Part shown: one piece after another, positions 1-51,649 of the stretch
How positions within the stretch are numbered: position 1 is the stretch's first letter
Layout: every line of letters starts with the position of its first letter
Origin: an uncultured Gammaproteobacteria bacterium
GTDB taxonomy: Bacteria > Patescibacteriota > Patescibacteriia > Patescibacteriales > GWC2-42-12
Direction: 5' to 3'
Assembly (NCBI GenBank): GCA_964467155.1
Contig: CAYXNZ010000003.1
Location: 1-51,649, forward strand
Length of the DNA: 51,649 nucleotides
Program-made: the position numbers and the translations under genes
Notes under the pieces: generated by a model
What the model saw: the letters and a program-made list of their open reading frames with translations, nothing else
What the model was told of the DNA's origin: nothing
The model's database searches: none

Positions 1-82
1 AGCGGGAATGACAAGAGAGAAGCGGGAATGACAAGAGAGAAGCGGGAATGACAAGGGGAAAAGCGGGAATGACAAGAGAGAG
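1..82. repeat. Tandem array of four 20-21 nt units AGCGGGAATGACAAG(A/G-rich), the right arm of the GATTCCCGC..GCGGGAATGAC palindrome; truncated by the window edge
   Basis: Units at 1-20, 21-40, 41-61 and 62-82, with no unique spacers. Confidence 0.9.
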
Positions 83-112
83 AAATTTATAAATACTAAT
101 ATTGAAACAATG

Positions 113-193
113 GATTCCCGCCTGCGCCTGCCCGCTCGTTCCTCGCAGAGGCAAGGCGGGCGGGAATGACAAGGAAGGCGGGAATGACAAGGG
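113..193. repeat. REP-like palindrome GATTCCCGCCTGCG^CGGGAATGAC interrupted by a nested 34-nt element (127-160), followed by one extra right arm
   Basis: The uninterrupted form GATTCCCGCCTACGCGGGAATGAC is at 16151-16174; the insert reads CCTGCCCGC...GGCGGG. Confidence 0.8.
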
Positions 194-286
194 AAAAAGA
201 AGATAATGAGAATAAATAAGTATGCTGTCTATTCAAACTAAAAATAATAAAGTAAAAATTAATTTTTAAATATCAAATAAATCATT

Positions 287-2497
287 ATGCCAAAAGAAAA
301 ATTATATCAAAGAGTGCTACAAGTAATATTTTTTATTTCTTTACTCTCTCCATTAATAGTTGATCGTCGACTATTTTTTCCTTATGTGACTAGTAGCGCT
401 TTATTTTTTAGAATGATTGTAGAGCTTCTTTTTGTTTTGTGGATTATATTTTTAATGTTTTATCCAAAATATCGACCGAGATTTAACGTATTGATTGGCG
501 CTATCAGCGCTTATTTGTTGGCGTTATTAGTATCGGTTATTTTTGGACAAGTGCCGTATTTGAGTTTCTGGGGAGATACTGAAAGGATGATGGGATTTTT
601 TAGTATTTTACATTTCTTCGCGCTATTTCTGGTTGGCATTTCAATATTTAGAGATAAAGAAGATTTAAGAAATTTAATAAAAATATTTACCATATCGTCT
701 TTGTTGGTTGCTTTATATGCCATATTTCAGAGAATGGGTTTAACTAGCATTAAACCGAGTGAAGTGAGAGTAGTGGCGACTGTTGGCAACGCCGGCGTCT
801 TGGCAAGTTATATGATTTTTAGTTTTTTCTTTTCGGCTTATTTGGCATTAACCGAAAAAATAAAATGGCAAAAAATATTATTTGGCGTTTCAACCGCCAT
901 TTTTTTATTAGTAATATTTTTGACTGGTACCAGAGGTGCTTATTTGGGTACTGGCATAGGTGTTTTATTTTCAATTTGGTTTATTATAAAAAACATTGAA
1001 CAGAAAAAAGTCAAAAAAATTATTATTTCAAGCTTGGTAGTTTTAGCCATCCTTTATTCAGTTTTGTTTGCTTTACAAAATCAGAGTTTTGTAAAAAATA
1101 ATGTTCATCTTTATCGAATCACCCATTTTTCAATCAGTGATGCCACTCTGCAAATGCGTTTTATGTCTTGGGAGTGGGGATTGAAAGGATTTTTAGATAA
1201 ACCAGTCATTGGCTATGGCTTGGAAAATTATACAGAACCTTTTAATAAATATTTTGAATCAAGATATTATGATTTATCACCAAGCATTCCGTATTTTGAC
1301 CGAGCGCATAATATCATAATTGAACTTTTATCAACTACTGGCGCGATTGGATTTGCTTCGTATTTATTATTACTTGGTGCAATTGGTTATTGTTTATTGA
1401 AGAAATATAAAGACAATAGGAATAATATTTACTTTGGTGTATTCGCTGGACTATTGATGGCTTATTTTATTCAGAATTTATTTATTTTTGATATATTGCC
1501 GGCGATGATTGGTTTTATGATATTTTTGATTGTGGTTAATAATAATTATTCATCAGATAAATCATTTTCCGACAGACCAAATCTAAAAATATATTTTATT
1601 ATCCCTATAGCATTGATTTTGATTGGCGGCTTAGGCTATTCATATAAAAATTTAATTATTACGCCCTATAAAGCTTTGAAAGACAATGTGGTTGGTCAGA
1701 TAACCATGCCTAGTAAATACGATGAAGGCATGGAGGCGCTTAAGCGTTCAGTTAGTTATAATACGGTTTTTGATTTAGATTTGAGGTCAAGTACAGCTAA
1801 TACAATCTTTAATTATTATAGAAATGGTGGTCAGAGCGAAAAAGTTGAAGAAGATTTAATTTACGCCGCCAGTTTATACGAAGAAAATTTAAAGATAGCG
1901 CCAAACGATGCTTATTACAATTATAAAACAGCAGAATTTTTAGATTATGCTTTTTCAGTTAGGTTAAATGAAGATTTAATTTCTAAATTTAAAGTATACG
2001 TTGATAAATCAATAGAAGCATCGCCAAATAGAGCTAGACTGTATTATTTGTTAGTTGATAATTTATTTATGTCGGGACAGATTGAAGAAGCAATCAAAAC
2101 TGCTGAGTATGCTGTTAGCTTGAATGATAATTTTGGTGAATCGCATTGGGAATTAGCCAAGGCCTATTATTCTTCTCAGCGATTAGACGAGGCAAAACAA
2201 GAATTTATCAGGACAATAGATCTTGGACATAAATTAAGTGAGTCATCTTTTGAACGTTTCGCTGCTTTGTTTGACATAATAGATAATACTGATAATCAGA
2301 TTGAATTTTACGAATTAATAGCAAAAAACGGTACGGATAATTATTTGCTTTATTCAACATTAGCAACTCTCTATTACCAAAAAGGAGAGTGGGAAAAGGC
2401 AATTGATATGGCCAAACAATCAGGCGTTTTAAATCCAGCAACGAGTAGTGATGTTGAATCCTTTATTAAGACTGTAAAAAATAAAATGGATAATTAA
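287..2497 (+). CDS. O-antigen ligase-like (Wzy_C) polytopic membrane protein with C-terminal TPR region
   Basis: Many TM helices, LTGTRGAY and FDRAHNIIIE motifs, helical TPR-like C-terminus. Confidence 0.8.
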   Translation: MPKEKLYQRVLQVIFFISLLSPLIVDRRLFFPYVTSSALFFRMIVELLFVLWIIFLMFYPKYRPRFNVLIGAISAYLLALLVSVIFGQVPYLSFWGDTERMMGFFSILHFFALFLVGISIFRDKEDLRNLIKIFTISSLLVALYAIFQRMGLTSIKPSEVRVVATVGNAGVLASYMIFSFFFSAYLALTEKIKWQKILFGVSTAIFLLVIFLTGTRGAYLGTGIGVLFSIWFIIKNIEQKKVKKIIISSLVVLAILYSVLFALQNQSFVKNNVHLYRITHFSISDATLQMRFMSWEWGLKGFLDKPVIGYGLENYTEPFNKYFESRYYDLSPSIPYFDRAHNIIIELLSTTGAIGFASYLLLLGAIGYCLLKKYKDNRNNIYFGVFAGLLMAYFIQNLFIFDILPAMIGFMIFLIVVNNNYSSDKSFSDRPNLKIYFIIPIALILIGGLGYSYKNLIITPYKALKDNVVGQITMPSKYDEGMEALKRSVSYNTVFDLDLRSSTANTIFNYYRNGGQSEKVEEDLIYAASLYEENLKIAPNDAYYNYKTAEFLDYAFSVRLNEDLISKFKVYVDKSIEASPNRARLYYLLVDNLFMSGQIEEAIKTAEYAVSLNDNFGESHWELAKAYYSSQRLDEAKQEFIRTIDLGHKLSESSFERFAALFDIIDNTDNQIEFYELIAKNGTDNYLLYSTLATLYYQKGEWEKAIDMAKQSGVLNPATSSDVESFIKTVKNKMDN

Positions 2498-2515
2498 TTT
2501 TTTAAATATAAAAAT

Positions 2516-4582
2516 ATGAAAAATATTTTATATCTTTTTGTTTTAATCTTTTGTTTATTTATTGTGCCATCGGTGAATGCCGAAGAAACCCCAGTTTATT
2601 ATGATTTAAAAGCAGAAAGTATAGCAGTTGTGCCAGCCAATCCAGCGGTTGAGCAGAATTGTATTATAACGGTTAAAATAAAAAACAACGGTACAGAGAA
2701 ACTGATGTCTTCTTCTGGTTTGTCTAGTTATGTAATTGATTTTGAAAATTTTTCCAGACAAGATGTTAGCTATACCTATCCCAGTTTTGATAATATAGTT
2801 GAGGCCGGTGGTTATATCTATTATACGATAGAAGGTTATTTTATTCAGTCAGGAGCATCTAGCTTATCATTTTCCGTTAATACTGACAGGGAATTAGTAG
2901 AAGACGAAATTGATACTGAAGGTGGATATAACAATAATAGTGTTAGTAAAGAAATTACAATAGTTGATAAAAACGCTAATGATTTAGAAATTAATAGTAT
3001 AGAATTGAGTAGCGAGCGACCAGTTATTGGGCAAATTTTAACTATAACAGTGACAGTCAAAAATCAAGGTGATACTTATTTGACTTCAAGTAATGGTTTA
3101 GGCATTTTAGACATAAATTACAGTTTTTCTGATTTTAATATTGATTTAGACAAGGTTACCAGAAGCGATTATCCTACTATTGCTGTGCCATTGGCGCCAA
3201 AAGGCACTTTTACATACTCTTATAGCGGTTATTTTTATGAGCAAGGAGAAAAAGCATTAAGTTTTGAGGTTGATAAATATAATTATTTGACAGAAACAAA
3301 TGAAGACAATAACGCTAGTACAACTTTGGTAACAATTTATAAAGATCAGGAAAGTGCTGATGAATTTGAAATACTTTCTTATAAAATTGGTTTATTAAGT
3401 ACAACTTCGGCTCGAGTCATTTGGAAGACAGACAGAGAGACAACAGGACAGGTAAATTATAAAAAAAGCGATACTTATCTTTTTGAAGAATTAAATAGTT
3501 TAATTGCCAAAACAGAACATCAAATTGATATAAAAAATCTTTGGGCAAATATTAATTATGATTTTAGATTTGTAGCAATAAATGGTACAGTTAGCCATGA
3601 AATTCCATGGCAAAACATGACTACGCCGAGAAATGATAATTTGACCTTAACGGATGCTTTAGATACAAATATCAGTGGTAGCCAAGTCAGTTTTAGTTGG
3701 GGAACCAATTTACTTTCCAACAGTTATGTTTTTTATCGACAAGTTGGCGAAACTTATTATAAAAGCATTGGCAGTAATGACCTAGTTTTATCAAACATGG
3801 TGTCTCTTACGGATTTGGAAGCAGGTGATTATCAGTATTATATAAAATCAACCAGCGAGCCTAATACTGTTTATCAGTCAATTGTCGATACTTTTAGCAT
3901 TGCTCCTGAGGCGGGAGATAGCACAGAGGTAGTGGAAGAAGAAAGCACTAGTGATACTTCTGTTTCTACGGATCAAGACACTTCGACAAACAGTTCTATT
4001 TCTGGAAATCAAAACGGCGATACCGAAAGGATAATGATAAAAAATCAAAGTATGTATAATAATTTAAAAGGTAAGATTGTTTTAAAAGTAGAGGCGAATG
4101 GCGAGGCCTATTATATCAATCCTAGCAGTCAAGAAATGTATTATTTGGGTCGACCAGACGATGCTTTTGCTGTTATGCGTGGTCAGGGGATTGGTATTAC
4201 CAATAATGATTTAGAAAAGATTCCAGTTAGTTTATCTAATTTAACAGGTCAAGATAGCGATAATGATGGTTTACCAGATTTATTTGAAGATGCTATTGGT
4301 TTTGATAAGAACAAAGCTGACACAGACAGTGACGGATACTTAGATAAAGCCGAGATAGAAAACGGTTATCGTTCAGATAGCCAAGCAAAGTTTAATTTTG
4401 ATTTTAATTTTTCATCATCACAGTCAGGAAAAATATTTTTGCAAGTAGAAGGTAATGGTGAAGCATGGTATATTAATCCAAGCGATAATAAAAGATATTT
4501 TCTAGGCCGTCCCGCCGACGCATTTTCTGTGATGAGAAATTTAGGCCTAGGTATTAGTAATAGTAATTTTGAAGCGTTGTAG
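2516..4582 (+). CDS. Secreted/surface protein: signal peptide, two CARDB-like Ig domains, FN3-like domains, Ser/Thr/Asp linker, duplicated CPR-type C-terminal repeat with Ca-binding DxDxDG motifs
   Basis: N-terminal hydrophobic signal; ITVKIKNNG / ITVTVKNQG ... E..E.NN CARDB pattern; two GEA(Y/W)YINP...Y(Y/F)LGRP.DAF.VMR..G.GI.N repeats; DSDNDGLPD and DTDSDGYLD. Confidence 0.7.
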   Translation: MKNILYLFVLIFCLFIVPSVNAEETPVYYDLKAESIAVVPANPAVEQNCIITVKIKNNGTEKLMSSSGLSSYVIDFENFSRQDVSYTYPSFDNIVEAGGYIYYTIEGYFIQSGASSLSFSVNTDRELVEDEIDTEGGYNNNSVSKEITIVDKNANDLEINSIELSSERPVIGQILTITVTVKNQGDTYLTSSNGLGILDINYSFSDFNIDLDKVTRSDYPTIAVPLAPKGTFTYSYSGYFYEQGEKALSFEVDKYNYLTETNEDNNASTTLVTIYKDQESADEFEILSYKIGLLSTTSARVIWKTDRETTGQVNYKKSDTYLFEELNSLIAKTEHQIDIKNLWANINYDFRFVAINGTVSHEIPWQNMTTPRNDNLTLTDALDTNISGSQVSFSWGTNLLSNSYVFYRQVGETYYKSIGSNDLVLSNMVSLTDLEAGDYQYYIKSTSEPNTVYQSIVDTFSIAPEAGDSTEVVEEESTSDTSVSTDQDTSTNSSISGNQNGDTERIMIKNQSMYNNLKGKIVLKVEANGEAYYINPSSQEMYYLGRPDDAFAVMRGQGIGITNNDLEKIPVSLSNLTGQDSDNDGLPDLFEDAIGFDKNKADTDSDGYLDKAEIENGYRSDSQAKFNFDFNFSSSQSGKIFLQVEGNGEAWYINPSDNKRYFLGRPADAFSVMRNLGLGISNSNFEAL

Positions 4583-4705
4583 AGACGTTGCATTGCAACG
4601 TCTCTACAATGCAACGTCTCTACAACGCAACGTCTCTACAACGCAACGTCTGTACGATGCAACGTCTGTACGATGCAACGTCTGTACGATGCAATGTCTG
4701 TACGA
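4577..4705. repeat. REP palindrome TTGTAGAGACGTTGCA-T-TGCAACGTCTCTACAA plus a tandem array of 7 x 16-nt right-arm units
   Basis: Perfect 16-bp inverted repeat at 4577-4609, overlapping the upstream TAG stop; 16-nt units at 4594-4705 drift from CTCTACAA to CTGTACGA. Confidence 0.92.
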
Positions 4706-4728
4706 TGCGGATATGATATAATATAAAA

Positions 4729-5448
4729 ATGGAGGAAATATTATTTAGAAATAAATATAGAATTAAATCGGCGCGTAGGGAAGAATATGATTATTCACAA
4801 AATGGATATTATTTTATAACGATTTGTACAAAAAATCGGGTATTATTGTTTGGTGATGTTGTAAACGATGAAATGATATTAAATAAAGCAGGAAAGATTT
4901 TAGAAAAATATTGGTTAGAAATTCCAAAACATTTTAAAAATGTAATATTGGATGAATATATTGTGATGCCAAATCATATTCATGGAATTGTTATTATCAA
5001 TAATGAAAATGATAAACGTAGAGACGTTGCAATGCAACGTCTGAACACCACAATGCAATCAAATAGAGACGTTGCCGGTGATAGAGACGTTGCCGGTGAT
5101 AGAGACGTTGCCGGTGATAGAGACGTTGCCGGTGGTAGAGACGTTGCCGGTGGTAGAGACGTTGCCGGTGGTAGAGACGTTGCAGTGCAACGTCTCTACG
5201 GGGGCGAACATATCGGGATGTCAAAAATATCGCCAAAATCAGGGACACTAGCTGTTATTATTAGATCATTTAAATCAATCGTAACAAAACAGGTAAACCA
5301 AAAATTAAAATTAGATGATATTATTTGGCAATCACGATTTTATGATCATATAATCAGGAATGAAAAATCATTAAATAGTATTAGGCAATATATAATTAAC
5401 AATCCATATAAATGGCATTTAGATCGTAATAATTTAAATTTATTGTAA
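4729..5448 (+). mobile_element. REP-associated tyrosine transposase (RAYT; IS200-like HUH/Y1 family)
   Basis: YFITICTKNR, HUH motif MPNHIHGIVII, WQSRFYDHIIR and catalytic-Tyr region RQYIINNP; cognate REPs upstream and inside the gene. Confidence 0.88.
5018..5199. repeat. In-frame REP cluster inside RAYT: palindrome 5018-5046, six 18-nt left-arm units 5064-5171, palindrome 5171-5199
   Basis: TAGAGACGTTGCCGGTG(A/G) x6 encoding (R)DVAG(D/G); flanking GTAGAGACGTTGCA-N-TGCAACGTCT palindromes. Confidence 0.92.
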
Positions 5449-5455
5449 TTAGATT

Positions 5456-7684
5456 ATGTCGCAAAAAATTTATTCAAATATATTAAAGAGCGGAATTTAT
5501 TTATCGTTTTTAATGGTTTTTATTGTTTCTAGTAAATTGCTCTACCCGTATATCACTGGTAAACAAATATTCTTTAATATTTTAATAGAAATATTATTTG
5601 TTTTTTGGATTAGCTATTTAATAAAATATCCATCAGGACGCCCAAAATTATCTTTGATTTGCTATGGATTGATAAGTTATTTCGTAGTGATTTTATTATC
5701 TTGTTTTTTTAGTGTCGATTTTAATCTCAGCTTCTGGGGAGACATTGAAAGAATGCTTGGTTTTTTTCATTTGATGCATTATCTGATTTTTTATTTTATT
5801 ATTATTACTGCTTTTAAAAGTTGGCGCGATTGGTTTTATGTTTTTTTATTGTCAGCAGGTACGGCTATAGCGGTTAGTTTTTATAGCTTGTTTAAGATTC
5901 ATTACAGTACTATCGGCAATACGGCTTATGTCAGTGGTTATATTATTTTCAACGTATTTTTTGCCTCAATTGCATATTTTAATTGGCGCAGTTTGGCTGA
6001 AAAAAATAAAAAAAACTGGGGTATTCTGCTGGGTTATATTTTCGCTATAATTTCCATGATAGCTGTTTTGAAAGCGACTAATACTCGAGGTGCTTATGTT
6101 GCTTTTGCTGTTAGTTTTATTGTCTTGGCAACTCTGATTATTTTTTTAGGAAAAAATAAAAAATTAAAACAATATTTTATAGCGTCTTCTATGGGACTTA
6201 TTTTATTGGTTAGTTTAGTGTTTGTTTACGCTGATAAACCGTTTGTAAAAAATATACCAGTTCTCAGAACAATCACTCAAATTACGCCATCAGCTACCAC
6301 TTTTCAAACTAGACTTATCTCATGGAAAGCAGCTTTGATAGATTTTCCAAATCATCCAGTCCTAGGCACGGGATTAGGAAATTTTGCGATTACTTTTGAT
6401 AAATATTTTGATCCGTCTTTTTATCGCTACACAGCTAGTGAAACATATTTTGATCGGGCACATAATAATTTAGTTGATATAATTTCGACAACTGGCTCTC
6501 TTGGGCTGATTGCTTATTTATCTATTTTTATAGCAGCTTTTTATTATTTGATGAGCGGTTACAGAAAAAGGAAAATTAGTCTATTAAATTTTGTTTTGCT
6601 AGTTTCATTAATTATTGCTTATTTTATACAGAATTTAGTTGTGTTTGATTCACAAGTTACTTATTTAGCATTAATGGTAATGCTTGGATATGTCTATTGG
6701 CTATCTCACGAGAAAGAAGAAGCTAACGATTTTAAACCATTAAATAATAAAGAAATTTTTACCATCGGTATTGTTGGTTTGATGATTTTAGGTATAATTT
6801 TTCAGTATAATTTTAAACCTTGGCAGATGATGAGAGAATCAATTAATGGGCAATATATTTTTGCTGATCAAGATATAGTTGGCGGTGTAAAAGCATATCA
6901 ACAAGCCTTGAGTTATAATACGGTATTGGATCGTGACAGTCGAACTAGCTTGATAAACATCGTTATTCCAGCTGCTGGTGTTTTAGAAAAACTTGATCGA
7001 GAAGAAGCTAAAGAGATTTTGAATTATGCAGTTGATATAGCTGAACAAAATATCAGATATAATCCACAAGACAGTATGATGCAAATGCAATTGTCACAAA
7101 TTTTGAATTTAACATCAGTTTTTTACCGCGAAGACAATTTAGATAAATTTTATTTTTATTCAGACCGAGCGCTAGAAGCAATAAATAAATCAATTGAAGT
7201 TAGCCCTGGTAGAACTAGATTGTATTTTGCTAAAGCACAGGTCTATGTCAGTCGAGATGAGTCTGATAATGCTATAAATGCTATTAATCAAGCTATTGGT
7301 TTAGACAGGGAATATGCTGAAGGATATTGTCGTTTATCAAAAGTAAATCTATTTTATCAGGATGAGACAAGTGCATTTAGTAATATGGACCAATGTTTAG
7401 CATTAGATGGAATTGGTTTTATAAATGATAATGATTTAGTTAAATACATGATAAATCATTACGCGCCTTTGAATGATTTTTCCAAGTTGGTAGTTCTGTA
7501 TGAAAAATTAGTTTCAAAAGAAAAAAATGATGCAACTTATTTCGTGAGTTTGGCTAAAATATATGCGCAGCTAGGTGAAATAGAAAAAGCAATTCAAGCA
7601 GTAGAGAAATCAGTTGAGCTAGAACCGTCTTTGAGAGAAAGCGCTAATCAGTTTATTCAACAATTAAGAAATAATAGTGGCTAA
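5456..7684 (+). CDS. Second O-antigen ligase-like/TPR membrane protein (paralog of 287-2497)
   Basis: Shared motifs SFWGD.ERM.GFF, TRGAY, YFDRAHN, Q..F.FD; TPR-like C-terminus. Confidence 0.8.
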   Translation: MSQKIYSNILKSGIYLSFLMVFIVSSKLLYPYITGKQIFFNILIEILFVFWISYLIKYPSGRPKLSLICYGLISYFVVILLSCFFSVDFNLSFWGDIERMLGFFHLMHYLIFYFIIITAFKSWRDWFYVFLLSAGTAIAVSFYSLFKIHYSTIGNTAYVSGYIIFNVFFASIAYFNWRSLAEKNKKNWGILLGYIFAIISMIAVLKATNTRGAYVAFAVSFIVLATLIIFLGKNKKLKQYFIASSMGLILLVSLVFVYADKPFVKNIPVLRTITQITPSATTFQTRLISWKAALIDFPNHPVLGTGLGNFAITFDKYFDPSFYRYTASETYFDRAHNNLVDIISTTGSLGLIAYLSIFIAAFYYLMSGYRKRKISLLNFVLLVSLIIAYFIQNLVVFDSQVTYLALMVMLGYVYWLSHEKEEANDFKPLNNKEIFTIGIVGLMILGIIFQYNFKPWQMMRESINGQYIFADQDIVGGVKAYQQALSYNTVLDRDSRTSLINIVIPAAGVLEKLDREEAKEILNYAVDIAEQNIRYNPQDSMMQMQLSQILNLTSVFYREDNLDKFYFYSDRALEAINKSIEVSPGRTRLYFAKAQVYVSRDESDNAINAINQAIGLDREYAEGYCRLSKVNLFYQDETSAFSNMDQCLALDGIGFINDNDLVKYMINHYAPLNDFSKLVVLYEKLVSKEKNDATYFVSLAKIYAQLGEIEKAIQAVEKSVELEPSLRESANQFIQQLRNNSG

Positions 7685-7714
7685 TTTTTATAAATAGGGG
7701 TATGTTAAATTAAT

Positions 7715-8764
7715 ATGGATATAATTAATAAAATTGAAGAAGCCGATTTGGTCGGCCGAGGTGGTGCTTGTTTTCCCGTGGCAAAGAAATGGGAAGCAGT
7801 CAAGGAAGCTAGTGGTGAAAAAAAATATGTGGTTTGCAATGCCGCTGAAGGTGAGCCTGGAGTAAGAAAGGATTTTTTTATTTTGGAAAATTATCCCGAA
7901 AAAGTTATTAGCGGAATGAAGTTGGCGATGGATTTCGTCGGCGCCAAGGAGGGTGTAATCTATTTAAATCATACATATTATAAAAAAATAGGTAAAAAAA
8001 TAGAAACGATAATTGGTGATTTACCAATTACTATATTTATAAAACCAATTAATACTGGATATATTGGCGGTGAGGCAAGTTCATTGCTTAATGCCATTGA
8101 AGGCAAAAGGATTGAACCAAGAATTCGTCCGCCTTATCCAGCTGAGTCTGGTCTCTGGGGATGTCCAACTTTGATTAATAATGTTGAGACTTTTTACAAT
8201 GTTAGTTTGGTAAATTCTGCAAATTATAATAATAAAAGATTTTTTACTGTTGGTGGAGATTGTTTAAATGAAGGAGTGTATAATTTACCCGAAAAATATA
8301 CAATCGAAAAAATATTAAAAGAAACTGATAATTATCCAAAATTTTCCTTTTTTGTCCAAGTTGGTGGTGACGGTTCAGGTGAAGTATTAAATTCGTCTCA
8401 ATTAAAGCGTCAAGCTAGTGGTGCTGGTTCAATTACTATCTACAGTATTCAAAAATACAGTTTTAAAAAAATAATTAAGAAATGGTTGGAATTTTCAAAC
8501 GAAGAATCATGCGGACAATGTACGCCTTGTCGTGAGGGTACCTATCGTTTGCTAGAAATTATTAATTCCGACGAGCAAGATTGGAAATTATTTTATGAAT
8601 TGTTGTCTAATTTGAAAGACTCTGCCTTTTGCAGTTTGGGTTGTGCTGTACCAATGCCTGTTCAAAGTTTTATAAAAAATGTAATGCCAGAAATACCGAG
8701 CAAACAATTGAAATTAAAAGAGCAAGATTTTAGTAATATTTGCCAATGTTTTAGTGCAAATTAA
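7715..8764 (+). CDS. hydB: Short NuoF/HydB-like NADH/FMN-binding subunit with one C-terminal [4Fe-4S] cluster
   Basis: GRGGACFP, CNAAEGEPG, YIGGEASSL..AIEG, PTLINNVET, SCGQCTPCREG...FCSLG; no N-terminal thioredoxin-like or C-terminal ferredoxin extension. Confidence 0.8.
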   Translation: MDIINKIEEADLVGRGGACFPVAKKWEAVKEASGEKKYVVCNAAEGEPGVRKDFFILENYPEKVISGMKLAMDFVGAKEGVIYLNHTYYKKIGKKIETIIGDLPITIFIKPINTGYIGGEASSLLNAIEGKRIEPRIRPPYPAESGLWGCPTLINNVETFYNVSLVNSANYNNKRFFTVGGDCLNEGVYNLPEKYTIEKILKETDNYPKFSFFVQVGGDGSGEVLNSSQLKRQASGAGSITIYSIQKYSFKKIIKKWLEFSNEESCGQCTPCREGTYRLLEIINSDEQDWKLFYELLSNLKDSAFCSLGCAVPMPVQSFIKNVMPEIPSKQLKLKEQDFSNICQCFSAN

Positions 8765-8789
8765 TTGATTTTTAAGTATCAAAGATAAT

Positions 8790-10514
8790 ATGGATAAAAA
8801 AGTAAAAATAAATATAAACGACAAAGAGATTGTTTGTTCTGCTAACCAGACAATTCTAGAGATCGCTTTAGAGAATGATATTTTTATACCTTCATTATGT
8901 TATCATACGGATTTTAAGCCTAGAGCTAATTGTCGAGTTTGTGTAGTGGAAATTGAAGGTAAAGAAAAATTAGCAACATCTTGTAAAACGAAAGTTAAAG
9001 ATGGAATGAAAATAAAAACTAATTCGTCACGAGTTAAGCGAGCTAGAAATTTGAATATTGAATTAATTTTTTCTGAGCATATAGAAAAATGTCCAACCTG
9101 TATTTGGCGTTACAATTGTAAATTATTAGAATTGGCAGATAAATATAAATTAGAGATTACCAGATTTAAAGACAGAAAAGCGAAACGTAAAATTTATAAA
9201 TTTGATAATGCGGTAGAAATTGATGGTACGCAGTGTATAGACTGTCGTAATTGTGTTGATGCTTGTTCAATTTTACAAAATATTAATTATTTAGAAATAC
9301 AAGGTAAGGGGGTGGAGCAGGAAATTGTACCAACTAAAGATAAAAAAATAGAATGTATAAATTGCGGTCAATGTGCGGTGCATTGTCCAGTTGGAGCAGC
9401 TCAAGAACAAACTCATTGGGAAATGGTTAGAAAGGCAATTGCAGATAAAAATAAAATAGTTATTGCGCAATTTGCTCCAGCCATCAGAGTTAGTCTGGGT
9501 GAAGAATTTGGATTACCTTATGGGAAAATAGTAGTAGATCAAATGGTAGCTGGGGCTCGTGAGCTCGGTTTTGACTATGTTTTTGATGTTAATTTTGGGG
9601 CTGATATGACAACCGTAGTTGAAGCAGAAGAGCTAATTAAGAGAATAAAGAATAAAGGCGTAATACCCATGATGACATCTTGTTGTCCAGCTTGGGTTAA
9701 ATATGTTGAGTTTTATCACCCTGAATTAATTGGTAATTTAACTATGTCTCGGTCGCCCCATATTCATAACGGCGGTATTATTAAAACGTATTGGGCAGAA
9801 AAAATGAATCTAAAACCAAAAGATATTATAGTTGTTTCTATTATGCCTTGTACTGCTAAAAAATTTGAAAGTGCTAGAAGCGAAATGAAAATTAACAGGC
9901 ATTATCCTGTTGATTATGTTTTAACCACTCGAGAATTTGCTTTTATGTTAAAAGACAATAAGATTGATTTAACAAATATTAAAAAAAGTCGAGCTGATTA
10001 TCCATTGGGAGAATATAGTGGAGCAGCCGCTATTTATGGTGGAAGTGGTGGTGTTGTAGAATCAGCGATTAGGACAGCCGAGTTTATGCTTGGCGGTAGA
10101 AAAGGTAAAGTGCAAAACAGTAAATTAAATCTAAAAGAAGTTAGGGGTTTAGCTGGAGTTAAGGAGACGACAGTTGATGTTGCCGGAAAACAAATTCGAG
10201 TAGCTGTTGTGAATGGTATTGGTAATATTGAACCAATTATAAAAAATATTAATAATTATGATTACATAGAAGTGATGGCTTGTCCTGGCGGATGTATTGG
10301 TGGTGGTGGTCAACCAATGCCAACTACCGATGAAACGAGAAAAAAGAGAATTGAAGCTTTATATAAATTAGATAAAAGTAAAAAAATAAGGAAAGCACAC
10401 GAGAATAAAAGCGTACAAGAAGTATTATCTTGGTTGAAAGAACAAGACGGAATGGAGCATAAAATTCTTCACACAACATACAAAAAAAGAAAATCAAGTA
10501 TATTTAAAGTGTAA
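8790..10514 (+). CDS. hydA: Group A [FeFe]-hydrogenase catalytic subunit with [2Fe-2S], His-ligated [4Fe-4S], 2x[4Fe-4S], H-cluster and fused small-subunit domain
   Basis: H-cluster motifs L1 TSCCPAW, L2 MPCTAKKFE, L3 EVMACPGGCIGGGGQP are all intact; HIEKCPTCIWRYNC; CIDCRNCVDAC; CINCGQCAVHCP. Confidence 0.95.
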   Translation: MDKKVKININDKEIVCSANQTILEIALENDIFIPSLCYHTDFKPRANCRVCVVEIEGKEKLATSCKTKVKDGMKIKTNSSRVKRARNLNIELIFSEHIEKCPTCIWRYNCKLLELADKYKLEITRFKDRKAKRKIYKFDNAVEIDGTQCIDCRNCVDACSILQNINYLEIQGKGVEQEIVPTKDKKIECINCGQCAVHCPVGAAQEQTHWEMVRKAIADKNKIVIAQFAPAIRVSLGEEFGLPYGKIVVDQMVAGARELGFDYVFDVNFGADMTTVVEAEELIKRIKNKGVIPMMTSCCPAWVKYVEFYHPELIGNLTMSRSPHIHNGGIIKTYWAEKMNLKPKDIIVVSIMPCTAKKFESARSEMKINRHYPVDYVLTTREFAFMLKDNKIDLTNIKKSRADYPLGEYSGAAAIYGGSGGVVESAIRTAEFMLGGRKGKVQNSKLNLKEVRGLAGVKETTVDVAGKQIRVAVVNGIGNIEPIIKNINNYDYIEVMACPGGCIGGGGQPMPTTDETRKKRIEALYKLDKSKKIRKAHENKSVQEVLSWLKEQDGMEHKILHTTYKKRKSSIFKV

Positions 10515-10524
10515 TTTTAATTAT

Positions 10525-10788
10525 ATGGAAAAACAACATCTGGCGACAATAACAATTTTAGTTAGTGATCGTCAAAATAATTCTCAACAAGTTAATGAAT
10601 TATTAGCTCAAAATGGACATTTAGTAATGGCTAGACTAGGTGTTAATGTTCAGCGTAAATGTTTTGAAAATTGTTTAGCTTTAATGACTATAGCTGTTGA
10701 TGGTACAGAAAATGAAATTAAAGAATTAACTACGAAATTAAATAATTTTTCTGGCGTAAAAGCAAAAAATAATATAATGACAAAATAA
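10525..10788 (+). CDS. TM1266-family putative iron-only hydrogenase system regulator (ACT-like fold)
   Basis: 87 aa, ITILVSDR..NSQQVNELL......VMARLGV pattern; directly follows hydA. Confidence 0.7.
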   Translation: MEKQHLATITILVSDRQNNSQQVNELLAQNGHLVMARLGVNVQRKCFENCLALMTIAVDGTENEIKELTTKLNNFSGVKAKNNIMTK

Positions 10789-10789
10789 T

Positions 10790-11323
10790 ATGTTATATTC
10801 AAAAATACAATTATTAGAAAAAATTCAATTTAAGCCAATGGCAAATTTTCTTACTTTGTCGAGTGTGGCTGTTTTTTTACCTTTTGTAATTCATATTCAA
10901 TGGATAACTGGGCCGATAGTAAATATGATTTTAATTGTGACGCTTTTTCTCGTTGGTTTAAGAAGTGCTTTAGTTTTGTGTCTAATACCTAGCTTGATGG
11001 CTTTGTCTGGTGGATTGTTACCAGCAGTTTTGGCGCCAGTCGTGCCTTTTATTATGATTAGTAATGTAATTTTGGTTTTATCAATTGATTGGTTTTATAA
11101 TAATTCAAAAAGTCAGTTTAATGGTTATCTCGGAGGTGTGATTATTGGGGCTAGTCTAAAATTTATCTTTCTTTTTTTAAGTATAGATTTTATTAGTCGT
11201 TTACTAATTAACCAAGGATTAGTTGCTAAGGTAGCACAAATGATGAGCTGGCCACAATTTGCTACGGCGATTACCGGTGGTTTATTGGCTTGGATGATAT
11301 TAAAATGGCTAAAAAGAGTGTAA
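10790..11323 (+). CDS. ECF-type S-component-like membrane protein
   Basis: About 6 TM helices, QWITGPIVN, P...MISN and terminal WPQFATAITGG; 1 nt after the previous stop. Confidence 0.55.
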   Translation: MLYSKIQLLEKIQFKPMANFLTLSSVAVFLPFVIHIQWITGPIVNMILIVTLFLVGLRSALVLCLIPSLMALSGGLLPAVLAPVVPFIMISNVILVLSIDWFYNNSKSQFNGYLGGVIIGASLKFIFLFLSIDFISRLLINQGLVAKVAQMMSWPQFATAITGGLLAWMILKWLKRV

Positions 11324-11356
11324 AATAAAATTGTAGTTTTTTAATGAAAAATATTT

Positions 11357-11746
11357 ATGCTTAATGCAATAATTAAAATTTTTAAGCACAGAGCGTCTGG
11401 TTTAAAAACTAATAAAAATTTAGTTTATACCGCCATATCTAAGCATTGTTTTTATTTCCGAATGCATATTTCAAAATTTGTTTTAGAACAGCAAAAAGTT
11501 CCATTAAATCCTTTCATGTCTTTCGAATATTTTTTATTAGATACTGTTGATAGGGATTTAATCAGAGAAGCAAATAATAATTTAGTTATGAAATCAGATG
11601 AACTATGGGTGTTTGGACCAATTTCCGATGGAGTTATAGCAGAAATTAAAATAGCCAAGGATGCAAAAAAAATAATTAAATATTTTAAAATAAAAGAATC
11701 AAGGGAAATAGTTGAAATAAAAGAAAATGAAGTAGTAATAGAGTAA
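11357..11746 (+). CDS. Hypothetical protein, nucleoside 2-deoxyribosyltransferase-like (DUF4406-like) fold; start uncertain
   Basis: PLNPF...SDELWVFGPISDGVIAEI pattern. Confidence 0.45.
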   Translation: MLNAIIKIFKHRASGLKTNKNLVYTAISKHCFYFRMHISKFVLEQQKVPLNPFMSFEYFLLDTVDRDLIREANNNLVMKSDELWVFGPISDGVIAEIKIAKDAKKIIKYFKIKESREIVEIKENEVVIE

Positions 11747-11865
11747 TAATCAAAAATTTTAAAACTAAAAAAATATATCAGAATAAAGATGTTTTAGATT
11801 CAATCTGTTTATAAATTGTTAACAATTTTAGGTGTTAAACGGTAATTTCTGTGGACAGCTTCGTA

Positions 11866-11894
11866 TTGACAATTGTTAAAAAATAGCATACAAT
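11866..11894 (+). promoter_or_regulatory. Near-consensus sigma70 promoter TTGACA-N17-TACAAT
   Basis: TTGACA 11866-11871, 17-nt spacer, TACAAT 11889-11894. Confidence 0.75.
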
Positions 11895-11899
11895 AGTCT

Positions 11900-12080
11900 G
11901 CCCAGACGGATGGGATGAATGGAGGATCATTAGTCATCTTCTGGAATGTTTTTATCAAATTGAACATGACTGGTAGTACGGCTTTGAAATTGAGAATATT
12001 TTTATCTTTCAATTTTATGGCCTGTATTCTCTAATGGTATGCGAGTCCAGAAGAATGACTAATGTCTTTCGACAATTTCA
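11900..12080 (+). ncRNA. Candidate 6S-like RNA (rod with central bubble)
   Basis: Closing stem 11921-11945/12046-12070; inner stems 11977-11983/12019-12026 and 11986-11998/12003-12016; promoter directly upstream; about 180 nt. Ends approximate. Confidence 0.55.
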
Positions 12081-12152
12081 TTTTTGACTTTTAGCTTGAA
12101 AAGTTATATAGTTTTATTAAGAACGACTAATTATTTTAGTCTTTTTTATTAT

Positions 12153-13658
12153 ATGAAAATATCCGAAGAAGCAATCAAAGTTTTGCGATTGTTAGAAAAA
12201 AATAAGTTTGAAGCTTATGTCGTGGGTGGTTGCGTGCGTGATTTGTTATTGGGTAACGAACCAAAAGATTGGGATATAACGACTAATGCTCGACCAGAGC
12301 AAATGCTAAAAATATTCCCTGAGGCAAAATATGAAAATGTTTTTGGCACAGTTATTTTGCCGATTAAAAATAAAGACGGCCAAACCGAACAAGTTTTAGA
12401 AATTACTACTTATCGGAGCGAACAAGGTTATAGCGATCGTCGACATCCAGACGAAATAAAATTCGAAGATGAACTAGATAAAGATTTAGAAAGACGTGAT
12501 TTTACAATCAATGCTATGGCTTTAAGACCCCTCCATAGTCCTCCCCTTGTAAAGGAGAGGAAAAACAAAGCTCCCCTCCTTGGTAAGGAGGGGCTGGGGG
12601 AGGTAGAAATTGTTGATTTTTTTGGTGGACAAAAAGATTTGAAGAAAAAAATTATTCGTTCAGTTGGTGAACCAGCCGATAGATTCAAAGAAGACGCTCT
12701 GCGAATGATGCGGGCCATCAGATTTTCTTGTCAACTAAATTTTGTCATTGAGGACAAAACAAAACGAGCGATAACAAAATTGGCTGGTAGTTTGAAGTTT
12801 GTTTCTCAAGAAAGAATCCGTGATGAATTAATTAAAATATTGGATTCAAATAAAGCCTACGAGGGAATAATGCTTTTGTATGAATTAAAGTTATTACAGT
12901 ATATTTTACCAGAAGTAGAGAGGGGAGTTGGTGTAGACCAAAATCGTCATCATACTTATACGGTTTTTAAACATTTAGTTTTATCTTTAAGGTATTGCCC
13001 GAGTAAAAATTGGCGAGTTAAATTGGCTTCGTTGCTTCACGACGTAGCTAAACCACAAACAAAAAAGTTTATCAAAGGTGACGCGACTTTTTATAATCAT
13101 GATGTTGTTGGGGCTAAAATTAGCCAAAAAATAATGAAGAGATTAAGATTTTCTAATGATGATATTGAACAAGTTACAACTTTGGTCCGTAATCACATGT
13201 TTTATTATAATGTTGATGAAGTAACAGAGTCGTCAGTCAGGCGTTTGATTCGTAAGGTTGGTGTGAAAAATTTAAAACATTTAATTGATTTACGAATTGC
13301 TGACCGACTGGGGTCTGGCGTGCCAAAGGCCAAACCATATAAACTTCGCCATTTAGAATATATAATGGAAAAAGTGCAGAACGATCCAGTGTCAGTAAAA
13401 ATGTTGAAAATAAATGGTGATGACTTAATTAAATTATTAAAGATTGAACCAAGTCCCAAAATTGGAACTATTTTGGATGTTTTATTGTCAGAAGTTATAG
13501 AAGACCCAGAGTTAAATGATAAAAAAATTCTAGAAAAAAGGAGTGTAGAGTTAAATAAGCTAGAATTAAAAGAATTACGAGAGCAAGCCAAAGAAAAAAT
13601 TGAGGATAAAAAAACTGACGATGACATGGAATTAAAAAAAGAGTTTTGGGTAAAATAG
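12153..13658 (+). CDS. cca: CCA-adding tRNA nucleotidyltransferase with HD domain (start moved to ATG 12153)
   Basis: YVVGGCVRDLLLG, DWDITT, RRDFTINAMA, EDALRMMRAIRF, SQERIRDEL, LLHDVAKP. Confidence 0.92.
   Translation: MKISEEAIKVLRLLEKNKFEAYVVGGCVRDLLLGNEPKDWDITTNARPEQMLKIFPEAKYENVFGTVILPIKNKDGQTEQVLEITTYRSEQGYSDRRHPDEIKFEDELDKDLERRDFTINAMALRPLHSPPLVKERKNKAPLLGKEGLGEVEIVDFFGGQKDLKKKIIRSVGEPADRFKEDALRMMRAIRFSCQLNFVIEDKTKRAITKLAGSLKFVSQERIRDELIKILDSNKAYEGIMLLYELKLLQYILPEVERGVGVDQNRHHTYTVFKHLVLSLRYCPSKNWRVKLASLLHDVAKPQTKKFIKGDATFYNHDVVGAKISQKIMKRLRFSNDDIEQVTTLVRNHMFYYNVDEVTESSVRRLIRKVGVKNLKHLIDLRIADRLGSGVPKAKPYKLRHLEYIMEKVQNDPVSVKMLKINGDDLIKLLKIEPSPKIGTILDVLLSEVIEDPELNDKKILEKRSVELNKLELKELREQAKEKIEDKKTDDDMELKKEFWVK
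12527..12604. repeat. In-frame inverted pair of REP-like palindromes inside cca
   Basis: CCTCCCCTTGTAAAGGAGAGG (12540-12560) and CCCCTCCTT-GGT-AAGGAGGGG (12573-12593) with GC-rich tails, directly after RRDFTINAMAL. Confidence 0.75.
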
Positions 13659-13687
13659 ATTAGGGAATCATAAAATAGTAATTAGTT

Positions 13688-14641
13688 TTGAAATATGTTC
13701 ACATGAATATAGAAAATAAAATTAAACCACAATTTTTCAACCAGATGTATGGTGTTAAAGAAGATCCTCGGATTATAAATCAAGAGGAAAAACCAATTCG
13801 GTGTCAGATAATTCTAACTAATAAATGTAATTTAAATTGTTCTTTTTGTGGCACTAAAAAAAGAAATAAAAGACTTTATTTTGATAAAAAATTATTATTT
13901 AAAGCATTGAAAAATCTTTCAGAGATAGGTTGTCAAAAAATAGTATTTAATGGAGGTGGTGAGCCGTTACTATATCCTTATTTTATCGATGCTGTAAAGC
14001 AGGTAAAAAACACCGGTATGAGAGTTGGACTTGTTACTAACGGGACGTTAATAAGTAAATATAGCTCTTCGTTATGGAAAAATTTTGATAGTATAAATGT
14101 TTCTTTAAATGCTTCAAGGGGTAATTATAAAGTCGTGCATGGTATTGATAAATATAATGATGTTATTGACGGACTAAAAATGTTAAATAAAATCAATAAT
14201 TGCAAAATAGGGATTTCCTATGTTTTTTCAGAAAAGTCATCAATTAAAGATTTAAAAACCTTAATTAAAGATATAAAAAATTTTAGTATTAATCATTTGA
14301 GCATACAGAATGACGGTTTAAAACCAATAATTAATATTAAATCTAAATTGCTCAAAAGTGATTTTTTAAATATTCCTATATATTTTGACTTGGATAGAAA
14401 AATACCTAAACATTGTTTAATATATTGGTATGGGCCGAGCATTGATTGTGACGGGCTTGTTTATCCTTGCTGTACTTATCAAATAAAGAGGAGAATGCCC
14501 ATGGGTCACTGCAGTGAATTAAAAAAAATTTGGGAGGAGCATAAATATAAAGTAGACACTTCTAAATGTCTTCATTGTTATCACCGAGCAATTAATAATT
14601 TTTTGTATAAGAAAAAAATTGAATTTAAAAAGGACAAATAA
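13688..14641 (+). CDS. Radical SAM protein with C-terminal SPASM/twitch-like Cys cluster (start may be ATG 13703)
   Basis: CNLNCSFC, FNGGGEPLL, TNG; C-terminal C...DGLVYPCC...CLHCYHR. Confidence 0.8.
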   Translation: MKYVHMNIENKIKPQFFNQMYGVKEDPRIINQEEKPIRCQIILTNKCNLNCSFCGTKKRNKRLYFDKKLLFKALKNLSEIGCQKIVFNGGGEPLLYPYFIDAVKQVKNTGMRVGLVTNGTLISKYSSSLWKNFDSINVSLNASRGNYKVVHGIDKYNDVIDGLKMLNKINNCKIGISYVFSEKSSIKDLKTLIKDIKNFSINHLSIQNDGLKPIINIKSKLLKSDFLNIPIYFDLDRKIPKHCLIYWYGPSIDCDGLVYPCCTYQIKRRMPMGHCSELKKIWEEHKYKVDTSKCLHCYHRAINNFLYKKKIEFKKDK

Positions 14642-14652
14642 AATTTTAGACT

Positions 14653-15243
14653 ATGAAAAAATATAATTATAATAAAATAAAAAAAGAGGTTGAGAAAATT
14701 GTTAAACAGGCGAATGACAGCAAAAGAAATTACTTTTCTGATACGGTTTAGAAATATCATATCCAACCAGTTGTAAAATATAGTTTAATATTAGGTAGAA
14801 AACTAAAGGCTGATATGGAAGTTTTGGAGTTGTCAGCTCTGTTACATGATTATGCTTCTTTAGTTGATAAGAAATTATACAAAGAGCACCATTTGCATGG
14901 CGCTAAATTAGCTGAAAAGATTTTAAGTGATTTAAATTATTCAGAAGAAAAAATTAAGCATATTAAAGATTGTATCCTGAGTCATCGAGGAAGCCTTAAT
15001 ATAAAAAAGAAAACAATTGAAGCAAAAATATTGGCTTCAGCTGATGCAATGGCACATATTACAGAATTAGTTGATATGTTTTATTTGACTTTTGGTGTAT
15101 ATAATTTTAAAACTACAGCAGGGGCAAAATGGTTAAAAAGTAAATTAATCAGAGATTGGCAAAAAATTATGCCAGAAGGTAAAAAATTGATTAAGGAAGA
15201 ATATAATTTAGCAATAAATTTATTAGACAAAGCAATGAAATAA
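14653..15243 (+). pseudogene. HD-domain phosphohydrolase interrupted by one in-frame TAG (14749-14751)
   Basis: Frame from ATG 14653 reads ...SDTV*KYHIQPVVKYSLILGRKLKADMEVLELSALLHDY; the first HD-family His lies upstream of the predicted ORF start at 14815. Confidence 0.7.
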
Positions 15244-15267
15244 AATTATAATAAAATTTACACAATT

Positions 15268-16008
15268 ATGAAAAAAATAATCCCAATATTATTTTTATTT
15301 TTGTTTATTATTGGTTGTTCCGTTGGTGGAGGATTTAAATTCAATGAAAAAATTGCATTTGAAAGTATAGGCAACTATAATGAAAGCGACGTGTTAACTA
15401 GAATAAACGAAATTAAGGGCGGTCGAACGCCAGAAATGAAACCGAGTAAAAAAACTTCATTAACTAAACAAGAAAACATGGAAACACAAGCACAAAATCA
15501 AACTCAGCTAGAGCCGTTGTCTGATCAATATAATCAGGCTGTTCTAAAAACAAATTTTGGTGATATCAAGGTAGCTTTTTACGCTGATGAATCACCAGTG
15601 ACAGTTAACAATTTTTTGAATCTAGCTAAAAAAGGTTTTTATGACCAGACAAAATTTCATCGAGTAATTCCTGATTTTATGATTCAAGGCGGGGATCCAA
15701 ACAGCAAGGATGATGATTGGTCAAATGATGGACAAGGTGGACCAGGCTATCAATTCCAAGATGAAATCAATGAGCATAAATTAGTCAGAGGTTCGCTGGC
15801 GATGGCTAATTCCGGACCGAACACTAATGGCTCGCAATTTTTTATTGTTACAGCCGAGGCAACTAGTTGGTTGGACGGCAAGCATACAAATTTTGGCTAT
15901 ATAGTTGATGGAATAGAAGTAGTTGATAAGATTGAGGCTGTTAATGTTAACGAGAATGCTCATCCAACAGAAGATGTAATTATTGAGAGCATTGAATTAT
16001 TGGAATAG
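15268..16008 (+). CDS. Cyclophilin-type peptidyl-prolyl cis-trans isomerase with N-terminal signal/lipoprotein-like extension
   Basis: FHRVIPDFMIQGGDP, LAMANSGPNTNGSQFFI, WLDGKHTNFG. Confidence 0.93.
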   Translation: MKKIIPILFLFLFIIGCSVGGGFKFNEKIAFESIGNYNESDVLTRINEIKGGRTPEMKPSKKTSLTKQENMETQAQNQTQLEPLSDQYNQAVLKTNFGDIKVAFYADESPVTVNNFLNLAKKGFYDQTKFHRVIPDFMIQGGDPNSKDDDWSNDGQGGPGYQFQDEINEHKLVRGSLAMANSGPNTNGSQFFIVTAEATSWLDGKHTNFGYIVDGIEVVDKIEAVNVNENAHPTEDVIIESIELLE

Positions 16009-16085
16009 TAAATATAAAGCATTAGTTTTTTAAAATAGTTGTGAATATACGTAGAAAGAATTGCAGTTTACGTAATTGAAAAAAT

Positions 16086-16148
16086 AAGCTGCCGCTTGGG
16101 CGTTACTTTTTGTAACCAAAAAGTACTCAAAAAGTCTTGGGGTGCTTT
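16086..16148. repeat. 63-nt dispersed repeat, copy 1, with hairpin TACTTTTTG-TAAC-CAAAAAGTA
   Basis: 59/63 identical to 29534-29596. Confidence 0.85.
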
Positions 16149-16150
16149 TA

Positions 16151-16175
16151 GATTCCCGCCTACGCGGGAATGACA
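16151..16175. repeat. REP-like palindrome GATTCCCGCCTACGCGGGAATGACA
   Basis: Same family as 1-193 and 49655-49748. Confidence 0.85.
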
Positions 16176-16191
16176 GGAAAGGGGGGGGGGA

Positions 16192-16231
16192 GGGCTGTAG
16201 CTTCCCGCTAGTCAGCGGGACAGGCAGCCCG
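16192..16231 (+). pseudogene. Possible collapsed tRNA relic GGGCTGTAGCT^CAG..CAGCCCG with an 18-nt palindrome inserted
   Basis: tRNA-like 5' start, perfect hairpin TCCCGCT-AGTC-AGCGGGA at 16203-16220, and CAGCCC complementary to the GGGCTG start. Confidence 0.4.
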
Positions 16232-16243
16232 CCAACACTTATT

Positions 16244-16422
16244 GGGGATATAGTTAAGTGGTATAACACAGCATTCGCACCTGCCCGCCATGGCTATTGG
16301 GCCTATGGTCTAGTGGTATGACATCGCATTCGCATTGCGGAGACGGCAGTTCGATTCTGCCTAGGTCCACAGGCGATGACAGGCGGGTTGCTGAATCCTG
16401 GGTTCGACTCCCAGTATCTCCA
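16244..16422 (+). tRNA. Interrupted (outer) tRNA-Ala(CGC): exons 16244-16279 and 16388-16422, with a 108-nt insertion at position 37/38
   Basis: Joined exons give a 71-nt cloverleaf: GGGGATA/TATCTCC with G3:U70, GTTA/TAAC, CAGCA/TGCTG, loop TTCGCAT, CTGGG/CCCAG, TTCGACT, A73. Confidence 0.85.
16299..16369 (+). tRNA. Intact (inner) tRNA-Ala(CGC), no encoded CCA
   Basis: GGGCCTA/TAGGTCC with G3:U70, GTC/GAC, TCGCA/TGCGG, anticodon CGC 16331-16333, GGCAG/CTGCC, TTCGATT, A73. Confidence 0.92.
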
Positions 16423-16449
16423 CCCTTAATTTAAATAATATAAAAATAT

Positions 16450-16788
16450 ATGAATTTAATTTTAAAATGGGCCATAATGGCCATATCTATTTTATTAGTT
16501 GCTTATCTCGTTCCAGGGGTTGTTATTAGTGGTGTCTGGGCTACTCTATGGCTAGCTTTGTTTTTGGGTTTGGTCAATGTCACTTTAAAGCCGGTGTTGA
16601 TTGTTTTAACTTTGCCTATTAATCTTTTAACCTTGGGCTTATTTACGTTTGTGATTAACGCTTTATTAATTCTATTAGCTTCATCTGTGATCAAGGGATT
16701 TGTTGTTGATGGATTTTTGGTTGCTATGCTTTTTAGTATAGCTTTATCTTTAGTGAGTTTTGTCTTAAACAAAATATTCAGAAAATAA
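16450..16788 (+). CDS. 4-TM phage-holin-like (YvlD-type) membrane protein
   Basis: LVN..LKPVL..LTLPINLLTLGLFTFVINA motif. Confidence 0.85.
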   Translation: MNLILKWAIMAISILLVAYLVPGVVISGVWATLWLALFLGLVNVTLKPVLIVLTLPINLLTLGLFTFVINALLILLASSVIKGFVVDGFLVAMLFSIALSLVSFVLNKIFRK

Positions 16789-16797
16789 AGTCAGTCG

Positions 16798-16877
16798 CGG
16801 ACTGTGGTATGAAGGTATTACGCGCGCTTCGTCACGAGATGAACTCGTGACTGCCATGGGTTTATCCCGTGGCGGGA
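16798..16877 (+). pseudogene. Orphan 5' half of tRNA-Pro(CGG) (positions 1-38) with a 43-nt double-hairpin insertion in the anticodon
   Basis: Matches the intact tRNA-Pro 5' half with 2 mismatches; insertion 16831-16873 = GTCACGAG/CTCGTGAC + GCCATGGG/CCCGTGGC; no 3' half found. Confidence 0.8.
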
Positions 16878-16926
16878 CTAAAAAATAATGACGTTAATAA
16901 ATTTATAAAAAATTCAAAATTGATTA

Positions 16927-16997
16927 CGGGCTGTGGTATAAAGGTATTACGCGCGCTTCGGGAGCGTGTAACCCCGGTTCAATTCCGGGCAGCCCGA
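16927..16997 (+). tRNA. tRNA-Pro(CGG), no encoded CCA
   Basis: CGGGCTG/CAGCCCG, CGCGC/GCGTG, loop TTCGGGA, CCCGG/CCGGG, TTCAATT. Confidence 0.93.
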
Positions 16998-17005
16998 CAC
17001 AAAAC

Positions 17006-17037
17006 AAAAAACACCTGTGTTAAACAGGTGTTTTTTT
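17006..17037. terminator. Bidirectional intrinsic terminator between tRNA-Pro and the cold-shock gene
   Basis: AAAAAACACCTG-N7-CAGGTGTTTTTTT. Confidence 0.8.
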
Positions 17038-17053
17038 GCTATGTAAAAAAGTA

Positions 17054-17248
17054 TTAAGCTTTTTTAACACCGACTGCAGCTTTACCTTTTGGAGTCTCTT
17101 CGACTTCAAAGGTAACAGCATCGCCTTCTCTTAACTGATCGAAATCAGTACCTTCCAAATTGTTGGCGTGAAAAAATAAATCATCAGCGCCATCTTGAGC
17201 GATAAAACCAAAGTTTTTGTCGGTCAATTTTTTGATAGTTCCTTGCAT
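17054..17248 (-). CDS. Cold-shock domain protein
   Basis: GTIK...NFGFI, LFFHAN (RNP1/RNP2), GDAVTFEVEETPKGKAAVGV. Confidence 0.93.
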   Translation of the reverse strand: MQGTIKKLTDKNFGFIAQDGADDLFFHANNLEGTDFDQLREGDAVTFEVEETPKGKAAVGVKKA

Positions 17249-17377
17249 AAAAATGTAAAGATAAACTAATTAAATAAATACTAAGAAGTAGAAATTCGAC
17301 TTTATCTCTACACTTCTAATATTTGTCGTTCTTGATTTAGTTAATCAAGAATGGTTAGTAATTAAACTAACTACTCA

Positions 17378-17406
17378 AGACTACCACAAAACACTTTCCT
17401 TGTCAA
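17378..17406 (-). promoter_or_regulatory. Promoter of the cold-shock gene, TTGACA-N17-TAGTCT with TGn extension; about 120-nt structured 5' UTR
   Basis: Reverse-complement motifs at 17401-17406 and 17378-17383. Confidence 0.6.
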
Positions 17407-17410
17407 GGAT

Positions 17411-19201
17411 TTACTTTTTTCGGCTAGCTCTAACTCTTTCGTTCTCTGTTAGAAACTGTTTTCTTAGACGAATATGATTTGGGGTAATTTCTAGATATTC
17501 ATCATCACTCATGATACTCATCCCTCTTTCCAAGGTTAATTTTACTGGTGGTTTCAAATAAATCGCTTCATCAGAGCCAGAAGCACGGACATTGGTTAAT
17601 TGTTTGCCTTTAGTTGGGTTAACGGCCATGTCTTGTCCTTTAGCAGCATTACCAATTACCATACCCTCATAGACTTCTGTGCCAGCATCAATATATAGAG
17701 TGCCTCTATTTTGTAAATTAAATAATGAAAAGCCAAGGACTTTGCCGGTGGCCATAGAAATCATTGAACCAACGTCATGTTTTTTAATTTCACCAACATG
17801 GGGTCGAAAACCAACGACTCTAGTATAAATAATTCCTTCACCACGAGTATCAACTACAAATTCATTGCGATAGCCGAGTAAACCTCGAGTTGGGATTTCA
17901 AAAACAATTTTTATACCACCATGTTCTGGCGACATGCCAATCATATTTCCCTGTCGAGTAGATAAGCTCTGGATTACCGTACCGGACATTTCTTCAGGTA
18001 CATTGATAATAACTTCTTCAAATGGTTCAAGTTTGGCACCATCTTCTTCTTTGATAATGACACGTGGTTGTGATATTTGCATTTCATAACCTTGGCGGCG
18101 CATATTTTCTAGAAGAATAGCAATATGCATTTCACCTCGACCAGAAATTTTGTAGTGATCAATCGCTGAGAAATCAATCTTCAAACCGACATTGACTTCC
18201 AATTCTTTTTCCAATCTTTCTTTGAGTTGTCTGTTGGTCACATATTTACCGTCTTTACCGGCAAAGGGAGAATTATTAATAAGTAAATTTAAAGAAATAG
18301 TTGGTTCGTCAATATTGATAGCGGGCAAAGCTTCCTCTGCTTCAGTGGCACAAATAGTTTCACCAATAAAAATATCAGGCAGACCAGCCACCATGACGAT
18401 ATCGCCAGCTTCGGCGGTTTTAACTTCTTTTCTTCTTAAACCTTCAAAAGTAAATAATTTACCAATCTTACCTTTACGAATTTCTCCAGTCGTATCTTTG
18501 ATTATAATATTAGATGCTTCTTTAATAACGCCTTCATAGATTCGACCGATGGCTAGCCGACCAAGAAAATTATCATAGGCCAGATTAAAAGGTTGCATGC
18601 GTAATGGTTTGGCTGATTCTTTTTTGCCTGAAGCAATAGGTACTTGTTTTATTAGCGTATCTAAAAGGGGAGTTAAATCTTTAGAATCATCTTCCAGATT
18701 TATTTTAGCAATACCATCACGAGCAATCGCATAAAGAGTGAGGAAGTCTAGTTGTTCGTCACTTGCACCTATATCAAGAAAAAGTTCATAAACCATTTCT
18801 TTGACTATTTCTGGGCGAGCAGCTGGTTTATCAATTTTATTCAAAATAACAATCGGCTTCAATCCTAAGTCAAGTGATTTTTTTAAAACAAATTTTGTTT
18901 GAGGCATTGGACCTTCTTGAGCGTCAACCACCAAAAGCACAGAATCAATTGAACGCAAAACACGCTCAACTTCTGAGCCAAAGTCGGCATGTCCAGGTGT
19001 GTCCACGATATTTATCTTAGTTTTTTTGTAATAGACAGAAGTATTTTTTGAATAAATAGTAATACCTCTTTCTTTTTCTAATGTGTCGCTGTCCATGCTT
19101 TCTCCAGCTTCCAACATGCCTGTTTGCTCCATTAGGGCATCAGTCAAGGTTGTCTTGCCGTGGTCAACATGAGCGATAATTGCAATGTTTCTTATTTCCA
19201 T
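17411..19201 (-). CDS. typA: Translational GTPase TypA/BipA
   Basis: [39 protein letters not shown]-terminal EITP..IRLRK. Confidence 0.96.
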
Positions 19202-19274
19202 ACAAATTAAAACCGCCTCTTTACAAAGCGGTGGCTAGCTTAGTTAGGTTAGGTTTATTTATGTTTATTGTTTA

Positions 19275-19303
19275 TTTATATAATAAAATTATTAAAAAGT
19301 CAA
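19275..19303 (-). promoter_or_regulatory. Candidate typA promoter TTGACT-N17-TATAAA
   Basis: Reverse-complement motifs at 19298-19303 and 19275-19280. Confidence 0.55.
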
Positions 19304-19322
19304 CCTTTTAGTTTATTTAAAC

Positions 19323-19507
19323 AAAAAAAAGAAGAGGCAAATCTTCTTTTTTTTCTGCCTTATTACAGAAACGGCGAGTCTCTCAACTTGTTTTGTTGTT
19401 ATATTTTGAGTTTCTCTTATGACTCTACCCGCATTAACCAGAAATATTCTAGACCACTCTTCCATTCGACATGGCTAGTATTGGTTAATAAGAAAATCTG
19501 CCTCTCA
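19323..19507 (-). ncRNA. Candidate structured RNA / attenuator upstream of typA
   Basis: 15-17 bp closing stem (19490-19504 with 19334-19348, G-U pairs favour the minus strand), four inner stems, 13-bp terminator hairpin 19323-19354 ending in U8, own promoter. Confidence 0.5.
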
Positions 19508-19512
19508 GTATT

Positions 19513-19541
19513 AATTTAGACAAAATAATAGAAAAAGTCAA
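19513..19541 (-). promoter_or_regulatory. Promoter TTGACT-N17-TAAATT driving the candidate RNA
   Basis: Reverse-complement motifs at 19536-19541 and 19513-19518. Confidence 0.5.
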
Positions 19542-19669
19542 CCCTTTGGTAAAAAATATCTTTATTATTCCATAATATTTAAAATTGACGGAATAATGAG
19601 GGTTTGTGGTATAATGAAAATATAAGTATTTAGTGTAAAATATAGATTTAATTATAGTTTATTAATATT

Positions 19670-20035
19670 ATGGATGACACAATATCAATAAAAGAATTAA
19701 AGGAAATTATAAAAAAATTTCGTGATGAGCGAGATTGGAAGCAGTTTCATGACGCTAAAAATCTTGCTGAAGCTATTTCGATAGAAGCTGCTGAACTCCA
19801 GGAGCTTTTTTTGTGGAAAAATGTAGATGAAATTAATAATAAGATTAAGAATGAGCCGGAGTATAGAAAAAAAATTGAATATGAATTAAGTGATGTTATT
19901 ACTTTTGCGCTAAATTTAGCCAATACTCTCGATATTGATGTAGCGAAAACTATTACGGAAAAAATTAAAATAAATAATAAGAGATATCCAGTCGATAAAG
20001 CTAGAGGGACGGCGGATAAATATGATAAGTTATGA
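19670..20035 (+). CDS. MazG-like nucleotide pyrophosphohydrolase
   Basis: FRDERDWKQFH, NLAEAISIEAAELQELFLW, ELSDV, RYPVDKARG...KY. Confidence 0.88.
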   Translation: MDDTISIKELKEIIKKFRDERDWKQFHDAKNLAEAISIEAAELQELFLWKNVDEINNKIKNEPEYRKKIEYELSDVITFALNLANTLDIDVAKTITEKIKINNKRYPVDKARGTADKYDKL

Positions 20036-21888
20036 TTGTTTATAAATCAACGAAGCAGGGTTTTAGTAATGATGTGGTAACAAATAAAATTGAGACTGCT
20101 ATTTATGATATTTTTCAGAAAAAATTAAAAAGAAAGACCACGATAAATGAAATGAATTCATGGAAAAATTCAATGATGTATATGCAGAACATTTTAGAGG
20201 ATAAAGAAATTCCAAGTGATTGTGGAGTTATGATAGAATACCAAATACCTCAAACCTCAAAAAGAATAGATTTTATTTTAACAGGCAAAGACGAAAGTGA
20301 TACAGATTACGCATTAATCATAGAGTTAAAACAATGGGAAAAGGCGCAAATCACGGAGAAGGACGGAATTGTTGAAACCTTCTTGGGAAAAGCTATTCGA
20401 GAAACCCCACATCCATCCTATCAAGCATGGTCTTATGCAGCTCTTCTCGAAGGATTTAATGAAGCCGTTTATGATGGGGAAATAAAAATTAAGCCTTGTG
20501 CTTATTTGCATAATTGCGCAGAAGGATATTCACTGAGAGATGATTTTTATTCGGCATATATAGATAAAGCACCATTATTTTTAAGACCGGACGTCTTAGA
20601 ACTTAGAGATTTTATAAAAAAATTTGTAAAAAAAGGTGATAGAGGGAAAGTTATTTATGAAATAGAAAATGGCAGAATTAAGCCTTCAAAAAGTTTAGCA
20701 GATAGTTTAGTCAAAATGCTTAAGGGTAATCAAGAATTTATAATGATTGATGATCAAAAAGTTATTTTCGAGACCGCAGTTGCGCTAGCAAAACAATCTT
20801 CTAAGAAACAAAAGAATGTATTAATAATAGAAGGAGGGCCGGGAACGGGCAAGTCAGTTGTGGCAATTAATCTTTTAGTAGAATTAACCAAACATGGGTT
20901 AGTAACTAAATATGTTACGAAAAATTTAGCACCGCGTACGGTTTATGCTAGTAAGCTGACAGGTTCAATGACCAAGACAGAAATCAATAATCTTTTTACG
21001 GGATCAGGAGTTTTTACAGAAGCTAAAGATAACATTTTTGATGCTCTAGTAGTCGATGAAGCCCATCGTCTAAATGAAAGATCAGGTTTATTTAGTAATT
21101 TCGGAGAAAACCAGATAAAAGAAATAATTAAATCGTCTAAATTTTCTATATTTTTCATTGACGAAAACCAAAAGGTAACTTTTAAGGATATTGGTAGAAA
21201 AGAGGAAATAGAAAAATGGGCAAAAAAACAAGGAGCCACTATTCATACAGGTGAATTAAAGTCTCAATTTAGGTGTAATGGCTCTGACGGATATTTATCT
21301 TGGCTAGATAATATTTTACAAATTAGAGAAACCGCTAATATTGATTTACAAGACATTAATTTTGATTTTAAAGTTATTGATGATCCCAATAAACTTAGAG
21401 ATATTATTTTTGAAAAGAATAAGATTAATAATAAAGCTCGATTAATTGCGGGATATTGTTGGGACTGGGTAAGTAGAAAAAATAAAGATGTTAACGACAT
21501 TATAATTCCGGAATATAATTTTAAGATGAAGTGGAATTTAGGTAAAGACGGAAATCTTTGGATTATTGCACCTGATTCTGTGAATGAAGTTGGATGTATT
21601 CACACTTGTCAGGGACTTGAACTAGATTACGTCGGGGTTATTATTGGGAATGATCTAATTGTTAGAAATAATGAAGTTTTAGTTGATCCGTCGGCAAGAG
21701 CTAAAACAGATCAATCTCTTAAGGGTTATAAGAAATTGTTAAAAGAAAATGAAAGTGAGGCGAAAGAAAAGGCTAGGGAGATTATTAAAAATACTTATAG
21801 AACTTTACTGACTCGAGGGATGAAGGGCTGTTATGTTTATTTTACAGATAAGGAAACAGAGAGATTTTTTAAGAGTAGGATGGAGTAA
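20032..21888 (+). CDS. DUF2075 (Schlafen group-3-like) helicase with N-terminal nuclease-like region
   Basis: IDFIL...IIELKQW, GGPGTGKS, VVDEAH, SQFRCNG, CIHTCQGLELDY, YRTLLTRG; ATGA overlap with the MazG-like gene. Confidence 0.88.
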   Translation: MIVYKSTKQGFSNDVVTNKIETAIYDIFQKKLKRKTTINEMNSWKNSMMYMQNILEDKEIPSDCGVMIEYQIPQTSKRIDFILTGKDESDTDYALIIELKQWEKAQITEKDGIVETFLGKAIRETPHPSYQAWSYAALLEGFNEAVYDGEIKIKPCAYLHNCAEGYSLRDDFYSAYIDKAPLFLRPDVLELRDFIKKFVKKGDRGKVIYEIENGRIKPSKSLADSLVKMLKGNQEFIMIDDQKVIFETAVALAKQSSKKQKNVLIIEGGPGTGKSVVAINLLVELTKHGLVTKYVTKNLAPRTVYASKLTGSMTKTEINNLFTGSGVFTEAKDNIFDALVVDEAHRLNERSGLFSNFGENQIKEIIKSSKFSIFFIDENQKVTFKDIGRKEEIEKWAKKQGATIHTGELKSQFRCNGSDGYLSWLDNILQIRETANIDLQDINFDFKVIDDPNKLRDIIFEKNKINNKARLIAGYCWDWVSRKNKDVNDIIIPEYNFKMKWNLGKDGNLWIIAPDSVNEVGCIHTCQGLELDYVGVIIGNDLIVRNNEVLVDPSARAKTDQSLKGYKKLLKENESEAKEKAREIIKNTYRTLLTRGMKGCYVYFTDKETERFFKSRME

Positions 21889-21892
21889 AAAA

Positions 21893-21946
21893 GTTTATAA
21901 GTTATATGGATTAACTGATGAGGAAGTAAAAATTGTTGAAGAATAA
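21893..21946 (+). pseudogene. C-terminal remnant resembling a Type IIG restriction-modification enzyme
   Basis: Reads VYKLYGLTDEEVKIVEE*, like the terminal helix of Eco57I/TaqI-C-type proteins; no start codon or upstream body. Confidence 0.55.
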
Positions 21947-22025
21947 AAATAAAAATAAAATAGTTATCCACATTGTTTTCCTAGTACCAGGAAAACAATA
22001 ATTTAATTTAATTTTATTAAAATAC

Positions 22026-22841
22026 ATGGCAAATGAAATTGTTGTCGCTTCTTTAAATGAAGATTTTGAAAGTATAAAAAAAATAGATAAAAATGGGATT
22101 GAATACTGGGAAGCCAGAGAATTAATGCCGATTTTAGGTTACGCAAAATGGCAAAATGCAGAGGAGGTAATAGCTAGGGCGGCTAGAGCTTGCATTAATA
22201 GCGGTCAGCTTGTGGATAACCATTTTACTGGGTTTAGTAAAATGGTCAAAATTGGTTCAGATTCGGTAAGGGAAGTAAGGAATTGGAAATTGGACCGTTA
22301 TGCTTGTTATTTGATTGCTCAAAATGGTGATTCAAAAAAATCAGAAATCGCTTTGGCTCAAACATATTTCGCTATCCAAACCAGAAAACAAGAAATTTTT
22401 GAGCAACTTACTGAAGCAGACAAAAGACTTTTTATTAGAGGTGAAGTGACTGCGGAGAATAAAAAATTGTTTAGTACGGCCAAGCGAGCAGGCGTAACAA
22501 AATTTGGATCTTTTAATGACGCTGGTTATCGCGGTTTATATGGTAGGCCGTTAAATGAAATTGAAAAGAAAAAAAGCATAAGAAAAGGTGAATTGTTGGA
22601 TCGAGCTGGAAAAACTGAGTTAGCCGCTAATTTATTTCGAATTACGCAAACAGATGAGAAAATAAAGAAAGATAATATTAAGGGAAACGATCAAGCGTCA
22701 AGAACTCATTTTATGGTAGGCGGTAAAGTTCGGCAAACTATTAAAGATATCGGTGGCACAACCCCTGAAAATTTATCACCAGAGAGACATATTAAAGAAT
22801 TAAAAAGTGAAAAGAAAAAAAGTTTGAAAGAAAATAATTAA
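22026..22841 (+). CDS. dinD: DNA damage-inducible protein D (BRO-like N-terminus)
   Basis: EYWEAREL..LGY.KW, LDRYACYLIAQNGD, AQTYFAIQTR.QE, ELAANLFRITQT, VGGKVRQTI. Confidence 0.88.
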   Translation: MANEIVVASLNEDFESIKKIDKNGIEYWEARELMPILGYAKWQNAEEVIARAARACINSGQLVDNHFTGFSKMVKIGSDSVREVRNWKLDRYACYLIAQNGDSKKSEIALAQTYFAIQTRKQEIFEQLTEADKRLFIRGEVTAENKKLFSTAKRAGVTKFGSFNDAGYRGLYGRPLNEIEKKKSIRKGELLDRAGKTELAANLFRITQTDEKIKKDNIKGNDQASRTHFMVGGKVRQTIKDIGGTTPENLSPERHIKELKSEKKKSLKENN

Positions 22842-22845
22842 AAAT

Positions 22846-23547
22846 ATGTCAGACGACACTATTTTAAATACATCTAGAGATTCCAGCGAGGCAAACCCGT
22901 CTGTTGTCGAGGCAGGTTCGTCTACACCTAGCGATTCTGGCGAGGCAGGCCCGCCTGTCGTAGAGGCAAACCCGCCTACACCTGGCGGTTTCGGCGAGGC
23001 AGGCCCGCCTACGTCTAATGACTCCGGCGAGGCAAGTAAAATTAATTCGCTTCCTACGGAGCAAGCAGAGTCTTTGGTTACGCCACCTATTGCGGAGAGT
23101 GAGGTAGAAGTTAAGGAAGAAAAGTCTGGAGATTCTATCGCTCCACTCCAGAATGACAAGGCTCCGGTTCAGAATGACAAAGAGGAAGAAAAAGTTTTAG
23201 ATTCTATCGCTCCACTCCAGAATGACAAGGCTCCGGTTCAGAATGACAAAGTGGAAGAAGCTGTAATCCCAGCGCCTGAACCTAAGATTTCTTTTGCTGA
23301 AAGGTTTCTAGAGCATATGAAGAAGATGAGAGAGCGAGCGAATTTCAAGCGGGTGGAAAATATTGAAAAAAATTTAGAAATTATCATAAAGGAGGCTTGG
23401 AAAACTGAAAAGATTACTAATAATGACGTTGAGCGGGTATGCGGAGTAAGCGACAGAACGGCCCTAAGGTATCTTAAAAAACTCGTGAAAACTGGCAAAT
23501 TAATGCGTTTTGGCGAGGGTACAAACATACACTATAAACCTTTGTGA
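22846..23547 (+). CDS. Protein with repeat-rich disordered N-terminus and C-terminal winged HTH
   Basis: EA(G/N)P repeats, two DSIAPLQNDKAPVQNDK units, C-terminal ITNNDVE..CGVSDRTALRYLKKL...G.GT...Y. Confidence 0.7.
   Translation: MSDDTILNTSRDSSEANPSVVEAGSSTPSDSGEAGPPVVEANPPTPGGFGEAGPPTSNDSGEASKINSLPTEQAESLVTPPIAESEVEVKEEKSGDSIAPLQNDKAPVQNDKEEEKVLDSIAPLQNDKAPVQNDKVEEAVIPAPEPKISFAERFLEHMKKMRERANFKRVENIEKNLEIIIKEAWKTEKITNNDVERVCGVSDRTALRYLKKLVKTGKLMRFGEGTNIHYKPL
23131..23249. repeat. Two identical 50-nt in-frame units GATTCTATCGCTCCACTCCAGAATGACAAGGCTCCGGTTCAGAATGACAA
   Basis: Copies at 23131-23180 and 23200-23249; GATTC...GAATGAC ends resemble the REP family at 16151. Confidence 0.85.
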
Positions 23548-23649
23548 TAGATCCCGCCATTTGGCTCAAAAGGCGGGATTGAGGGAGATAAATTGACATT
23601 GAGACAAACAATAAAAGATAGCTAAAAATAGCTATTTTTTGGTATTTGA

Positions 23650-23678
23650 TTGACAATAATTATTATTTATGTTATCAT
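23650..23678 (+). promoter_or_regulatory. Promoter TTGACA-N17-TATCAT with TGn extension
   Basis: TTGACA 23650-23655, TATCAT 23673-23678. Confidence 0.7.
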
Positions 23679-23723
23679 ATAAAGTTAATATTTGAAAATT
23701 ATAACTAATTCCAGACAGGAGGA

Positions 23724-24137
23724 ATGAAGATGGACAAGAGAGATAAAGATTTGGCGGATTTTGAAAAGACTTTTGGTCGCTTCAAGAGTCATCCGGGGTA
23801 TAATGAGCTTTTCGCGGATTTTGTTAAAATGCAAAAAGAACACCCGGACGGGCAAAAACCTTCCGATCTTCCAATTGCCAAGGAATTTCCCGAAATCAAT
23901 TGGGACGGCAACGAAGAAATCGGAATATTTTTGAAAGGTGTCCTGAAAAATCAGGAAAAAATTATTGCGAAATACAAACAAGCTCTGGATGCAGGTGGAA
24001 AGGAATACTCAGATTTTGTTTGGGGAATAATTCAAGATCTTTCAAAGTACACCGTCATAGCCCATTTCTTGCAGATAAAAGTAAGCTTAACCAAATATCT
24101 CAAGGATGAGGCAAATAAAGAGCATGTACTTCACTAG
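23724..24137 (+). CDS. Hypothetical helical protein
   Basis: 137-aa ORF with AGGAGG site, own promoter and terminator; no recognised motif. Confidence 0.6.
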   Translation: MKMDKRDKDLADFEKTFGRFKSHPGYNELFADFVKMQKEHPDGQKPSDLPIAKEFPEINWDGNEEIGIFLKGVLKNQEKIIAKYKQALDAGGKEYSDFVWGIIQDLSKYTVIAHFLQIKVSLTKYLKDEANKEHVLH

Positions 24138-24166
24138 CGTAATAGCGTAATTACGTGATTACAAGG

Positions 24167-24200
24167 AGCCGGTAAGTCTAAAAACTTCCGGCTTTTTCTT
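24167..24200 (+). terminator. Intrinsic terminator
   Basis: AGCCGG-T-AAG...CTT-CCGGCT followed by a T-rich tract. Confidence 0.65.
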
Positions 24201-24298
24201 TTTGTAAAAAATTCACAGAGAGGTTGAAAAGTGGTAAAATATAAGGACGAGATAATGAAATTAATAATAAAAAAATAATTTATAATTAATATAAATCT

Positions 24299-24499
24299 AT
24301 GAGTGCTTTATTTGATTGGGCAGAAAGTATTGTTCAAGATTTTAACATCTGGGACATTGCTGTGATGAAACTCTATCTTTTTTCAGTTGGAGTTCTCTTC
24401 GGTGCCTATTTCTCAAACTTTTTTAAGAAGTGGATTTGGTGGGTACTAGGGATTGCGATTATCACTGGTGCGTGGATGATTTATAAGGTGATTAGTTAA
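24299..24499 (+). CDS. Small 2-TM membrane protein
   Basis: 66 aa, two hydrophobic helices. Confidence 0.6.
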   Translation: MSALFDWAESIVQDFNIWDIAVMKLYLFSVGVLFGAYFSNFFKKWIWWVLGIAIITGAWMIYKVIS

Positions 24500-24980
24500 T
24501 CGCTGTAATTCGGATTTCTCTGTCTTTAATTTTCATAACATCACCAACCTTTTTCCCAATTAGGCTGGCGCCTAGAGGCGAGTTGTGAGAAATAATATTT
24601 TTTGAGATATCAATCTCGGCTGAGCCAAGGATTTGATATGTTTTTATCTTTTTGTTTGATTCAATCGTAACTGTACTTCCCAGCTGGACCATGTCGCTTC
24701 TGGGATTTTCTTTTATAATAATCGCTGTTTTCAAGTGATGTTCAATTTTCAGTATTCTACTGTTCATACTACGCAGTTTGCCTTTCGCAATACTGTAAGC
24801 AGCATTTTCTGAAAAATCACCAAAAGCAGCCTGCTCTTTGACATCTTTAATCGCCAGCGGTCGTTCAATCTTCAACAGTCTATCTAGGCTGTTTTTTAGT
24901 TTATTGTATTTTTCCTTGGTAATATAGGGATCTGATTTGACCCAGGTGTATTTACCAGGTTTTCTAATTGGTGTTCTCAT
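24492..24980 (-). CDS. greA: GreA/GreB transcription elongation factor
   Basis: AFGDFSENAAY, VQLGSTV, YQILGSAE, ISHNSPLG.SLIGKKVGD. Confidence 0.9.
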   Translation of the reverse strand: MRTPIRKPGKYTWVKSDPYITKEKYNKLKNSLDRLLKIERPLAIKDVKEQAAFGDFSENAAYSIAKGKLRSMNSRILKIEHHLKTAIIIKENPRSDMVQLGSTVTIESNKKIKTYQILGSAEIDISKNIISHNSPLGASLIGKKVGDVMKIKDREIRITAIN

Positions 24981-25016
24981 AATATTTAGTATAGGTTAAA
25001 TTTATTTTAGGGTACA

Positions 25017-25052
25017 CCCCGCCATCGATTAGTCTAACTTGGTTTGGCGGGG
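25017..25052. repeat. REP-like palindrome CCCCGCC-N22-GGCGGGG(TAAA)
   Basis: Same arms and TAAA tail as 29600-29617. Confidence 0.6.
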
Positions 25053-25125
25053 TAAATTGTTTTTTGCGTGTCTTTTTTAACTAAGGTATAATGTAAATAT
25101 AGTTTTTATTAGCTTTAATATCTAA

Positions 25126-25383
25126 ATGTGGCATGTTTATATCGTAAAATGTAAGGATAAGACTTTTTATACTGGTGTGACAACTGATTTAAAAAGAAGA
25201 GTTGAAGAACATAATACCTCAACCTTAGGCGCAAAATATACCAAAGGGCGTCGCCCAGTAAAATTAGTTTATTCAATTAGGAAAAAAGATAAATCAGAAG
25301 CGCAAAAAGAAGAGTACCGAATAAAAAAATTATCTAGGATAGAAAAAATTAATATAATCAAAAAATTATGGAAGAAGAAGTGA
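25126..25383 (+). CDS. GIY-YIG nuclease (UPF0213/YhbQ-like)
   Basis: HVYIVKCKDKTFYTGVTTDLKRRVEEHN, GAKYTKGRRPVKLVY. Confidence 0.9.
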   Translation: MWHVYIVKCKDKTFYTGVTTDLKRRVEEHNTSTLGAKYTKGRRPVKLVYSIRKKDKSEAQKEEYRIKKLSRIEKINIIKKLWKKK

Positions 25384-25571
25384 TAAAAAAATTAAACGAG
25401 CAAGAAATTAAGATTGATGCTATTTATAAATCAGTTGAAAAGACCAGAAAATATTTCCTAGCAATCATTTGGATTTCAGTTATTTGTTTTGTCATACCGT
25501 TGATTGGCTTGCTTTTTGTCTTGCCGGCTTTTATTAGTTCGTATATTGGAAGTTTTACAGGGCTATTGTAA
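25368..25571 (+). CDS. Small membrane protein
   Basis: Coiled N-terminus plus long hydrophobic C-terminus; overlaps the GIY-YIG stop. Confidence 0.6.
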   Translation: MEEEVIKKLNEQEIKIDAIYKSVEKTRKYFLAIIWISVICFVIPLIGLLFVLPAFISSYIGSFTGLL

Positions 25572-25593
25572 TACTTGAAATAAAAATAAAATA

Positions 25594-26085
25594 ATGGAAA
25601 AAAATAACACGGGGTTTACTTTGATTGAAATTTTAGTGGTGATTGCTATCATCGGCGTTTTAGCAGTGATAGCTTTTGTTTATTTTGGTGGGGCAACTGT
25701 CAAAGCGCGAGACGCAAAAAGAATGAGCGATCTTAATCAGATTGGACGTTTTTTGAGCTTTGGTTGTTTGGTACCTGATGCCGGAGTAGGTGAATATGAC
25801 TTGAATGATTTGATAGAAGAATATAAAATAAAATATCCACAATATGCTAATAGTATCCCAGCAAATATTCGCGACCCGAAGACTGGTAGTGATAGCGCGT
25901 CAAATTATAAATACATAGTAAACATTAGTAAGCAATGTGTTTTGTACGCTAATCTGGAAGATAAAAATGTCGAAGTTAGCTTACCAAATATATCTGAGCC
26001 AACACCGGGTGGAGGCAAAGGGATTTATGAGGCCGAGAGTGATGGTTGGAATGGTAGTAATAAGTATTTTGCTGTTAGCAATTAG
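25594..26085 (+). CDS. Type IV pilin / T2SS pseudopilin-like protein
   Basis: Prepilin cleavage motif GFTLIEILVVIAIIGVLA, ARDAKRMSDL, RDP. Confidence 0.88.
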   Translation: MEKNNTGFTLIEILVVIAIIGVLAVIAFVYFGGATVKARDAKRMSDLNQIGRFLSFGCLVPDAGVGEYDLNDLIEEYKIKYPQYANSIPANIRDPKTGSDSASNYKYIVNISKQCVLYANLEDKNVEVSLPNISEPTPGGGKGIYEAESDGWNGSNKYFAVSN

Positions 26086-26146
26086 TTTTTAAAAAAATAT
26101 TTGTTTATTTAAAACAGGGGAGGTATTAATTCATAAGAAAAAAGAC

Positions 26147-26542
26147 ATGAAAATATGCAGGAATAGTTTAAGTTTTTGGTGGTACTTTACAAATTTTTGG
26201 ACGTTGATTGTTTTCTGGGTAGTGATTTGCGATTTTATTGCCGACAATGCTTTCAATCAATATCTGGGAGCTTTTCTAGTAGTGTATATAGCACTTTTGG
26301 CTATTTATGCTAGTAATAAAGAGTTTGAACGTTGGCGTCATTTGCATATTAGTTGTCATCCAGGCGAAGTTTATGTAATTGCTTGGACAATTTTGATTTT
26401 AGGAATCTTTGTTTTAGATATTATTATGGAAAAAGCTTATGAAATGTCTGATTCAATTGTGTCTGCCTATATCGCTATTTTGACTATCTTAGCGATTACT
26501 ATGAAATCAAGAAGAGTATACGAGAGAAAATTAAAAAAATAG
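26147..26542 (+). CDS. Hypothetical 4-TM membrane protein
   Basis: Hydrophobic helices; Y..LLAIYASNKEFERW. Confidence 0.65.
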   Translation: MKICRNSLSFWWYFTNFWTLIVFWVVICDFIADNAFNQYLGAFLVVYIALLAIYASNKEFERWRHLHISCHPGEVYVIAWTILILGIFVLDIIMEKAYEMSDSIVSAYIAILTILAITMKSRRVYERKLKK

Positions 26543-26551
26543 ATTTTATTT

Positions 26552-27241
26552 ATGATAAAAAAATGTAAAAATGCCATGTTAGGCATCTCGGAAATCGTGG
26601 ACGGCGATATGCACTTGAGCAATTCTCAGTCTGTAATTAATCGGCGAAAATATTTTGAAAAGATAGATTTGAAAAATTTACCAGTTGTTTCAGCTAGATT
26701 GGCAGACGGTAACAAAGTTAGAATAATAAAAAATCAGAATAAAAACAGAACAGTTAACGGAGTAGACGCATTGATAACTAATGAAAAGGATTTAATTTTG
26801 TCAGTTACGACAGCTGATTGTTTGCCCATTTATTTTTACGAATCATCATTAGGGGTAATCGGCATTGTTCATGTTGGTTGGCGAGGTCTACTTAATCAAA
26901 CTATTACTAACACAATTAAGGCGATGAAAAATGAATATGGGGTTAGTGTCAGAAAAATAAAAATAATGATTGGTCCCCATATTCAGAAATGTCATTTTGA
27001 AGTAAAGGATGATGTTTGGTTGCAGTTTAAAAAATATGATTCAGCTAGGATAGAGATAGATTCAAAAAAATATATTGATTTAAGCGAGGTAGCTGTTAGC
27101 CAGGCTAAAAAGCTAGGGATTTTAAAAAGCAATATTGTTGTTAGCCGAAAATGTACTCATCGTTTACGAAATAGATATTTTTCTTTTAGGCGAGACAAGA
27201 TTTTAAAAACTATGATTAATTTTATTGTTTGTAAAAAATAA
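26552..27241 (+). CDS. pgeF: YfiH/PgeF-family purine nucleoside phosphorylase / peptidoglycan editing factor
   Basis: DALIT, TADCLPI, HVGWRG, IGPHI..CHFEV, CT......FSFRR. Confidence 0.85.
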   Translation: MIKKCKNAMLGISEIVDGDMHLSNSQSVINRRKYFEKIDLKNLPVVSARLADGNKVRIIKNQNKNRTVNGVDALITNEKDLILSVTTADCLPIYFYESSLGVIGIVHVGWRGLLNQTITNTIKAMKNEYGVSVRKIKIMIGPHIQKCHFEVKDDVWLQFKKYDSARIEIDSKKYIDLSEVAVSQAKKLGILKSNIVVSRKCTHRLRNRYFSFRRDKILKTMINFIVCKK

Positions 27242-27243
27242 TT

Positions 27244-27519
27244 ATGCTTGATAAATATATTGAAAAATTAGCAGAAAAAGGCGAGGTGTATTTGAGATTG
27301 AAAGCTCGACCAAACGCTAGTCAAACTAAGATTACGGAGATTATGAACAGCGAAGACGGACAGACTGTCAAAATAGATGTCGCAGCGGTGCCAGAAAAAA
27401 ATAAAGCCAACAAGGAAATTATAAAATTTTTAGCCAAAGAATTTAAAGTACCAAAAAGCGATATTAAATTAATTAGTGGTATGACGGAAAAGGTTAAATT
27501 AATAAAAATAAAAAAATAA
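27244..27519 (+). CDS. DUF167 (YggU-like) protein
   Basis: KARPNA, VKIDVAAVPEKNKANKEIIKFLAK.F.V....I.LISG. Confidence 0.85.
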   Translation: MLDKYIEKLAEKGEVYLRLKARPNASQTKITEIMNSEDGQTVKIDVAAVPEKNKANKEIIKFLAKEFKVPKSDIKLISGMTEKVKLIKIKK

Positions 27520-28217
27520 TGAGCGAAGAAAAAAGTAATATTCCAAAGCATGTTGGTATTATCATGGATGGTAATCGACGTTGGGCGAAAGAGAGAAATT
27601 TGAATAGTTTTGACGGACACCAAAAAGGTTATCAAAAAATGAAAGAAGTACCAAAATGGTTTTTTGATCGAGGAGTTAAGACAGTATCGCTTTATGCTTT
27701 TTCAGCAGAGAATTGGAATCGAGCCAGAGATGAGGTTAATTATTTAATGCAGTTAATTAAAATAGCATTTACAGAAGAATTTGAAGATTTTAATAAGCGA
27801 GGATATAGAATTATTATTAGTGGGCGGATTGATGAATTGCCTGGAGATTTACCAGAAATTTGCCGTGAAATTGAATCCAAAACAAAAAACAATACAAAGG
27901 GTATCTTAAATATTTGTTTGAATTATGGTGGGCGAGTGGAAATTGTTGATGCGATTAGAAAAATAATCAAGAATAAAATTGAGCTGGAACAATTGCACGA
28001 AGGTATGATAAAAAAATATTTTTATCATAGCGAATTATCGGATCCTGATGTTGTTGTTAGGACATCGGGCGAGCAAAGATTGTCTGGTTTTTTACTGTGG
28101 CAGAGTGCTTATAGTGAATTAATTTTCTTGAAAAAATATTGGCCAGATTTTGAAGAACAAGATGCGGATGGTGTATTGAGTGAATATGCAAATAGAAGCA
28201 GGAGATTTGGAGAATAG
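27519..28217 (+). CDS. uppS: Undecaprenyl diphosphate synthase
   Basis: HVGIIMDGNRRWA, YAFSAENW.R, NYGGR, RTSGEQRLSGFLLWQ. Confidence 0.95.
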   Translation: MSEEKSNIPKHVGIIMDGNRRWAKERNLNSFDGHQKGYQKMKEVPKWFFDRGVKTVSLYAFSAENWNRARDEVNYLMQLIKIAFTEEFEDFNKRGYRIIISGRIDELPGDLPEICREIESKTKNNTKGILNICLNYGGRVEIVDAIRKIIKNKIELEQLHEGMIKKYFYHSELSDPDVVVRTSGEQRLSGFLLWQSAYSELIFLKKYWPDFEEQDADGVLSEYANRSRRFGE

Positions 28218-28307
28218 GATTGGGTAATAAAAATAAGCTGCCCTGCTTGCTTACAGGGGGGTCTTTTTTTATTTGCCTTTTACCTGTCTGTTTGATAATA
28301 TCAAGGC

Positions 28308-29519
28308 ATGGAAAAAGAGGTCAAAAAAACGCCTTTGGCGGATAGAATGAGACCAGAAACATTGACTGATTTTCTCGGTCAAGATGAGATTGTTGGTGCT
28401 GGTAAATTACTTCGACAGGCGATTGAATTAGACAATTTACCGTCAATGATTTTTTGGGGCCCACCAGGTAGTGGTAAAACTACTTTGGCGCATATTATTG
28501 CCAAGCAAACGAAATCTGATGTTATTAAAATTAGCGCAGTTACTAGCGGGTTGAAAGATTTAAGATTGGTGATAAAAAAAGCCAAAGAGAATAATGAGAT
28601 TTATGATAAACGAACGATTTTATTTATTGATGAGATTCATCGTTGGAATAAATCTCAACAAGATGCTTTATTACCACATGTTGAGCAAGGAGTAATAACT
28701 TTGATTGGTGCGACAACTGAAAATCCTAGTTTTGAAATACGCGGTGCGCTTCTTTCTCGGTGCCGTGTTTTTGTTTTGAAAAGATTGGCAGAAAAATATA
28801 TCAAAGAAATCATTAAACGGGCTATAAATGACAAAGAAAAAGGTCTCGGTAAATTAAACTTAAAATTGGATGACAATATGATTGGATTAATCGCTGATAT
28901 GAGTAATGGCGATGTTCGAATAGCCTTGAACGTGATTGAATACGCCAGTTCAATTAGCCCGAAGATAAATCAAGAAATTATCAAAGAAGCTTTCCAAAAA
29001 TCTCATTTACTTTATGACAAAGACGGCGAAGAACATTACAATATTATTTCCGCCTTACATAAATCAATGCGTGGTTCGGATGCGGATGCAGCTTTGTATT
29101 GGTTAGCGAGAATGTTAGAAGCTGGTGAAGATCCACTTTATGTGGCTCGTCGATTGGTTAGGTTTGCTTCCGAGGACGTTGGCTTGGCAAATTCACACGC
29201 TTTAGAACAGGCAGTAGCTGCTTACCAAGCGTGTCATTTTATAGGAATGCCAGAATACAATGTAATATTAGCTCAAATAGTTGTTTATTTAGCTAAATGT
29301 AAAAAATCAAATCAACTTTATATGGCCTATAACGAAGCAGCCAGAGATGTTCGTGATCTTGGTAATTTGTCAATACCACTTCATATACGAAATGCGCCAA
29401 CTAAATTAATGAAAAAATTAGGTTATGGCCGTGGTTATAAATATAGCCCAGACCATAATTACAAAGAGGAACAGGAGTATTTACCGGATGAATTAAAAAA
29501 TAAAAAATATATAAAATAA
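28308..29519 (+). CDS. rarA: Replication-associated recombination protein A (MgsA)
   Basis: [42 protein letters not shown]. Confidence 0.95.
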
Positions 29520-29533
29520 TTATTTAAATCTTG

Positions 29534-29617
29534 AAGCTGCCGCTTGGGCATTACTTTTTGTGACCAAAAAGTAATCAAAAAGTCTTGGGGTACTTTATTC
29601 CCCGCCAGTCGGCGGGG
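29534..29617. repeat. 63-nt dispersed repeat, copy 2, followed by palindrome CCCCGCCAGTCGGCGGGG
   Basis: 59/63 identical to 16086-16148; palindrome at 29600-29617. Confidence 0.85.
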
Positions 29618-29756
29618 TAAACGCTACTAAGCTCAGGCCTGTCCCGTAGTATTGCGAGGACGTACCCAAAAAACCCCCCCCTGATTATTTTAAAATTTAT
29701 AATCAAATATAAATAAGATATATAAAATAATTAATAAAAAATAAAAAATAAATTTT

Positions 29757-30899
29757 ATGGATTATGGTGAAAAAGCATTAGAAGTTCACAGAAAGAATCG
29801 TGGTAAGATTGAAATTAAAACAAAAGTACCATTAAAAACGAAAGATGATTTATCAATCGCTTATACGCCTGGTGTGGCCAAGGTTTCAGAAGTGATAGGC
29901 AAAAATAAACAAAAATCTTACGAATTAACCAATCGTGGTAATCAAATAGCGATTGTTTCAGATGGTACAGCAGTTTTAGGGCTTGGTAATATCGGTCCAG
30001 AAGCAGCTTTACCGGTCATGGAAGGTAAATCAGCTATTTTCAAAGAGTTTGCTGGTATTGACGCTATTCCACTTTGTATTAACACAACAGATCCAAAAGA
30101 AATTATTAAATTTTGTAAATATATTGAGCCTAGTTTTGCTGGTATCAATCTTGAAGATATTGCGGCGCCGAGATGTTTCGAAATATTGCCTCAATTAGAA
30201 AAAGAATTATCTATTCCAGTTTTTCATGACGATCAAGATGGTACAGCTATTGTGGTTCTAGCAGCTTTGATTAATGCCTGTCGAGTGACGGGTAAAGTAA
30301 TGAGTGAATTAAAGGTAGTGGTTAATGGTGCTGGTGCGGCTGGTATTTCTATTACAAAACTTCTGTTAACACAAAATGTCAAAGATATAGTGTTGGTTGA
30401 CAGTTGTGGCGTTCTCCATCGTGGCAGATGCAATTTAACGCAAGCCAAAAAAGATATCATGGAAAAAATAAATAAACAAAAGACATGTTGCGGTTTGCAA
30501 GAAGCAATGTATGGTCGAGATGTTTTTATTGGTGTATCTGTTGGAAATTTAGTAAACGAAAAGATGATTAAATTAATGAATGCTGAGCCGATAATTTTTG
30601 CTATGGCTAATCCTACACCAGAAGTTAAGCCAGAAATTGCTTTGCGAGCTGGCGCTTCTATTGTCGGTACAGGTAGGTCTGATTTTCCGAATCAAATAAA
30701 TAATGCCTTAGTTTTTCCAGGATTATTTAAGGGTTTATTAGAGGGTAAAACGAAAAAAATAACTGATAAATTAAAAATAGCTATCGCAGTAGCAATTGCT
30801 TATTCGGTGAAACCAAGTAAAAATAAAATTTTGCCTTTATTAACAGACAGAAATAACGTAGAAGTGATAGCTAACACAATAAAAAAGTTTAATGGTTAA
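29757..30899 (+). CDS. NAD(P)-dependent malic enzyme (short form)
   Basis: AYTPGVA, GLGNIG, VMEGK, NLEDI, FHDDQ.GTA, GAGAAG, FAMANP, NQINN. Confidence 0.93.
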   Translation: MDYGEKALEVHRKNRGKIEIKTKVPLKTKDDLSIAYTPGVAKVSEVIGKNKQKSYELTNRGNQIAIVSDGTAVLGLGNIGPEAALPVMEGKSAIFKEFAGIDAIPLCINTTDPKEIIKFCKYIEPSFAGINLEDIAAPRCFEILPQLEKELSIPVFHDDQDGTAIVVLAALINACRVTGKVMSELKVVVNGAGAAGISITKLLLTQNVKDIVLVDSCGVLHRGRCNLTQAKKDIMEKINKQKTCCGLQEAMYGRDVFIGVSVGNLVNEKMIKLMNAEPIIFAMANPTPEVKPEIALRAGASIVGTGRSDFPNQINNALVFPGLFKGLLEGKTKKITDKLKIAIAVAIAYSVKPSKNKILPLLTDRNNVEVIANTIKKFNG

Positions 30900-31443
30900 A
30901 TCAGAAAAGCCTAAATTATTACTACATATTTGTTGCGCTGGTTGTGGCGTGTACGTTAGTCAATTATTGTCCCGAGAATTCGGGATTGATGTTTGTTTAT
31001 TTTTTTATAATCCCAATATTTTTCCAGCCAGTGAATATGAACAAAGGCTAGAGGAGGTAAAAAAAATTTCAGAAAAATATAAAATTGAATTATTAGTGGG
31101 CGAGTATATACATAAGGCGTGGTTCAAAAAAACCAAGGAGTATAAAAATGAACCAGAAAAAGGAAAGAGATGTGAAATTTGTTATTTTGATAGATTAGAA
31201 TTAACAGCTCAAACAGCTAAAACAAAAAAATTTGATTTTTTTACCACAACCTTGACGGTTAGTCCGCATAAATTAGCAAACAAAATTATTGAAATGGGGC
31301 AGAAGCTGTCTAAACAATATGAAGTTGATTTTTTACCCGCGGATTTTAAGAAAAAAAATGGTTTCAAAGAAGCTTCGGCTTTATCAAAGAGAATGGGCTT
31401 GTATCGTCAAAATTATTGTGGTTGTGAATTTAGCCGTCGCTAG
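30892..31443 (+). CDS. queH: Epoxyqueuosine reductase QueH (DUF208)
   Basis: LLHICCAGC, FYNPNI.P..EY..R, RC..C...RL, YRQNYCGC.FS. Confidence 0.9.
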   Translation: MVKSEKPKLLLHICCAGCGVYVSQLLSREFGIDVCLFFYNPNIFPASEYEQRLEEVKKISEKYKIELLVGEYIHKAWFKKTKEYKNEPEKGKRCEICYFDRLELTAQTAKTKKFDFFTTTLTVSPHKLANKIIEMGQKLSKQYEVDFLPADFKKKNGFKEASALSKRMGLYRQNYCGCEFSRR

Positions 31444-31511
31444 TTTATTGATTATATAAAAATTGTGTTATAATATATTAAGCGGAATTATTATTCAATA
31501 AAGAATTTTTT

Positions 31512-32555
31512 ATGGATATTTCCGAATATTTTAAACAAGCAATCGAGCAAAAAGCTTCAGATTTACATTTGGCGGCTGGTAGTGCGCCAGCTTTAAGAAT
31601 TGGTGGTGATTTGGTGAAATTAAAAGAAGAACCAATCGACAGCAAAAGTTTGTCAGATGCCATTTTTGCTATCATTGATGAAAAAACTAAAAAAAGATTT
31701 ATACGCAAAAGAGAACTTGATTTTTCGCAAGAATTTTTTGGTGAACGTTTTCGTATAAATTTACATTATCAAGAAGGTAAAATCGGTTTGACTGGACGAT
31801 TGGTGCCAGCGACCGTACCAAAACCAGAGACATTAGGCTTTGACGAGAAGATATACAATTTGACACACTTAAAGGATGGGTTAATTTTAGTGACTGGTCC
31901 GTCAGGCTCGGGTAAGTCAACCACCTTGGCTTCCATGATTAATATTATTAACAATGAGAGACGAGCACATATAATAACCATTGAAGATCCGATTGAATAT
32001 TTATTCAAAGAAAAATTAAGTATTATTGAACAACGAGAGCTTGGCCATGATACTAAGTCTTTTGCTTCAGCTTTAAAATACGCTTTAAGACAAGATCCAA
32101 ATGTTATTATGGTTGGTGAGATGAGAGATTTAGAAACAATTTCAGCTGCTTTAACTGCTGCTGAAACAGGCCATCTGGTTATTTCTACCTTGCACACTTC
32201 AACTGCAGCAGAAACCATTAGTCGAATTACTGATGTGTTTCCGGCTCATCAACAACAACAAATTTTAAATCAACTTGCTTCTACTTTGCGAGCAGTTATC
32301 GCGCAACAGCTTTTACCAAAGGTTGACGGTGGCTTGGTAGCAGCTAGAGAGATATTAATGAATAACCAGGCAGTTGCTAACTTAATTAGACGAAATCAAA
32401 TTGGACAGATTTATTCGGCTATTCAAACTGGCCATCAAGAAGGCATGATTACGATGAATAAATCAATTGACCACCTATTGAAGCTAGGATTAATTAGCGA
32501 CAGCGTAGCAAATAATCGAAAACGTGATTTAGAAACTCAAGCAGCATACTATTAA
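31512..32555 (+). CDS. pilT: Type IV pilus retraction ATPase
   Basis: GPSGSGKSTT, TIEDPIE, ALRQDPNVIMVGEMRD, AETGHLV.STLHT. Confidence 0.93.
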   Translation: MDISEYFKQAIEQKASDLHLAAGSAPALRIGGDLVKLKEEPIDSKSLSDAIFAIIDEKTKKRFIRKRELDFSQEFFGERFRINLHYQEGKIGLTGRLVPATVPKPETLGFDEKIYNLTHLKDGLILVTGPSGSGKSTTLASMINIINNERRAHIITIEDPIEYLFKEKLSIIEQRELGHDTKSFASALKYALRQDPNVIMVGEMRDLETISAALTAAETGHLVISTLHTSTAAETISRITDVFPAHQQQQILNQLASTLRAVIAQQLLPKVDGGLVAAREILMNNQAVANLIRRNQIGQIYSAIQTGHQEGMITMNKSIDHLLKLGLISDSVANNRKRDLETQAAYY

Positions 32556-32564
32556 ATATTTTTT

Positions 32565-32894
32565 ATGAATCCAGAAAGATGGGACAAAATAAAAGGCAAT
32601 GTTTTGGACAACATGGAAGTGGAGGAATCAGATAGTTATAAATCTGATGAGACAGATGGAGCTGAAGTGGAATTTATTATCTTTAAAAGTCCGCTTGGTC
32701 GAATAAAACTGGAATTTGTCACCAAACCATTGATTATCGATAAAAAGACTTTGTATTCGAATAGGATCGGCTCTGAGACAAAAGTGGACTATGTATATAG
32801 TGATACGGAAAAAACATATAGATTAAATTTTTATAAATGGGACGAAGATCGGGATGGCTGGTCAGAAATTGATGCTAGAAATTTTAGTTTATAA
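32565..32894 (+). CDS. Hypothetical acidic protein
   Basis: 109-aa ORF in the operon; no recognised motif. Confidence 0.65.
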   Translation: MNPERWDKIKGNVLDNMEVEESDSYKSDETDGAEVEFIIFKSPLGRIKLEFVTKPLIIDKKTLYSNRIGSETKVDYVYSDTEKTYRLNFYKWDEDRDGWSEIDARNFSL

Positions 32895-32945
32895 AAAATA
32901 CATCAAATATTAATTTAATATATTTAATAATTAATTTTTAAAATT

Positions 32946-33707
32946 ATGAGTGGACTTTATATTTCTATAATTGCAATTGTTTTGCTTATATTAGCTAGTT
33001 TACGTCAGATAAACCAGTATGAGCGGGGTGTTAGATTTACAATGGGTAGATACTCTGGCATCATGGAACCAGGTTGGCGGATTGTGTGGCCGATTTTTCA
33101 AACTTATCGTAATGTTGATATGCGTGTTAAAGCAGTCGATGTGCCAGACCAGAAGGCTATTACTAAAGACAATGTTTCGGTTTTGGTGAATGCAGTGATT
33201 TATTACAAGGTATCAACAGCTAACAAAGCTATCATTGAAGTGGAGGATTTTCGTTATGCTATTTCCCAGTTTGCTCAAACAACTATGCGAAATATAGTTG
33301 GTGAGGCTACACTTGATGAGCTATTGGCTAATCGTGATAAAATCGCAGAGAGAATTAGAGAAATTGTCGACAAAGAAACTGATGATTGGGGTTTGAAGGT
33401 TAGTAACGTTGAATTAAAAGATGTTAGTTTACCAGAGGAGATGGAGCGGGTAATTGCCAAACAAGCTGAAGCTGAAAGAGAAAAAAGAGCAGTGATTATA
33501 AAGGCCGAAGGTGAAGTGGCGGCTGCATCAAATATGGCGAAAGCAGCTGATATGCTGTCTGCCTCAAAAGGAGCTTTACATTTGAGAACCCTGCAGTCAA
33601 TCAACGATTTGTCTTCAGATCAGTCGAACACAATTATTTTTGCCGTCCCATTAGAGGTTCTGCGAGCCTTTGACGGTTATGGTATTAAAATGTCTAAAGA
33701 AAAATAA
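32946..33707 (+). CDS. SPFH/band-7 (stomatin/slipin) protein
   Basis: YERGVRF, TKDNVSV.VNAV, AQTTMRNIVG..TLDELL, QAEAERE.RA. Confidence 0.92.
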   Translation: MSGLYISIIAIVLLILASLRQINQYERGVRFTMGRYSGIMEPGWRIVWPIFQTYRNVDMRVKAVDVPDQKAITKDNVSVLVNAVIYYKVSTANKAIIEVEDFRYAISQFAQTTMRNIVGEATLDELLANRDKIAERIREIVDKETDDWGLKVSNVELKDVSLPEEMERVIAKQAEAEREKRAVIIKAEGEVAAASNMAKAADMLSASKGALHLRTLQSINDLSSDQSNTIIFAVPLEVLRAFDGYGIKMSKEK

Positions 33708-33722
33708 ACAATAATAAAAAAT

Positions 33723-34133
33723 ATGATAAAAAAGAAAAATATTTTTATTTTTTTAATCATACTCGGATTGTTATTTACGACTTACTTGTTGCTAAGTTCA
33801 GAATCGGTTGATAAGCAGATTGTTAAAGATAATAGTGACAAAGAACTTGATATCACTACGACAGAATATGTTAGTCAACTCAAAGTTTTGGTAAATAATT
33901 ATCGACAGGCTGTTATGAGCGACGAGTTAGATGTTCTTAAAGTTAAAAATATCAGAGAAGATATTTTAGCTTTAGTTGTACCGACACAATACAAGGATTT
34001 ACATGTACAAATAGTTCTAGCTTTAATAAAGATGGAAGAGTTTATTAAAGGAGCGGACCAGTCTTACAAAATGGAAAGTAATAATTTAATCAATGAAGCG
34101 TTGGCTAATAATAATTGGCTAGAAACAGAATAA
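33723..34133 (+). CDS. Hypothetical membrane-anchored protein
   Basis: N-terminal TM helix; operon context. Confidence 0.6.
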   Translation: MIKKKNIFIFLIILGLLFTTYLLLSSESVDKQIVKDNSDKELDITTTEYVSQLKVLVNNYRQAVMSDELDVLKVKNIREDILALVVPTQYKDLHVQIVLALIKMEEFIKGADQSYKMESNNLINEALANNNWLETE

Positions 34134-34137
34134 AAAA

Positions 34138-34899
34138 ATGTTTTACAAACGTTTATTGCCACTTTTTATTCCTTTATTAATTTGGGCATTTATCCAGATT
34201 TTTTATTTTAATCCTAAATTGATTTATGTAGTTTTGGTTTTAGTCAACGCGGTTTTATTTTATGCTGTTTGGCAATTAACTCGCGATAGTAGTGTTGATA
34301 ATAAATGGTGGAACTATTTGATTTTACCAAGTCTTTTGTTGAGTTTTACAATTTTATTTTCATTGTTTGTCCAAAATAAATTATTAATTCAAATTATTTT
34401 TGTTGCTTTATCAGCTTCTCTTTATATTTATTTAAAACATTCATTTTATTATTTGCTTGAGCCGATATCGTATCGAGAAGATAGTTTAAGTAACATTTCA
34501 GCTAGTTTAAATTTTGTCACTTTCTTTTTGTTAGCATCAGTCATTTATGGTTTACAATCGTTTTTGAATTTTTCAGTGTTGTTATTGTCTTTTATTGTAT
34601 TAGTGATTGGTTTTTTGCTAATCTATCAAATTATTTGGGCGAACAAAATTGGTTTTAAAAAAGGCTTAATTTATATATTAATTGGTTGTTTGATTATAGT
34701 GGAACTAGCGTGGTCGATTTCCTTTTTACCTTTTAATTACATAGCTACTGGATTAATATTAGCGATATGTTATTATATATTAGTTAATTTAATAAAAAAT
34801 TATTTACTTGATGAGCTTGATAGCAAAAAAGTAAGAACATATTTGCTTATCGGTTTAATAGGAATTATCTTGGTGTTATTTACGTCAAGGTGGCTATAA
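34138..34899 (+). CDS. Hypothetical polytopic membrane protein
   Basis: About 8 TM helices. Confidence 0.7.
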   Translation: MFYKRLLPLFIPLLIWAFIQIFYFNPKLIYVVLVLVNAVLFYAVWQLTRDSSVDNKWWNYLILPSLLLSFTILFSLFVQNKLLIQIIFVALSASLYIYLKHSFYYLLEPISYREDSLSNISASLNFVTFFLLASVIYGLQSFLNFSVLLLSFIVLVIGFLLIYQIIWANKIGFKKGLIYILIGCLIIVELAWSISFLPFNYIATGLILAICYYILVNLIKNYLLDELDSKKVRTYLLIGLIGIILVLFTSRWL

Positions 34900-34905
34900 A
34901 ATTTT

Positions 34906-36069
34906 ATGAAAAAAAATATTCAATCATTTAGTAAAAATAGCGTAGCTATAATATTAATTCTAGCAATTATTTTTGGATTTTTAGGTGGTTCAATCGGTGG
35001 CATTTTTATTAAAAATTATTTTGAAAAAAATTATTATGATGTGCCATTTTTTGGTGAGATTGATTTGTCGCAAAATGATATCGAAAGAAAATTAGTAATT
35101 ACTAACCCTAAAAAAGTAGTCGTTAATCAAAACGAGAATGTTAATGATACGATTAATTCAGCAGCTTCTAGTGCGGTTGGTATTTTTGAAAAGAAAAAAA
35201 TAATTGAATCGGATAATTTAAAAATTGATTTAAATTATTATTATAATTTGAATGATAATGTTGGACAGGGTTTAGTTGTGACCAGTGACGGTTGGATTAT
35301 TACATGTTTTTCTCCTGAAGGTGTAAGCTCGAATTCTAGCGGTTTACCTGGATACGTTATTATTACTGAAAACAAAGAAATCTTTGAAATTGATAATTTT
35401 ATCAAAGATGCTTTGACTGGCTTTAGTTTTTTACATGTTCAGGCTAAAAATTTCACACCAAAAGAATTCACTGATGTGAATAATCTAAGAACGGGTGAAT
35501 TACTGGTAGCAGTGGATTGGCAAAATCGAGGTTGGTTAACTAGCTATGTTGGTCAACAAAGCAATACTAGCTTAGTCAGATATAGTGAAGATTTATCCGA
35601 CAAATTAGTTTTGGCGGAAGTGGTACCAGTTGATTTTGCTTGTTCTTTCCTGTTTGACTTGTCTGGAAACGTGGCTGGTTTAATTAATAAGAGTGGTGAA
35701 AGTACCCCATTGAATTATTTACGAGGGGCAATAAATAGTATACTTGAATATGAAGATATTAGACGAGCAACTTTGGGAATAAATTATATTAATATAGAAA
35801 ATTTAGCGAGTGTCAATCAGGAAAATAATAATATGCCTAAGCAAGGGGCAGCTATCTATAAAGCTCTGAATGGTGTAGCCGTAGTAAAGAGTAGCTCAGC
35901 AGATAAAGCTGGGTTAAAAGAGGGTGATGTTATTTTGTCAATTGATGACGTAAAAATAAATCAAGATAATGATTTGGTTGATATTTTGCAAAATTATTTT
36001 TCCGAAGACGAGGTAATTGTTGAATTTTGGCGAGAAGGCAAGACAGATAAAACAACAGTTGAGCTATAA
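34906..36069 (+). CDS. HtrA/DegP-like trypsin-fold + PDZ protein, catalytic residues apparently degenerate
   Basis: GQGLVVTSDGWIIT, C-terminal PDZ (SSADKAGLKEGDVILSID); no TNxH or GNSGG motif. Confidence 0.7.
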   Translation: MKKNIQSFSKNSVAIILILAIIFGFLGGSIGGIFIKNYFEKNYYDVPFFGEIDLSQNDIERKLVITNPKKVVVNQNENVNDTINSAASSAVGIFEKKKIIESDNLKIDLNYYYNLNDNVGQGLVVTSDGWIITCFSPEGVSSNSSGLPGYVIITENKEIFEIDNFIKDALTGFSFLHVQAKNFTPKEFTDVNNLRTGELLVAVDWQNRGWLTSYVGQQSNTSLVRYSEDLSDKLVLAEVVPVDFACSFLFDLSGNVAGLINKSGESTPLNYLRGAINSILEYEDIRRATLGINYINIENLASVNQENNNMPKQGAAIYKALNGVAVVKSSSADKAGLKEGDVILSIDDVKINQDNDLVDILQNYFSEDEVIVEFWREGKTDKTTVEL

Positions 36070-36155
36070 TTTTTAATTTATATATAAAAAGTTCGTAGGT
36101 TTTTTACGGACTTTTTTATTTGTCGTTTATTATGGTATAATGTGAGTAAATTACT

Positions 36156-37319
36156 ATGAAGATAAAGACGATCAGACAGGCAAAAAAAATAAACAATAAA
36201 ACCGTATTTTTACGGGCTGATTTTAATGTGCCAGTGAAAGACGGTAAAATTAAAGACGATTATAAGATAGTGGCTATTTTACCAACTATCCGTTTTTTAT
36301 TAAGACATGGTTGCAAGATTATTATTGCAACGCATCTGGGTAAACCCAATGGTCAAGATAAAAAATTGTCTGTTAAACCAGTCGCCGATAGATTGAGTCA
36401 ATTATTGGATAAAAAAATAAAATTAGTGGATAAATATTGGTGTCGATCAATTGACGAATTGCAAGCTGATCTAAATAAGAATAATATTTTAATTTTAGAA
36501 AATCTTAGATTTTGTGATGGCGAAAAAAATAATGATAAAAAATTTGCCAGATTGCTTGCTAGTATGGCGCAAATATATGTTAATGACGCTTTTGCTGTTA
36601 GCCATCGTCGTCATGCTTCAGTTAGCGCAATCAAAAAATATTTACCCAGTTATGCGGGGTTATTATTGACAGAAGAAATTGAAAATTTAAATAAAATTTT
36701 GAAACCAAAGAAGCCGATGGTGTCAGTCGTTGGCGGAAACAAGATTGAAACCAAAATTAAATTAGTAGGTTCTTTGAGTAAAAAGTCTTTTATGGTACTG
36801 GTTGGTGGTACTTTGGCGAATAATTTTATTGCTGCTCATGATTTTGAAGTTGGTAAGTCTGTTATCAATCCGACTTATGTTAAATTAGCAAAAAAATTTA
36901 AAGATAAAAATATCATATTACCAATAGATGTTTTAGTTGGTAAAGATAAAGATGCCACTGAAGCACAAGCTAAGTCAATTAGCCAAGTCAAAAAGGAAGA
37001 TATGATATTAGATATCGGACCAAGAACAATAAAATTATTTTCTGATTATATCAGGAAAGCTAATACTATAGTTTGGAATGGACCAATGGGTTATTCGGAA
37101 AATAAATGTTTTAAACATGGCACCATGGCGACAGCACAGGTTTTTACTTCTCGTTCACGTGGACCAGCTTTTGGTGTAGTTGGTGGTAGTGAAACAGTAG
37201 CTGCTTTAAATCAAGCTAAAATGATAGATGGTGTGGATTGGGTTTCAACTGGCGGGGGAGCTATGCTATCTTATTTGTTAGGTGAAAAAATGCCGGGTTT
37301 AAAAGGAATTATTAAATAA
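36156..37319 (+). CDS. pgk: Phosphoglycerate kinase
   Basis: RADFNVP, THLGKP, LENLRF, YVNDAF..SHR, WNGPMG, STGGGA. Confidence 0.95.
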   Translation: MKIKTIRQAKKINNKTVFLRADFNVPVKDGKIKDDYKIVAILPTIRFLLRHGCKIIIATHLGKPNGQDKKLSVKPVADRLSQLLDKKIKLVDKYWCRSIDELQADLNKNNILILENLRFCDGEKNNDKKFARLLASMAQIYVNDAFAVSHRRHASVSAIKKYLPSYAGLLLTEEIENLNKILKPKKPMVSVVGGNKIETKIKLVGSLSKKSFMVLVGGTLANNFIAAHDFEVGKSVINPTYVKLAKKFKDKNIILPIDVLVGKDKDATEAQAKSISQVKKEDMILDIGPRTIKLFSDYIRKANTIVWNGPMGYSENKCFKHGTMATAQVFTSRSRGPAFGVVGGSETVAALNQAKMIDGVDWVSTGGGAMLSYLLGEKMPGLKGIIK

Positions 37320-37348
37320 ATTAACAATAATAAACTAAAGAAAAATTT

Positions 37349-38107
37349 ATGATACCAAATAAAATTGTGACAATTTTTATTAGTTCACTTTTAACTGTCG
37401 GTACAATCTATCTAGCAATTTTGAGTGTTAATGCTTGGAAATCCAATGATTATATTGGCGTCAGCGAAGAACAAAGACATTCAATTACCGTTACTGGTGA
37501 AGGTGAAGTTATTGGTGTACCCGACATAGCAAAGATTCAATTGGGTTATACAATCGAAAAATCAACTGTGGCGGTCGCACAAAAAGATAATACAGAAAAA
37601 ATTAACCAAGCAGTAGAAAAACTTAAAAAAGACTTTGATATTGATAAAAAAGACATCAAAACTTCAAATTACAATATTAACCCTGTTTATAATTGGTTTG
37701 AAGGTAGACAAACATTAAGAGGCTATCGGGTTAGTCAAAATATAGATGTAAAAATCAGAGATTTAGATAAGGTTGGAGAAATTTTACAAGTAGTGGGAGA
37801 TTTAGGATTGAATCAAATAAACAATTTATCTTTTGAGATTGATGAACCAGAAAGTTTAAAACAAGAAGCTCGAGAAGAGGCAATTAAAGAAGCTAAAGAA
37901 AAAGCTGAATTAATGGCGGAAGTAGTTGGTGTTAAATTAGGTAGAATAATAAACTTTTCAGAATATACAGATTCGCCGTCAGCTATTTATGAAACTGCCT
38001 ATAAGAGTTTGGGTATAGGTGGAGGTTCTGATGAGATTGCACCGTCAATTGAAGTTGGTAGCACCGAGATTAATATTAATGTTTCAATTGAATACGAGAT
38101 TTTATAG
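37349..38107 (+). CDS. SIMPL (DUF541) domain protein
   Basis: ITVTGEGEV..VPDIA, I.T..Y.I.P.Y, A...AKEKAE.MA...G..LG.I. Confidence 0.85.
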   Translation: MIPNKIVTIFISSLLTVGTIYLAILSVNAWKSNDYIGVSEEQRHSITVTGEGEVIGVPDIAKIQLGYTIEKSTVAVAQKDNTEKINQAVEKLKKDFDIDKKDIKTSNYNINPVYNWFEGRQTLRGYRVSQNIDVKIRDLDKVGEILQVVGDLGLNQINNLSFEIDEPESLKQEAREEAIKEAKEKAELMAEVVGVKLGRIINFSEYTDSPSAIYETAYKSLGIGGGSDEIAPSIEVGSTEININVSIEYEIL

Positions 38108-38130
38108 AAATTAATAAATTAGATATTTTT

Positions 38131-39396
38131 ATGGCTAAAATAAAGGCAATAATTGCTCGAGAAATACTTGATTCTCGAGGTAATCCGACAGTTGAAACCA
38201 AAATCATGCTTGACAATGGTTTGTCGGCTAAAGCAAGTGTGCCATCTGGTGCTTCAACTGGAGAGCATGAAGCGGTTGAATTGCGTGACGGTGATCAAAA
38301 AAGATATAACGGTTTAGGAGTATTAAAAGCAGTTGACAATGTAAATAAAATAATTGCCAAAGAAGTAATTGGTAAAAGTTTAATCAGTCAATCTAAACTC
38401 GATGATTTTTTAATCAAACTTGACGGTACCAGTAATAAAAGTGAATTAGGCGCTAATGCTATATTATCAGTATCATTGGCTTATGCCCGCGTGCGAGCAA
38501 AAGCTGAAGGCGTTGAACTGTATAATTATTTAGCGAAAGAATTTGGTTTTGATAATAAAAAGATTGAATTACCTGTTCCGTCTTTTAATATATTTAATGG
38601 TGGCAAACATGCTGATACTAATTTGGATTTTCAAGAATTTATGATTATACCTATTCTTGAAACAAGTTTTAGTGAAAAAGTTAGAATCGGAGCTGAAATT
38701 TTTCATGAATTAGGTAATGTTTTGAAACGAGCAGGTTTTGACACAGACGTTGGCAATGAAGGTGGCTATGCACCTGATATAATTTCCAGTGTGCAAGCAA
38801 TTGAATTAATTATCGCTGCTATTATTGGAGCTGGTTATAAACCTGAAGATGAAATTTGTTTAGGGATAGATGTCGGTTCCTCAGAATTATACAACCAAGA
38901 AACAGGTAAATATATTTTCAAATTAGACCAAGGTCATTTTACTAGTGCCACCTTAATGGGACTTTATAGTGAATGGTTTAGAAAATATCCAATTATTTCT
39001 ATTGAAGACGGTTTAGCGCAAGACGATTGGTCTGGGTGGAGTGAATTGACCAAAGAGTTGGGTGGCGAAATGATGTTAATTGGAGATGATTTATTCACAA
39101 CCAACACTGATCGTTTACGGCAAGGAATCAAGAATCGAGCGGCTAATTCTATTTTAATCAAACCCAATCAGGTTGGTACTATAACTGAAACAATGGACTG
39201 TGTTAAATTAGCCCAAAAACATAATTATAGAATTATGGTATCACATCGTAGTGGAGATACTTGTGACAATTTTATTGCTGATTTAGCAGTAGCGATTGGG
39301 GCAGAATTTATAAAGTCTGGTTCGCTTTGTCGAAGTGAAAGATTGTCTAAATATAATCGTTTAATGGAAATAGAACAACTTATAATGAAAAAATAA
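38131..39396 (+). CDS. eno: Enolase
   Basis: ILDSRGNPTVE, VPSGASTG, GNEGG, IEDG, IKPNQ.GT, SHRSG, RSERL.KYNRL. Confidence 0.96.
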   Translation: MAKIKAIIAREILDSRGNPTVETKIMLDNGLSAKASVPSGASTGEHEAVELRDGDQKRYNGLGVLKAVDNVNKIIAKEVIGKSLISQSKLDDFLIKLDGTSNKSELGANAILSVSLAYARVRAKAEGVELYNYLAKEFGFDNKKIELPVPSFNIFNGGKHADTNLDFQEFMIIPILETSFSEKVRIGAEIFHELGNVLKRAGFDTDVGNEGGYAPDIISSVQAIELIIAAIIGAGYKPEDEICLGIDVGSSELYNQETGKYIFKLDQGHFTSATLMGLYSEWFRKYPIISIEDGLAQDDWSGWSELTKELGGEMMLIGDDLFTTNTDRLRQGIKNRAANSILIKPNQVGTITETMDCVKLAQKHNYRIMVSHRSGDTCDNFIADLAVAIGAEFIKSGSLCRSERLSKYNRLMEIEQLIMKK

Positions 39397-40971
39397 ATGA
39401 TAGAAAAAAGTAGTGATAAAAAGATAAATTCACCAATGATTTTGGTTGTTCTCGATGGTTGGGGTATTACAGAAGCTAATAAAGGTAATGCTATAACATC
39501 AGCTAAAACTCCTGTTATAGATAATTTAACCAAAGAATATCCATATACCGAAATTTATGCGCATGGTAAATATGTCGGCTTGCCACCAACACAGGACGGT
39601 AATAGTGAAGCTGGGCATATGAATATCGGTGCCGGCAGGGTAGTTGAGCAAGATGCTGTTAAGATTTGCAAAAGCATAAATAACGGAACATTTTTTAAAA
39701 ACCCCGCTTTTTTAGAAGGCATACGTCATGTTAAAAATAATAATTCTAATTTACACTTAATGGGCATGCTGTCTAACGGCATGAGTGCTCATAGTGATCC
39801 AGATCATATTTTAGCTTTGTTAACATTAGCCAGGCAAATGGATGTTAAAAATGTTTATTTGCATTTATTTACTGACGGTCGTGATTCGCCTAAGTATGCA
39901 TCATTAAAATTAGTTGAAGATATACAAAGAACATTTAAAAACGGTGAAGCAATCGCTACGATTATTGGTAGATTCTATGCTATGGACAGAAAGAAAAGAT
40001 GGGATCGAAGTGAAAAAACTTACAATGCTTTAGTAAATGGAGTTGGATTAAAGGCTGAATCAGCTCAAGCAGCTATAACAGAAGCTTATAATCGTGGAGA
40101 AAATGATGAATTTATTGAACCTTATATTCTTAGTAAAAACGGTAAGCCAACGCCAAGGATTAGTAATAACGATAGTGTTATATTTTTTAACTTAAGGTCA
40201 GATCGAGCCAGACAATTAGCAAAAGTTTTTGTGCAGAATAATTTTTGTGAAAAAAATAAGTATTGTTTTTCACGCGCTAAAGTTTTAAAAAATGTTAGAT
40301 TTATTGCTATGACTGATTTCGGGCCAGATTTAGATAATATGATGACAGCTTACCCTGGAGTTGATTTAAAAGAAACGCTACCAATGCAATTGAGAAATAT
40401 TAAACAGCTTTATCTAGCTGAAACTGAAAAATACGCTCATGTAACTTATTTTTTAAATGGTGGTTATGCCGATCCAATTGACGATGAGATTAGAGAGGTT
40501 GTTGCTTCACCTGATGTTAAATATTATGACAAAACACCAGCTATGAGCTCTGGACTTTTGACAAAAAAAATAATCAGTTATTTAAAAGTCAAGAAATTTG
40601 ATTTTATTTTTGTAAATTATGCTGCCCCTGATATGATAGGTCATACTGGTAATTTACAGGCAGGCATTGAATGCTGTCAAAAGGTAGATCAATATTTAGG
40701 AGAAGTAATAAAAGCTTATTTAGCTGTCGGTGGCACAGTTCTTGTCACTGCTGACCATGGCAATGTTGAAGAAATGATTAATATGAAAACAGGGGAGATT
40801 GATACCGAACATTCTGTCAATAAAGTACCTTTTATTGTAGTTAACGATAAATTAAAGAAGAAAATTAGTTTAAAAAAATCTGGCTCTTTATGCGATGTCG
40901 CTCCGACTGTTTTACAGTTACTAGGTTTAGACAAGCCAAAAATTATGAAGGGCAATAGTTTAATAAAATAA
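39397..40971 (+). CDS. gpmI: 2,3-BPG-independent phosphoglycerate mutase, copy 1
   Basis: LDGWG, GNSEAGH, FTDGRD, GRFYAMDR, AETEKYAHVT, DMIGHTG, TADHGN. Confidence 0.94.
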   Translation: MIEKSSDKKINSPMILVVLDGWGITEANKGNAITSAKTPVIDNLTKEYPYTEIYAHGKYVGLPPTQDGNSEAGHMNIGAGRVVEQDAVKICKSINNGTFFKNPAFLEGIRHVKNNNSNLHLMGMLSNGMSAHSDPDHILALLTLARQMDVKNVYLHLFTDGRDSPKYASLKLVEDIQRTFKNGEAIATIIGRFYAMDRKKRWDRSEKTYNALVNGVGLKAESAQAAITEAYNRGENDEFIEPYILSKNGKPTPRISNNDSVIFFNLRSDRARQLAKVFVQNNFCEKNKYCFSRAKVLKNVRFIAMTDFGPDLDNMMTAYPGVDLKETLPMQLRNIKQLYLAETEKYAHVTYFLNGGYADPIDDEIREVVASPDVKYYDKTPAMSSGLLTKKIISYLKVKKFDFIFVNYAAPDMIGHTGNLQAGIECCQKVDQYLGEVIKAYLAVGGTVLVTADHGNVEEMINMKTGEIDTEHSVNKVPFIVVNDKLKKKISLKKSGSLCDVAPTVLQLLGLDKPKIMKGNSLIK

Positions 40972-40977
40972 AAATAA

Positions 40978-42564
40978 ATGGAAATATTAAAAAAACCAAA
41001 ACCAGTAGTACTGGTAATAATGGATGGCTGGGGTATAACCCAGCCTTATTCTGGCAATGCGATTAGTCAAGCCAATACTCCAAATATCAATGATTACATT
41101 TCTAGGTATCCCTCAATGACATTAAGAGCATCAGGTGAAGCAGTTGGTTTACCATGGGGTGAAAGTGGTAATAGCGAAGTTGGTCATATTAACTTAGGTC
41201 TTGGTAGAATATTATACCAAGATTTACCAAAAATAAATAAAGCTATCGCTGATAATATTTTTTATGAAAATGAAGCTTTATTAAATGCAATCAATCATGC
41301 TAAAAAGAATAAGTCAAATTTACATTTAATGGGATTGTTGTCTAGTGGTGGTATTCATTCATCAATTGAGCATTTGGAGGCTCTCCTAGCTTTAATGGAA
41401 AAAGAAAATTTTAAGAATTTTTATATACATGTAATTCTTGATGGACGAGATACGCCGTATAACAGCGGATTAAATTTTGTAAAACAAATCGAAAAAGATT
41501 TGAGCGATTATGGTCAGGGCGCGGTTGCTACTTTGTCAGGTCGGTTTTATGCCATGGACAGAGATAATCATTGGGATAGAATAGAAAAAGTTTACCGAGC
41601 AATGGTTTTTGGCGAGGGAAATAAAAGCATTTCGGCAACCGAAGCAATTGAGGCAAGTTATGGTAAAAAAATATATGATGAAGAATTTGTACCAACAGTT
41701 ATTGAAAAAAACGGACAACCAGTAGCGCAGATTAAAGCAAATGACGCAATTATTTTCTTTAATTTTAGAGCAGATCGTGCTAGACAAATTACCAAAGCTT
41801 TTGCTTTGCCTGGATTAGAAAAATTTAAAAGAGGAGAATATCTAAAAAATCTTTTATTTGTTTGTTTTACTGAATATGAATCAAGTTTACCTGTAGAAGT
41901 AGCTTTTTCAGCTGAAGTAGTGGAAGATACTTTGGGTGAAACAATTTCTAAAAACAATTTAAAACAATTAAGAATTGCTGAAACTGAGAAATATGCTCAC
42001 GTTACTTATTTTTTCAATGGTGGGCGAGAAGACAAAATGGACGGTGAAGAGCATATTCTGGTGCCATCGCCTCAGGTTGCTAGCTACGACATGAAACCAG
42101 AAATGTCAGCTCCAGAATTAACTAATAAATTGATCAAAGCTATTGAATCAGATAATTATGATTTTATTTTAGTGAATTATGCTAACCCTGACATGGTCGG
42201 ACATACTGGGAATATTAAAGCAGCAGCTAGAGCAGTTGAAGCTGTTGATACTTGTGTTAGCAAGGTAGTTAAATCAGTGTTAGCTAAAAGTGGTATGGTT
42301 TTTTTGACAGCTGATCATGGTAACGCTGAAGTAATGTTTAATATGCAAACTGGTATGATAGACAAAGAACATACATCCAATCCAGTACCATTTATAGTTA
42401 TTAGTAAAGAATTTGAAGGAAAGAATGCCATGAAACAAGATGCTCCAGGTGGAGATTTAAGTCTATTACAACCACAAGGTATTTTGTCTGATGTTGCACC
42501 AACGATTTTACATGTTATGGGATTAAATAAACCAAAAAAAATGTCTGGTCGTAGCTTAGTTTAA
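40978..42564 (+). CDS. gpmI: 2,3-BPG-independent phosphoglycerate mutase, copy 2
   Basis: MDGWG, GNSEVGH, LDGRD, GRFYAMDRD, AETEKYAHVT, DMVGHTG, TADHGN. Confidence 0.94.
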   Translation: MEILKKPKPVVLVIMDGWGITQPYSGNAISQANTPNINDYISRYPSMTLRASGEAVGLPWGESGNSEVGHINLGLGRILYQDLPKINKAIADNIFYENEALLNAINHAKKNKSNLHLMGLLSSGGIHSSIEHLEALLALMEKENFKNFYIHVILDGRDTPYNSGLNFVKQIEKDLSDYGQGAVATLSGRFYAMDRDNHWDRIEKVYRAMVFGEGNKSISATEAIEASYGKKIYDEEFVPTVIEKNGQPVAQIKANDAIIFFNFRADRARQITKAFALPGLEKFKRGEYLKNLLFVCFTEYESSLPVEVAFSAEVVEDTLGETISKNNLKQLRIAETEKYAHVTYFFNGGREDKMDGEEHILVPSPQVASYDMKPEMSAPELTNKLIKAIESDNYDFILVNYANPDMVGHTGNIKAAARAVEAVDTCVSKVVKSVLAKSGMVFLTADHGNAEVMFNMQTGMIDKEHTSNPVPFIVISKEFEGKNAMKQDAPGGDLSLLQPQGILSDVAPTILHVMGLNKPKKMSGRSLV

Positions 42565-42590
42565 ATAAAATATTTTTTAAAATAAACAGA

Positions 42591-43643
42591 ATGTCTATCT
42601 TAATTATAAATGCTGGTTCAACTTCTTTGAAATATGCTTTGTTTGAGAATGAAAAAGAATTAGATAGAGGAATATTTGAAATAAAAGCAAATAATTACGA
42701 AAAAGCTATCAAGCAGTTGTTGAGGCAACAAAATAATTTACAAGACATAACAGTCGTTGGTCATAGAATTGTGCATGGTGGACATAAATTTGTTAAACCA
42801 ACTTTAATAAATGATGAAGTTATTAGTAGTATAGAATCTTTTAATGATTTAGCTCCTTTGCACAATCCGTTCAATCTTGCTTGTGCAAAGATTGTCCGTG
42901 AATATTTACCAGATATTCCTCATGTAGCAGTATTTGATACAGCTTTTTTTTCAGGCTTGCCTGCTCAAGCAAAAATTTATGCTTTACCAAGAGAGATTAC
43001 TGAGAAATATGAGATTTATCGTTACGGCTTTCATGGATTATCACATGAGTATGCCATGAATGATGTCGCTAGGCAATTAAATCGCGATGTCAAGCAACTT
43101 AATTTAATTACTTGTCATTTAGGTGGAGGTGGTTCAATCGCTGCAATTAAACAAGGTCAACCGATTGATATTTCAATGGGCTGGACACCAATGGAAGGTT
43201 TAGTAATGATGACTCGTTCGGGGGATTTGGGTCCAGGTATAGTGCTTGAACTTTTGAAAAGATTACCAGGTGAAGTTACAGAAGAAAAAGTTAATCAACT
43301 AGAAGATTTATTAAATCATCATTCTGGCATAAAAGGACTTTCTGGAATTAGTGATTTTCGAGGATTATTGAAACAATTGTCTCTGGGTGATGAAGATGCA
43401 AAGTTGGCTTTTGATATAGCTATTTATCGAATTGTAAAATATATCGGAGCTTATTGGGCAATTCTGGGCGGACAGTTGGATGCGATTGCATTTACTGGCG
43501 CTATTGGTGCTGGTAACCCAATAACTAGAAATCAGATAATAAATAAATTAAAGTTTTTAACTAACGTTGAATTTCTAGTTGTTAAACCTGACGAGGAATT
43601 TATAATTTATAAAAATACAATTAAATTATTCCCAGAACAATAA
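42591..43643 (+). CDS. ackA: Acetate/propionate kinase (compact)
   Basis: NAGSTSLKY, GHRIVHGG, APLHNP, VFDTAF, RYGFHG.SH, CHLGGG.S, TGAIG. Confidence 0.9.
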   Translation: MSILIINAGSTSLKYALFENEKELDRGIFEIKANNYEKAIKQLLRQQNNLQDITVVGHRIVHGGHKFVKPTLINDEVISSIESFNDLAPLHNPFNLACAKIVREYLPDIPHVAVFDTAFFSGLPAQAKIYALPREITEKYEIYRYGFHGLSHEYAMNDVARQLNRDVKQLNLITCHLGGGGSIAAIKQGQPIDISMGWTPMEGLVMMTRSGDLGPGIVLELLKRLPGEVTEEKVNQLEDLLNHHSGIKGLSGISDFRGLLKQLSLGDEDAKLAFDIAIYRIVKYIGAYWAILGGQLDAIAFTGAIGAGNPITRNQIINKLKFLTNVEFLVVKPDEEFIIYKNTIKLFPEQ

Positions 43644-43657
43644 TTAGATAGATATTA

Positions 43658-45301
43658 ATGATAAAAAAATTATTTAGTGGACAAATTAATAGTATTACCG
43701 TTGCGGCGGGACTAGTGGCTACTTCATCTTTGATTAGCCGTTTTTTAGGTATCTTTAGGGATCGCATATTGGCTGGTGAATTTGGAGCAGGCGATACTTT
43801 AGATATTTACTATGCTGCTTTTCGTGTACCAGATTTATTATTTAATTTATTGGTTCTGGGAGCATTGTCAGCTGGTTTTATCCCAATATTCACTGGTCTT
43901 ATAAAAAATCCATTGAGTAAATTTAAAGATGTTTTTAGCCGAGAAGAAAATAAAGAGGCATGGGCTTTGGCCAGTGGTATATTAAATATTTTAGCTTTAG
44001 GTCTTTTTATACTTTGTGGTATTGGAGTTATTTTTGCACCATTTTTAGTAAAAATAATTACGCCTGGTTCTTCTGGAGAAAAAATGGATTTAACCATAAG
44101 CTTAACCAGAATAATGTTTTTGTCACCTTTATTTTTGGGAATATCTAGCGTTTTTGGTGGTATTCTACAATCATTCAAAAGATTTTTTGTTTATTCACTA
44201 TCACCAATTTTATATAATATCGGTATAATTATTGGTGCCTTATATTTAGTGCCACTTTGGGGAATATATGGTTTAGCCTGGGGTGTTGTTTTGGGTGCTG
44301 GTGCTCATATGCTAGTACAATGGCCGACTGTTTTTTCCTTGGGTTATCGTTATCACTTTAAAATTGGATTAGGAAATAAAAATATCAAACAGATTGGCAA
44401 GATGATGATTCCTCGCACAATGAGTTTGGCTATTTCTCAGATTAATTTATTGGTAATAACAATTATTGCATCAACTATGGCTAGTGGCTCATTGGCCGTT
44501 TTTAATTTTGCTAATAATTTACAATCTTTTCCTATTGGTATTTTTGGCATTTCTTTTGCTATCGCCGCTTTTCCAGCGATGTCTCAAATAGCTTTTGATA
44601 GAAAAAAAATGATAAAAAATTTATCATCAACTATCAGACATATTTTATTTTTTATTGTTCCAGCTACAGTTTTATTAATAACTTTAAGAGCACAAATAAT
44701 TCGTGTAATTTTAGGTACAGGTAATTTTGATTGGCAAGATACTATTTTAACGATTAATACCTTGGGATTTTTTTCATTATCATTGTTTGCTCAGGCACTA
44801 GTGCCTCTATTGATTCGTGCTTTCTACGCTAGACACAATAGTCGCACGCCATTTATTGTTGGTTTGATTTCGGCTTTTGTTAATGTAATTTTATCTCTAT
44901 GGCTATCGAAGATTTATGGTGTGGCTGGTTTAGCCTTAGCATTTTCTATCGCCAGTATCGTGAACTTTATAATTTTATGGTTAGTCCTTAGAATCGAAAT
45001 TGGCAGTTTAGATGAAGTTAAAGTTCTAATTTCAACAGTGAAGTTCACTGCAGCTGCTATTTCGTGCGGAGTAGCTGTTCAAGGAATGAAATTGATCATT
45101 TGGCCTTATATTGATATGACAAGAGTGTGGGGCGTTTTAACACAAGGTTTGATTGCTGGGTTAACAGGAATAGTAATATATATAGCAGTTTGTGCTTTGT
45201 TGCAAAGTGAAGAGTTGCATAGTTTATGGCAATCAGTCAAAAAGCGATTACCTTGGAAAAAAGTTGAGACAGGTGACCAGGGAGAAGCTAGGGGAATATA
45301 G
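43658..45301 (+). CDS. murJ: Lipid II flippase MurJ (MviN)
   Basis: SRFLG..RD...A..FGAG, AFRVPD, GALSAGFIP, P.GIFG, RAFYA. Confidence 0.92.
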   Translation: MIKKLFSGQINSITVAAGLVATSSLISRFLGIFRDRILAGEFGAGDTLDIYYAAFRVPDLLFNLLVLGALSAGFIPIFTGLIKNPLSKFKDVFSREENKEAWALASGILNILALGLFILCGIGVIFAPFLVKIITPGSSGEKMDLTISLTRIMFLSPLFLGISSVFGGILQSFKRFFVYSLSPILYNIGIIIGALYLVPLWGIYGLAWGVVLGAGAHMLVQWPTVFSLGYRYHFKIGLGNKNIKQIGKMMIPRTMSLAISQINLLVITIIASTMASGSLAVFNFANNLQSFPIGIFGISFAIAAFPAMSQIAFDRKKMIKNLSSTIRHILFFIVPATVLLITLRAQIIRVILGTGNFDWQDTILTINTLGFFSLSLFAQALVPLLIRAFYARHNSRTPFIVGLISAFVNVILSLWLSKIYGVAGLALAFSIASIVNFIILWLVLRIEIGSLDEVKVLISTVKFTAAAISCGVAVQGMKLIIWPYIDMTRVWGVLTQGLIAGLTGIVIYIAVCALLQSEELHSLWQSVKKRLPWKKVETGDQGEARGI

Positions 45302-45388
45302 AAAAAATTTCCAATGACTAATGACTAATTTTTAATTAATTCCCAATGAAATAATTTTTAAAAAGTAAAGTTGTTTAGTTTTTTTATG

Positions 45389-45450
45389 TTGACCAAAAAA
45401 GTAAAAATATATAGAATATACTCGTAAGGGCAATTTGTAAATTGCCCTTA
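45389..45450 (+). promoter_or_regulatory. lepA promoter TTGACC-N17-TAGAAT and leader hairpin
   Basis: Hexamers at 45389-45394 and 45412-45417; inverted repeat TAAGGGCAATTT/AAATTGCCCTTA at 45425-45450. Confidence 0.6.
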
Positions 45451-45473
45451 TAAAATATTAGAAAATAATAATT

Positions 45474-47258
45474 ATGGAAAAAATACGTAATTTTTGTATT
45501 ATTGCTCATATTGACCACGGCAAGTCAACTTTGGCTGATAGAATGCTGGAAATTACTGGTACAGTTGAAAAAAGAAAAATGAAAGAACAAATCCTTGACC
45601 AGATGGATTTAGAAAGAGAAAGAGGAATTACTATCAAGCTACAGCCAGTTTGCATGGAATACAATGGATATAAATTAAATTTGATTGACACACCTGGTCA
45701 TGTTGATTTTGGTTATGAAGTTTCAAGAAGTTTAGCTGCAGTTGAAGGGGCAGTCATCCTGGTTGACGCTACTCAAGGAATACAAGCACAAACTTTAGCT
45801 AATTTGTATTTAGCCTTAGAACAAAATCTTTTTATTATTCCAGTGATTAATAAAATTGATTTACCAGCTGCGCAAGTCGATCAAACTAAGAAAGAAATAG
45901 TGAAATTATTAGGTTGTCAGACAGCAGATATAATTTGTTCTTCAGCTAAAACAGGACAAGGCGTAGAAGAAATTTTAGAATTAATTGTAAAAAAAATACC
46001 TGCTCCGGTACAAAAAGAAAATATCAGTCATCTTAAAGCTTTGATTTTTGATTCAAATTATGATGAATACCGAGGTGTGGTCGCTTACATTAGAGTCTTC
46101 AATGGTAGTATCAAAAAAGGAGAAAAAATAGCTTTAGTGGCGACTGGTGCAAAAAGTGAAGCATTAGACGTTGGGGTATTTAAACCAGAATATAAATCTA
46201 CCGGAGAATTATCTACAGGAGAGATCGGCTATTTGATAACTGGTTTTAAGGAAGTCGGTGAATGTCGAGTTGGTGACACAATTACTTTAGATAAATTCTC
46301 TAAAGAAGTAAAACCACTGAAAGGATACGCTGAAGTAAAACCAATGGTCTTTGCTGGTATTTTTCCTCACGAAGGTAATGAATTTGAAGAATTGAGGGAG
46401 GCTATTTCTAAATTAAAATTAAATGATGCATCCTTATCTTATGAACCAGAACAATCAGAGGCGTTAGGTTTTGGTTTTCGTTGTGGTTTTTTAGGTCTTT
46501 TACATTTGGAAATATTTCAAGAGCGTTTAAGAAGAGAGTATGGCTTGGACTTAATAGTAACTGTTCCAAGTGTTGCCTATCAGGTTTTGAAAAAAAATAA
46601 AGAAGAAATAATTATTCGTAGCCCTCAAAAATTACCTGATGTAACTGAAATAGAAAAAATAGAAGAACCATGGGTTAAGCTTGATATTATTACACCAAAA
46701 GATTATTTAGGTGCAGTTATGAGTTTGGTTCAAGACAGAAGAGGTATATATAAAAATACTGAATTTTTAGACGAACATCGGGCAATTTTACATTATGAGA
46801 TTCCAATGGTAGCGATTTTAACTGATTTTTATGATAAGATAAAAAGTGTTAGTTCTGGGTATGCTTCAATTAATTATGAGTATTATGATTATCGACCAGC
46901 TGACGTGATAAAGTTAGATATTTTAGTGGCCGAAGATATTGTTGAAGCTTTGGCGACTATTGTTTATCGAAATGAAGCTTTTCGTCGTGGTAAAGAGATT
47001 GTCAAAACATTAAAAGACACCCTACCCAAACAAATGTTTGTTTTAAAGTTACAAGCAGCTATTGGCGGAAAAATAATCGCAGCTGAACGTTTATCAGCTA
47101 TGCGTAAGGACGTTACAGCGAAACTGTATGGTGGGGATGTGTCAAGAAAAAGAAAATTATTAGAAAAACAGAAAAAAGGTAAGAAAAAAATGATGGCTGC
47201 AGGCAAAGGTAGTGTTGATATTCCAGCGGATACTTTTATCAAGATTTTAAAAAAATAA
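45474..47258 (+). CDS. lepA: Elongation factor 4
   Basis: AHIDHGKSTLADR, RERGITIK, GFRCGFLGLLH, RKDVTAKLYGGD.SRK.KLLEKQK.GK. Confidence 0.97.
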   Translation: MEKIRNFCIIAHIDHGKSTLADRMLEITGTVEKRKMKEQILDQMDLERERGITIKLQPVCMEYNGYKLNLIDTPGHVDFGYEVSRSLAAVEGAVILVDATQGIQAQTLANLYLALEQNLFIIPVINKIDLPAAQVDQTKKEIVKLLGCQTADIICSSAKTGQGVEEILELIVKKIPAPVQKENISHLKALIFDSNYDEYRGVVAYIRVFNGSIKKGEKIALVATGAKSEALDVGVFKPEYKSTGELSTGEIGYLITGFKEVGECRVGDTITLDKFSKEVKPLKGYAEVKPMVFAGIFPHEGNEFEELREAISKLKLNDASLSYEPEQSEALGFGFRCGFLGLLHLEIFQERLRREYGLDLIVTVPSVAYQVLKKNKEEIIIRSPQKLPDVTEIEKIEEPWVKLDIITPKDYLGAVMSLVQDRRGIYKNTEFLDEHRAILHYEIPMVAILTDFYDKIKSVSSGYASINYEYYDYRPADVIKLDILVAEDIVEALATIVYRNEAFRRGKEIVKTLKDTLPKQMFVLKLQAAIGGKIIAAERLSAMRKDVTAKLYGGDVSRKRKLLEKQKKGKKKMMAAGKGSVDIPADTFIKILKK

Positions 47259-47410
47259 TATTAAACTTTTTTATTAAAGAATTATTTATGAAGAAAAAAA
47301 CAATCCAGAGAATTGTTTGGTTATTTATTTCAATTATGGTAATTTTTTCCATGGTTTTGTGGAGCGTCGGTATAGCTTTTATGTAAATCGCGGAATAAAT
47401 TAATTAAACT

Positions 47411-49132
47411 ATGGAATATAAGTGGCAACTTTTGCCCCCGATTGAAAAAAAAACATTCAAGAATCCAGCTGATTATAATCAGATTATTTTACAATTATTA
47501 TATAATCGTGGAATTCTCATTAAAGAGGAAATTGATAAATTTTTACATCCTGAATATGAGCGTGACATTTTAGATTCATGTTTGTTTAAAGACATGACGG
47601 AAGCGATTAAGTTAATAATCGGACATATAAAAAAAGGAAATCGAATTGTAATTTATGGTGATTATGATGCTGACGGCGTGACAGCTTCGGCGTTATTAGT
47701 GGAGGTTTTATCTACTTTTAAAGCTAAAACAGACGTTTATATACCAGAAAGAGTTAGCGAGGGTTATGGTTTGAATAAAAAAGCCATTAATGAAATTAAA
47801 AATTCAGGAGCAAAAATGATTATAACGGTTGATACTGGTATTCGTAATAAAGAAGAGGTTGCTTATTTAAAAAGTGAAGGTTTAGATATTGTAATTACTG
47901 ATCATCATGAACCGTCTGAAAGTAAAGACGATTTACCTGATTGTCTAATTATTGATGCGAAAGTTGATAATTATCCGAGTAAAGATTTAGCTGGTGTTGG
48001 AGTTGCTTTTAAATTAGCCCAAGCACTTATAAAAAAGGCTAAATTAACTAAGCAGCAAAAAGAAATATTAGAAAAAAGATGTTTGGATTTAGTGGCGGTT
48101 GGTACGATTGCTGATTGTGTTAAGTTAATTGGAGAAAATAGAATTTTAACCAAAGTTGGATTAGAAATAATAAATAAAAAAACAAGAAAAGGCTTAAAAG
48201 AATTGATTAACATAGCTCAAGGCAAGAACATTAGAGAATTGAGCGCTTGGAATGTGTCTTGGCAAATAGCACCTCGATTAAATGCAGCTGGTCGATTAGC
48301 ACATGCTAATACTGCTTTTGAATTGTTGATTACAAAAAGTAGAACAGAAGCTAAAAAGATTGCTGAAGAATTGAATCAAAAAAATATTGATAGGCAAAAA
48401 ATAACCGGTGATATTATTGAAGCTTGTCAAAAAGAGGTTGATAAGAATATGATTGATGACAAAATGTTAGTTTTGTTATCGCCCAGTGTCAAGAATAAAG
48501 GCGGAAATAAATGGTCAGAAGGTGTGGTTGGTTTGGTGGCCGGAAAATTAACTGAACAATATGGTAGACCAACCATAGTTATAACTGGTCAAGGGGATGA
48601 AATCAGAGGTTCAGGTAGAAGTATCGAAGGTTTTGATATAACTCAAGTGCTTGAAAAACACAAGAAATTTTTAGATAAATTTGGTGGACACAAGGGTGCT
48701 TGCGGTTTTTCGTTAAAGAGTCAGCAAGATTTAGATGGTTTTGTCGACGGAATCAAAAAATATACATATAAAAAATTAGCTAATTTTAGATTAGAACGAA
48801 AACTTATTGTTGAAGCTGAATTGGATTTATCAACAGTCAAGGATGACTTAATTGAACAGCTTTTATTATTTGAACCTCATGGCGAGGGCAATAATCGACC
48901 AAAATTTGTTAGTCGAAATTTAACTATTATGGATAAAGTTGAAATGGGTGCAGAAAATCAACATGTGAAGTTTCGATTTAACGGTTTTTGGGGATTGGCT
49001 TTTAGTCAAGCAGATAATTGGAAAAAATTTAAAATTGGTGATCGAGTTGATATCGCATATTATTTAGAATTTAACGAATTTAATGGTAATAGAAAAATTC
49101 AGCTTAAATTAATTGATATAAAACATAAATAA
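47411..49132 (+). CDS. recJ: ssDNA exonuclease RecJ
   Basis: YGDYDADG, ITVDTG, TDHH, LAGVGVAF, GTIAD, PRLNAAGR, GSGRS, GGH..ACG. Confidence 0.95.
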   Translation: MEYKWQLLPPIEKKTFKNPADYNQIILQLLYNRGILIKEEIDKFLHPEYERDILDSCLFKDMTEAIKLIIGHIKKGNRIVIYGDYDADGVTASALLVEVLSTFKAKTDVYIPERVSEGYGLNKKAINEIKNSGAKMIITVDTGIRNKEEVAYLKSEGLDIVITDHHEPSESKDDLPDCLIIDAKVDNYPSKDLAGVGVAFKLAQALIKKAKLTKQQKEILEKRCLDLVAVGTIADCVKLIGENRILTKVGLEIINKKTRKGLKELINIAQGKNIRELSAWNVSWQIAPRLNAAGRLAHANTAFELLITKSRTEAKKIAEELNQKNIDRQKITGDIIEACQKEVDKNMIDDKMLVLLSPSVKNKGGNKWSEGVVGLVAGKLTEQYGRPTIVITGQGDEIRGSGRSIEGFDITQVLEKHKKFLDKFGGHKGACGFSLKSQQDLDGFVDGIKKYTYKKLANFRLERKLIVEAELDLSTVKDDLIEQLLLFEPHGEGNNRPKFVSRNLTIMDKVEMGAENQHVKFRFNGFWGLAFSQADNWKKFKIGDRVDIAYYLEFNEFNGNRKIQLKLIDIKHK

Positions 49133-49540
49133 ATGAAAAAATTAATTATTTATACTGACGGAGGTGCTCGCGGTAATCCTGGTCCATCTGGGATTGGCGC
49201 TGTTTTGTTAGATGAAAACAGGGGAGTCGTTAAAGAATTATCTAGATATATTGGGAAAGCGACTAATAATCAGGCTGAATATCAGGCTTTGATTATGGCA
49301 CTTGATGAAGCAAAAAAAATAGGCGTAAAAGAAGTAGATGTATTTATGGATAGTGAACTCATTGTTAAACAAATAAATAGAGAATATAAGGTAAAAAATA
49401 AAGATTTAGCACCGTTATTTATTAAAGTCTACAATTTAACTTTAAATTTTTCTAAAGTAAATTTTACGCATGTACGAAGAGAACAGAATAAACGGGCAGA
49501 TGAGCTTGTTAATTTAGCAATTGATAAAGCTTTAGGATAA
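49133..49540 (+). CDS. rnhA: Ribonuclease HI family protein
   Basis: YTDGGARGNPG, ATNNQAEY, MDSEL...Q, HVRREQNKRAD. Confidence 0.9.
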   Translation: MKKLIIYTDGGARGNPGPSGIGAVLLDENRGVVKELSRYIGKATNNQAEYQALIMALDEAKKIGVKEVDVFMDSELIVKQINREYKVKNKDLAPLFIKVYNLTLNFSKVNFTHVRREQNKRADELVNLAIDKALG

Positions 49541-49543
49541 TTG

Positions 49544-49599
49544 GGACGCATAGCTTCCGCCTTCTCCGCCAGCCGGCGGATACGGCGAGACAAGCCAGT
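49544..49599 (+). pseudogene. tRNA-Val 5' fragment 1 (GGACGCATAGCT^CAGT) with a 40-nt nested palindromic insertion
   Basis: Identical to the first 16 nt of the intact tRNA-Val once 49556-49595 is removed. Confidence 0.7.
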
Positions 49600-49654
49600 C
49601 TTAATTAGTATTTTAGTCAGATAAACCCGTTGTTTTAAAGAAATAAATAACACT

Positions 49655-49748
49655 TTCTGTCATTCCTGGCGAGCGATTTTATCCTTTTGTCATTCATGGC
49701 GAGTGATTTTATCCCCCCCCCATGTCATTTCCGTGTAGGCGGGAATCT
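49655..49748. repeat. GTCATTCC...GGGAATCT REP-family cluster with duplicated left-arm units
   Basis: TGTCATTC(C/A)TGGCGAG(C/T)GATTTTATCC twice, then GTCATTTCCGTGTAGGCGGGAATCT. Confidence 0.7.
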
Positions 49749-49767
49749 ATTTTTAAAATCCAATTTG

Positions 49768-49863
49768 GGACGCATAGCTCCCACCCATTTTTTTTACAAA
49801 TGGTCGGGCAGGCAGTTGGTTACCCGCCCGACCGAATGACTTCGGTTGTTCGGGCGGGGAGCG
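49768..49863 (+). pseudogene. tRNA-Val 5' fragment 2 (first 27 nt) with two palindromic insertions flanking the D-loop
   Basis: GGACGCATAGCT [49780-49812] CAGTTGGTTA [49823-49858] GAGCG; joined, it is identical to the intact tRNA-Val 5' end. Confidence 0.85.
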
Positions 49864-49931
49864 ACTTTTTCTTCTGTTATTCCCTGTGAGCGATAGCGAG
49901 GGAAGGGAATCTATTTTTAAAATCTAGTTTG

Positions 49932-50005
49932 GGACGCATAGCTCAGTTGGTTAGAGCGCATGATTCACATTCATGAGGTCGAAGGTTCAAATCCCTCTGC
50001 GTCCA
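49932..50005 (+). tRNA. tRNA-Val(CAC), no encoded CCA
   Basis: GGACGCA/TGCGTCC, GCTC/GAGC, CATGA/TCATG, loop TTCACAT, T-arm GAAGG/CCCTC (one mismatch), TTCAAAT. Confidence 0.92.
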
Positions 50006-50007
50006 CT

Positions 50008-50637
50008 ATGAAAAGAAGAGTAGAAGAAATCATAATATTTTCATTTATTGCAGTTTTATTTATCCTGTCATCTTATTTGGCGCATGTTTATAGTGCGGAG
50101 TTGAGTAGTTTACCGTTACTTAATAGTCAAGCAGGTCATCTGGCGTATGTTTTAATCATGGCAGGTGCGGTTATTATAGCGCCGGCAGAGACATTGCCTC
50201 TTTTGCCAATTGCTGTTTCTATCTGGGGAGCGAATTTAGCGGCTATACTAACAATTCTTGGTTGGGTTGTTGGTTCAATGGTAGCTTTTTTTATTGCCAG
50301 AAAGTTTGGTAGAAAAATTGTACATCGTTTTGTAAAAAAATATGATATAGATGAATTAAAAGAAGCTTTGCCTAAAAAGAATTTATTTTGGGCAGTTGCC
50401 TTTGCGCGTATTTTTTTACCAGTTGATATAGTCAGCTATGCGGTTGCTTTATTTACCAGTATGCATTGGCTTGTTTATTTAACAGCGACATTGTTGGGAA
50501 CTTCAGTTTTTGCTTTTTTGTTTGCCTATGGCGCGGAATTACCAATGTATTTACAAGTAGTTGCTGGTATTATAATTATAATTTTTATTATTTTTGAATA
50601 TCGTAATATAAGAAAGCGTTTAAAAGAATTATTTTAA
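50008..50637 (+). CDS. VTT/DedA (SNARE-associated) membrane protein; start moved to ATG 50008 because the ORF-track start lies inside tRNA-Val
   Basis: LTILGWVVGSMVAFFIARKFGR, ARIFLP.DIVSY..AL, Y..ATLLG. Confidence 0.8.
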   Translation: MKRRVEEIIIFSFIAVLFILSSYLAHVYSAELSSLPLLNSQAGHLAYVLIMAGAVIIAPAETLPLLPIAVSIWGANLAAILTILGWVVGSMVAFFIARKFGRKIVHRFVKKYDIDELKEALPKKNLFWAVAFARIFLPVDIVSYAVALFTSMHWLVYLTATLLGTSVFAFLFAYGAELPMYLQVVAGIIIIIFIIFEYRNIRKRLKELF

Positions 50638-50662
50638 TTTTATAGTTTTTTTTGTAAATTTT

Positions 50663-50696
50663 AAGCCCCCTACCAGTATGTTGGTAAGGGGCTTTT
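50663..50696. terminator. Bidirectional terminator between convergent genes
   Basis: AAGCCCC(C)TACCA-GTATGT-TGGTA(A)GGGGCTTTT. Confidence 0.75.
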
Positions 50697-50701
50697 GCAT
50701 C

Positions 50702-51061
50702 TCATATTTTGGTTATCTGTTCCAGAATATGGATGATAACCTTTTTTCCCTATTCTCCCCAAAAGAGGTAATGAGCGGAGTTGTAAACATAAAAGTGCTT
50801 ACTATTTACCTTGTACATTTCTTTCATTTGAATGAGGTCTTTCAGGGGTATAAGAAGATCTTTTGTTCCGCCAGCAATAGAAATGGAGGAATCAATTGTT
50901 GATGGAGGGATATCGGGCGGGTTATAGCCCAATTCCCAAATTACTCGGCTAGATTCCTAAACCAATGCGTCATAATCATCTACCTCAACGAGAGGAGAGA
51001 AAAAAACCGATGCCATATTAAATATACCAGGAAACAAAAAAACAATAATTTTCTTTTTCAT
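50702..51061 (-). pseudogene. Degraded alpha/beta-hydrolase-like gene with two in-frame TAG codons and a probable internal deletion
   Basis: ATG 51061 after a purine-rich RBS; MKKKIIVFLFPGIFN...ALV*ESSR...IAGGTKDLLIP...NSAHYLFWGE*GKKVIIHILEQITKI(TGA 50702-50704), ending at the terminator. Confidence 0.5.
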
Positions 51062-51212
51062 CTCTTTCTCCTCTCTCCGTCTGTTTTTTTGAATGTACGT
51101 TTAACCCTTATTTATAACAAAATAGTGGTTTTCGTCAAGTTTGATTTAATTGTAGTAATATGTTATATTAGTTGAACATTTGTTTTATTGACAAAAAAAG
51201 CTTTAATTTCAG

Positions 51213-51619
51213 TAATATCAAGGTAAGCGGACGATTACCCCGCCGAATCGGCGGGGAGGAAAGTCCGGACTCCTGCCACGCTTTTTGTGTGGTGTCATGG
51301 CAGTGGGTAACGCCCACCAAGAGTAATTTTAGGGAAAGTGCCACAGAGACAATACTAGTCCCGAGTTCTCGGGATGAAAGGTGAAAAGTTATACAGTGTT
51401 TATGTTGCGAATGGATATCCACGCAACTTAGGCTACGTATATTTTACGCTGGTGACAGCGATAGATGGTAAACCCTGCCTGGAGCAAGAGCAAACCTTTG
51501 AGTAACCAAAGATGAAAAGTGGCTCGCTTGATCCCGAGAGCAATTTCGGGACTAGATAGATAATCGTCATTCCAAGCAATTGGAATACAAAATCCGGCTT
51601 ATAACTTGCCTTGATATTA
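51213..51619 (+). ncRNA. rnpB: RNase P RNA
   Basis: GAGGAAAGTCCGGAC, GGAAAGTGCCACAGA, GGTAAACCC..CTGGAGCAAG, ACAAAATCCGGCTTAT; P1 helix 51213-51227/51605-51619. Ends approximate. Confidence 0.95.
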
Positions 51620-51649
51620 TTGAATTTAAAGATTGTCAGCTTGATTAAT

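What the first reader, a model, noticed from the sequence alone, without database searches (positions are those of the whole stretch)
7715..10514. Minimal two-subunit NADH-linked [FeFe]-hydrogenase in a CPR-like genome, with non-bifurcating signatures
Seen: intact H-cluster motifs in HydA; the partner is only 349 aa, with the FMN/NADH fold and one [4Fe-4S] motif; no HydC/NuoE gene lies adjacent. It reads EGEPGVRKD and RPPYP where bifurcating HydB typically has EGDPGAFMD and RPPFP. Established, as I recall: Lys and Tyr at these positions plus fewer FeS clusters mark non-bifurcating NADH-dependent enzymes of syntrophs (Syntrophus aciditrophicus HydAB, Syntrophomonas wolfei Hyd1ABC), which evolve H2 from NADH only at low H2. 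Inference: together with pgk/gpmI/eno/ackA/malic enzyme in the window, this organism may dispose of NADH as H2 and depend on an H2-consuming host or partner.
Basis: partly seen in the sequence, partly recalled or inferred. Interest (0 to 1): 0.75.

Follow-up and report, generated by a model that had tools for sequence, protein, structure and literature searches.

The report
NuoE-less two-subunit NADH [FeFe]-hydrogenase in CPR
A tiny uncultured (CPR/Patescibacteria) bacterium carries a stripped-down two-gene hydrogen-making enzyme that most likely burns off glycolytic NADH as H2 without the extra subunit and iron-sulfur domains that all studied relatives have, which would tie the cell to neighbours that keep H2 low.

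Summary
Window 7715-8764 encodes a 349-aa NuoF-like flavoprotein and 8790-10514 a 574-aa M3-type [FeFe]-hydrogenase with every cluster ligand intact. No NuoE/HydC gene lies in the window or within about 10 kb of 63 related CPR loci.

The HydB-like protein lacks all bifurcation-specific modules. It carries an invariant Lys (K52), Glu (E47) and Tyr (Y116) where bifurcating HydB has Met, Asp and Phe, and it lacks GGPSG. It groups away from bifurcating HydB in a rough tree.

Natural single-chain fusions of the short NuoF-like protein with HydA exist, also without NuoE. In 42 of 57 CPR loci GAPDH sits just upstream.

Open points: no HydE/F/G was seen near any locus. The window's protein alone has Ala at the position of *E. 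coli* NuoF Glu183, which may affect NADH/NADPH use. This is a new variant of a known kind, already present but unremarked in many public MAGs.

The parts
7715..8764 (+). hydB-like gene. It encodes a 349-aa minimal NuoF-type flavoprotein: FMN/NAD(H) site, SLBB-like middle domain and a four-helix bundle carrying one [4Fe-4S] (N3-type). It has no NuoE-like module, no N-terminal [2Fe-2S] domain and no C-terminal 2x[4Fe-4S] domain.
   Evidence: - Pfam: PF01512 and PF10589 only. NCBIfam nuoF_fam scores 197 bits, far below the cut-off of 558.65, and the match starts at model position 37.
- PDB: residue 1-2 aligns to residue ~154-184 of HydB chains and ~53 of Aquifex NuoF.
- AF2 model: pLDDT 91.1, pTM 0.89. 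Foldseek TM(query) is 0.80-0.86 to HydB, NuoF, HoxF and FdsB chains.
- Motif conservation over 179 relatives.
- A121 is unique at an otherwise invariant Glu, the equivalent of E. coli NuoF E183.
8790..10514 (+). hydA gene. It encodes a 574-aa M3-type group A [FeFe]-hydrogenase catalytic subunit: a NuoG-like N-terminus with [2Fe-2S], a His-ligated [4Fe-4S], two [4Fe-4S] clusters, the H-domain and a small-subunit-like C-terminal tail.
   Evidence: - Pfam and NCBIfam domains.
- Best solved relatives: T. kivui HydA1 8a6t_A (483.7 bits), A. woodii HydA1 (453), then CpI (about 421).
- All cluster ligands and the L1-L3 motifs are conserved in 56-57 of 57 CPR HydA sequences.
10525..10788 (+). TM1266-like small ACT/NikR-C-like protein (87 aa), annotated elsewhere as a putative [FeFe]-hydrogenase-system regulator. 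It starts 10 nt after the hydA stop.
   Evidence: - Pfam PF21699 scores 51.9 bits (cut-off 27). NCBIfam TIGR03959 scores 55.6 bits, just below its cut-off of 60.8.
- It is found within 3 ORFs after hydA in 21 of 53 CPR loci.
10790..11323 (+). 177-aa membrane protein resembling the S-component of an ECF transporter, substrate unknown. It follows the TM1266-like gene after a 1-nt gap. Whether it belongs to the hydrogenase system is not known.
   Evidence: - The window copy alone hits PF12822 only weakly (E = 0.0062), but 31 of 31 family members hit it, with a best E-value of 3.8e-10.
- It lies within 3 ORFs after hydA in 37 of 53 CPR loci.
- It has no sequence match in the PDB.

Best explanation
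The two genes encode a heterodimeric, non-bifurcating NAD(P)H:H+ oxidoreductase, the smallest version so far of the NuoF-linked [FeFe]-hydrogenases.

**Proposed mechanism (inferred from homology to complex I and HydABC).**
- NADH docks on the FMN of the 349-aa subunit and transfers a hydride.
- Electrons leave one at a time through its single N3-type [4Fe-4S].
- They pass to the NuoG-like N-terminus of HydA, through [2Fe-2S], the His-ligated [4Fe-4S] and two [4Fe-4S] clusters, to the H-cluster, where protons are reduced to H2.
- There is no NuoE/HydC [2Fe-2S] and no ferredoxin-type arm, so there is no second electron path and no bifurcation.

**Proposed role.** In vivo it most likely serves as the NADH sink of glycolysis in a fermenter that lacks a respiratory chain. 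Because NADH to H2 is uphill, it can run only at H2 pressures of a few to tens of Pa. It therefore works only next to H2 consumers.

**Shown here:** gene content, cofactor motifs, family-wide conservation, absence of HydC nearby, natural HydB-HydA fusions, and synteny with gap.

**Inferred:** complex formation in this organism, NADH as donor, direction of the reaction, maturation of the H-cluster, and partner dependence.
For: 1. **Architecture.** Only the FMN/NADH domain plus one [4Fe-4S] is present. There is no N-terminal thioredoxin-like domain and no C-terminal 2x[4Fe-4S] domain.
2. **Class-diagnostic residues.** Among 150 diverse representatives plus 7 locus sequences, all 14 proteins that carry the GAFM-type Met (12 of them also have a recognisable C-terminal 2x[4Fe-4S] arm) have EGDPGxxM, 13 of the 14 have Phe at the Nqo1-Y180 position, and most have GGPSG. 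The window has E47, K52, Y116 and GGDGSG. K52 and Y116 are invariant in the 177-179 close relatives.
3. **Rough NJ tree.** The short clade groups with the Lys-type NuoF and NuoE-fused forms. A split of at least 60 taxa that holds the short clade and no bifurcating-type protein appears in 94 of 100 bootstraps.
4. **No NuoE-like ORF** in 1.04 Mb around 63 CPR loci plus the window, nor next to the pairs on contigs of 1.19 and 1.93 Mb.
5. **Rosetta-stone fusions.** P0130, P0135, P0391 and P0392 (885-918 aa) are the short NuoF-like protein fused to a full M3 HydA in one chain, only 41-43% identical to P0135, with no NuoE.
6. **Operon signs.** hydA follows hydB within 2 ORFs in 58 loci, with a median gap of 1 nt.
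7. **Link to NADH production.** gap lies within 3 ORFs upstream of hydB in 42 of 57 loci (immediately upstream in 28). gap or fba does so in 46 of 57. Pyruvate kinase abuts one of the fusions.
8. **Catalytic competence.** All H-cluster and F-cluster ligands are conserved in 56-57 of 57 CPR HydA sequences. The AF2 model of HydB is confident and NuoF-like.
9. **Precedent.** Non-bifurcating NADH-dependent [FeFe] enzymes exist (S. wolfei, S. aciditrophicus, C. churrovis). In complex I the NuoE cluster N1a is off the main electron path, 14 A from FMN and 19.8 A from N3.
10. **Anaerobe context.** A superoxide reductase and a rubrerythrin-like gene lie just beyond the window.
Against: - No biochemical data exist for any member of this family.
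- No HydE/HydF/HydG was seen in the window, in 8 kb beyond it, or within about 10 kb of any of the 63 loci. Without them the H-cluster cannot be made by any known route. Whole genomes could not be searched.
- Every characterised non-bifurcating enzyme keeps a NuoE module, so stability and activity of NuoF without NuoE is unproven.
- Position Tm232 (V50) fits neither published class.
- The window's own protein has Ala at an otherwise invariant Glu of the NADH pocket (A121; 178 of 179 relatives have Glu). This could weaken or re-target nucleotide binding.
- In this window gap is not next to hydB. The upstream synteny is replaced by O-antigen-ligase-like genes.
- The closest solved relatives of both subunits are subunits of bifurcating complexes, although the margins are small.
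Confidence: 0.62

Rival explanations
1. Same enzyme, opposite physiological direction. It acts as an H2:NAD(P)+ oxidoreductase that takes up environmental H2, which is abundant in many subsurface CPR habitats, to supply NAD(P)H.
For: - [FeFe] enzymes of this type are reversible. S. aciditrophicus HydAB and C. churrovis Hyd-NuoEF both reduce NAD+ with H2.
- H2 to NAD+ is the thermodynamically downhill direction (discussion).
Against: - The tight synteny is with NADH-producing glycolytic genes (gap, fba, pyk).
- No respiratory chain or obvious large NADH sink is seen in the window.
- Surveys treat Parcubacteria group A [FeFe] enzymes as fermentative.
Confidence: 0.15
2. HydA is mainly a CpI-like ferredoxin-dependent hydrogenase. 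The NuoF-like protein is an optional second, independent entry for NAD(P)H, giving a dual-donor but non-bifurcating enzyme.
For: - HydA has the same M3 layout and length as CpI and scores 418-424 bits against it.
- A survey lists group A [FeFe] enzymes as using ferredoxin as electron donor.
Against: - HydA is closer to the HydA1 subunits of NuoF-linked complexes (484 and 453 bits) and to the NCBIfam 'NADH-dependent group A6' model (670.9 bits vs 545.3 for the clostridial ferredoxin type).
- hydB-hydA pairing is nearly obligate: 58 loci, plus fusions.
- No PFOR or ferredoxin gene is in the window.
Confidence: 0.12
3. A conventional electron-bifurcating HydABC whose HydC and ferredoxin-binding parts are encoded elsewhere in the genome.
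For: - The closest solved structures of both subunits come from bifurcating complexes.
- A neighbour-based classifier would call a HydA next to a NuoF-like gene group A3, as was done for DPANN archaea.
Against: - The bifurcation-specific domains are parts of the HydB polypeptide itself, and they are missing here.
- All class-diagnostic residues are of the non-bifurcating type.
- Single-chain fusions contain no such modules.
- No NuoE was found in 1.04 Mb of flanks.
Confidence: 0.04
4. Not a working hydrogenase in this organism. It is either an unmatured or relict protein, or a redox or H2 sensor, because maturases are missing and the NADH pocket is mutated.
For: - No HydEFG was found near any locus.
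- A121 replaces an invariant Glu in the window protein.
- A putative regulator (TM1266-like) is adjacent.
Against: - Every catalytic and cluster ligand is strictly conserved across 57 HydA and 179 HydB-like sequences spanning 43-82% identity.
- The identical protein is found on 5 contigs from 4 samples.
- Sensory [FeFe] proteins (group C) have a different architecture (my own knowledge).
Confidence: 0.07

Closest known systems
Syntrophomonas wolfei Hyd1ABC (non-bifurcating, NADH-dependent, ferredoxin-independent trimeric [FeFe]-hydrogenase)
   Same: - An M3-type HydA paired with a short NuoF-type beta subunit that has no extra ferredoxin-like domains.
- The beta subunit has the Lys-type NADH site, the Tyr at the Nqo1-Y180 position and no GGPSG.
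- An Ignavibacteria locus with this architecture (HydC 157 aa + HydB 404 aa + HydA) was among the nearest non-CPR relatives, at 36% identity.
   Different: - The CPR enzyme has no HydC (NuoE-like [2Fe-2S]) subunit.
- Its beta subunit is about 55 aa shorter. It lacks roughly the first 35-45 residues of NuoF/HydB and several loops.
- It has Val rather than Thr/Ser at Tm232.
Syntrophus aciditrophicus HydAB (non-bifurcating, NADH-dependent)
   Same: A two-gene enzyme that makes H2 from NADH without ferredoxin, reaching 2.2-40.2 Pa H2 at NADH/NAD+ ratios of 0.2-5.
   Different: - Its HydB is a fusion of a HydC-like domain (residues 15-152) and a HydB domain (177-585). It therefore still contains the NuoE module.
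- The CPR protein is 349 aa with no such domain.
Electron-bifurcating HydABC (Thermotoga maritima, Acetobacterium woodii, Thermoanaerobacter kivui; HydDB group A3)
   Same: - These are the closest solved structures for both subunits: HydA1 at 484 and 453 bits, HydB at 158-164 bits and TM 0.81-0.85.
- The core electron path is the same: FMN, then N3, then the HydA N-terminal clusters, then the H-cluster.
   Different: - The CPR enzyme lacks HydC, the HydB N-terminal [2Fe-2S] domain and the HydB C-terminal 2x[4Fe-4S] arm.
- It has E/K/Y where bifurcating HydB has D/M/F, and it lacks GGPSG.
Hyd-NuoEF of anaerobic fungi (Caecomyces churrovis) and the fused hydrogenase of Nyctotherus ovalis
   Same: - A non-bifurcating NADH-to-H2 route that serves as the NAD+-regenerating step of a fermenter.
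- Fusion of the modules occurs in N. ovalis, as it does in the 885-918-aa proteins found here.
   Different: - These eukaryotic systems keep NuoE. The N. ovalis fusion contains alpha, beta and gamma equivalents.
- The fungal NuoF derives from mitochondrial complex I.
NuoF / Nqo1 of respiratory complex I
   Same: Same fold, FMN and NADH pocket and N3 cluster.
   Different: - It fails the NuoF equivalog model (197 bits vs a cut-off of 558.65).
- It has no NuoE partner and no nuo operon.
- It is paired with a hydrogenase.

Membership tests
[FeFe]-hydrogenase, group A (catalytic subunit) | H-cluster binding motifs L1 (TSCCPxW), L2 (MPCxxKxxE) and L3 (ExMACxxGCxxGGGQP) | tested here: met
   The window has TSCCPAW, MPCTAKKFE and EVMACPGGCIGGGGQP. 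These are conserved in 56-57 of 57 CPR homologues.
[FeFe]-hydrogenase, group A (catalytic subunit) | Score above the curated cut-off of TIGR02512 | tested here: met
   458.7 bits against a cut-off of 405.95.
NCBIfam NF040763 'NADH-dependent [FeFe] hydrogenase, group A6' | Score above the curated cut-off (765 bits) | tested here: not met
   670.9 bits. This is the best-scoring model, ahead of the clostridial ferredoxin type at 545.3 bits, but it is below the cut-off.
Non-bifurcating NADH-dependent multimeric [FeFe]-hydrogenase (criteria of Losey et al. 2020) | Beta subunit without the additional [Fe-S] domains of bifurcating HydB | tested here: met
   Only PF01512 and PF10589 are found. No CxxCxxCxxxC motifs follow the N3 cluster.
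Non-bifurcating NADH-dependent multimeric [FeFe]-hydrogenase (criteria of Losey et al. 2020) | Lys/Ser/Ala rather than Met at T. maritima HydB position 234 | tested here: met
   K52 is invariant in 177/177 relatives. Met occurs in 14/14 bifurcating-type representatives.
Non-bifurcating NADH-dependent multimeric [FeFe]-hydrogenase (criteria of Losey et al. 2020) | Thr/Ser rather than Ala/Glu at T. maritima HydB position 232 | tested here: not met
   The window has V50. The family has Val 142, Ile 23 and Leu 12, which matches neither class.
Non-bifurcating NADH-dependent multimeric [FeFe]-hydrogenase (criteria of Losey et al. 2020) | Tyr rather than Phe near the FMN site (the NADH-bonding Tyr of Nqo1) | tested here: met
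   - Y116 in 'GYIGGE' is present in 179/179 relatives. Phe occurs in 13/14 bifurcating-type representatives.
- The paper's printed number (367) does not match a Phe in chain 7p5h_B. I therefore mapped the position from the paper's stated rationale, and this mapping is my inference.
Non-bifurcating NADH-dependent multimeric [FeFe]-hydrogenase (criteria of Losey et al. 2020) | No GGPSG in the SLBB region | tested here: met
   The window has VGGDGSGE. The family has GG[D/N/E]ASG and never GGPSG.
Non-bifurcating NADH-dependent multimeric [FeFe]-hydrogenase (as characterised: S. wolfei, S. aciditrophicus, C. churrovis) | A NuoE/HydC-type [2Fe-2S] module, either separate or fused | tested here: not met
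   It is absent from the window, from 63 related loci (1.04 Mb in total) and from the natural fusions. Whole genomes were not searchable.
Non-bifurcating NADH-dependent multimeric [FeFe]-hydrogenase | NADH-dependent, ferredoxin-independent H2 production | not testable with these tools
   This requires enzymology.
Electron-bifurcating HydABC (group A3) | HydC subunit; HydB with an N-terminal [2Fe-2S] domain and a C-terminal 2x[4Fe-4S] domain | tested here: not met
   None of the three is present.
Electron-bifurcating HydABC (group A3) | HydDB-style rule: a group A HydA with a NuoF-like gene next to it | not tested
   HydDB was not available. By gene neighbourhood alone the pair would probably be labelled A3, as was done for DPANN archaea. 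I regard that label as misleading here.
NuoF of complex I (TIGR01959 equivalog) | Score above the curated cut-off; nuo operon context | tested here: not met
   197.1 bits against a cut-off of 558.65. There are no nuo genes nearby.
TM1266 family (putative [FeFe]-hydrogenase-system regulator) | Score above the curated cut-off | tested here: inconclusive
   Pfam PF21699 scores 51.9 bits, above its cut-off of 27. NCBIfam TIGR03959 scores 55.6 bits, below its cut-off of 60.8.

The most novel reading that the evidence does not exclude
Much of the CPR uses the smallest natural NAD(P)H-linked [FeFe]-hydrogenase known. It is a NuoE-free alpha-beta enzyme, and in some lineages a single chain. It is genetically wired to GAPDH as the main NADH sink of glycolysis. 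This would make these cells thermodynamically dependent on neighbours that scavenge H2.

In the window organism, a natural Ala at the position of E. coli NuoF Glu183 may additionally open the site to NADPH.
Probability: 0.45. Interest if true: 0.75.

Novelty: new variant of a known kind. Interest (0 to 1): 0.6.

Why it matters
- **A physiological basis for partner dependence.** If the pair works as proposed, it explains how many respiration-less CPR fermenters re-oxidise glycolytic NADH. It also gives a concrete and testable reason for their dependence on partners: H2 must stay at a few to tens of Pa.
- **NuoE would be shown dispensable.** A NuoF-type flavoprotein could feed a hydrogenase without NuoE. 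That bears on the debated role of the off-pathway N1a cluster. It also offers a compact two-gene (or one-gene) NADH-to-H2 module for engineering.
- **Annotation.** Neighbour-based classifiers would probably call these enzymes 'bifurcating group A3', which would misstate the H2 and ferredoxin budgets inferred for CPR-rich communities.

Tried and rejected
- **HydE/F/G.**
  - Pfam scans of window ORFs of at least 90 aa found only a radical-SAM/SPASM protein (13688-14641) with no HydE/HydG match in NCBIfam.
  - A CxxxCxxC scan of all ORFs in the 63 loci found only RlmN-like proteins.
  - Candidates picked by size in several loci were unrelated.
  - Non-CPR HydABC loci gave no maturase seed either.
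  - Whole-genome searches were not possible.
- **Walking along the parent contig.** About 8 kb past the 3' end showed glycosyltransferases, a superoxide reductase, TspO and a ferritin-like gene. Nothing new was found at the 5' end.
- **Literature.**
  - I found no description of a NuoE-less HydAB in CPR. Only survey-level mentions of group A [FeFe] hydrogenases in Parcubacteria/Patescibacteria turned up.
  - The Morina et al. 2011 paper on NuoF E183 is not held.
- **Promoter and terminator scan.** Uninformative in this AT-rich DNA.
- **ECF-S-like protein.** A profile search against PDB sequences gave no match, so no substrate could be assigned.
- **Fold search.** It does not separate bifurcating from non-bifurcating relatives; all score TM 0.80-0.86.
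- **Exact short clade.** The 27-member short clade has poor bootstrap support (2/100) because fringe members move. Only the separation from bifurcating types is stable.
- **Membrane protein next to a fusion.** The 240-aa protein downstream of P0135 is not related to the membrane protein found between hydB and hydA in other loci.

Full report
**1. What is in the sequence**

- Window 7715-8764 (+) encodes a 349-aa protein. After a 25-nt gap, 8790-10514 (+) encodes a 574-aa protein.
- The first protein matches only the NuoF FMN/NADH domain (PF01512, residues 7-164) and the NuoF [4Fe-4S] region (PF10589, 253-327).
  - It scores 197 bits on the NuoF equivalog model, whose cut-off is 558.65, and the match begins at model position 37.
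- The second protein is a complete M3-type [FeFe]-hydrogenase. It has a [2Fe-2S] domain, a His-ligated [4Fe-4S], two [4Fe-4S] motifs, the H-domain and a small-subunit-like tail.
  - It passes the group A model TIGR02512 (458.7 vs 405.95).
  - It scores best, though below cut-off, on the 'NADH-dependent group A6' model (670.9 vs 765). The clostridial ferredoxin type scores 545.3.
- Downstream lie a TM1266-like 87-aa gene (10525-10788) and a 177-aa membrane protein (10790-11323). They follow at gaps of 10 nt and 1 nt.

**2. Whose genome it is**

- GC content is an even 30-39% across the window.
- LepA from the far end of the window has named best hits only in Patescibacteria, Falkowbacteria and Parcubacteria, at 75-80% identity.
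- The HydB-like protein has more than 7000 homologues. The top 120 are 328-378 aa long and 57-82% identical, and every organism-level name among them is a CPR group apart from one labelled only 'bacterium'.
- CPR origin is therefore confirmed.
- The exact protein occurs on 5 contigs from 4 samples.

**3. The pair is a conserved CPR module**

A scan of one genome per species returned 63 CPR loci at 43-82% identity, plus genuine nuo and HydABC loci as outgroups. I clustered all ORFs in these loci.

- hydA follows hydB within two ORFs in 58 loci, with a median gap of 1 nt. Of the five CPR loci with no hydA called, four end at or just after hydB; one (L043) continues downstream without a recognisable hydA.
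- GAPDH (confirmed by Pfam) lies within three ORFs upstream of hydB in 42 of 57 loci, and immediately upstream in 28.
- GAPDH or class II aldolase lies there in 46 of 57 loci.
- The ECF-S-like protein follows hydA in 37 of 53 loci, and the TM1266-like gene in 21 of 53.
- In this window and in its closest relative L001, the gap-containing upstream block is replaced by O-antigen-ligase-like genes.

**4. No HydC anywhere near**

- A tblastn search and an HMM built from 10 NuoE proteins of the outgroup loci found nothing in 1.04 Mb of CPR flanks.
- The same short HydB + HydA pair, again without NuoE, sits on contigs of 1.19 and 1.93 Mb.
- Four proteins of 885-918 aa, only 41-43% identical to P0135, are single-chain fusions of the short NuoF-like module and a full M3 HydA.
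  - One of them is directly preceded by pyruvate kinase.
  - These fusions are strong evidence that the two window proteins work together and need no third redox subunit.

**5. Bifurcating or not**

Losey et al. (PMC7311640) separate bifurcating from non-bifurcating beta subunits by four criteria:
- extra Fe-S domains;
- residues 232 and 234 of *T. maritima* HydB;
- a Phe/Tyr near the FMN;
- GGPSG in the SLBB region.

I aligned 150 diverse representatives (50%-identity clusters) and 7 locus proteins to the CPR core.

| Position | 14 Met-type (bifurcating-type) proteins, 12 of them with a recognisable C-terminal 2x[4Fe-4S] arm | Other proteins | Window |
|---|---|---|---|
| EG[D/E]PG | Asp 14/14 | mostly Glu | E47 |
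| Tm234 | Met 14/14 | Lys 133/140 | K52, invariant in 177/177 close relatives |
| Nqo1-Y180 position | Phe 13/14 | Tyr 136/140 | Y116, invariant in 179/179 |
| SLBB motif | GGPSG in most | other | GGDGSG; GGPSG never occurs in the family |

- Position 232 is Val/Ile/Leu in the family, which fits neither published class.
  - It is Phe in 153 of 179 family members.
  - It splits 7/7 within the bifurcating class.
- The paper's printed '367' does not coincide with a Phe in the deposited *T. maritima* chain, which has F312 in GAGAF and F337 in PPFP. Its stated rationale is the Tyr that hydrogen-bonds NADH in Nqo1. My assignment of that Tyr to Y180 is from my own knowledge, and the mapping is my inference.
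- A rough neighbour-joining tree places the short clade, fusions included, among the Lys-type NuoF and NuoE-fused forms.
  - 94 of 100 bootstraps keep it apart from the bifurcating cluster.
  - The exact clade boundary is unstable.

**6. Structure**

- The AF2 model is confident (pLDDT 91.1, pTM 0.89).
- It superposes on HydB, NuoF, HoxF and FdsB chains at TM 0.80-0.86. The core is a complete NuoF fold.
- Sequence alignment shows it starts where residue ~53 of Aquifex NuoF, or ~154-184 of HydB chains, begins.
- It lacks 33-43 N-terminal residues relative to short HydB and NuoF.
- That the lost segment is part of the NuoE interface is my inference from known structures.

**7. How it probably works**

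- The path is NADH, then FMN, then N3, then the HydA N-terminal clusters, then the H-cluster, as in complex I and HydABC.
- In complex I the NuoE cluster N1a is off this path, 14 A from FMN and 19.8 A from N3. It has been tied to control of reactive oxygen. Its loss in a strict anaerobe is therefore plausible; this step is inference.
- With no ferredoxin arm, bifurcation by the known mechanism is excluded.
- Published non-bifurcating enzymes reach only 2.2-40.2 Pa H2, against about 1000 Pa for bifurcating ones. H2 evolution would therefore need an H2-consuming neighbour.
- The synteny with gap, fba and pyk argues that the physiological role is NAD+ regeneration.

**8. Caveats**

- **Maturases.** No HydE/F/G was seen in the window, in 8 kb beyond it, or near any locus. 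Whole genomes could not be searched.
- **NuoE.** All characterised non-bifurcating enzymes keep a NuoE module. *S. aciditrophicus* HydB has it fused, and the fungal enzyme uses NuoEF.
- **A121.** The window protein alone has Ala at residue 121, where 178 of 179 relatives have Glu.
  - By counting along the alignment to *E. coli* NuoF, this is Glu183.
  - From memory (Morina et al. 2011, J Biol Chem 286:34627; not held, so unverified here), changes at E183 let complex I use NADPH.
  - Among 42 short-class representatives, 11 have a non-Glu residue there, against 1 of 112 in the other classes.
  - Nucleotide preference may therefore vary in this family.

**9. Novelty**

- Group A [FeFe]-hydrogenases in Parcubacteria/Patescibacteria MAGs are mentioned in surveys.
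- DPANN archaea have been described with trimeric, NuoE-containing 'A3' enzymes.
- I found no description of a NuoE-less NuoF-HydA pair, of its fusions, or of its linkage to gap.
- The genes are common in public MAGs under generic names.
- I rate it a new variant of a known kind, of moderate to good interest.

Noticed in passing
window 8075-8077 (codon 121 of the 7715-8764 ORF): The HydB-like protein has Ala in 'GGEASS' where 178 of 179 close relatives have Glu. The position equals E. coli NuoF Glu183 and Nqo1 Glu185 in the NADH pocket. The identical protein is seen on 5 contigs from 4 samples, so this is not a sequencing error. It may signal altered NADH/NADPH preference; that reading rests on my memory of a paper that is not held.
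   Followed up: partly
window 10790-11323; the same gene family in 37 of 53 related loci: An ECF-transporter S-component-like membrane protein is conserved right after hydA and the TM1266-like gene. Its substrate is unknown. A flavin or another cofactor precursor is a tempting but untested guess.
   Followed up: partly
L015, L027, L030, L035, L038-L041, L046, L057, L059, L060, L063 (between hydB and hydA): In 12-14 CPR loci an ORF of mostly about 250 aa (range 202-452), multi-pass membrane-like by sequence, with no Pfam match (one member tested), is inserted between hydB and hydA. It is absent from the window.
   Followed up: partly
protein P0139 (702 aa, JGI metagenome): A short NuoE-less NuoF-like module is fused to an Oxidored_q6 domain ([NiFe]-hydrogenase small subunit / NuoB-like). 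The minimal diaphorase may therefore also serve [NiFe] enzymes.
   Followed up: no
window 4600-4708 and 5063-5183, in and before ORF 4729-5448: There are two tandem repeat arrays: 16 nt x 6.8 copies and 18 nt x 6.7 copies. The second lies inside an IS200/Y1-transposase-like ORF, where it encodes 'RDVAG[DG]' repeats.
   Followed up: partly
window 287-2497 and 5456-7684: Two paralogous proteins of about 740 aa combine an O-antigen-ligase (Wzy_C) domain with TPR repeats. They flank a CARDB-domain protein. This block replaces the rpsB-tsf-PSP1-gap block found upstream of hydB in most relatives.
   Followed up: partly
window 39397-40971 and 40978-42564: Two tandem genes encode cofactor-independent phosphoglycerate mutase (524 and 528 aa). 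The same pair occurs in locus L005.
   Followed up: no
window 42591-43643: The acetate kinase is only 350 aa and matches the Pfam profile from position 64 onward. The upstream ORF ends 27 nt before it, so the N-terminus appears genuinely shortened.
   Followed up: no
window 19670-22841: A MazG-like protein, a Schlafen-group-3-type helicase (618 aa, E = 7e-109) and a Bro-N-domain protein sit together next to a stretch with near-zero GC skew (16-20 kb). This may be a mobile or defence-related insert.
   Followed up: no
window 13688-14641: A radical-SAM/SPASM protein (317 aa) lies 3 kb downstream of hydA. It is not HydE/HydG-like by NCBIfam, where the best hit is a tungsten-cofactor maturase-type model at 84 bits against a cut-off of 380. 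It clustered with no ORF in the 63 related species loci and recurs only on another contig of the same population (L086).
   Followed up: partly
window 49932-50006 vs ORF 49960-50637: tRNA-Val overlaps the listed start of the VTT-domain ORF, so the true start codon is probably further downstream.
   Followed up: no
L081 15502-16638 (contig continuation 3' of the window): A desulfoferrodoxin-type superoxide reductase, TspO and an encapsulated-ferritin/rubrerythrin-like gene lie here. These are oxygen-defence genes typical of a strict anaerobe.
   Followed up: no

Follow-up and report, generated by a model that had tools for sequence, protein, structure and literature searches.

A promoter-driven, rod-shaped RNA family upstream of cca in Falkowbacteria-like Patescibacteria, with a candidate tRNA-like terminus

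The stretch of DNA analysed here (51,649 nt, hereafter the window) comes from the 1.08-Mb genome of a Candidatus Falkowbacteria-type bacterium of the Patescibacteria (CPR), and positions 11921-12074 of its plus strand form a separately promoted non-coding RNA gene. Within genus 1, this RNA represents a family of rod-shaped RNAs that evolves fast and is encoded directly upstream of cca, the gene for the CCA-adding enzyme. The family is uncatalogued, restricted to one order, dispensable and tied to cca, and the window RNA is not a recognisable 6S RNA. To our knowledge, almost no non-coding RNAs have been characterised in the tiny genomes of the CPR, and the locus adds a well-delimited small-RNA family with covariation that has no match in Rfam 15. 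The new lead from the analysis is a putative tRNA-like terminus, together with an ortholog pair within the genus and a census of the family. We favour, at a probability of roughly 40%, a reading in which the RNA would be a stable, trans-acting rod with a tRNA-like terminus, matured in the manner of tRNA or 4.5S RNA, whose partners would be enzymes of the tRNA 3' end, as judged from sequence and predicted structure.

Promoter, fold and surroundings of the window RNA

The top promoter-like site within 11300-12600 is a sigma-70-type promoter, TTGACA-N17-TACAAT, at 11866-11894 (+), which matches the consensus at 11 of 12 positions and is also kept in the ortholog from the sister species G001 (see below). 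Transcription is predicted to start at about 11900-11902. Folding of the segment 11896-12085 (+) gave a minimum free energy (MFE) of -63.8 kcal/mol with z = -5.74, and none of 200 dinucleotide shuffles folded equally well. Both the promoter and the rod had been proposed in the first-pass annotation, which was made from the sequence alone, and both were borne out. The minus strand of the same segment folds more weakly (-42 kcal/mol, z = -3.35), and 13 of the 71 pairs in the plus-strand fold are G-U. On the basis of this strand asymmetry and of the G-U pairs, the fold was assigned to the plus-strand transcript.

The predicted mature RNA (11921-12074 (+), 154 nt) consists of the rod and a terminal GACA, and was delimited using the fold, the alignment to a covariance model of relatives (R1, described below) and an nhmmer search with the G001 RNA. 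It is preceded by a 5' leader of about 20 nt at 11900-11920 (+), placed from the fold and the promoter position. The closing helix is formed by the purine-rich 5' strand GGAGGAUCAUUAGUCAUCUUCUGG at 11921-11944 (+), which has G as its first nucleotide and keeps its pairs in the comparison with G001, and the 3' strand CCAGAAGAAUGACUAAUGUCUUUC at 12047-12070 (+), which ends pyrimidine-rich according to the MFE structure and the G001 comparison. In the MFE structure the helix is made up of the segments 11920-11926/12065-12071, 11928-11937/12055-12064 and 11938-11944/12047-12053, a total of 24 bp with two single-nucleotide bulges, in agreement with the closing stem of about 24 bp and two such bulges that had been described before. 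The apical domain at 11976-12027 (+) likewise lies at the place claimed for it, although its two stems measure 8 bp and 14 bp in the MFE structure (11976-11983/12019-12027 and 11985-11998/12003-12017) as against the 7 bp and 13 bp given earlier; it is closed by a 4-nt loop, and its sequence is poorly kept in G001.

The centre of the rod differs from its first description. A central bubble had been drawn between 11946-11976 and 12027-12045, whereas the MFE structure contains a 6-bp hairpin on the 5' side of the centre, 11946-11967 (+) (pairs 11946-11951/11962-11967), and an unpaired 12-nt 3' stretch, UCUCUAAUGGUA, at 12028-12039 (+), and is not open on two sides. The hairpin is absent in G001, and the unpaired stretch is not conserved there.

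After the closing helix, the window carries GACA at 12071-12074 (+), where a comparison of 13 members places an unpaired R-CCA in relatives, that is, a discriminator-like purine followed by CCA. A U-rich trailer, AUUUCAUUU, follows at 12075-12083 (+) and is, from its fold and sequence, a weak terminator at best; its nine nucleotides pair weakly with the leader at 11908-11916 (9 bp, four of them G-U). A separate intrinsic terminator was not found in the window, whereas one is present in every other member examined. A promoter for cca, TTGACT-N17-TATAGT, lies at 12084-12112 (+), with an equivalent promoter 5' of cca in relatives, and cca itself occupies 12153-13658 (+) and encodes a CCA-adding enzyme with an HD domain (Pfam PolyA_pol, PolyA_pol_RNAbd, tRNA_NucTran2_2 and HD). 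No other member departs as far from the family pattern as the window copy, which has GACA in place of R-CCA and a 5' leader of about 20 nt and lacks its own terminator.

Upstream of the promoter, a block at 11792-11865 (+) is 79% identical to the corresponding block of G001, a level of identity similar to that of the promoter and higher than that of the RNA interior. This block is possibly a UP element, a regulator site or the 3' end of the upstream gene. The sole ORF within the RNA encodes 39 aa (11915-12034). It has no Pfam match and its start is missing in the G001 ortholog, which agrees with the earlier statement that the RNA holds no credible ORF; a small protein was rejected because the ORF is not conserved.

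An ortholog in G001 and a family of rods 5' of cca

The cca locus was taken from every genome of the GTDB family, which uncovered an orthologous RNA in G001, a species of the same genus as the window genome with a cca that is 85% identical. The ortholog lies at the same site 5' of cca (L214:1220-1370). It has the promoter TTGACA-N17-TATAAT, the closing helix GGAGGAAUAUUAGUCUUCUUUUGG / CCAAGAGAAAGACUAAUAUCUUCC and the tail GCCA, followed by a trailer and a canonical terminator. Its fold (z = -4.81) is a nearly continuous rod in which the largest internal loop measures 2 x 4 nt. All 23 closing pairs compared are standard pairs in both species, compared with 44-54% paired in slid-register controls. 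Three of the changes between them are compensatory (C-G to U-A, A-U to U-A and C-G to U-A) and two are one-sided. Identity between G001 and the window is about 80% in the closing strands and the promoter, as against 56% with many gaps in the interior, which points to selection on the ends and not on the centre. When the G001 RNA was used as nhmmer query, the window RNA was the sole non-self match among all loci (E = 0.012).

A survey of 160 cca loci from genomes and metagenomes revealed promoter-driven rods of 150-260 nt directly 5' of cca and on the same strand in Falkowbacteria-like Patescibacteria. These include group A (loci L014, L017, L024, L103, L114 and L196), group B (L018, L068, L128 and L026) and a further rod outside both groups (L036). 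The consensus fold of group A comprises five helices with 94% of cells paired (44-52% in slid controls), and contains seven double-change pairs, compared with 3.4 +/- 1.4 in shuffles. Covariation with cca-upstream homologs, which had been put forward as a check on the first description, was thus found both in group A and in the three compensatory changes of G001.

Homologs were recognised by position, by a covariance model and by the cca locus of each genome in the family. The model, R1, used group A sequences only and none from genus 1. It aligned end to end with the G001 RNA (17.2 bits, E = 9e-4, the top match in a slot of about 600 nt) and with the window RNA at 11916-12080 (13.5 bits, E = 0.006, the top match in a 601-nt slot); the match to the window is weak, and neither score would be significant genome-wide. 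A further R1 match in the window, at 765-903 (-), lies inside a coding region and was discarded as chance. BLAST of the window RNA in 60 relatives gave only chance matches of 28-38 nt, and the same query gave no blastn or nhmmer match, whether the 80 cca loci derived from genomes or the full set of 160 were searched. Sequence-only HMMs of the family (5' end, 3' end, halves and full length) did not place the window RNA among their top matches genome-wide, and these top matches were rejected as chance: a 3' fragment of tRNA-Ser (C29), a site inside mraY (C28) and a site without a matching 3' strand (C35). MAFFT alignments over all subgroups (A2, A4 and A7) support the terminal 7-bp helix only, and a family-wide model was therefore not built. 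Local-fold screens for rods in loci and intergenic gaps were uninformative, as most of what they picked up was coding sequence, rRNA or GC-rich palindromes. Considering its position, its architecture, the targeted R1 matches and the bridge provided by G001, we regard it as likely that the window RNA belongs to the rod family upstream of cca.

The gene order TM1266-like gene, p177 (a 177-aa membrane protein), slot, cca is common to the window and its relatives. The gene 5' of the RNA is variable (GT2, NUDIX, lectin or HydA, and DUF7768 in the window), and cca is the constant neighbour that adjoins the RNA in all members. The RNA is present 5' of cca in 8 of the 22 assessable genomes of the GTDB family, with one additional degenerate copy, and in five of ten genomes within one genus; this patchy presence (8-9 of 22 in the family) shows that the RNA is dispensable. 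It is single-copy in every genome searched, and R1 detected no copy elsewhere in genomes lacking the RNA in the slot.

Three things are kept by the family, namely the rod shape, the position beside cca and the terminus, while the interior is free to change; they are kept across subgroups whose interiors are beyond alignment. The promoter is near-consensus or of the extended -10 type. In 12 of 13 members the distance from the -10 box to the start of the closing helix is 6-13 nt; the exception is the window, with a gap of 26 nt between the -10 box and G+1. The first nucleotide of the helix is always G, always preceded by U or C, and its 5' strand is purine-rich and its 3' strand pyrimidine-rich. 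The tail after the helix is GCCA in nine of the 13 members (including G001), and ACCA, GGCC(A), GCUA and, in the window, GACA in the remainder. A CCA would occur by chance at a fixed position at a rate of about 1% in a genome of about 35% G+C. The other members examined have a canonical intrinsic terminator 30-90 nt after the rod, followed by cca's own near-consensus promoter. Given this downstream terminator, trimming would be needed to make R-CCA the 3' end, as it is in tRNA genes. Taken at the level of sequence, the terminus resembles the end of an acceptor stem, in which G1 pairs with position 72 and a purine discriminator and CCA follow. In group A, the 5' strand GGAGAGU of the rods is identical to the acceptor strand of tRNA-Ser(GGA) of the window genome.

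6S RNA and other explanations

The first-pass annotation had offered two identities for the RNA, a divergent 6S RNA or a new class of CPR non-coding RNA; the compensatory changes in G001 and the existence of relatives in other genera favour the latter, and the 6S reading did not hold up in any of the tests applied. The window RNA resembles 6S RNA (SsrS; RF00013, 6S-Flavo and related models) in its size of about 150-200 nt, its rod shape, its own strong promoter, its lack of coding potential and its single copy. A functional 6S analogue, that is, a holoenzyme-binding mimic of an open promoter that is released by pRNA synthesis and has diverged beyond the Rfam models, would fit these traits, and also the loosely structured centre of the window copy. 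The place of a 6S RNA in the genome moreover looks empty: RF00013 recovers one 6S RNA each in 28 of 301 Patescibacteria genomes, all outside the class of the window, and has no match in the whole window genome. We nevertheless consider such an analogue quite unlikely. No Rfam 15 family was matched in the window at the gathering score, and the search with the 6S-type models that had been suggested earlier gave no match at 11700-12200 even at E <= 10 with permissive filters. The same models matched nothing in the cca loci of ten relatives (E <= 1) or in the G001 locus (E <= 10), and no Rfam family of any kind was matched in these loci. The 6S RNAs that Rfam detects in Patescibacteria carry GGGAG...CACCCACCUGG elements flanking the bubble, which neither the window RNA nor its relatives possess. 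A two-sided internal loop with 8 nt or more on each side occurs in no MFE structure of the 13 members, and the closest ortholog, in G001, is almost continuously paired. Unlike 6S RNA, the family has an R-CCA tail, is conserved at its ends and not in its centre, and is distributed patchily, without an R1 copy elsewhere in the genomes where the slot RNA is absent. Promoter-driven rods of the CPR should thus not all be filed as '6S-like'.

Other explanations turn on the surroundings of the RNA. It could be a cis-acting 5' leader of cca, a processing site or an insulator, on a transcript that runs from the promoter at 11866 into cca. It is always directly 5' of cca and co-oriented with it, and in the window only AUUUCAUUUUU, and no real terminator, separates the rod from cca, which makes read-through into cca plausible and indeed likely there. 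A role as leader is unlikely all the same, as the other members examined, including G001, have both the terminator past the rod and a separate cca promoter, the window too has its cca promoter at 12084-12112, and many relatives express cca with the slot empty. A structured insertion of neutral or selfish nature, transcribed by chance and without function, is another reading that we think improbable; a palindromic element in decay or what is left of a tRNA-Ser gene would be examples. The slot between p177 and cca is variable, being empty in some relatives and occupied in others by small ORFs or by GC-rich REP-like palindromes; the rod is in effect a long imperfect inverted repeat with a fast-evolving interior and a patchy distribution, and palindromic elements are numerous in the genome. 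An insertion of this kind, however, is hard to reconcile with a single copy in each genome searched, for which reason a MITE was rejected, and with a near-consensus promoter that is conserved and correctly placed in all members. Moreover, G-U intermediates and compensatory changes maintain the pairing, and do so only on the transcribed strand, and the unpaired R-CCA is kept across subgroups with unalignable interiors.

A highly divergent SRP (4.5S) RNA is suggested by the long hairpin with an RNase P-type end, which recalls the 4.5S RNA precursor, and by the fact that SRP RNA is not detectable in the window genome or in 40 relatives. The rods, however, lack domain IV with its GNAR tetraloop and flanking loops, their apical loops are not conserved, a gene for Ffh or FtsY is not detectable in the window genome or relatives, and the rod is missing from most genomes of the family. 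SRP RNA (RF00169 / RF01854) was rejected on the lack of a model match, of domain IV and of a gene for an SRP54-type GTPase, and we regard this identity as extremely improbable. A hammerhead or other ribozyme, a riboswitch and a Y RNA were rejected, there being no Rfam match. ARAGORN found no tRNA or tmRNA gene in 11700-12300, and the Rfam tRNA and tmRNA models had no match in 11700-12200.

A possible tRNA-like maturation and its meaning

The reading that we favour, a stable rod acting in trans, draws on the tRNA-like terminus. RNase P would trim the short 5' leader at U|G+1, which in the window corresponds to U11920|G11921, and the 3' trailer would be removed down to the R-CCA end. In the window, which has GACA, cleavage may follow the discriminator-like G, with the neighbouring CCA-adding enzyme then restoring the end. 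The mature rod would use its tRNA-like end to act in trans on tRNA 3'-end enzymes, whether as ligand, as decoy or as buffer, and the co-located CCA-adding enzyme is the prime candidate partner. The proposed mechanism would involve no open-promoter mimicry toward RNA polymerase.

The rod has no T-arm or elbow, the normal ruler for CCA-adding enzymes and RNase P. The RNase P RNA of the window genome has AAGU where that of E. coli has the R-CCA-docking GGGU, and docking of R-CCA on it would hence be partial at best. Bacterial RNase P cleaves hairpins and the precursors of 4.5S RNA and tmRNA, and docks on R-CCA (PMC12710915). Its minimal recognised layout is a short leader, a closing helix that begins with G and an unpaired purine-CC(A), and the family shares this layout, including the hairpin, with 4.5S/SRP precursors and RNase P hairpin substrates (PMC12710915). 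It differs from 4.5S/SRP RNA in the absence of domain IV from the rod and of Ffh and FtsY from the genome, and in an RNase P RNA with AAGU rather than GGGU. CCA-adding enzymes also accept non-tRNA RNAs that have an acceptor-stem-like end and a purine discriminator (PMC4477674). Like the tRNA-like domain of tmRNA and the YrlA-type Y RNAs (PMC4201824), the family would be an example of a non-tRNA RNA with a tRNA-like module; unlike them, the rod mimics the acceptor-stem end only and has neither T-arm nor D-arm nor elbow.

Only 9 of the 45 tRNA genes of the window genome encode CCA, so that CCA addition is probably a major activity here and the neighbouring enzyme both busy and essential. The only constant partner of the family is the gene for an enzyme that makes the 3' ends of tRNAs, and the only constant structural module of the RNA resembles such an end. 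The linkage to cca could reflect history and not function. If it is functional, the RNA would represent a new way to regulate or buffer tRNA-end maintenance, a task of weight in organisms in which CCA is not encoded by about 80% of the tRNA genes.

A bolder version, which we consider doubtful, holds that the family is a new class of tRNA-end mimics in which the terminus is the sole constrained module. Such a rod would owe its production and its persistence to the machinery that matures tRNA, and would serve as a dedicated substrate, decoy or regulator for the adjacent CCA-adding enzyme or for other tRNA-3'-end enzymes or toxins. A lead from another system is provided by species 1 and 2 (rnaC and rnaD) of phage T4, stable hairpin-like RNAs of about 140 nt, without a known function, whose genes lie among those for tRNAs and whose maturation relies on the tRNA-processing machinery; unlike the window family, they are phage-encoded, and they are unrelated to it in sequence. 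If the rods are indeed tRNA-end mimics, the group A RNA, with its acceptor strand equal to that of tRNA-Ser, could be serylated and act as a non-ribosomal aminoacyl carrier. A general mimicry of tRNA-Ser was rejected, since the likeness is found in group A only and not in genus 1 or group B; the corresponding GGAGGAU of the window resembles tRNA-Ser no more than it does tRNA-Gly or tRNA-Val.

Sequence flanking the rod-shaped RNA and cca

Upstream of the promoter of the rod-shaped RNA (window 11921-12074, forward strand), a 74-nt block at 11792-11865 was found to share 79% identity between the source genome G000 and its sister species G001. This conservation equals that of the promoter and exceeds that of the interior of the RNA, and the block could represent an UP element or the binding site of a regulator. 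On the other side of the RNA, a small hairpin and then a U-run (window 12125-12147, GACUAA-uuauu-UUAGUC UUUUUU) lie at the start of the 5' UTR of the CCA-adding enzyme gene cca (window 12153-13658, forward strand), just ahead of the start codon. An equivalent hairpin, AAGGCG-uaaauu-GCCUU AAAUUUUUG, is present at the same position in three group A rod loci (L014, L017 and L024) and in the G001 locus (L214). The hairpin could serve cca as an attenuator or as a leader element.

Analysis of the slot directly upstream of cca in relatives revealed that it is often occupied by GC-rich REP-like palindromes of the ACCCCGUUAAAU...AUUUAACGGGGU type, or by small membrane-protein ORFs, either replacing the rod RNA or lying alongside it. 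Such palindromes or ORFs occur in the cca loci L014 (2304-2502), L005 (2142-2440), L028 (2334-2420) and L236, from genome G024, where they occupy the last ~105 nt upstream of cca.

The SRP system in G000 and its relatives

The entire SRP system looks to be missing from G000 and its relatives G001-G040. A genome-wide search of G000 detected neither a small nor a large SRP RNA, and the small SRP RNA was found in 0 of 41 genomes of the order. Searches with Pfam PF00448 and TIGR00959 detected no SRP54-type GTPase (Ffh or FtsY) in G000 or the relatives, while the same search was positive in all 14 control genomes, and all six reading frames lacked a G1-G3-G4 motif set. Since the N content of the assembly is just 1,210, SRP genes cannot be hidden by masking. 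Of 201 genomes from across the phylum, only one yielded SRP54 with the same tool, which scored no more than 15 candidates per genome; given this scoring depth, and the mention of SRP genes in papers on TM7x, the phylum-wide count may be partly an artefact of the tool.

RNase P RNA, tRNA genes and assembly breaks

The window also contains a class A RNase P RNA (51219-51617, 198 bits), in which the loop that pairs with the R-CCA end of tRNA reads AAGU, as against GGGU in the consensus and in E. coli. ARAGORN predictions across the G000 genome place an encoded CCA after only 9 of 45 tRNA genes, and the tmRNA gene on contig C10 likewise lacks one. The AAGU sequence fits with CCA being left unencoded by most G000 tRNA genes.

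The G000 assembly contains twelve 100-nt N runs. Among the runs compared with ARAGORN coordinates, those on C1, C10, C19, C24, C37 and C40 adjoin tRNA or tmRNA genes, and the run on C3 lies directly 3' of the RNase P RNA gene. These positions suggest that repeats or structured cassettes at the N-run sites broke the assembly. An isolated 3' fragment of tRNA-Ser, consisting of a degenerate T-arm plus GAUUACUCUCCGCCAAG, is located at the end of an ORF on C29 (2500-2556), and may be the remnant of an old attachment site.

Follow-up and report, generated by a model that had tools for sequence, protein, structure and literature searches.

How did an intact tRNA-Val gene come to stand behind two partial copies of its own 5′ end? 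The question is raised by a contig of an ultra-small, Falkowbacteria-like CPR bacterium, analysed here over its whole stretch of 51,649 nucleotides (hereafter the window). The initial annotation of this locus had described a stack of tRNA-Val 5′ ends, which we confirm as a whole, and had proposed that repeated integration of a tiny REP-bounded module, for which an integrase or HUH enzyme was to be sought, had left displaced 5′ ends behind; the displaced 5′ ends were borne out by our analysis, the mode of movement was not. Comparison with related genomes suggests that small cassettes with a nuclease gene, which enter tRNA genes and bring a spare piece of the tRNA with them, left these fragments as scars.

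Organization of the tRNA-Val stack

Over the whole 51.6 kb of the window, GGGACGCATAGCT has exactly three occurrences, at positions 49543, 49767 and 49931 as first described, and the third copy opens an intact tRNA-Val(CAC) gene. Three matches were reached in none of 100 shuffles, with two mismatches permitted. The array comprises the following features:

49133–49540, plus strand: RNase HI gene (ORF list; PF00075 recorded for the identical protein); its stop codon, 2 nt 5′ of fragment 1, is the ancestral left junction
49543–49555, plus strand: fragment 1, displaced tRNA-Val 5′ end (G at −1 and positions 1–12; exact match)
49556–49596, plus strand: imperfect GC-rich hairpin just 3′ of fragment 1, with a TCCGCC..GGCGGA core (GC island)
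49655–49714, plus strand: two tandem 30-nt units TTYTGTCATTCMTGGCGAGYGATTTTATCC, half-REP repeats (repeat family D1, 90%)
49723–49749, plus strand: REP hairpin TGTCATTTCCGTGTAGGCGGGAATCTA, then a T-run (terminator-like call)
49741–49780, plus strand: first copy of the 40-nt direct repeat, made of REP arm, AT-rich stretch with TAAAAT, and fragment 2 (repeat family D2)
49767–49780, plus strand: fragment 2, tRNA positions −1 to 13
49781–49866, plus strand: GC-rich hairpin complex 3′ of fragment 2 (inverted repeat I8, direct repeat D11)
49875–49913, plus strand: expanded, degenerate REP TGTTATTCCC..GGGAAGGGAATCTA (read directly; third member of repeat family D1)
49905–49944, plus strand: second copy of the 40-nt direct repeat, continuing into the live gene (repeat family D2, 95%)
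49932–50006, plus strand: intact tRNA-Val(CAC) (ARAGORN; Rfam tRNA, 70.8 bits)
50008–50637, plus strand: VTT/DedA-type membrane protein gene (PF09335); its ATG, 1 nt 3′ of tRNA-Val, is the ancestral right junction, also present in the relative L014

The tRNA pieces needed some correction. Fragment 1 consists of 13 contiguous nt, and not of 16 nt with one insertion. Fragment 2, for which 27 nt had been claimed, does keep 14 nt and the D-loop 10-mer CAGTTGGTTA, which lies at 49813–49822, at the apex of an 11-bp hairpin (arms 49802–49812 and 49823–49833). The 'GAGCG' assigned to the same fragment is not safely tRNA-derived: it is part of a repeat unit, GGNGAGCGAYTTT, that is common to module 1, and this weakens the description of fragment 2 as a tRNA that retains GAGCG and carries two insertions. 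Here module 1 is the stretch opened by fragment 1 and module 2 the one opened by fragment 2; they measure 164–224 nt. The upstream repeat of about 40 nt, GGGAATCTATTTTTAAAATC(CAA/TAG)TTTGGGACGCATAGCTC, was found as described, with copies at 49741–49780 and 49905–49944 that are 95% identical and with the right arm of the REP hairpin (49723–49749) as its start.

The hairpin behind fragment 1 folds at −22.4 kcal/mol, with a modest z of −1.7, and the region 49767–49870 at −42.1 kcal/mol (z −3.0; none of 200 shuffles was equally stable). The TTYTGTCATTCMTGGCGAGYGATTTTATCC units of module 1 are homologous to 49856–49882 of module 2, and the interiors of the two modules align with a score of 24, against 14.8 ± 2.1 for shuffles, a score reached by one of 500. 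The two modules go back to a single unit and have since diverged, so that the stack may record one invasion and one unit duplication rather than the repeated integration first proposed. A terminator-like REP with a T-run and a TAAAAT box precede both fragment 2 and the live gene, and, as inverted repeats I10–I12 indicate, the one 3′ acceptor strand present could base-pair with any of the three 5′ copies. A scan of the array for canonical promoters found none. Apart from the tRNA, no RNA family in Rfam scored above threshold on the stack; FtrB RNA, whose consensus contains the REP hairpin, fell below it (19.4 bits, E 1.6) and reflects only that hairpin.

Upstream region and 5′ end supplied by inserted DNA

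An assembly artefact is ruled out by seven independent contigs from different samples and assemblers, in which the 471-nt stack is found with 100% identity in six and one mismatch in one. The source samples include JGI 3300005915, ENA ERZ27315495 and ENA ERZ27315822. Several contigs terminate within the repeats. A RecJ scan of the genome contigs returned only distant homologues from other phyla.

The suggested comparison of copy number between strains revealed a difference. The strain L010 has one fragment and not two: 215 nt are absent, and the left part of module 1 is joined to the right part of module 2. In L014, whose RNase HI is 83% identical, the TAA is followed by 4 nt, an intact tRNA-Val, 2 nt and the VTT ATG, which makes it an empty site; next to the RNase HI stop, fragment 1 occupies the place that the complete tRNA has in L014. 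Relatives have tRNA-Val 3–6 nt after the RNase HI stop, and no partial copies were found at the tRNA-Val downstream of RNase HI in nine loci (L019–L022, L027, L028, L030, L041 and L047). Since the ancestral junctions are divided between fragment 1 and the live gene, and since L014 is bare, the fragments are displaced 5′ ends, and with the inserted DNA the gene acquired both another upstream region and another 5′ end, as the initial annotation had supposed for the latter. The shared stretch, identical over only 13–14 nt, is too short to show a foreign origin of this new end.

Two other loci deserve mention. In another species (L015–L017) a 3′ fragment lies displaced at the same site, and the strains differ there by an indel of 130 nt; outside the lineage, this species is the only one with a scar among 14 tRNA loci of other relatives. 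In L013, a relative by RNase HI (93%), the 5′ half of tRNA-Val runs directly into the 3′ half of a tRNA with a CAU anticodon; behind it come a GIY-YIG ORF and a tRNA 3′ fragment that is repeated. The downstream genes of L013 (MacB, sigma-54 activator) are unusual for CPR bacteria and its GC content is compatible with a chimeric or a genuine contig; this locus is ambiguous and was not used as evidence.

The same variation between strains could be produced by local tandem duplication or unequal crossing-over between REPs, with hairpins inserted in the dead copies and no tRNA-targeting cassette. Under this explanation modules 1 and 2 are expected to be copies of one unit, which they are, and L010 does resemble an unequal-crossover product. 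REPs and half-REP arrays also occur elsewhere in the window: copies or halves of the REP GTCATTCC..GGGAATGAC are found at 1–190, 16149–16175, 49658–49749 and 49875–49913, the copy at 49723–49749 being 92.6% identical to the one at 16149–16175 on the minus strand (E 7e-6). As in REP/BIME and RAYT systems, these are intergenic GC-rich palindromes in several copies and orientations, with a RAYT-like gene in the window. This gene (4729–5448; PF01797, 28 bits; NF047646, 71 bits, under the cutoff of 80), the sole HUH enzyme of the window, is however preceded by CAACGTCTCTACAATG-type repeats, which form a different family from the GTCATTCC REP. We know of no REP that duplicates gene parts. Tandem duplication cannot alone make fragment 1, which is flanked by RNase HI, whereas the live gene has an unrelated upstream region and only TT and 13 nt are shared between the two places; this difference of flanks implies that new DNA entered the tRNA gene.

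Scars at the other tRNA genes of the window

The initial annotation had advised a search for similar modules at other tRNAs. Comparable ones stand at both remaining tRNAs, which brings the scarred tRNAs of the window to three out of three; the conditions that the initial annotation had set for its own refutation were not borne out, either here or in the comparison of assemblies and strains. The features are:

16244–16422, plus strand: outer tRNA-Ala(CGC), split in the anticodon loop (halves 16244–16280 and 16388–16422)
about 16281–16388, plus strand: 108-nt insert in the outer tRNA-Ala, holding a different intact tRNA-Ala(CGC) at 16299–16370
16798–16831, plus strand: displaced tRNA-Pro(CGG) 5′ half (34 nt), broken in the anticodon loop after TTCG
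16831–16873, plus strand: double-hairpin element at the tRNA-Pro breakpoint (fold z −3.7)
16874–16926, plus strand: AT-rich spacer, at the position of a GIY-YIG ORF in sister strains (comparison with L107, L112 and L109)
16927–16998, plus strand: intact tRNA-Pro(CGG)

At the tRNA-Ala locus, ARAGORN calls the joined outer halves tRNA-Ala(cgc), and the inner and outer genes have only 23 nt in common, with 3 mismatches. The 108 nt are simply inserted, and no core sequence is duplicated around them. The nested layout is also found in L107 and L109, and L110 has a plain tRNA-Ala at this site.

At the tRNA-Pro locus, the displaced copy matches the intact gene over 30 nt at 96.7% identity (E 3e-11), with 2 differences in 34 nt. 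The double hairpin behind it, GTCACGAG-ATGAA-CTCGTGAC, T, GCCATGGG-TTTAT-CCCGTGGC, is conserved in L107, L109, L113 and L114 with 100% pairing and 3 compensatory pairs, which none of 500 shuffles equalled. Across the 740 kb of DNA that were fetched, 11 copies of the hairpin-1 motif GAGATGAACTC were counted, every one of them beside tRNA fragments. The full pattern has no match in viral contigs; a 15-mer of it has at least 120, none with hairpin 2 near, and these are attributed to chance. The double hairpin (cores CGAG-ATGAA-CTCG and GGG-TTWAT-CCC) is absent from 49541–49931, the tRNA-Val stack having REP-type hairpins. The resemblance of GATAAACCCG (49620–49629) to half of hairpin 2 is weak and was not counted.

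Directly after the double hairpin, L106, L107, L108 and L112 carry an 89-aa GIY-YIG ORF (PF01541, 56.6 bits), which has the displaced 5′ copy on one side and the following tRNA-Pro copy on the other. Homologues of the L107 GIY-YIG number roughly 2000. In L107 and L112, where the sequence reaches the ORF end, the last codons (TTT CGG GCT GTG GTA TAA) are the tRNA 5′ end itself. Only about 55 nt occupy this position in L109 and in the window. From these sequences, the spacer of the window is best read as an ORF-less remnant, loss in the window and L109 and gain in L107 both being possible. Cargo can differ, since the equivalent module of L110 contains a 132-aa ORF that is not GIY-YIG. The layout is repeated at another tRNA-Pro in L113 (GIY-YIG 75% identity), together with a nested tRNA, and at a tRNA-Ser in L114 (71% identity), where at least three tandem units, 81 nt from start to start, each consist of a tRNA 3′ end and a double hairpin. 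Tandem duplication, which we regard as an unlikely origin of the stack, explains neither the nested, sequence-divergent tRNA-Ala nor the fusion, seen in three genomes, of a GIY-YIG ORF with the 5′ end of tRNA-Pro.

In these GIY-YIG proteins of 85–98 aa, PF01541 spans nearly the whole length and no second domain is present. Homing endonucleases that have been characterised possess a DNA-binding domain as well; as these proteins have none, any site-specific cutting by them is putative. Similar small GIY-YIG ORFs are also found at tRNA-free places, for example at 25126–25383 of the window, and the ORFs could be secondary passengers of AT-rich spacers. In the tRNA-Val stack, no GIY-YIG coding remnant or ORF was detectable by tblastn, by blastn or in the ORF list; the resemblance of TATTTTTAAAATCCAATTT/GGGACG to the ORF end of L107, TATATTAAAACAATTT/CGGGCT, is weak and was left out of account.

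Recombinases and integrase-type elements

tRNA genes are classic integration targets, and Williams is said to have treated them as such in 2002. The fragments might then be att-site scars of integrase-type elements whose attP contained the tRNA-Val 5′ part, the elements having later been almost wholly deleted. The topology of a displaced fragment, an element and a gene restored with an element-derived end agrees with this, as it does with tyrosine-integrase elements in general, and L015–L017 do have the usual displaced 3′ fragment. When the 45 window ORFs that reach 90 aa were scanned with Pfam, however, neither a tyrosine nor a serine recombinase came to light, and none was found as cargo in any module seen: all such cargo is GIY-YIG or the 132-aa ORF, of no assigned family. 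The modules are tiny (see above), their breakpoints vary by locus (D-arm or anticodon loop), and the tRNA-Ala insert has no duplicated core. Moreover, integrases typically replace the tRNA 3′ part, with the element downstream and that part duplicated, an arrangement seen only in L015–L017, whereas in the window the 5′ part is replaced and duplicated upstream. We consider this origin quite improbable; likewise, with no recombinase in the window and a RAYT-like HUH enzyme flanked by another repeat, movement of a tiny REP-bounded module by either type of enzyme is unlikely. A phage origin of an attP was also rejected, the tRNA-Val 5′ 28-mer having matched a single phage tRNA array (L023) in the viral scan; GGGAATCTATTTTTAAAATC gave two chance matches there, in AT-rich coding DNA.

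Finally, it is scarcely credible that the fragments, REP terminators and AT-rich boxes act as insulators, promoters or processing decoys uncoupling tRNA-Val from RNase HI: the terminator-like signals and the possible pairing with the acceptor strand would suit such roles, but the array is missing from all other relatives and polymorphic within the species, its units are decaying through indels, no canonical promoter came out of the scan, and any function would be secondary to its origin.

Discussion

We put at about even chances the reading that the tRNA-Val stack is the remnant of a decayed cassette, in which the gene was broken, a new 5′ end supplied and the resulting unit duplicated once, the cassette having likely borne a GIY-YIG gene. 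The 390 nt that separate the live tRNA-Val from the RNase HI stop would then be a decayed small mobile cassette, which would have entered tRNA-Val in the D-arm region. Its right end would have provided its own upstream sequence and a replacement tRNA 5′ end, so that tRNA-Val function was kept while the original 5′ end was stranded beside RNase HI. The resulting unit, consisting of 5′ end, GC hairpin, half-REP repeats, REP and AT-rich stretch, would have been duplicated once, either because the restored gene was invaded again or through unequal recombination; indels of hairpins and REPs would then have made the two copies diverge. Solely on the analogy of the tRNA-Pro locus in this lineage, a small GIY-YIG nuclease gene is the most likely former cargo of the cassette. 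We infer that such a nuclease cuts tRNA genes and that homing is the mechanism: the enzyme would break a tRNA gene that is not yet interrupted, repair of the break would copy the cassette into it (intron-less homing), and renewed cutting of the restored gene would build stacks. As the restored tRNA would retain any target site, self-cutting would have to be tolerated or avoided.

Two known systems come close to this scheme. In the mitochondria of Glomus (atp6, atp9, cox2, nad3) and Allomyces macrogynus (atp6), endonuclease mORFs create gene hybrids by carrying a replacement gene end, and the native end remains as a displaced duplicate (PMC3630166). There, an ORF for a LAGLIDADG or GIY-YIG endonuclease enters a gene together with a replacement end and close relatives have empty sites, as here. 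The tRNA-Val locus likewise has a displaced native fragment beside a functional gene with an insert-supplied end, an empty site (L014) and a one-unit variant (L010). It has no endonuclease ORF between fragment and functional copy; such an ORF is found at tRNA-Pro in L106, L107, L108 and L112 (present in L107, absent in L109) and also in L113 and L114. The mORF replacement can be foreign, to which the nested tRNA-Ala may be likened. The mORFs differ in affecting the 3′ (C-terminal) end of protein-coding genes in an organelle, whereas here the 5′ end of a tRNA gene is affected in a bacterial chromosome, with the ORF upstream and reading into the tRNA at the tRNA-Pro locus.

Mitochondrial double-hairpin elements were reportedly described in Allomyces by Paquin, Laforest and Lang in 2000 (a paper listed in PMC3787672). 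Such elements are said to be mobile and tied to gene ends and endonuclease ORFs. They are, as here, pairs of short GC-rich hairpins in an AT-rich genome; their sequences are unrelated to the bacterial double hairpin, which lies at the tRNA-Pro and tRNA-Ser loci and not in the tRNA-Val stack.

In phages T4 and T6, SegB is a free-standing GIY-YIG homing endonuclease within a tRNA gene cluster (PMC2330249, PMC13096335); it drives tandem amplification of a tRNA and segB unit, and microhomology between a tRNA 5′ end and the segB 3′ end has been reported (PMC13096335). The likeness lies in a GIY-YIG gene adjoining tRNA genes. SegB, however, has a DNA-binding part and amplifies whole tRNA genes in a phage, whereas here we find the catalytic domain only, not joined to a DNA-binding domain as in the Seg and I-Tev type, with partial tRNA copies in a cellular genome. 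The tRNA-Val case would extend a strategy found in the literature only for fungal mitochondria and T-even (T4-type) phages.

More tentatively, we propose that Falkowbacteria-like CPR bacteria may host a class of homing elements, intron-less and hitherto undescribed. A GIY-YIG gene that encodes the catalytic domain only, in many cases accompanied by the conserved double hairpin, would invade tRNA genes with a replacement half or a whole xenologous tRNA copy, and also a peripheral helix of RNase P RNA; re-invasion would give stacks, nested tRNAs and horizontal tRNA gene replacement, the tRNA-Val stack being one decayed example. The minimal GIY-YIG proteins (85–95 aa) are candidate structure- or sequence-specific nucleases. 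In practice, stacks of scars can mislead tRNA annotation and break metagenome assemblies. If the proposal is true, tRNA genes of ultra-small bacteria are invaded without an intron, by an invader that is made harmless by supplying a spare part of its target. This would extend the strategy to bacterial chromosomes, would explain the tRNA pseudo-fragments, nested tRNAs and swollen intergenic regions of otherwise very compact CPR genomes, and would offer a route to horizontal replacement of tRNA genes.

The stack at tRNA-Val

Between the RNase HI and VTT genes, the Val stack consists of two displaced tRNA-Val 5' ends (fragments 1 and 2, which begin modules 1 and 2) and an intact gene. Three copies of GGGACGCATAGCT were located in the window (49543, 49767, 49931), a number reached in none of 100 dinucleotide-preserving shuffles, and an intact tRNA-Val(CAC) at 49932–50006 (ARAGORN; Rfam, 70.8 bits) begins in the last of them, confirming the three 5' ends reported in the initial annotation. 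Its direct repeat of about 40 nt, common to copies 2 and 3, was also recovered (49741–49780 versus 49905–49944, 95% identity) and starts with the right arm of the REP hairpin TGTCATTTCCGTGTAGGCGGGAATCTA (49723–49749), of which a 92.6% identical copy lies on the opposite strand just upstream of tRNA-Ala. Fragment 1, described as 16 nt with one insertion, is indeed a tRNA-Val 5' remnant, but only 13 contiguous nt are retained. Fragment 2, described as 27 nt, keeps 14 nt and the D-loop 10-mer CAGTTGGTTA, which forms the apex of an 11-bp GC hairpin; the tRNA origin of its GAGCG is doubtful, because GAGCG falls in a stretch homologous between modules 1 and 2 (GGCGAGCGATTTTATCCTTTTGTCATTC versus GGGGAGCGACTTTTTCTTCTGTTATTC; score 24, shuffles 14.8 ± 2.1, 1 of 500 as high). 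The hairpins of the stack are either REP-type or of the CCTGCCCGCC/GGCGGGCAGG type, and the latter also flanks a nested tRNA-Ala; this motif recurs at several breakpoints.

Half-REPs are also found at the window start (1–190), as four tandem 20-nt units AGCGGGAATGACAAGAGAGA followed at 113–168 by a composite REP in which a GC insert is nested and then by two more half-REPs.

Variation of the Val locus among strains and relatives

The RNase HI protein encoded just upstream of the Val stack is present on 12 contigs from various samples and assemblers. The whole 471-nt region was found at 100% identity on six contigs and with one mismatch on a seventh. On an eighth, L010, ...GGATACGGCGAG of module 1 is joined directly to GCAGGCAGTTGGTTACCCGCCCGACCGA of module 2, and 215 nt and one fragment are missing. 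Since L010 matches module 1 exactly on its left side and module 2 exactly on its right, it is best read as a recombinant in which two units collapsed into one; copy number thus differs among strains (one unit versus two), the check that the initial annotation had proposed. The Val stack is real, derived and polymorphic.

Names attached to homologues place the source organism among Falkowbacteria-like Patescibacteria/CPR. In an 83% relative (L014), the RNase HI TAA is followed by 4 nt, an intact tRNA-Val, 2 nt and the ATG of the VTT gene. Because fragment 1 keeps the left junction of this type and the live gene of the window keeps the right one, the 390 nt in between were inserted into the tRNA-Val gene. 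At nine further fetched loci (L019–L022, L027, L028, L030, L041, L047), tRNA-Val lies just downstream of RNase HI and partial tRNA-Val copies are absent; in L038 it lies ∼80 nt downstream, also with no partial copy. Another 83% relative (L015–L017) carries the opposite scar: the intact tRNA-Val adjoins RNase HI, and a 32-nt, 91% identical tRNA 3' fragment, with a foreign hairpin in place of the anticodon arm, adjoins the VTT gene. A 130-nt indel at this locus distinguishes contigs that share one RNase HI protein.

Two other arrangements were observed. In L013 (RNase HI 93% identical to that of the window), positions 487–930 hold a hybrid of the tRNA-Val 5' half and, from the anticodon loop onward, the 3' half of a tRNA with a CAU anticodon, which leaves the acceptor stem unpaired. 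Next come a terminator, a GIY-YIG ORF of 85 aa and a repeat of this tRNA 3' part together with a terminator. The fusion is either a true recombinant or a chimeric assembly. In L020 (2513–2860) and in L021 and L022 (7690–8088), with 70% RNase HI identity, an IS200-like Y1 transposase gene lies between lepA and recJ, a position occupied in the window by intergenic sequence only.

Scars at tRNA-Pro and tRNA-Ala

Modules similar to those of the Val stack exist at other tRNAs, as the initial annotation's reading supposed: scars of the same kind are present at tRNA-Pro and tRNA-Ala, the only tRNAs in the window besides tRNA-Val.

16798–16831, displaced tRNA-Pro 5' half (34 nt), upstream of tRNA-Pro(CGG) 16927–16998
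16831–16873, two adjacent hairpins after the tRNA-Pro 5' copy (fold z −3.7)
16192–16234, further tRNA remnant, GGGCTGTAGCT|TCCCGC...CAGCCCGCCA, upstream of the nested tRNA-Ala

The tRNA-Pro 5' copy (BLAST: 30 nt aligned, 96.7% identity, E 3e-11) begins 9 nt past the preceding gene's stop and is cut short after TTCG of the anticodon loop; its double hairpin is followed by a 53-nt AT-rich spacer. tRNA-Ala(CGC) at 16299–16370 is nested inside a second, different tRNA-Ala(CGC): when 16244–16280 is joined to 16389 onward, ARAGORN calls tRNA-Ala(cgc), which thus has 108 nt inserted in its anticodon loop. Only 23 nt, with 3 mismatches, are common to the inner and outer genes. The nested arrangement recurs in the related contigs L107 and L109 (neighbouring holin-like protein 91% identical), and an 89% relative, L110, has a plain tRNA-Ala at the site. 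In the remnant at 16192–16234, a GC hairpin begins after tRNA position 12, as in Val fragments 1 and 2.

This remnant has acceptor strands GGGCTG/CAGCCC, then GCCA, with the hairpin in place of the interior. At the same place in L107 (∼975–1015), a hairpin ACAGG-TAGTTGGTAGA-CCTG runs on into CCCGCC; its loop is D-loop sequence, like that of Val fragment 2.

GIY-YIG ORFs joined to tRNA 5' ends

Downstream of the holin-like protein P0122, contigs encoding the same protein differ. L109 resembles the window, with a 5' fragment, double hairpin, ∼55-nt AT-rich spacer and intact tRNA-Pro. Four others (L106, L107, L108, L112) carry an 89-aa ORF, a GIY-YIG catalytic domain alone (PF01541, 56.6 bits), which starts directly after ...GTTAATAAATTT. 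Where its end is reached (L107, L112), it reads ...AAA CAA TTT CGG GCT GTG GTA TAA; hence the 5' end of the following tRNA-Pro copy supplies the last five codons, and the TAA in that copy's D-loop serves as the stop. In L107 hairpin sequence TCACG follows before the contig ends, indicating another interrupted copy. In L109 and the window, the AT-rich spacer retains the sequences that border the ORF on both sides and would most simply be an ORF-less remnant; alternatively, the ORF may have inserted into a spacer that already existed. The Pro locus of L110 (89% holin-like protein identity) has a comparable module, in which the 5' fragment and 10 nt of upstream flank are duplicated ∼700 nt apart; its ORF, in place of GIY-YIG, is one of 132 aa from no known family, and the cargo therefore varies.

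The L107 GIY-YIG protein has ∼2000 homologues, the few source-named ones mostly from CPR bacteria and some from Lentisphaerae. Three contexts were viewed, one of which (P0241) is the L107 locus itself (L112); the other two, from unrelated genomes, repeat the pattern. In L113 (GCA_040961635.1; GIY-YIG 75% identical), a tRNA-Pro 5' fragment broken after TTCG precedes the double hairpin in inverted orientation; the ORF ends (...TAT CGG GCC GTG GCC TAA) inside a second 5' fragment, followed by an intact, different tRNA-Pro(CGG) between inverted repeats and, further on, by the outer gene's 3' end. L114 (71%) has a tRNA-Ser-like 5' fragment with hairpins, the GIY-YIG ORF, a second fragment with hairpins and an intact tRNA-Ser(CGA). 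Downstream of the latter (2996–3179) lie at least three tandem units, a lower bound since the contig ends within the array, with a start-to-start period of 81 nt (hairpin-1 motif at 3023 and 3104), each comprising the last 16 nt of tRNA-Ser (AATCCTCCTCCCACCG), a spacer and the double hairpin. This array is a stack of tRNA 3' ends, the mirror of the Val stack.

In the double hairpin, the cores (CGAG-ATGAA-CTCG, GGG-TTWAT-CCC) are invariant and the outer stems vary. In a small sample of five distinct sequences, 73/73 cells pair, with compensatory changes in three pairs; neither the pairing nor the covariation score was equalled in 500 shuffles. All 11 occurrences of the hairpin-1 motif in 740 kb of fetched DNA lie beside a tRNA fragment.

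Separately, three related CPR genomes have an RNase P RNA gene broken by a small same-strand GIY-YIG ORF.

L019, 10796–11569, RNase P RNA interruption
L028, ∼6658–7500, RNase P RNA interruption
L064, 3317–4025 (minus strand), RNase P RNA interruption

In L019 and L028, whose sequence was read, the ORF sits in the same peripheral helix between complementary arms (in L028, e.g. CCCCTCTTCAG...CTGAGGAGGGG); in L064 it is placed inside the gene by position only. The window's RNase P RNA (51219–51617) has a plain hairpin at the corresponding helix.

Other enzymes and repeats in the window

4729–5448, RAYT-like HUH protein (PF01797, 28 bits; NF047646, 71 bits, below the cutoff of 80; HUH motif HIH present)
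25126–25383, GIY-YIG ORF (85 aa) with no adjoining tRNA

The stretch 4583–5448 comprises the RAYT-like gene and, ahead of it, tandem 16-nt repeats CAACGTCTCTACAATG/CAACGTCTGTACGATG. The ORF contains a run of RDVAGD/RDVAGG repeats apparently derived from the same GACGTTGCA palindrome, and the REP therefore appears to have entered the gene for its own transposase. A ∼62-nt sequence, AAGCTGCCGCTTGGGCRTTACTTTTTGTRACCAAAAAGTAMTCAAAAAGTCTTGGGGTRCTTT, with an internal hairpin, occurs twice (16088–16150, 29534–29598; ∼92% identity), followed by a GC hairpin, the REP in one case and TTCCCCGCCAGTCGGCGGGGTAA in the other. This repeated sequence may represent either a small RNA gene or a small mobile element. 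A cluster at 19670–23547, which may be a defence or mobile island, encodes a MazG-like protein, a Schlafen-group-3-type helicase (PF09848, E 7e-109), a Bro-N domain protein and a repeat-rich protein whose coding sequence has GC-rich tandem repeats. Two adjacent paralogous cofactor-independent phosphoglycerate mutase genes (524 and 528 aa) lie at 39397–42561; such a tandem duplication seems unusual for a reduced genome.

Origin of the Val stack

DNA entered the tRNA-Val gene and the original 5' end was left behind; with the incoming DNA came a new 5' end and a new upstream region (REP, then a TAAAAT-containing AT-rich stretch). The unit exists as two diverged copies in the window and one in another strain, and equivalent sister-locus modules hold a GIY-YIG gene fused to the replacement tRNA 5' end. 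From these observations we infer an intron-less homing cassette, an origin of the Val stack to which we give about an even chance, the GIY-YIG step being its weakest link. The nuclease would cut the uninterrupted tRNA gene, and repair would proceed from the cassette-bearing allele, with homology provided on the left by the displaced fragment and on the right by the remainder of the tRNA. As the restored gene would still be a target, stacks could form by repeated events or unequal exchange; variable conversion tracts would give variable breakpoints. Counting against such a cassette, the GIY-YIG proteins lack a DNA-binding domain and the cargo varies. Neither a GIY-YIG remnant nor the double hairpin was detected in the Val stack.

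Purely local duplication with hairpin proliferation and no targeting nuclease accounts for the second Val unit as well as the cassette does but explains neither the first unit nor the nested tRNA-Ala, and we consider it rather unlikely. Decayed integrase elements are less probable still. As to the integrase or HUH enzyme that the initial annotation proposed to look for, Pfam scans of the 45 window ORFs of ≥90 aa gave no tyrosine or serine recombinase, and the sole HUH protein, RAYT-like, is preceded by CAACGTCTCTACAATG-type repeats, another family than the GTCATTCC REP of the Val stack. A primary regulatory function is very improbable.

Known systems behave as proposed for the homing cassette. 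In Glomus and Allomyces mitochondria, endonuclease ORFs (LAGLIDADG; GIY-YIG in atp9) bring a substitute C-terminus, and the native one persists as a displaced duplicate (PMC3630166). SegB, a GIY-YIG nuclease, cleaves in the region of the tRNA genes (PMC2330249). In phage T6 it drives a tandem amplification, dependent on recombination, of a unit made up of a tRNA and segB; the 5' end of the tRNA shares microhomology with the 3' end of segB (PMC13096335). Full-text literature searches brought up no account of GIY-YIG cassettes at CPR bacterial tRNA genes. The principle is already known from organelles and phages; the Val stack is a decayed example that points to a recurrent, apparently undescribed behaviour.
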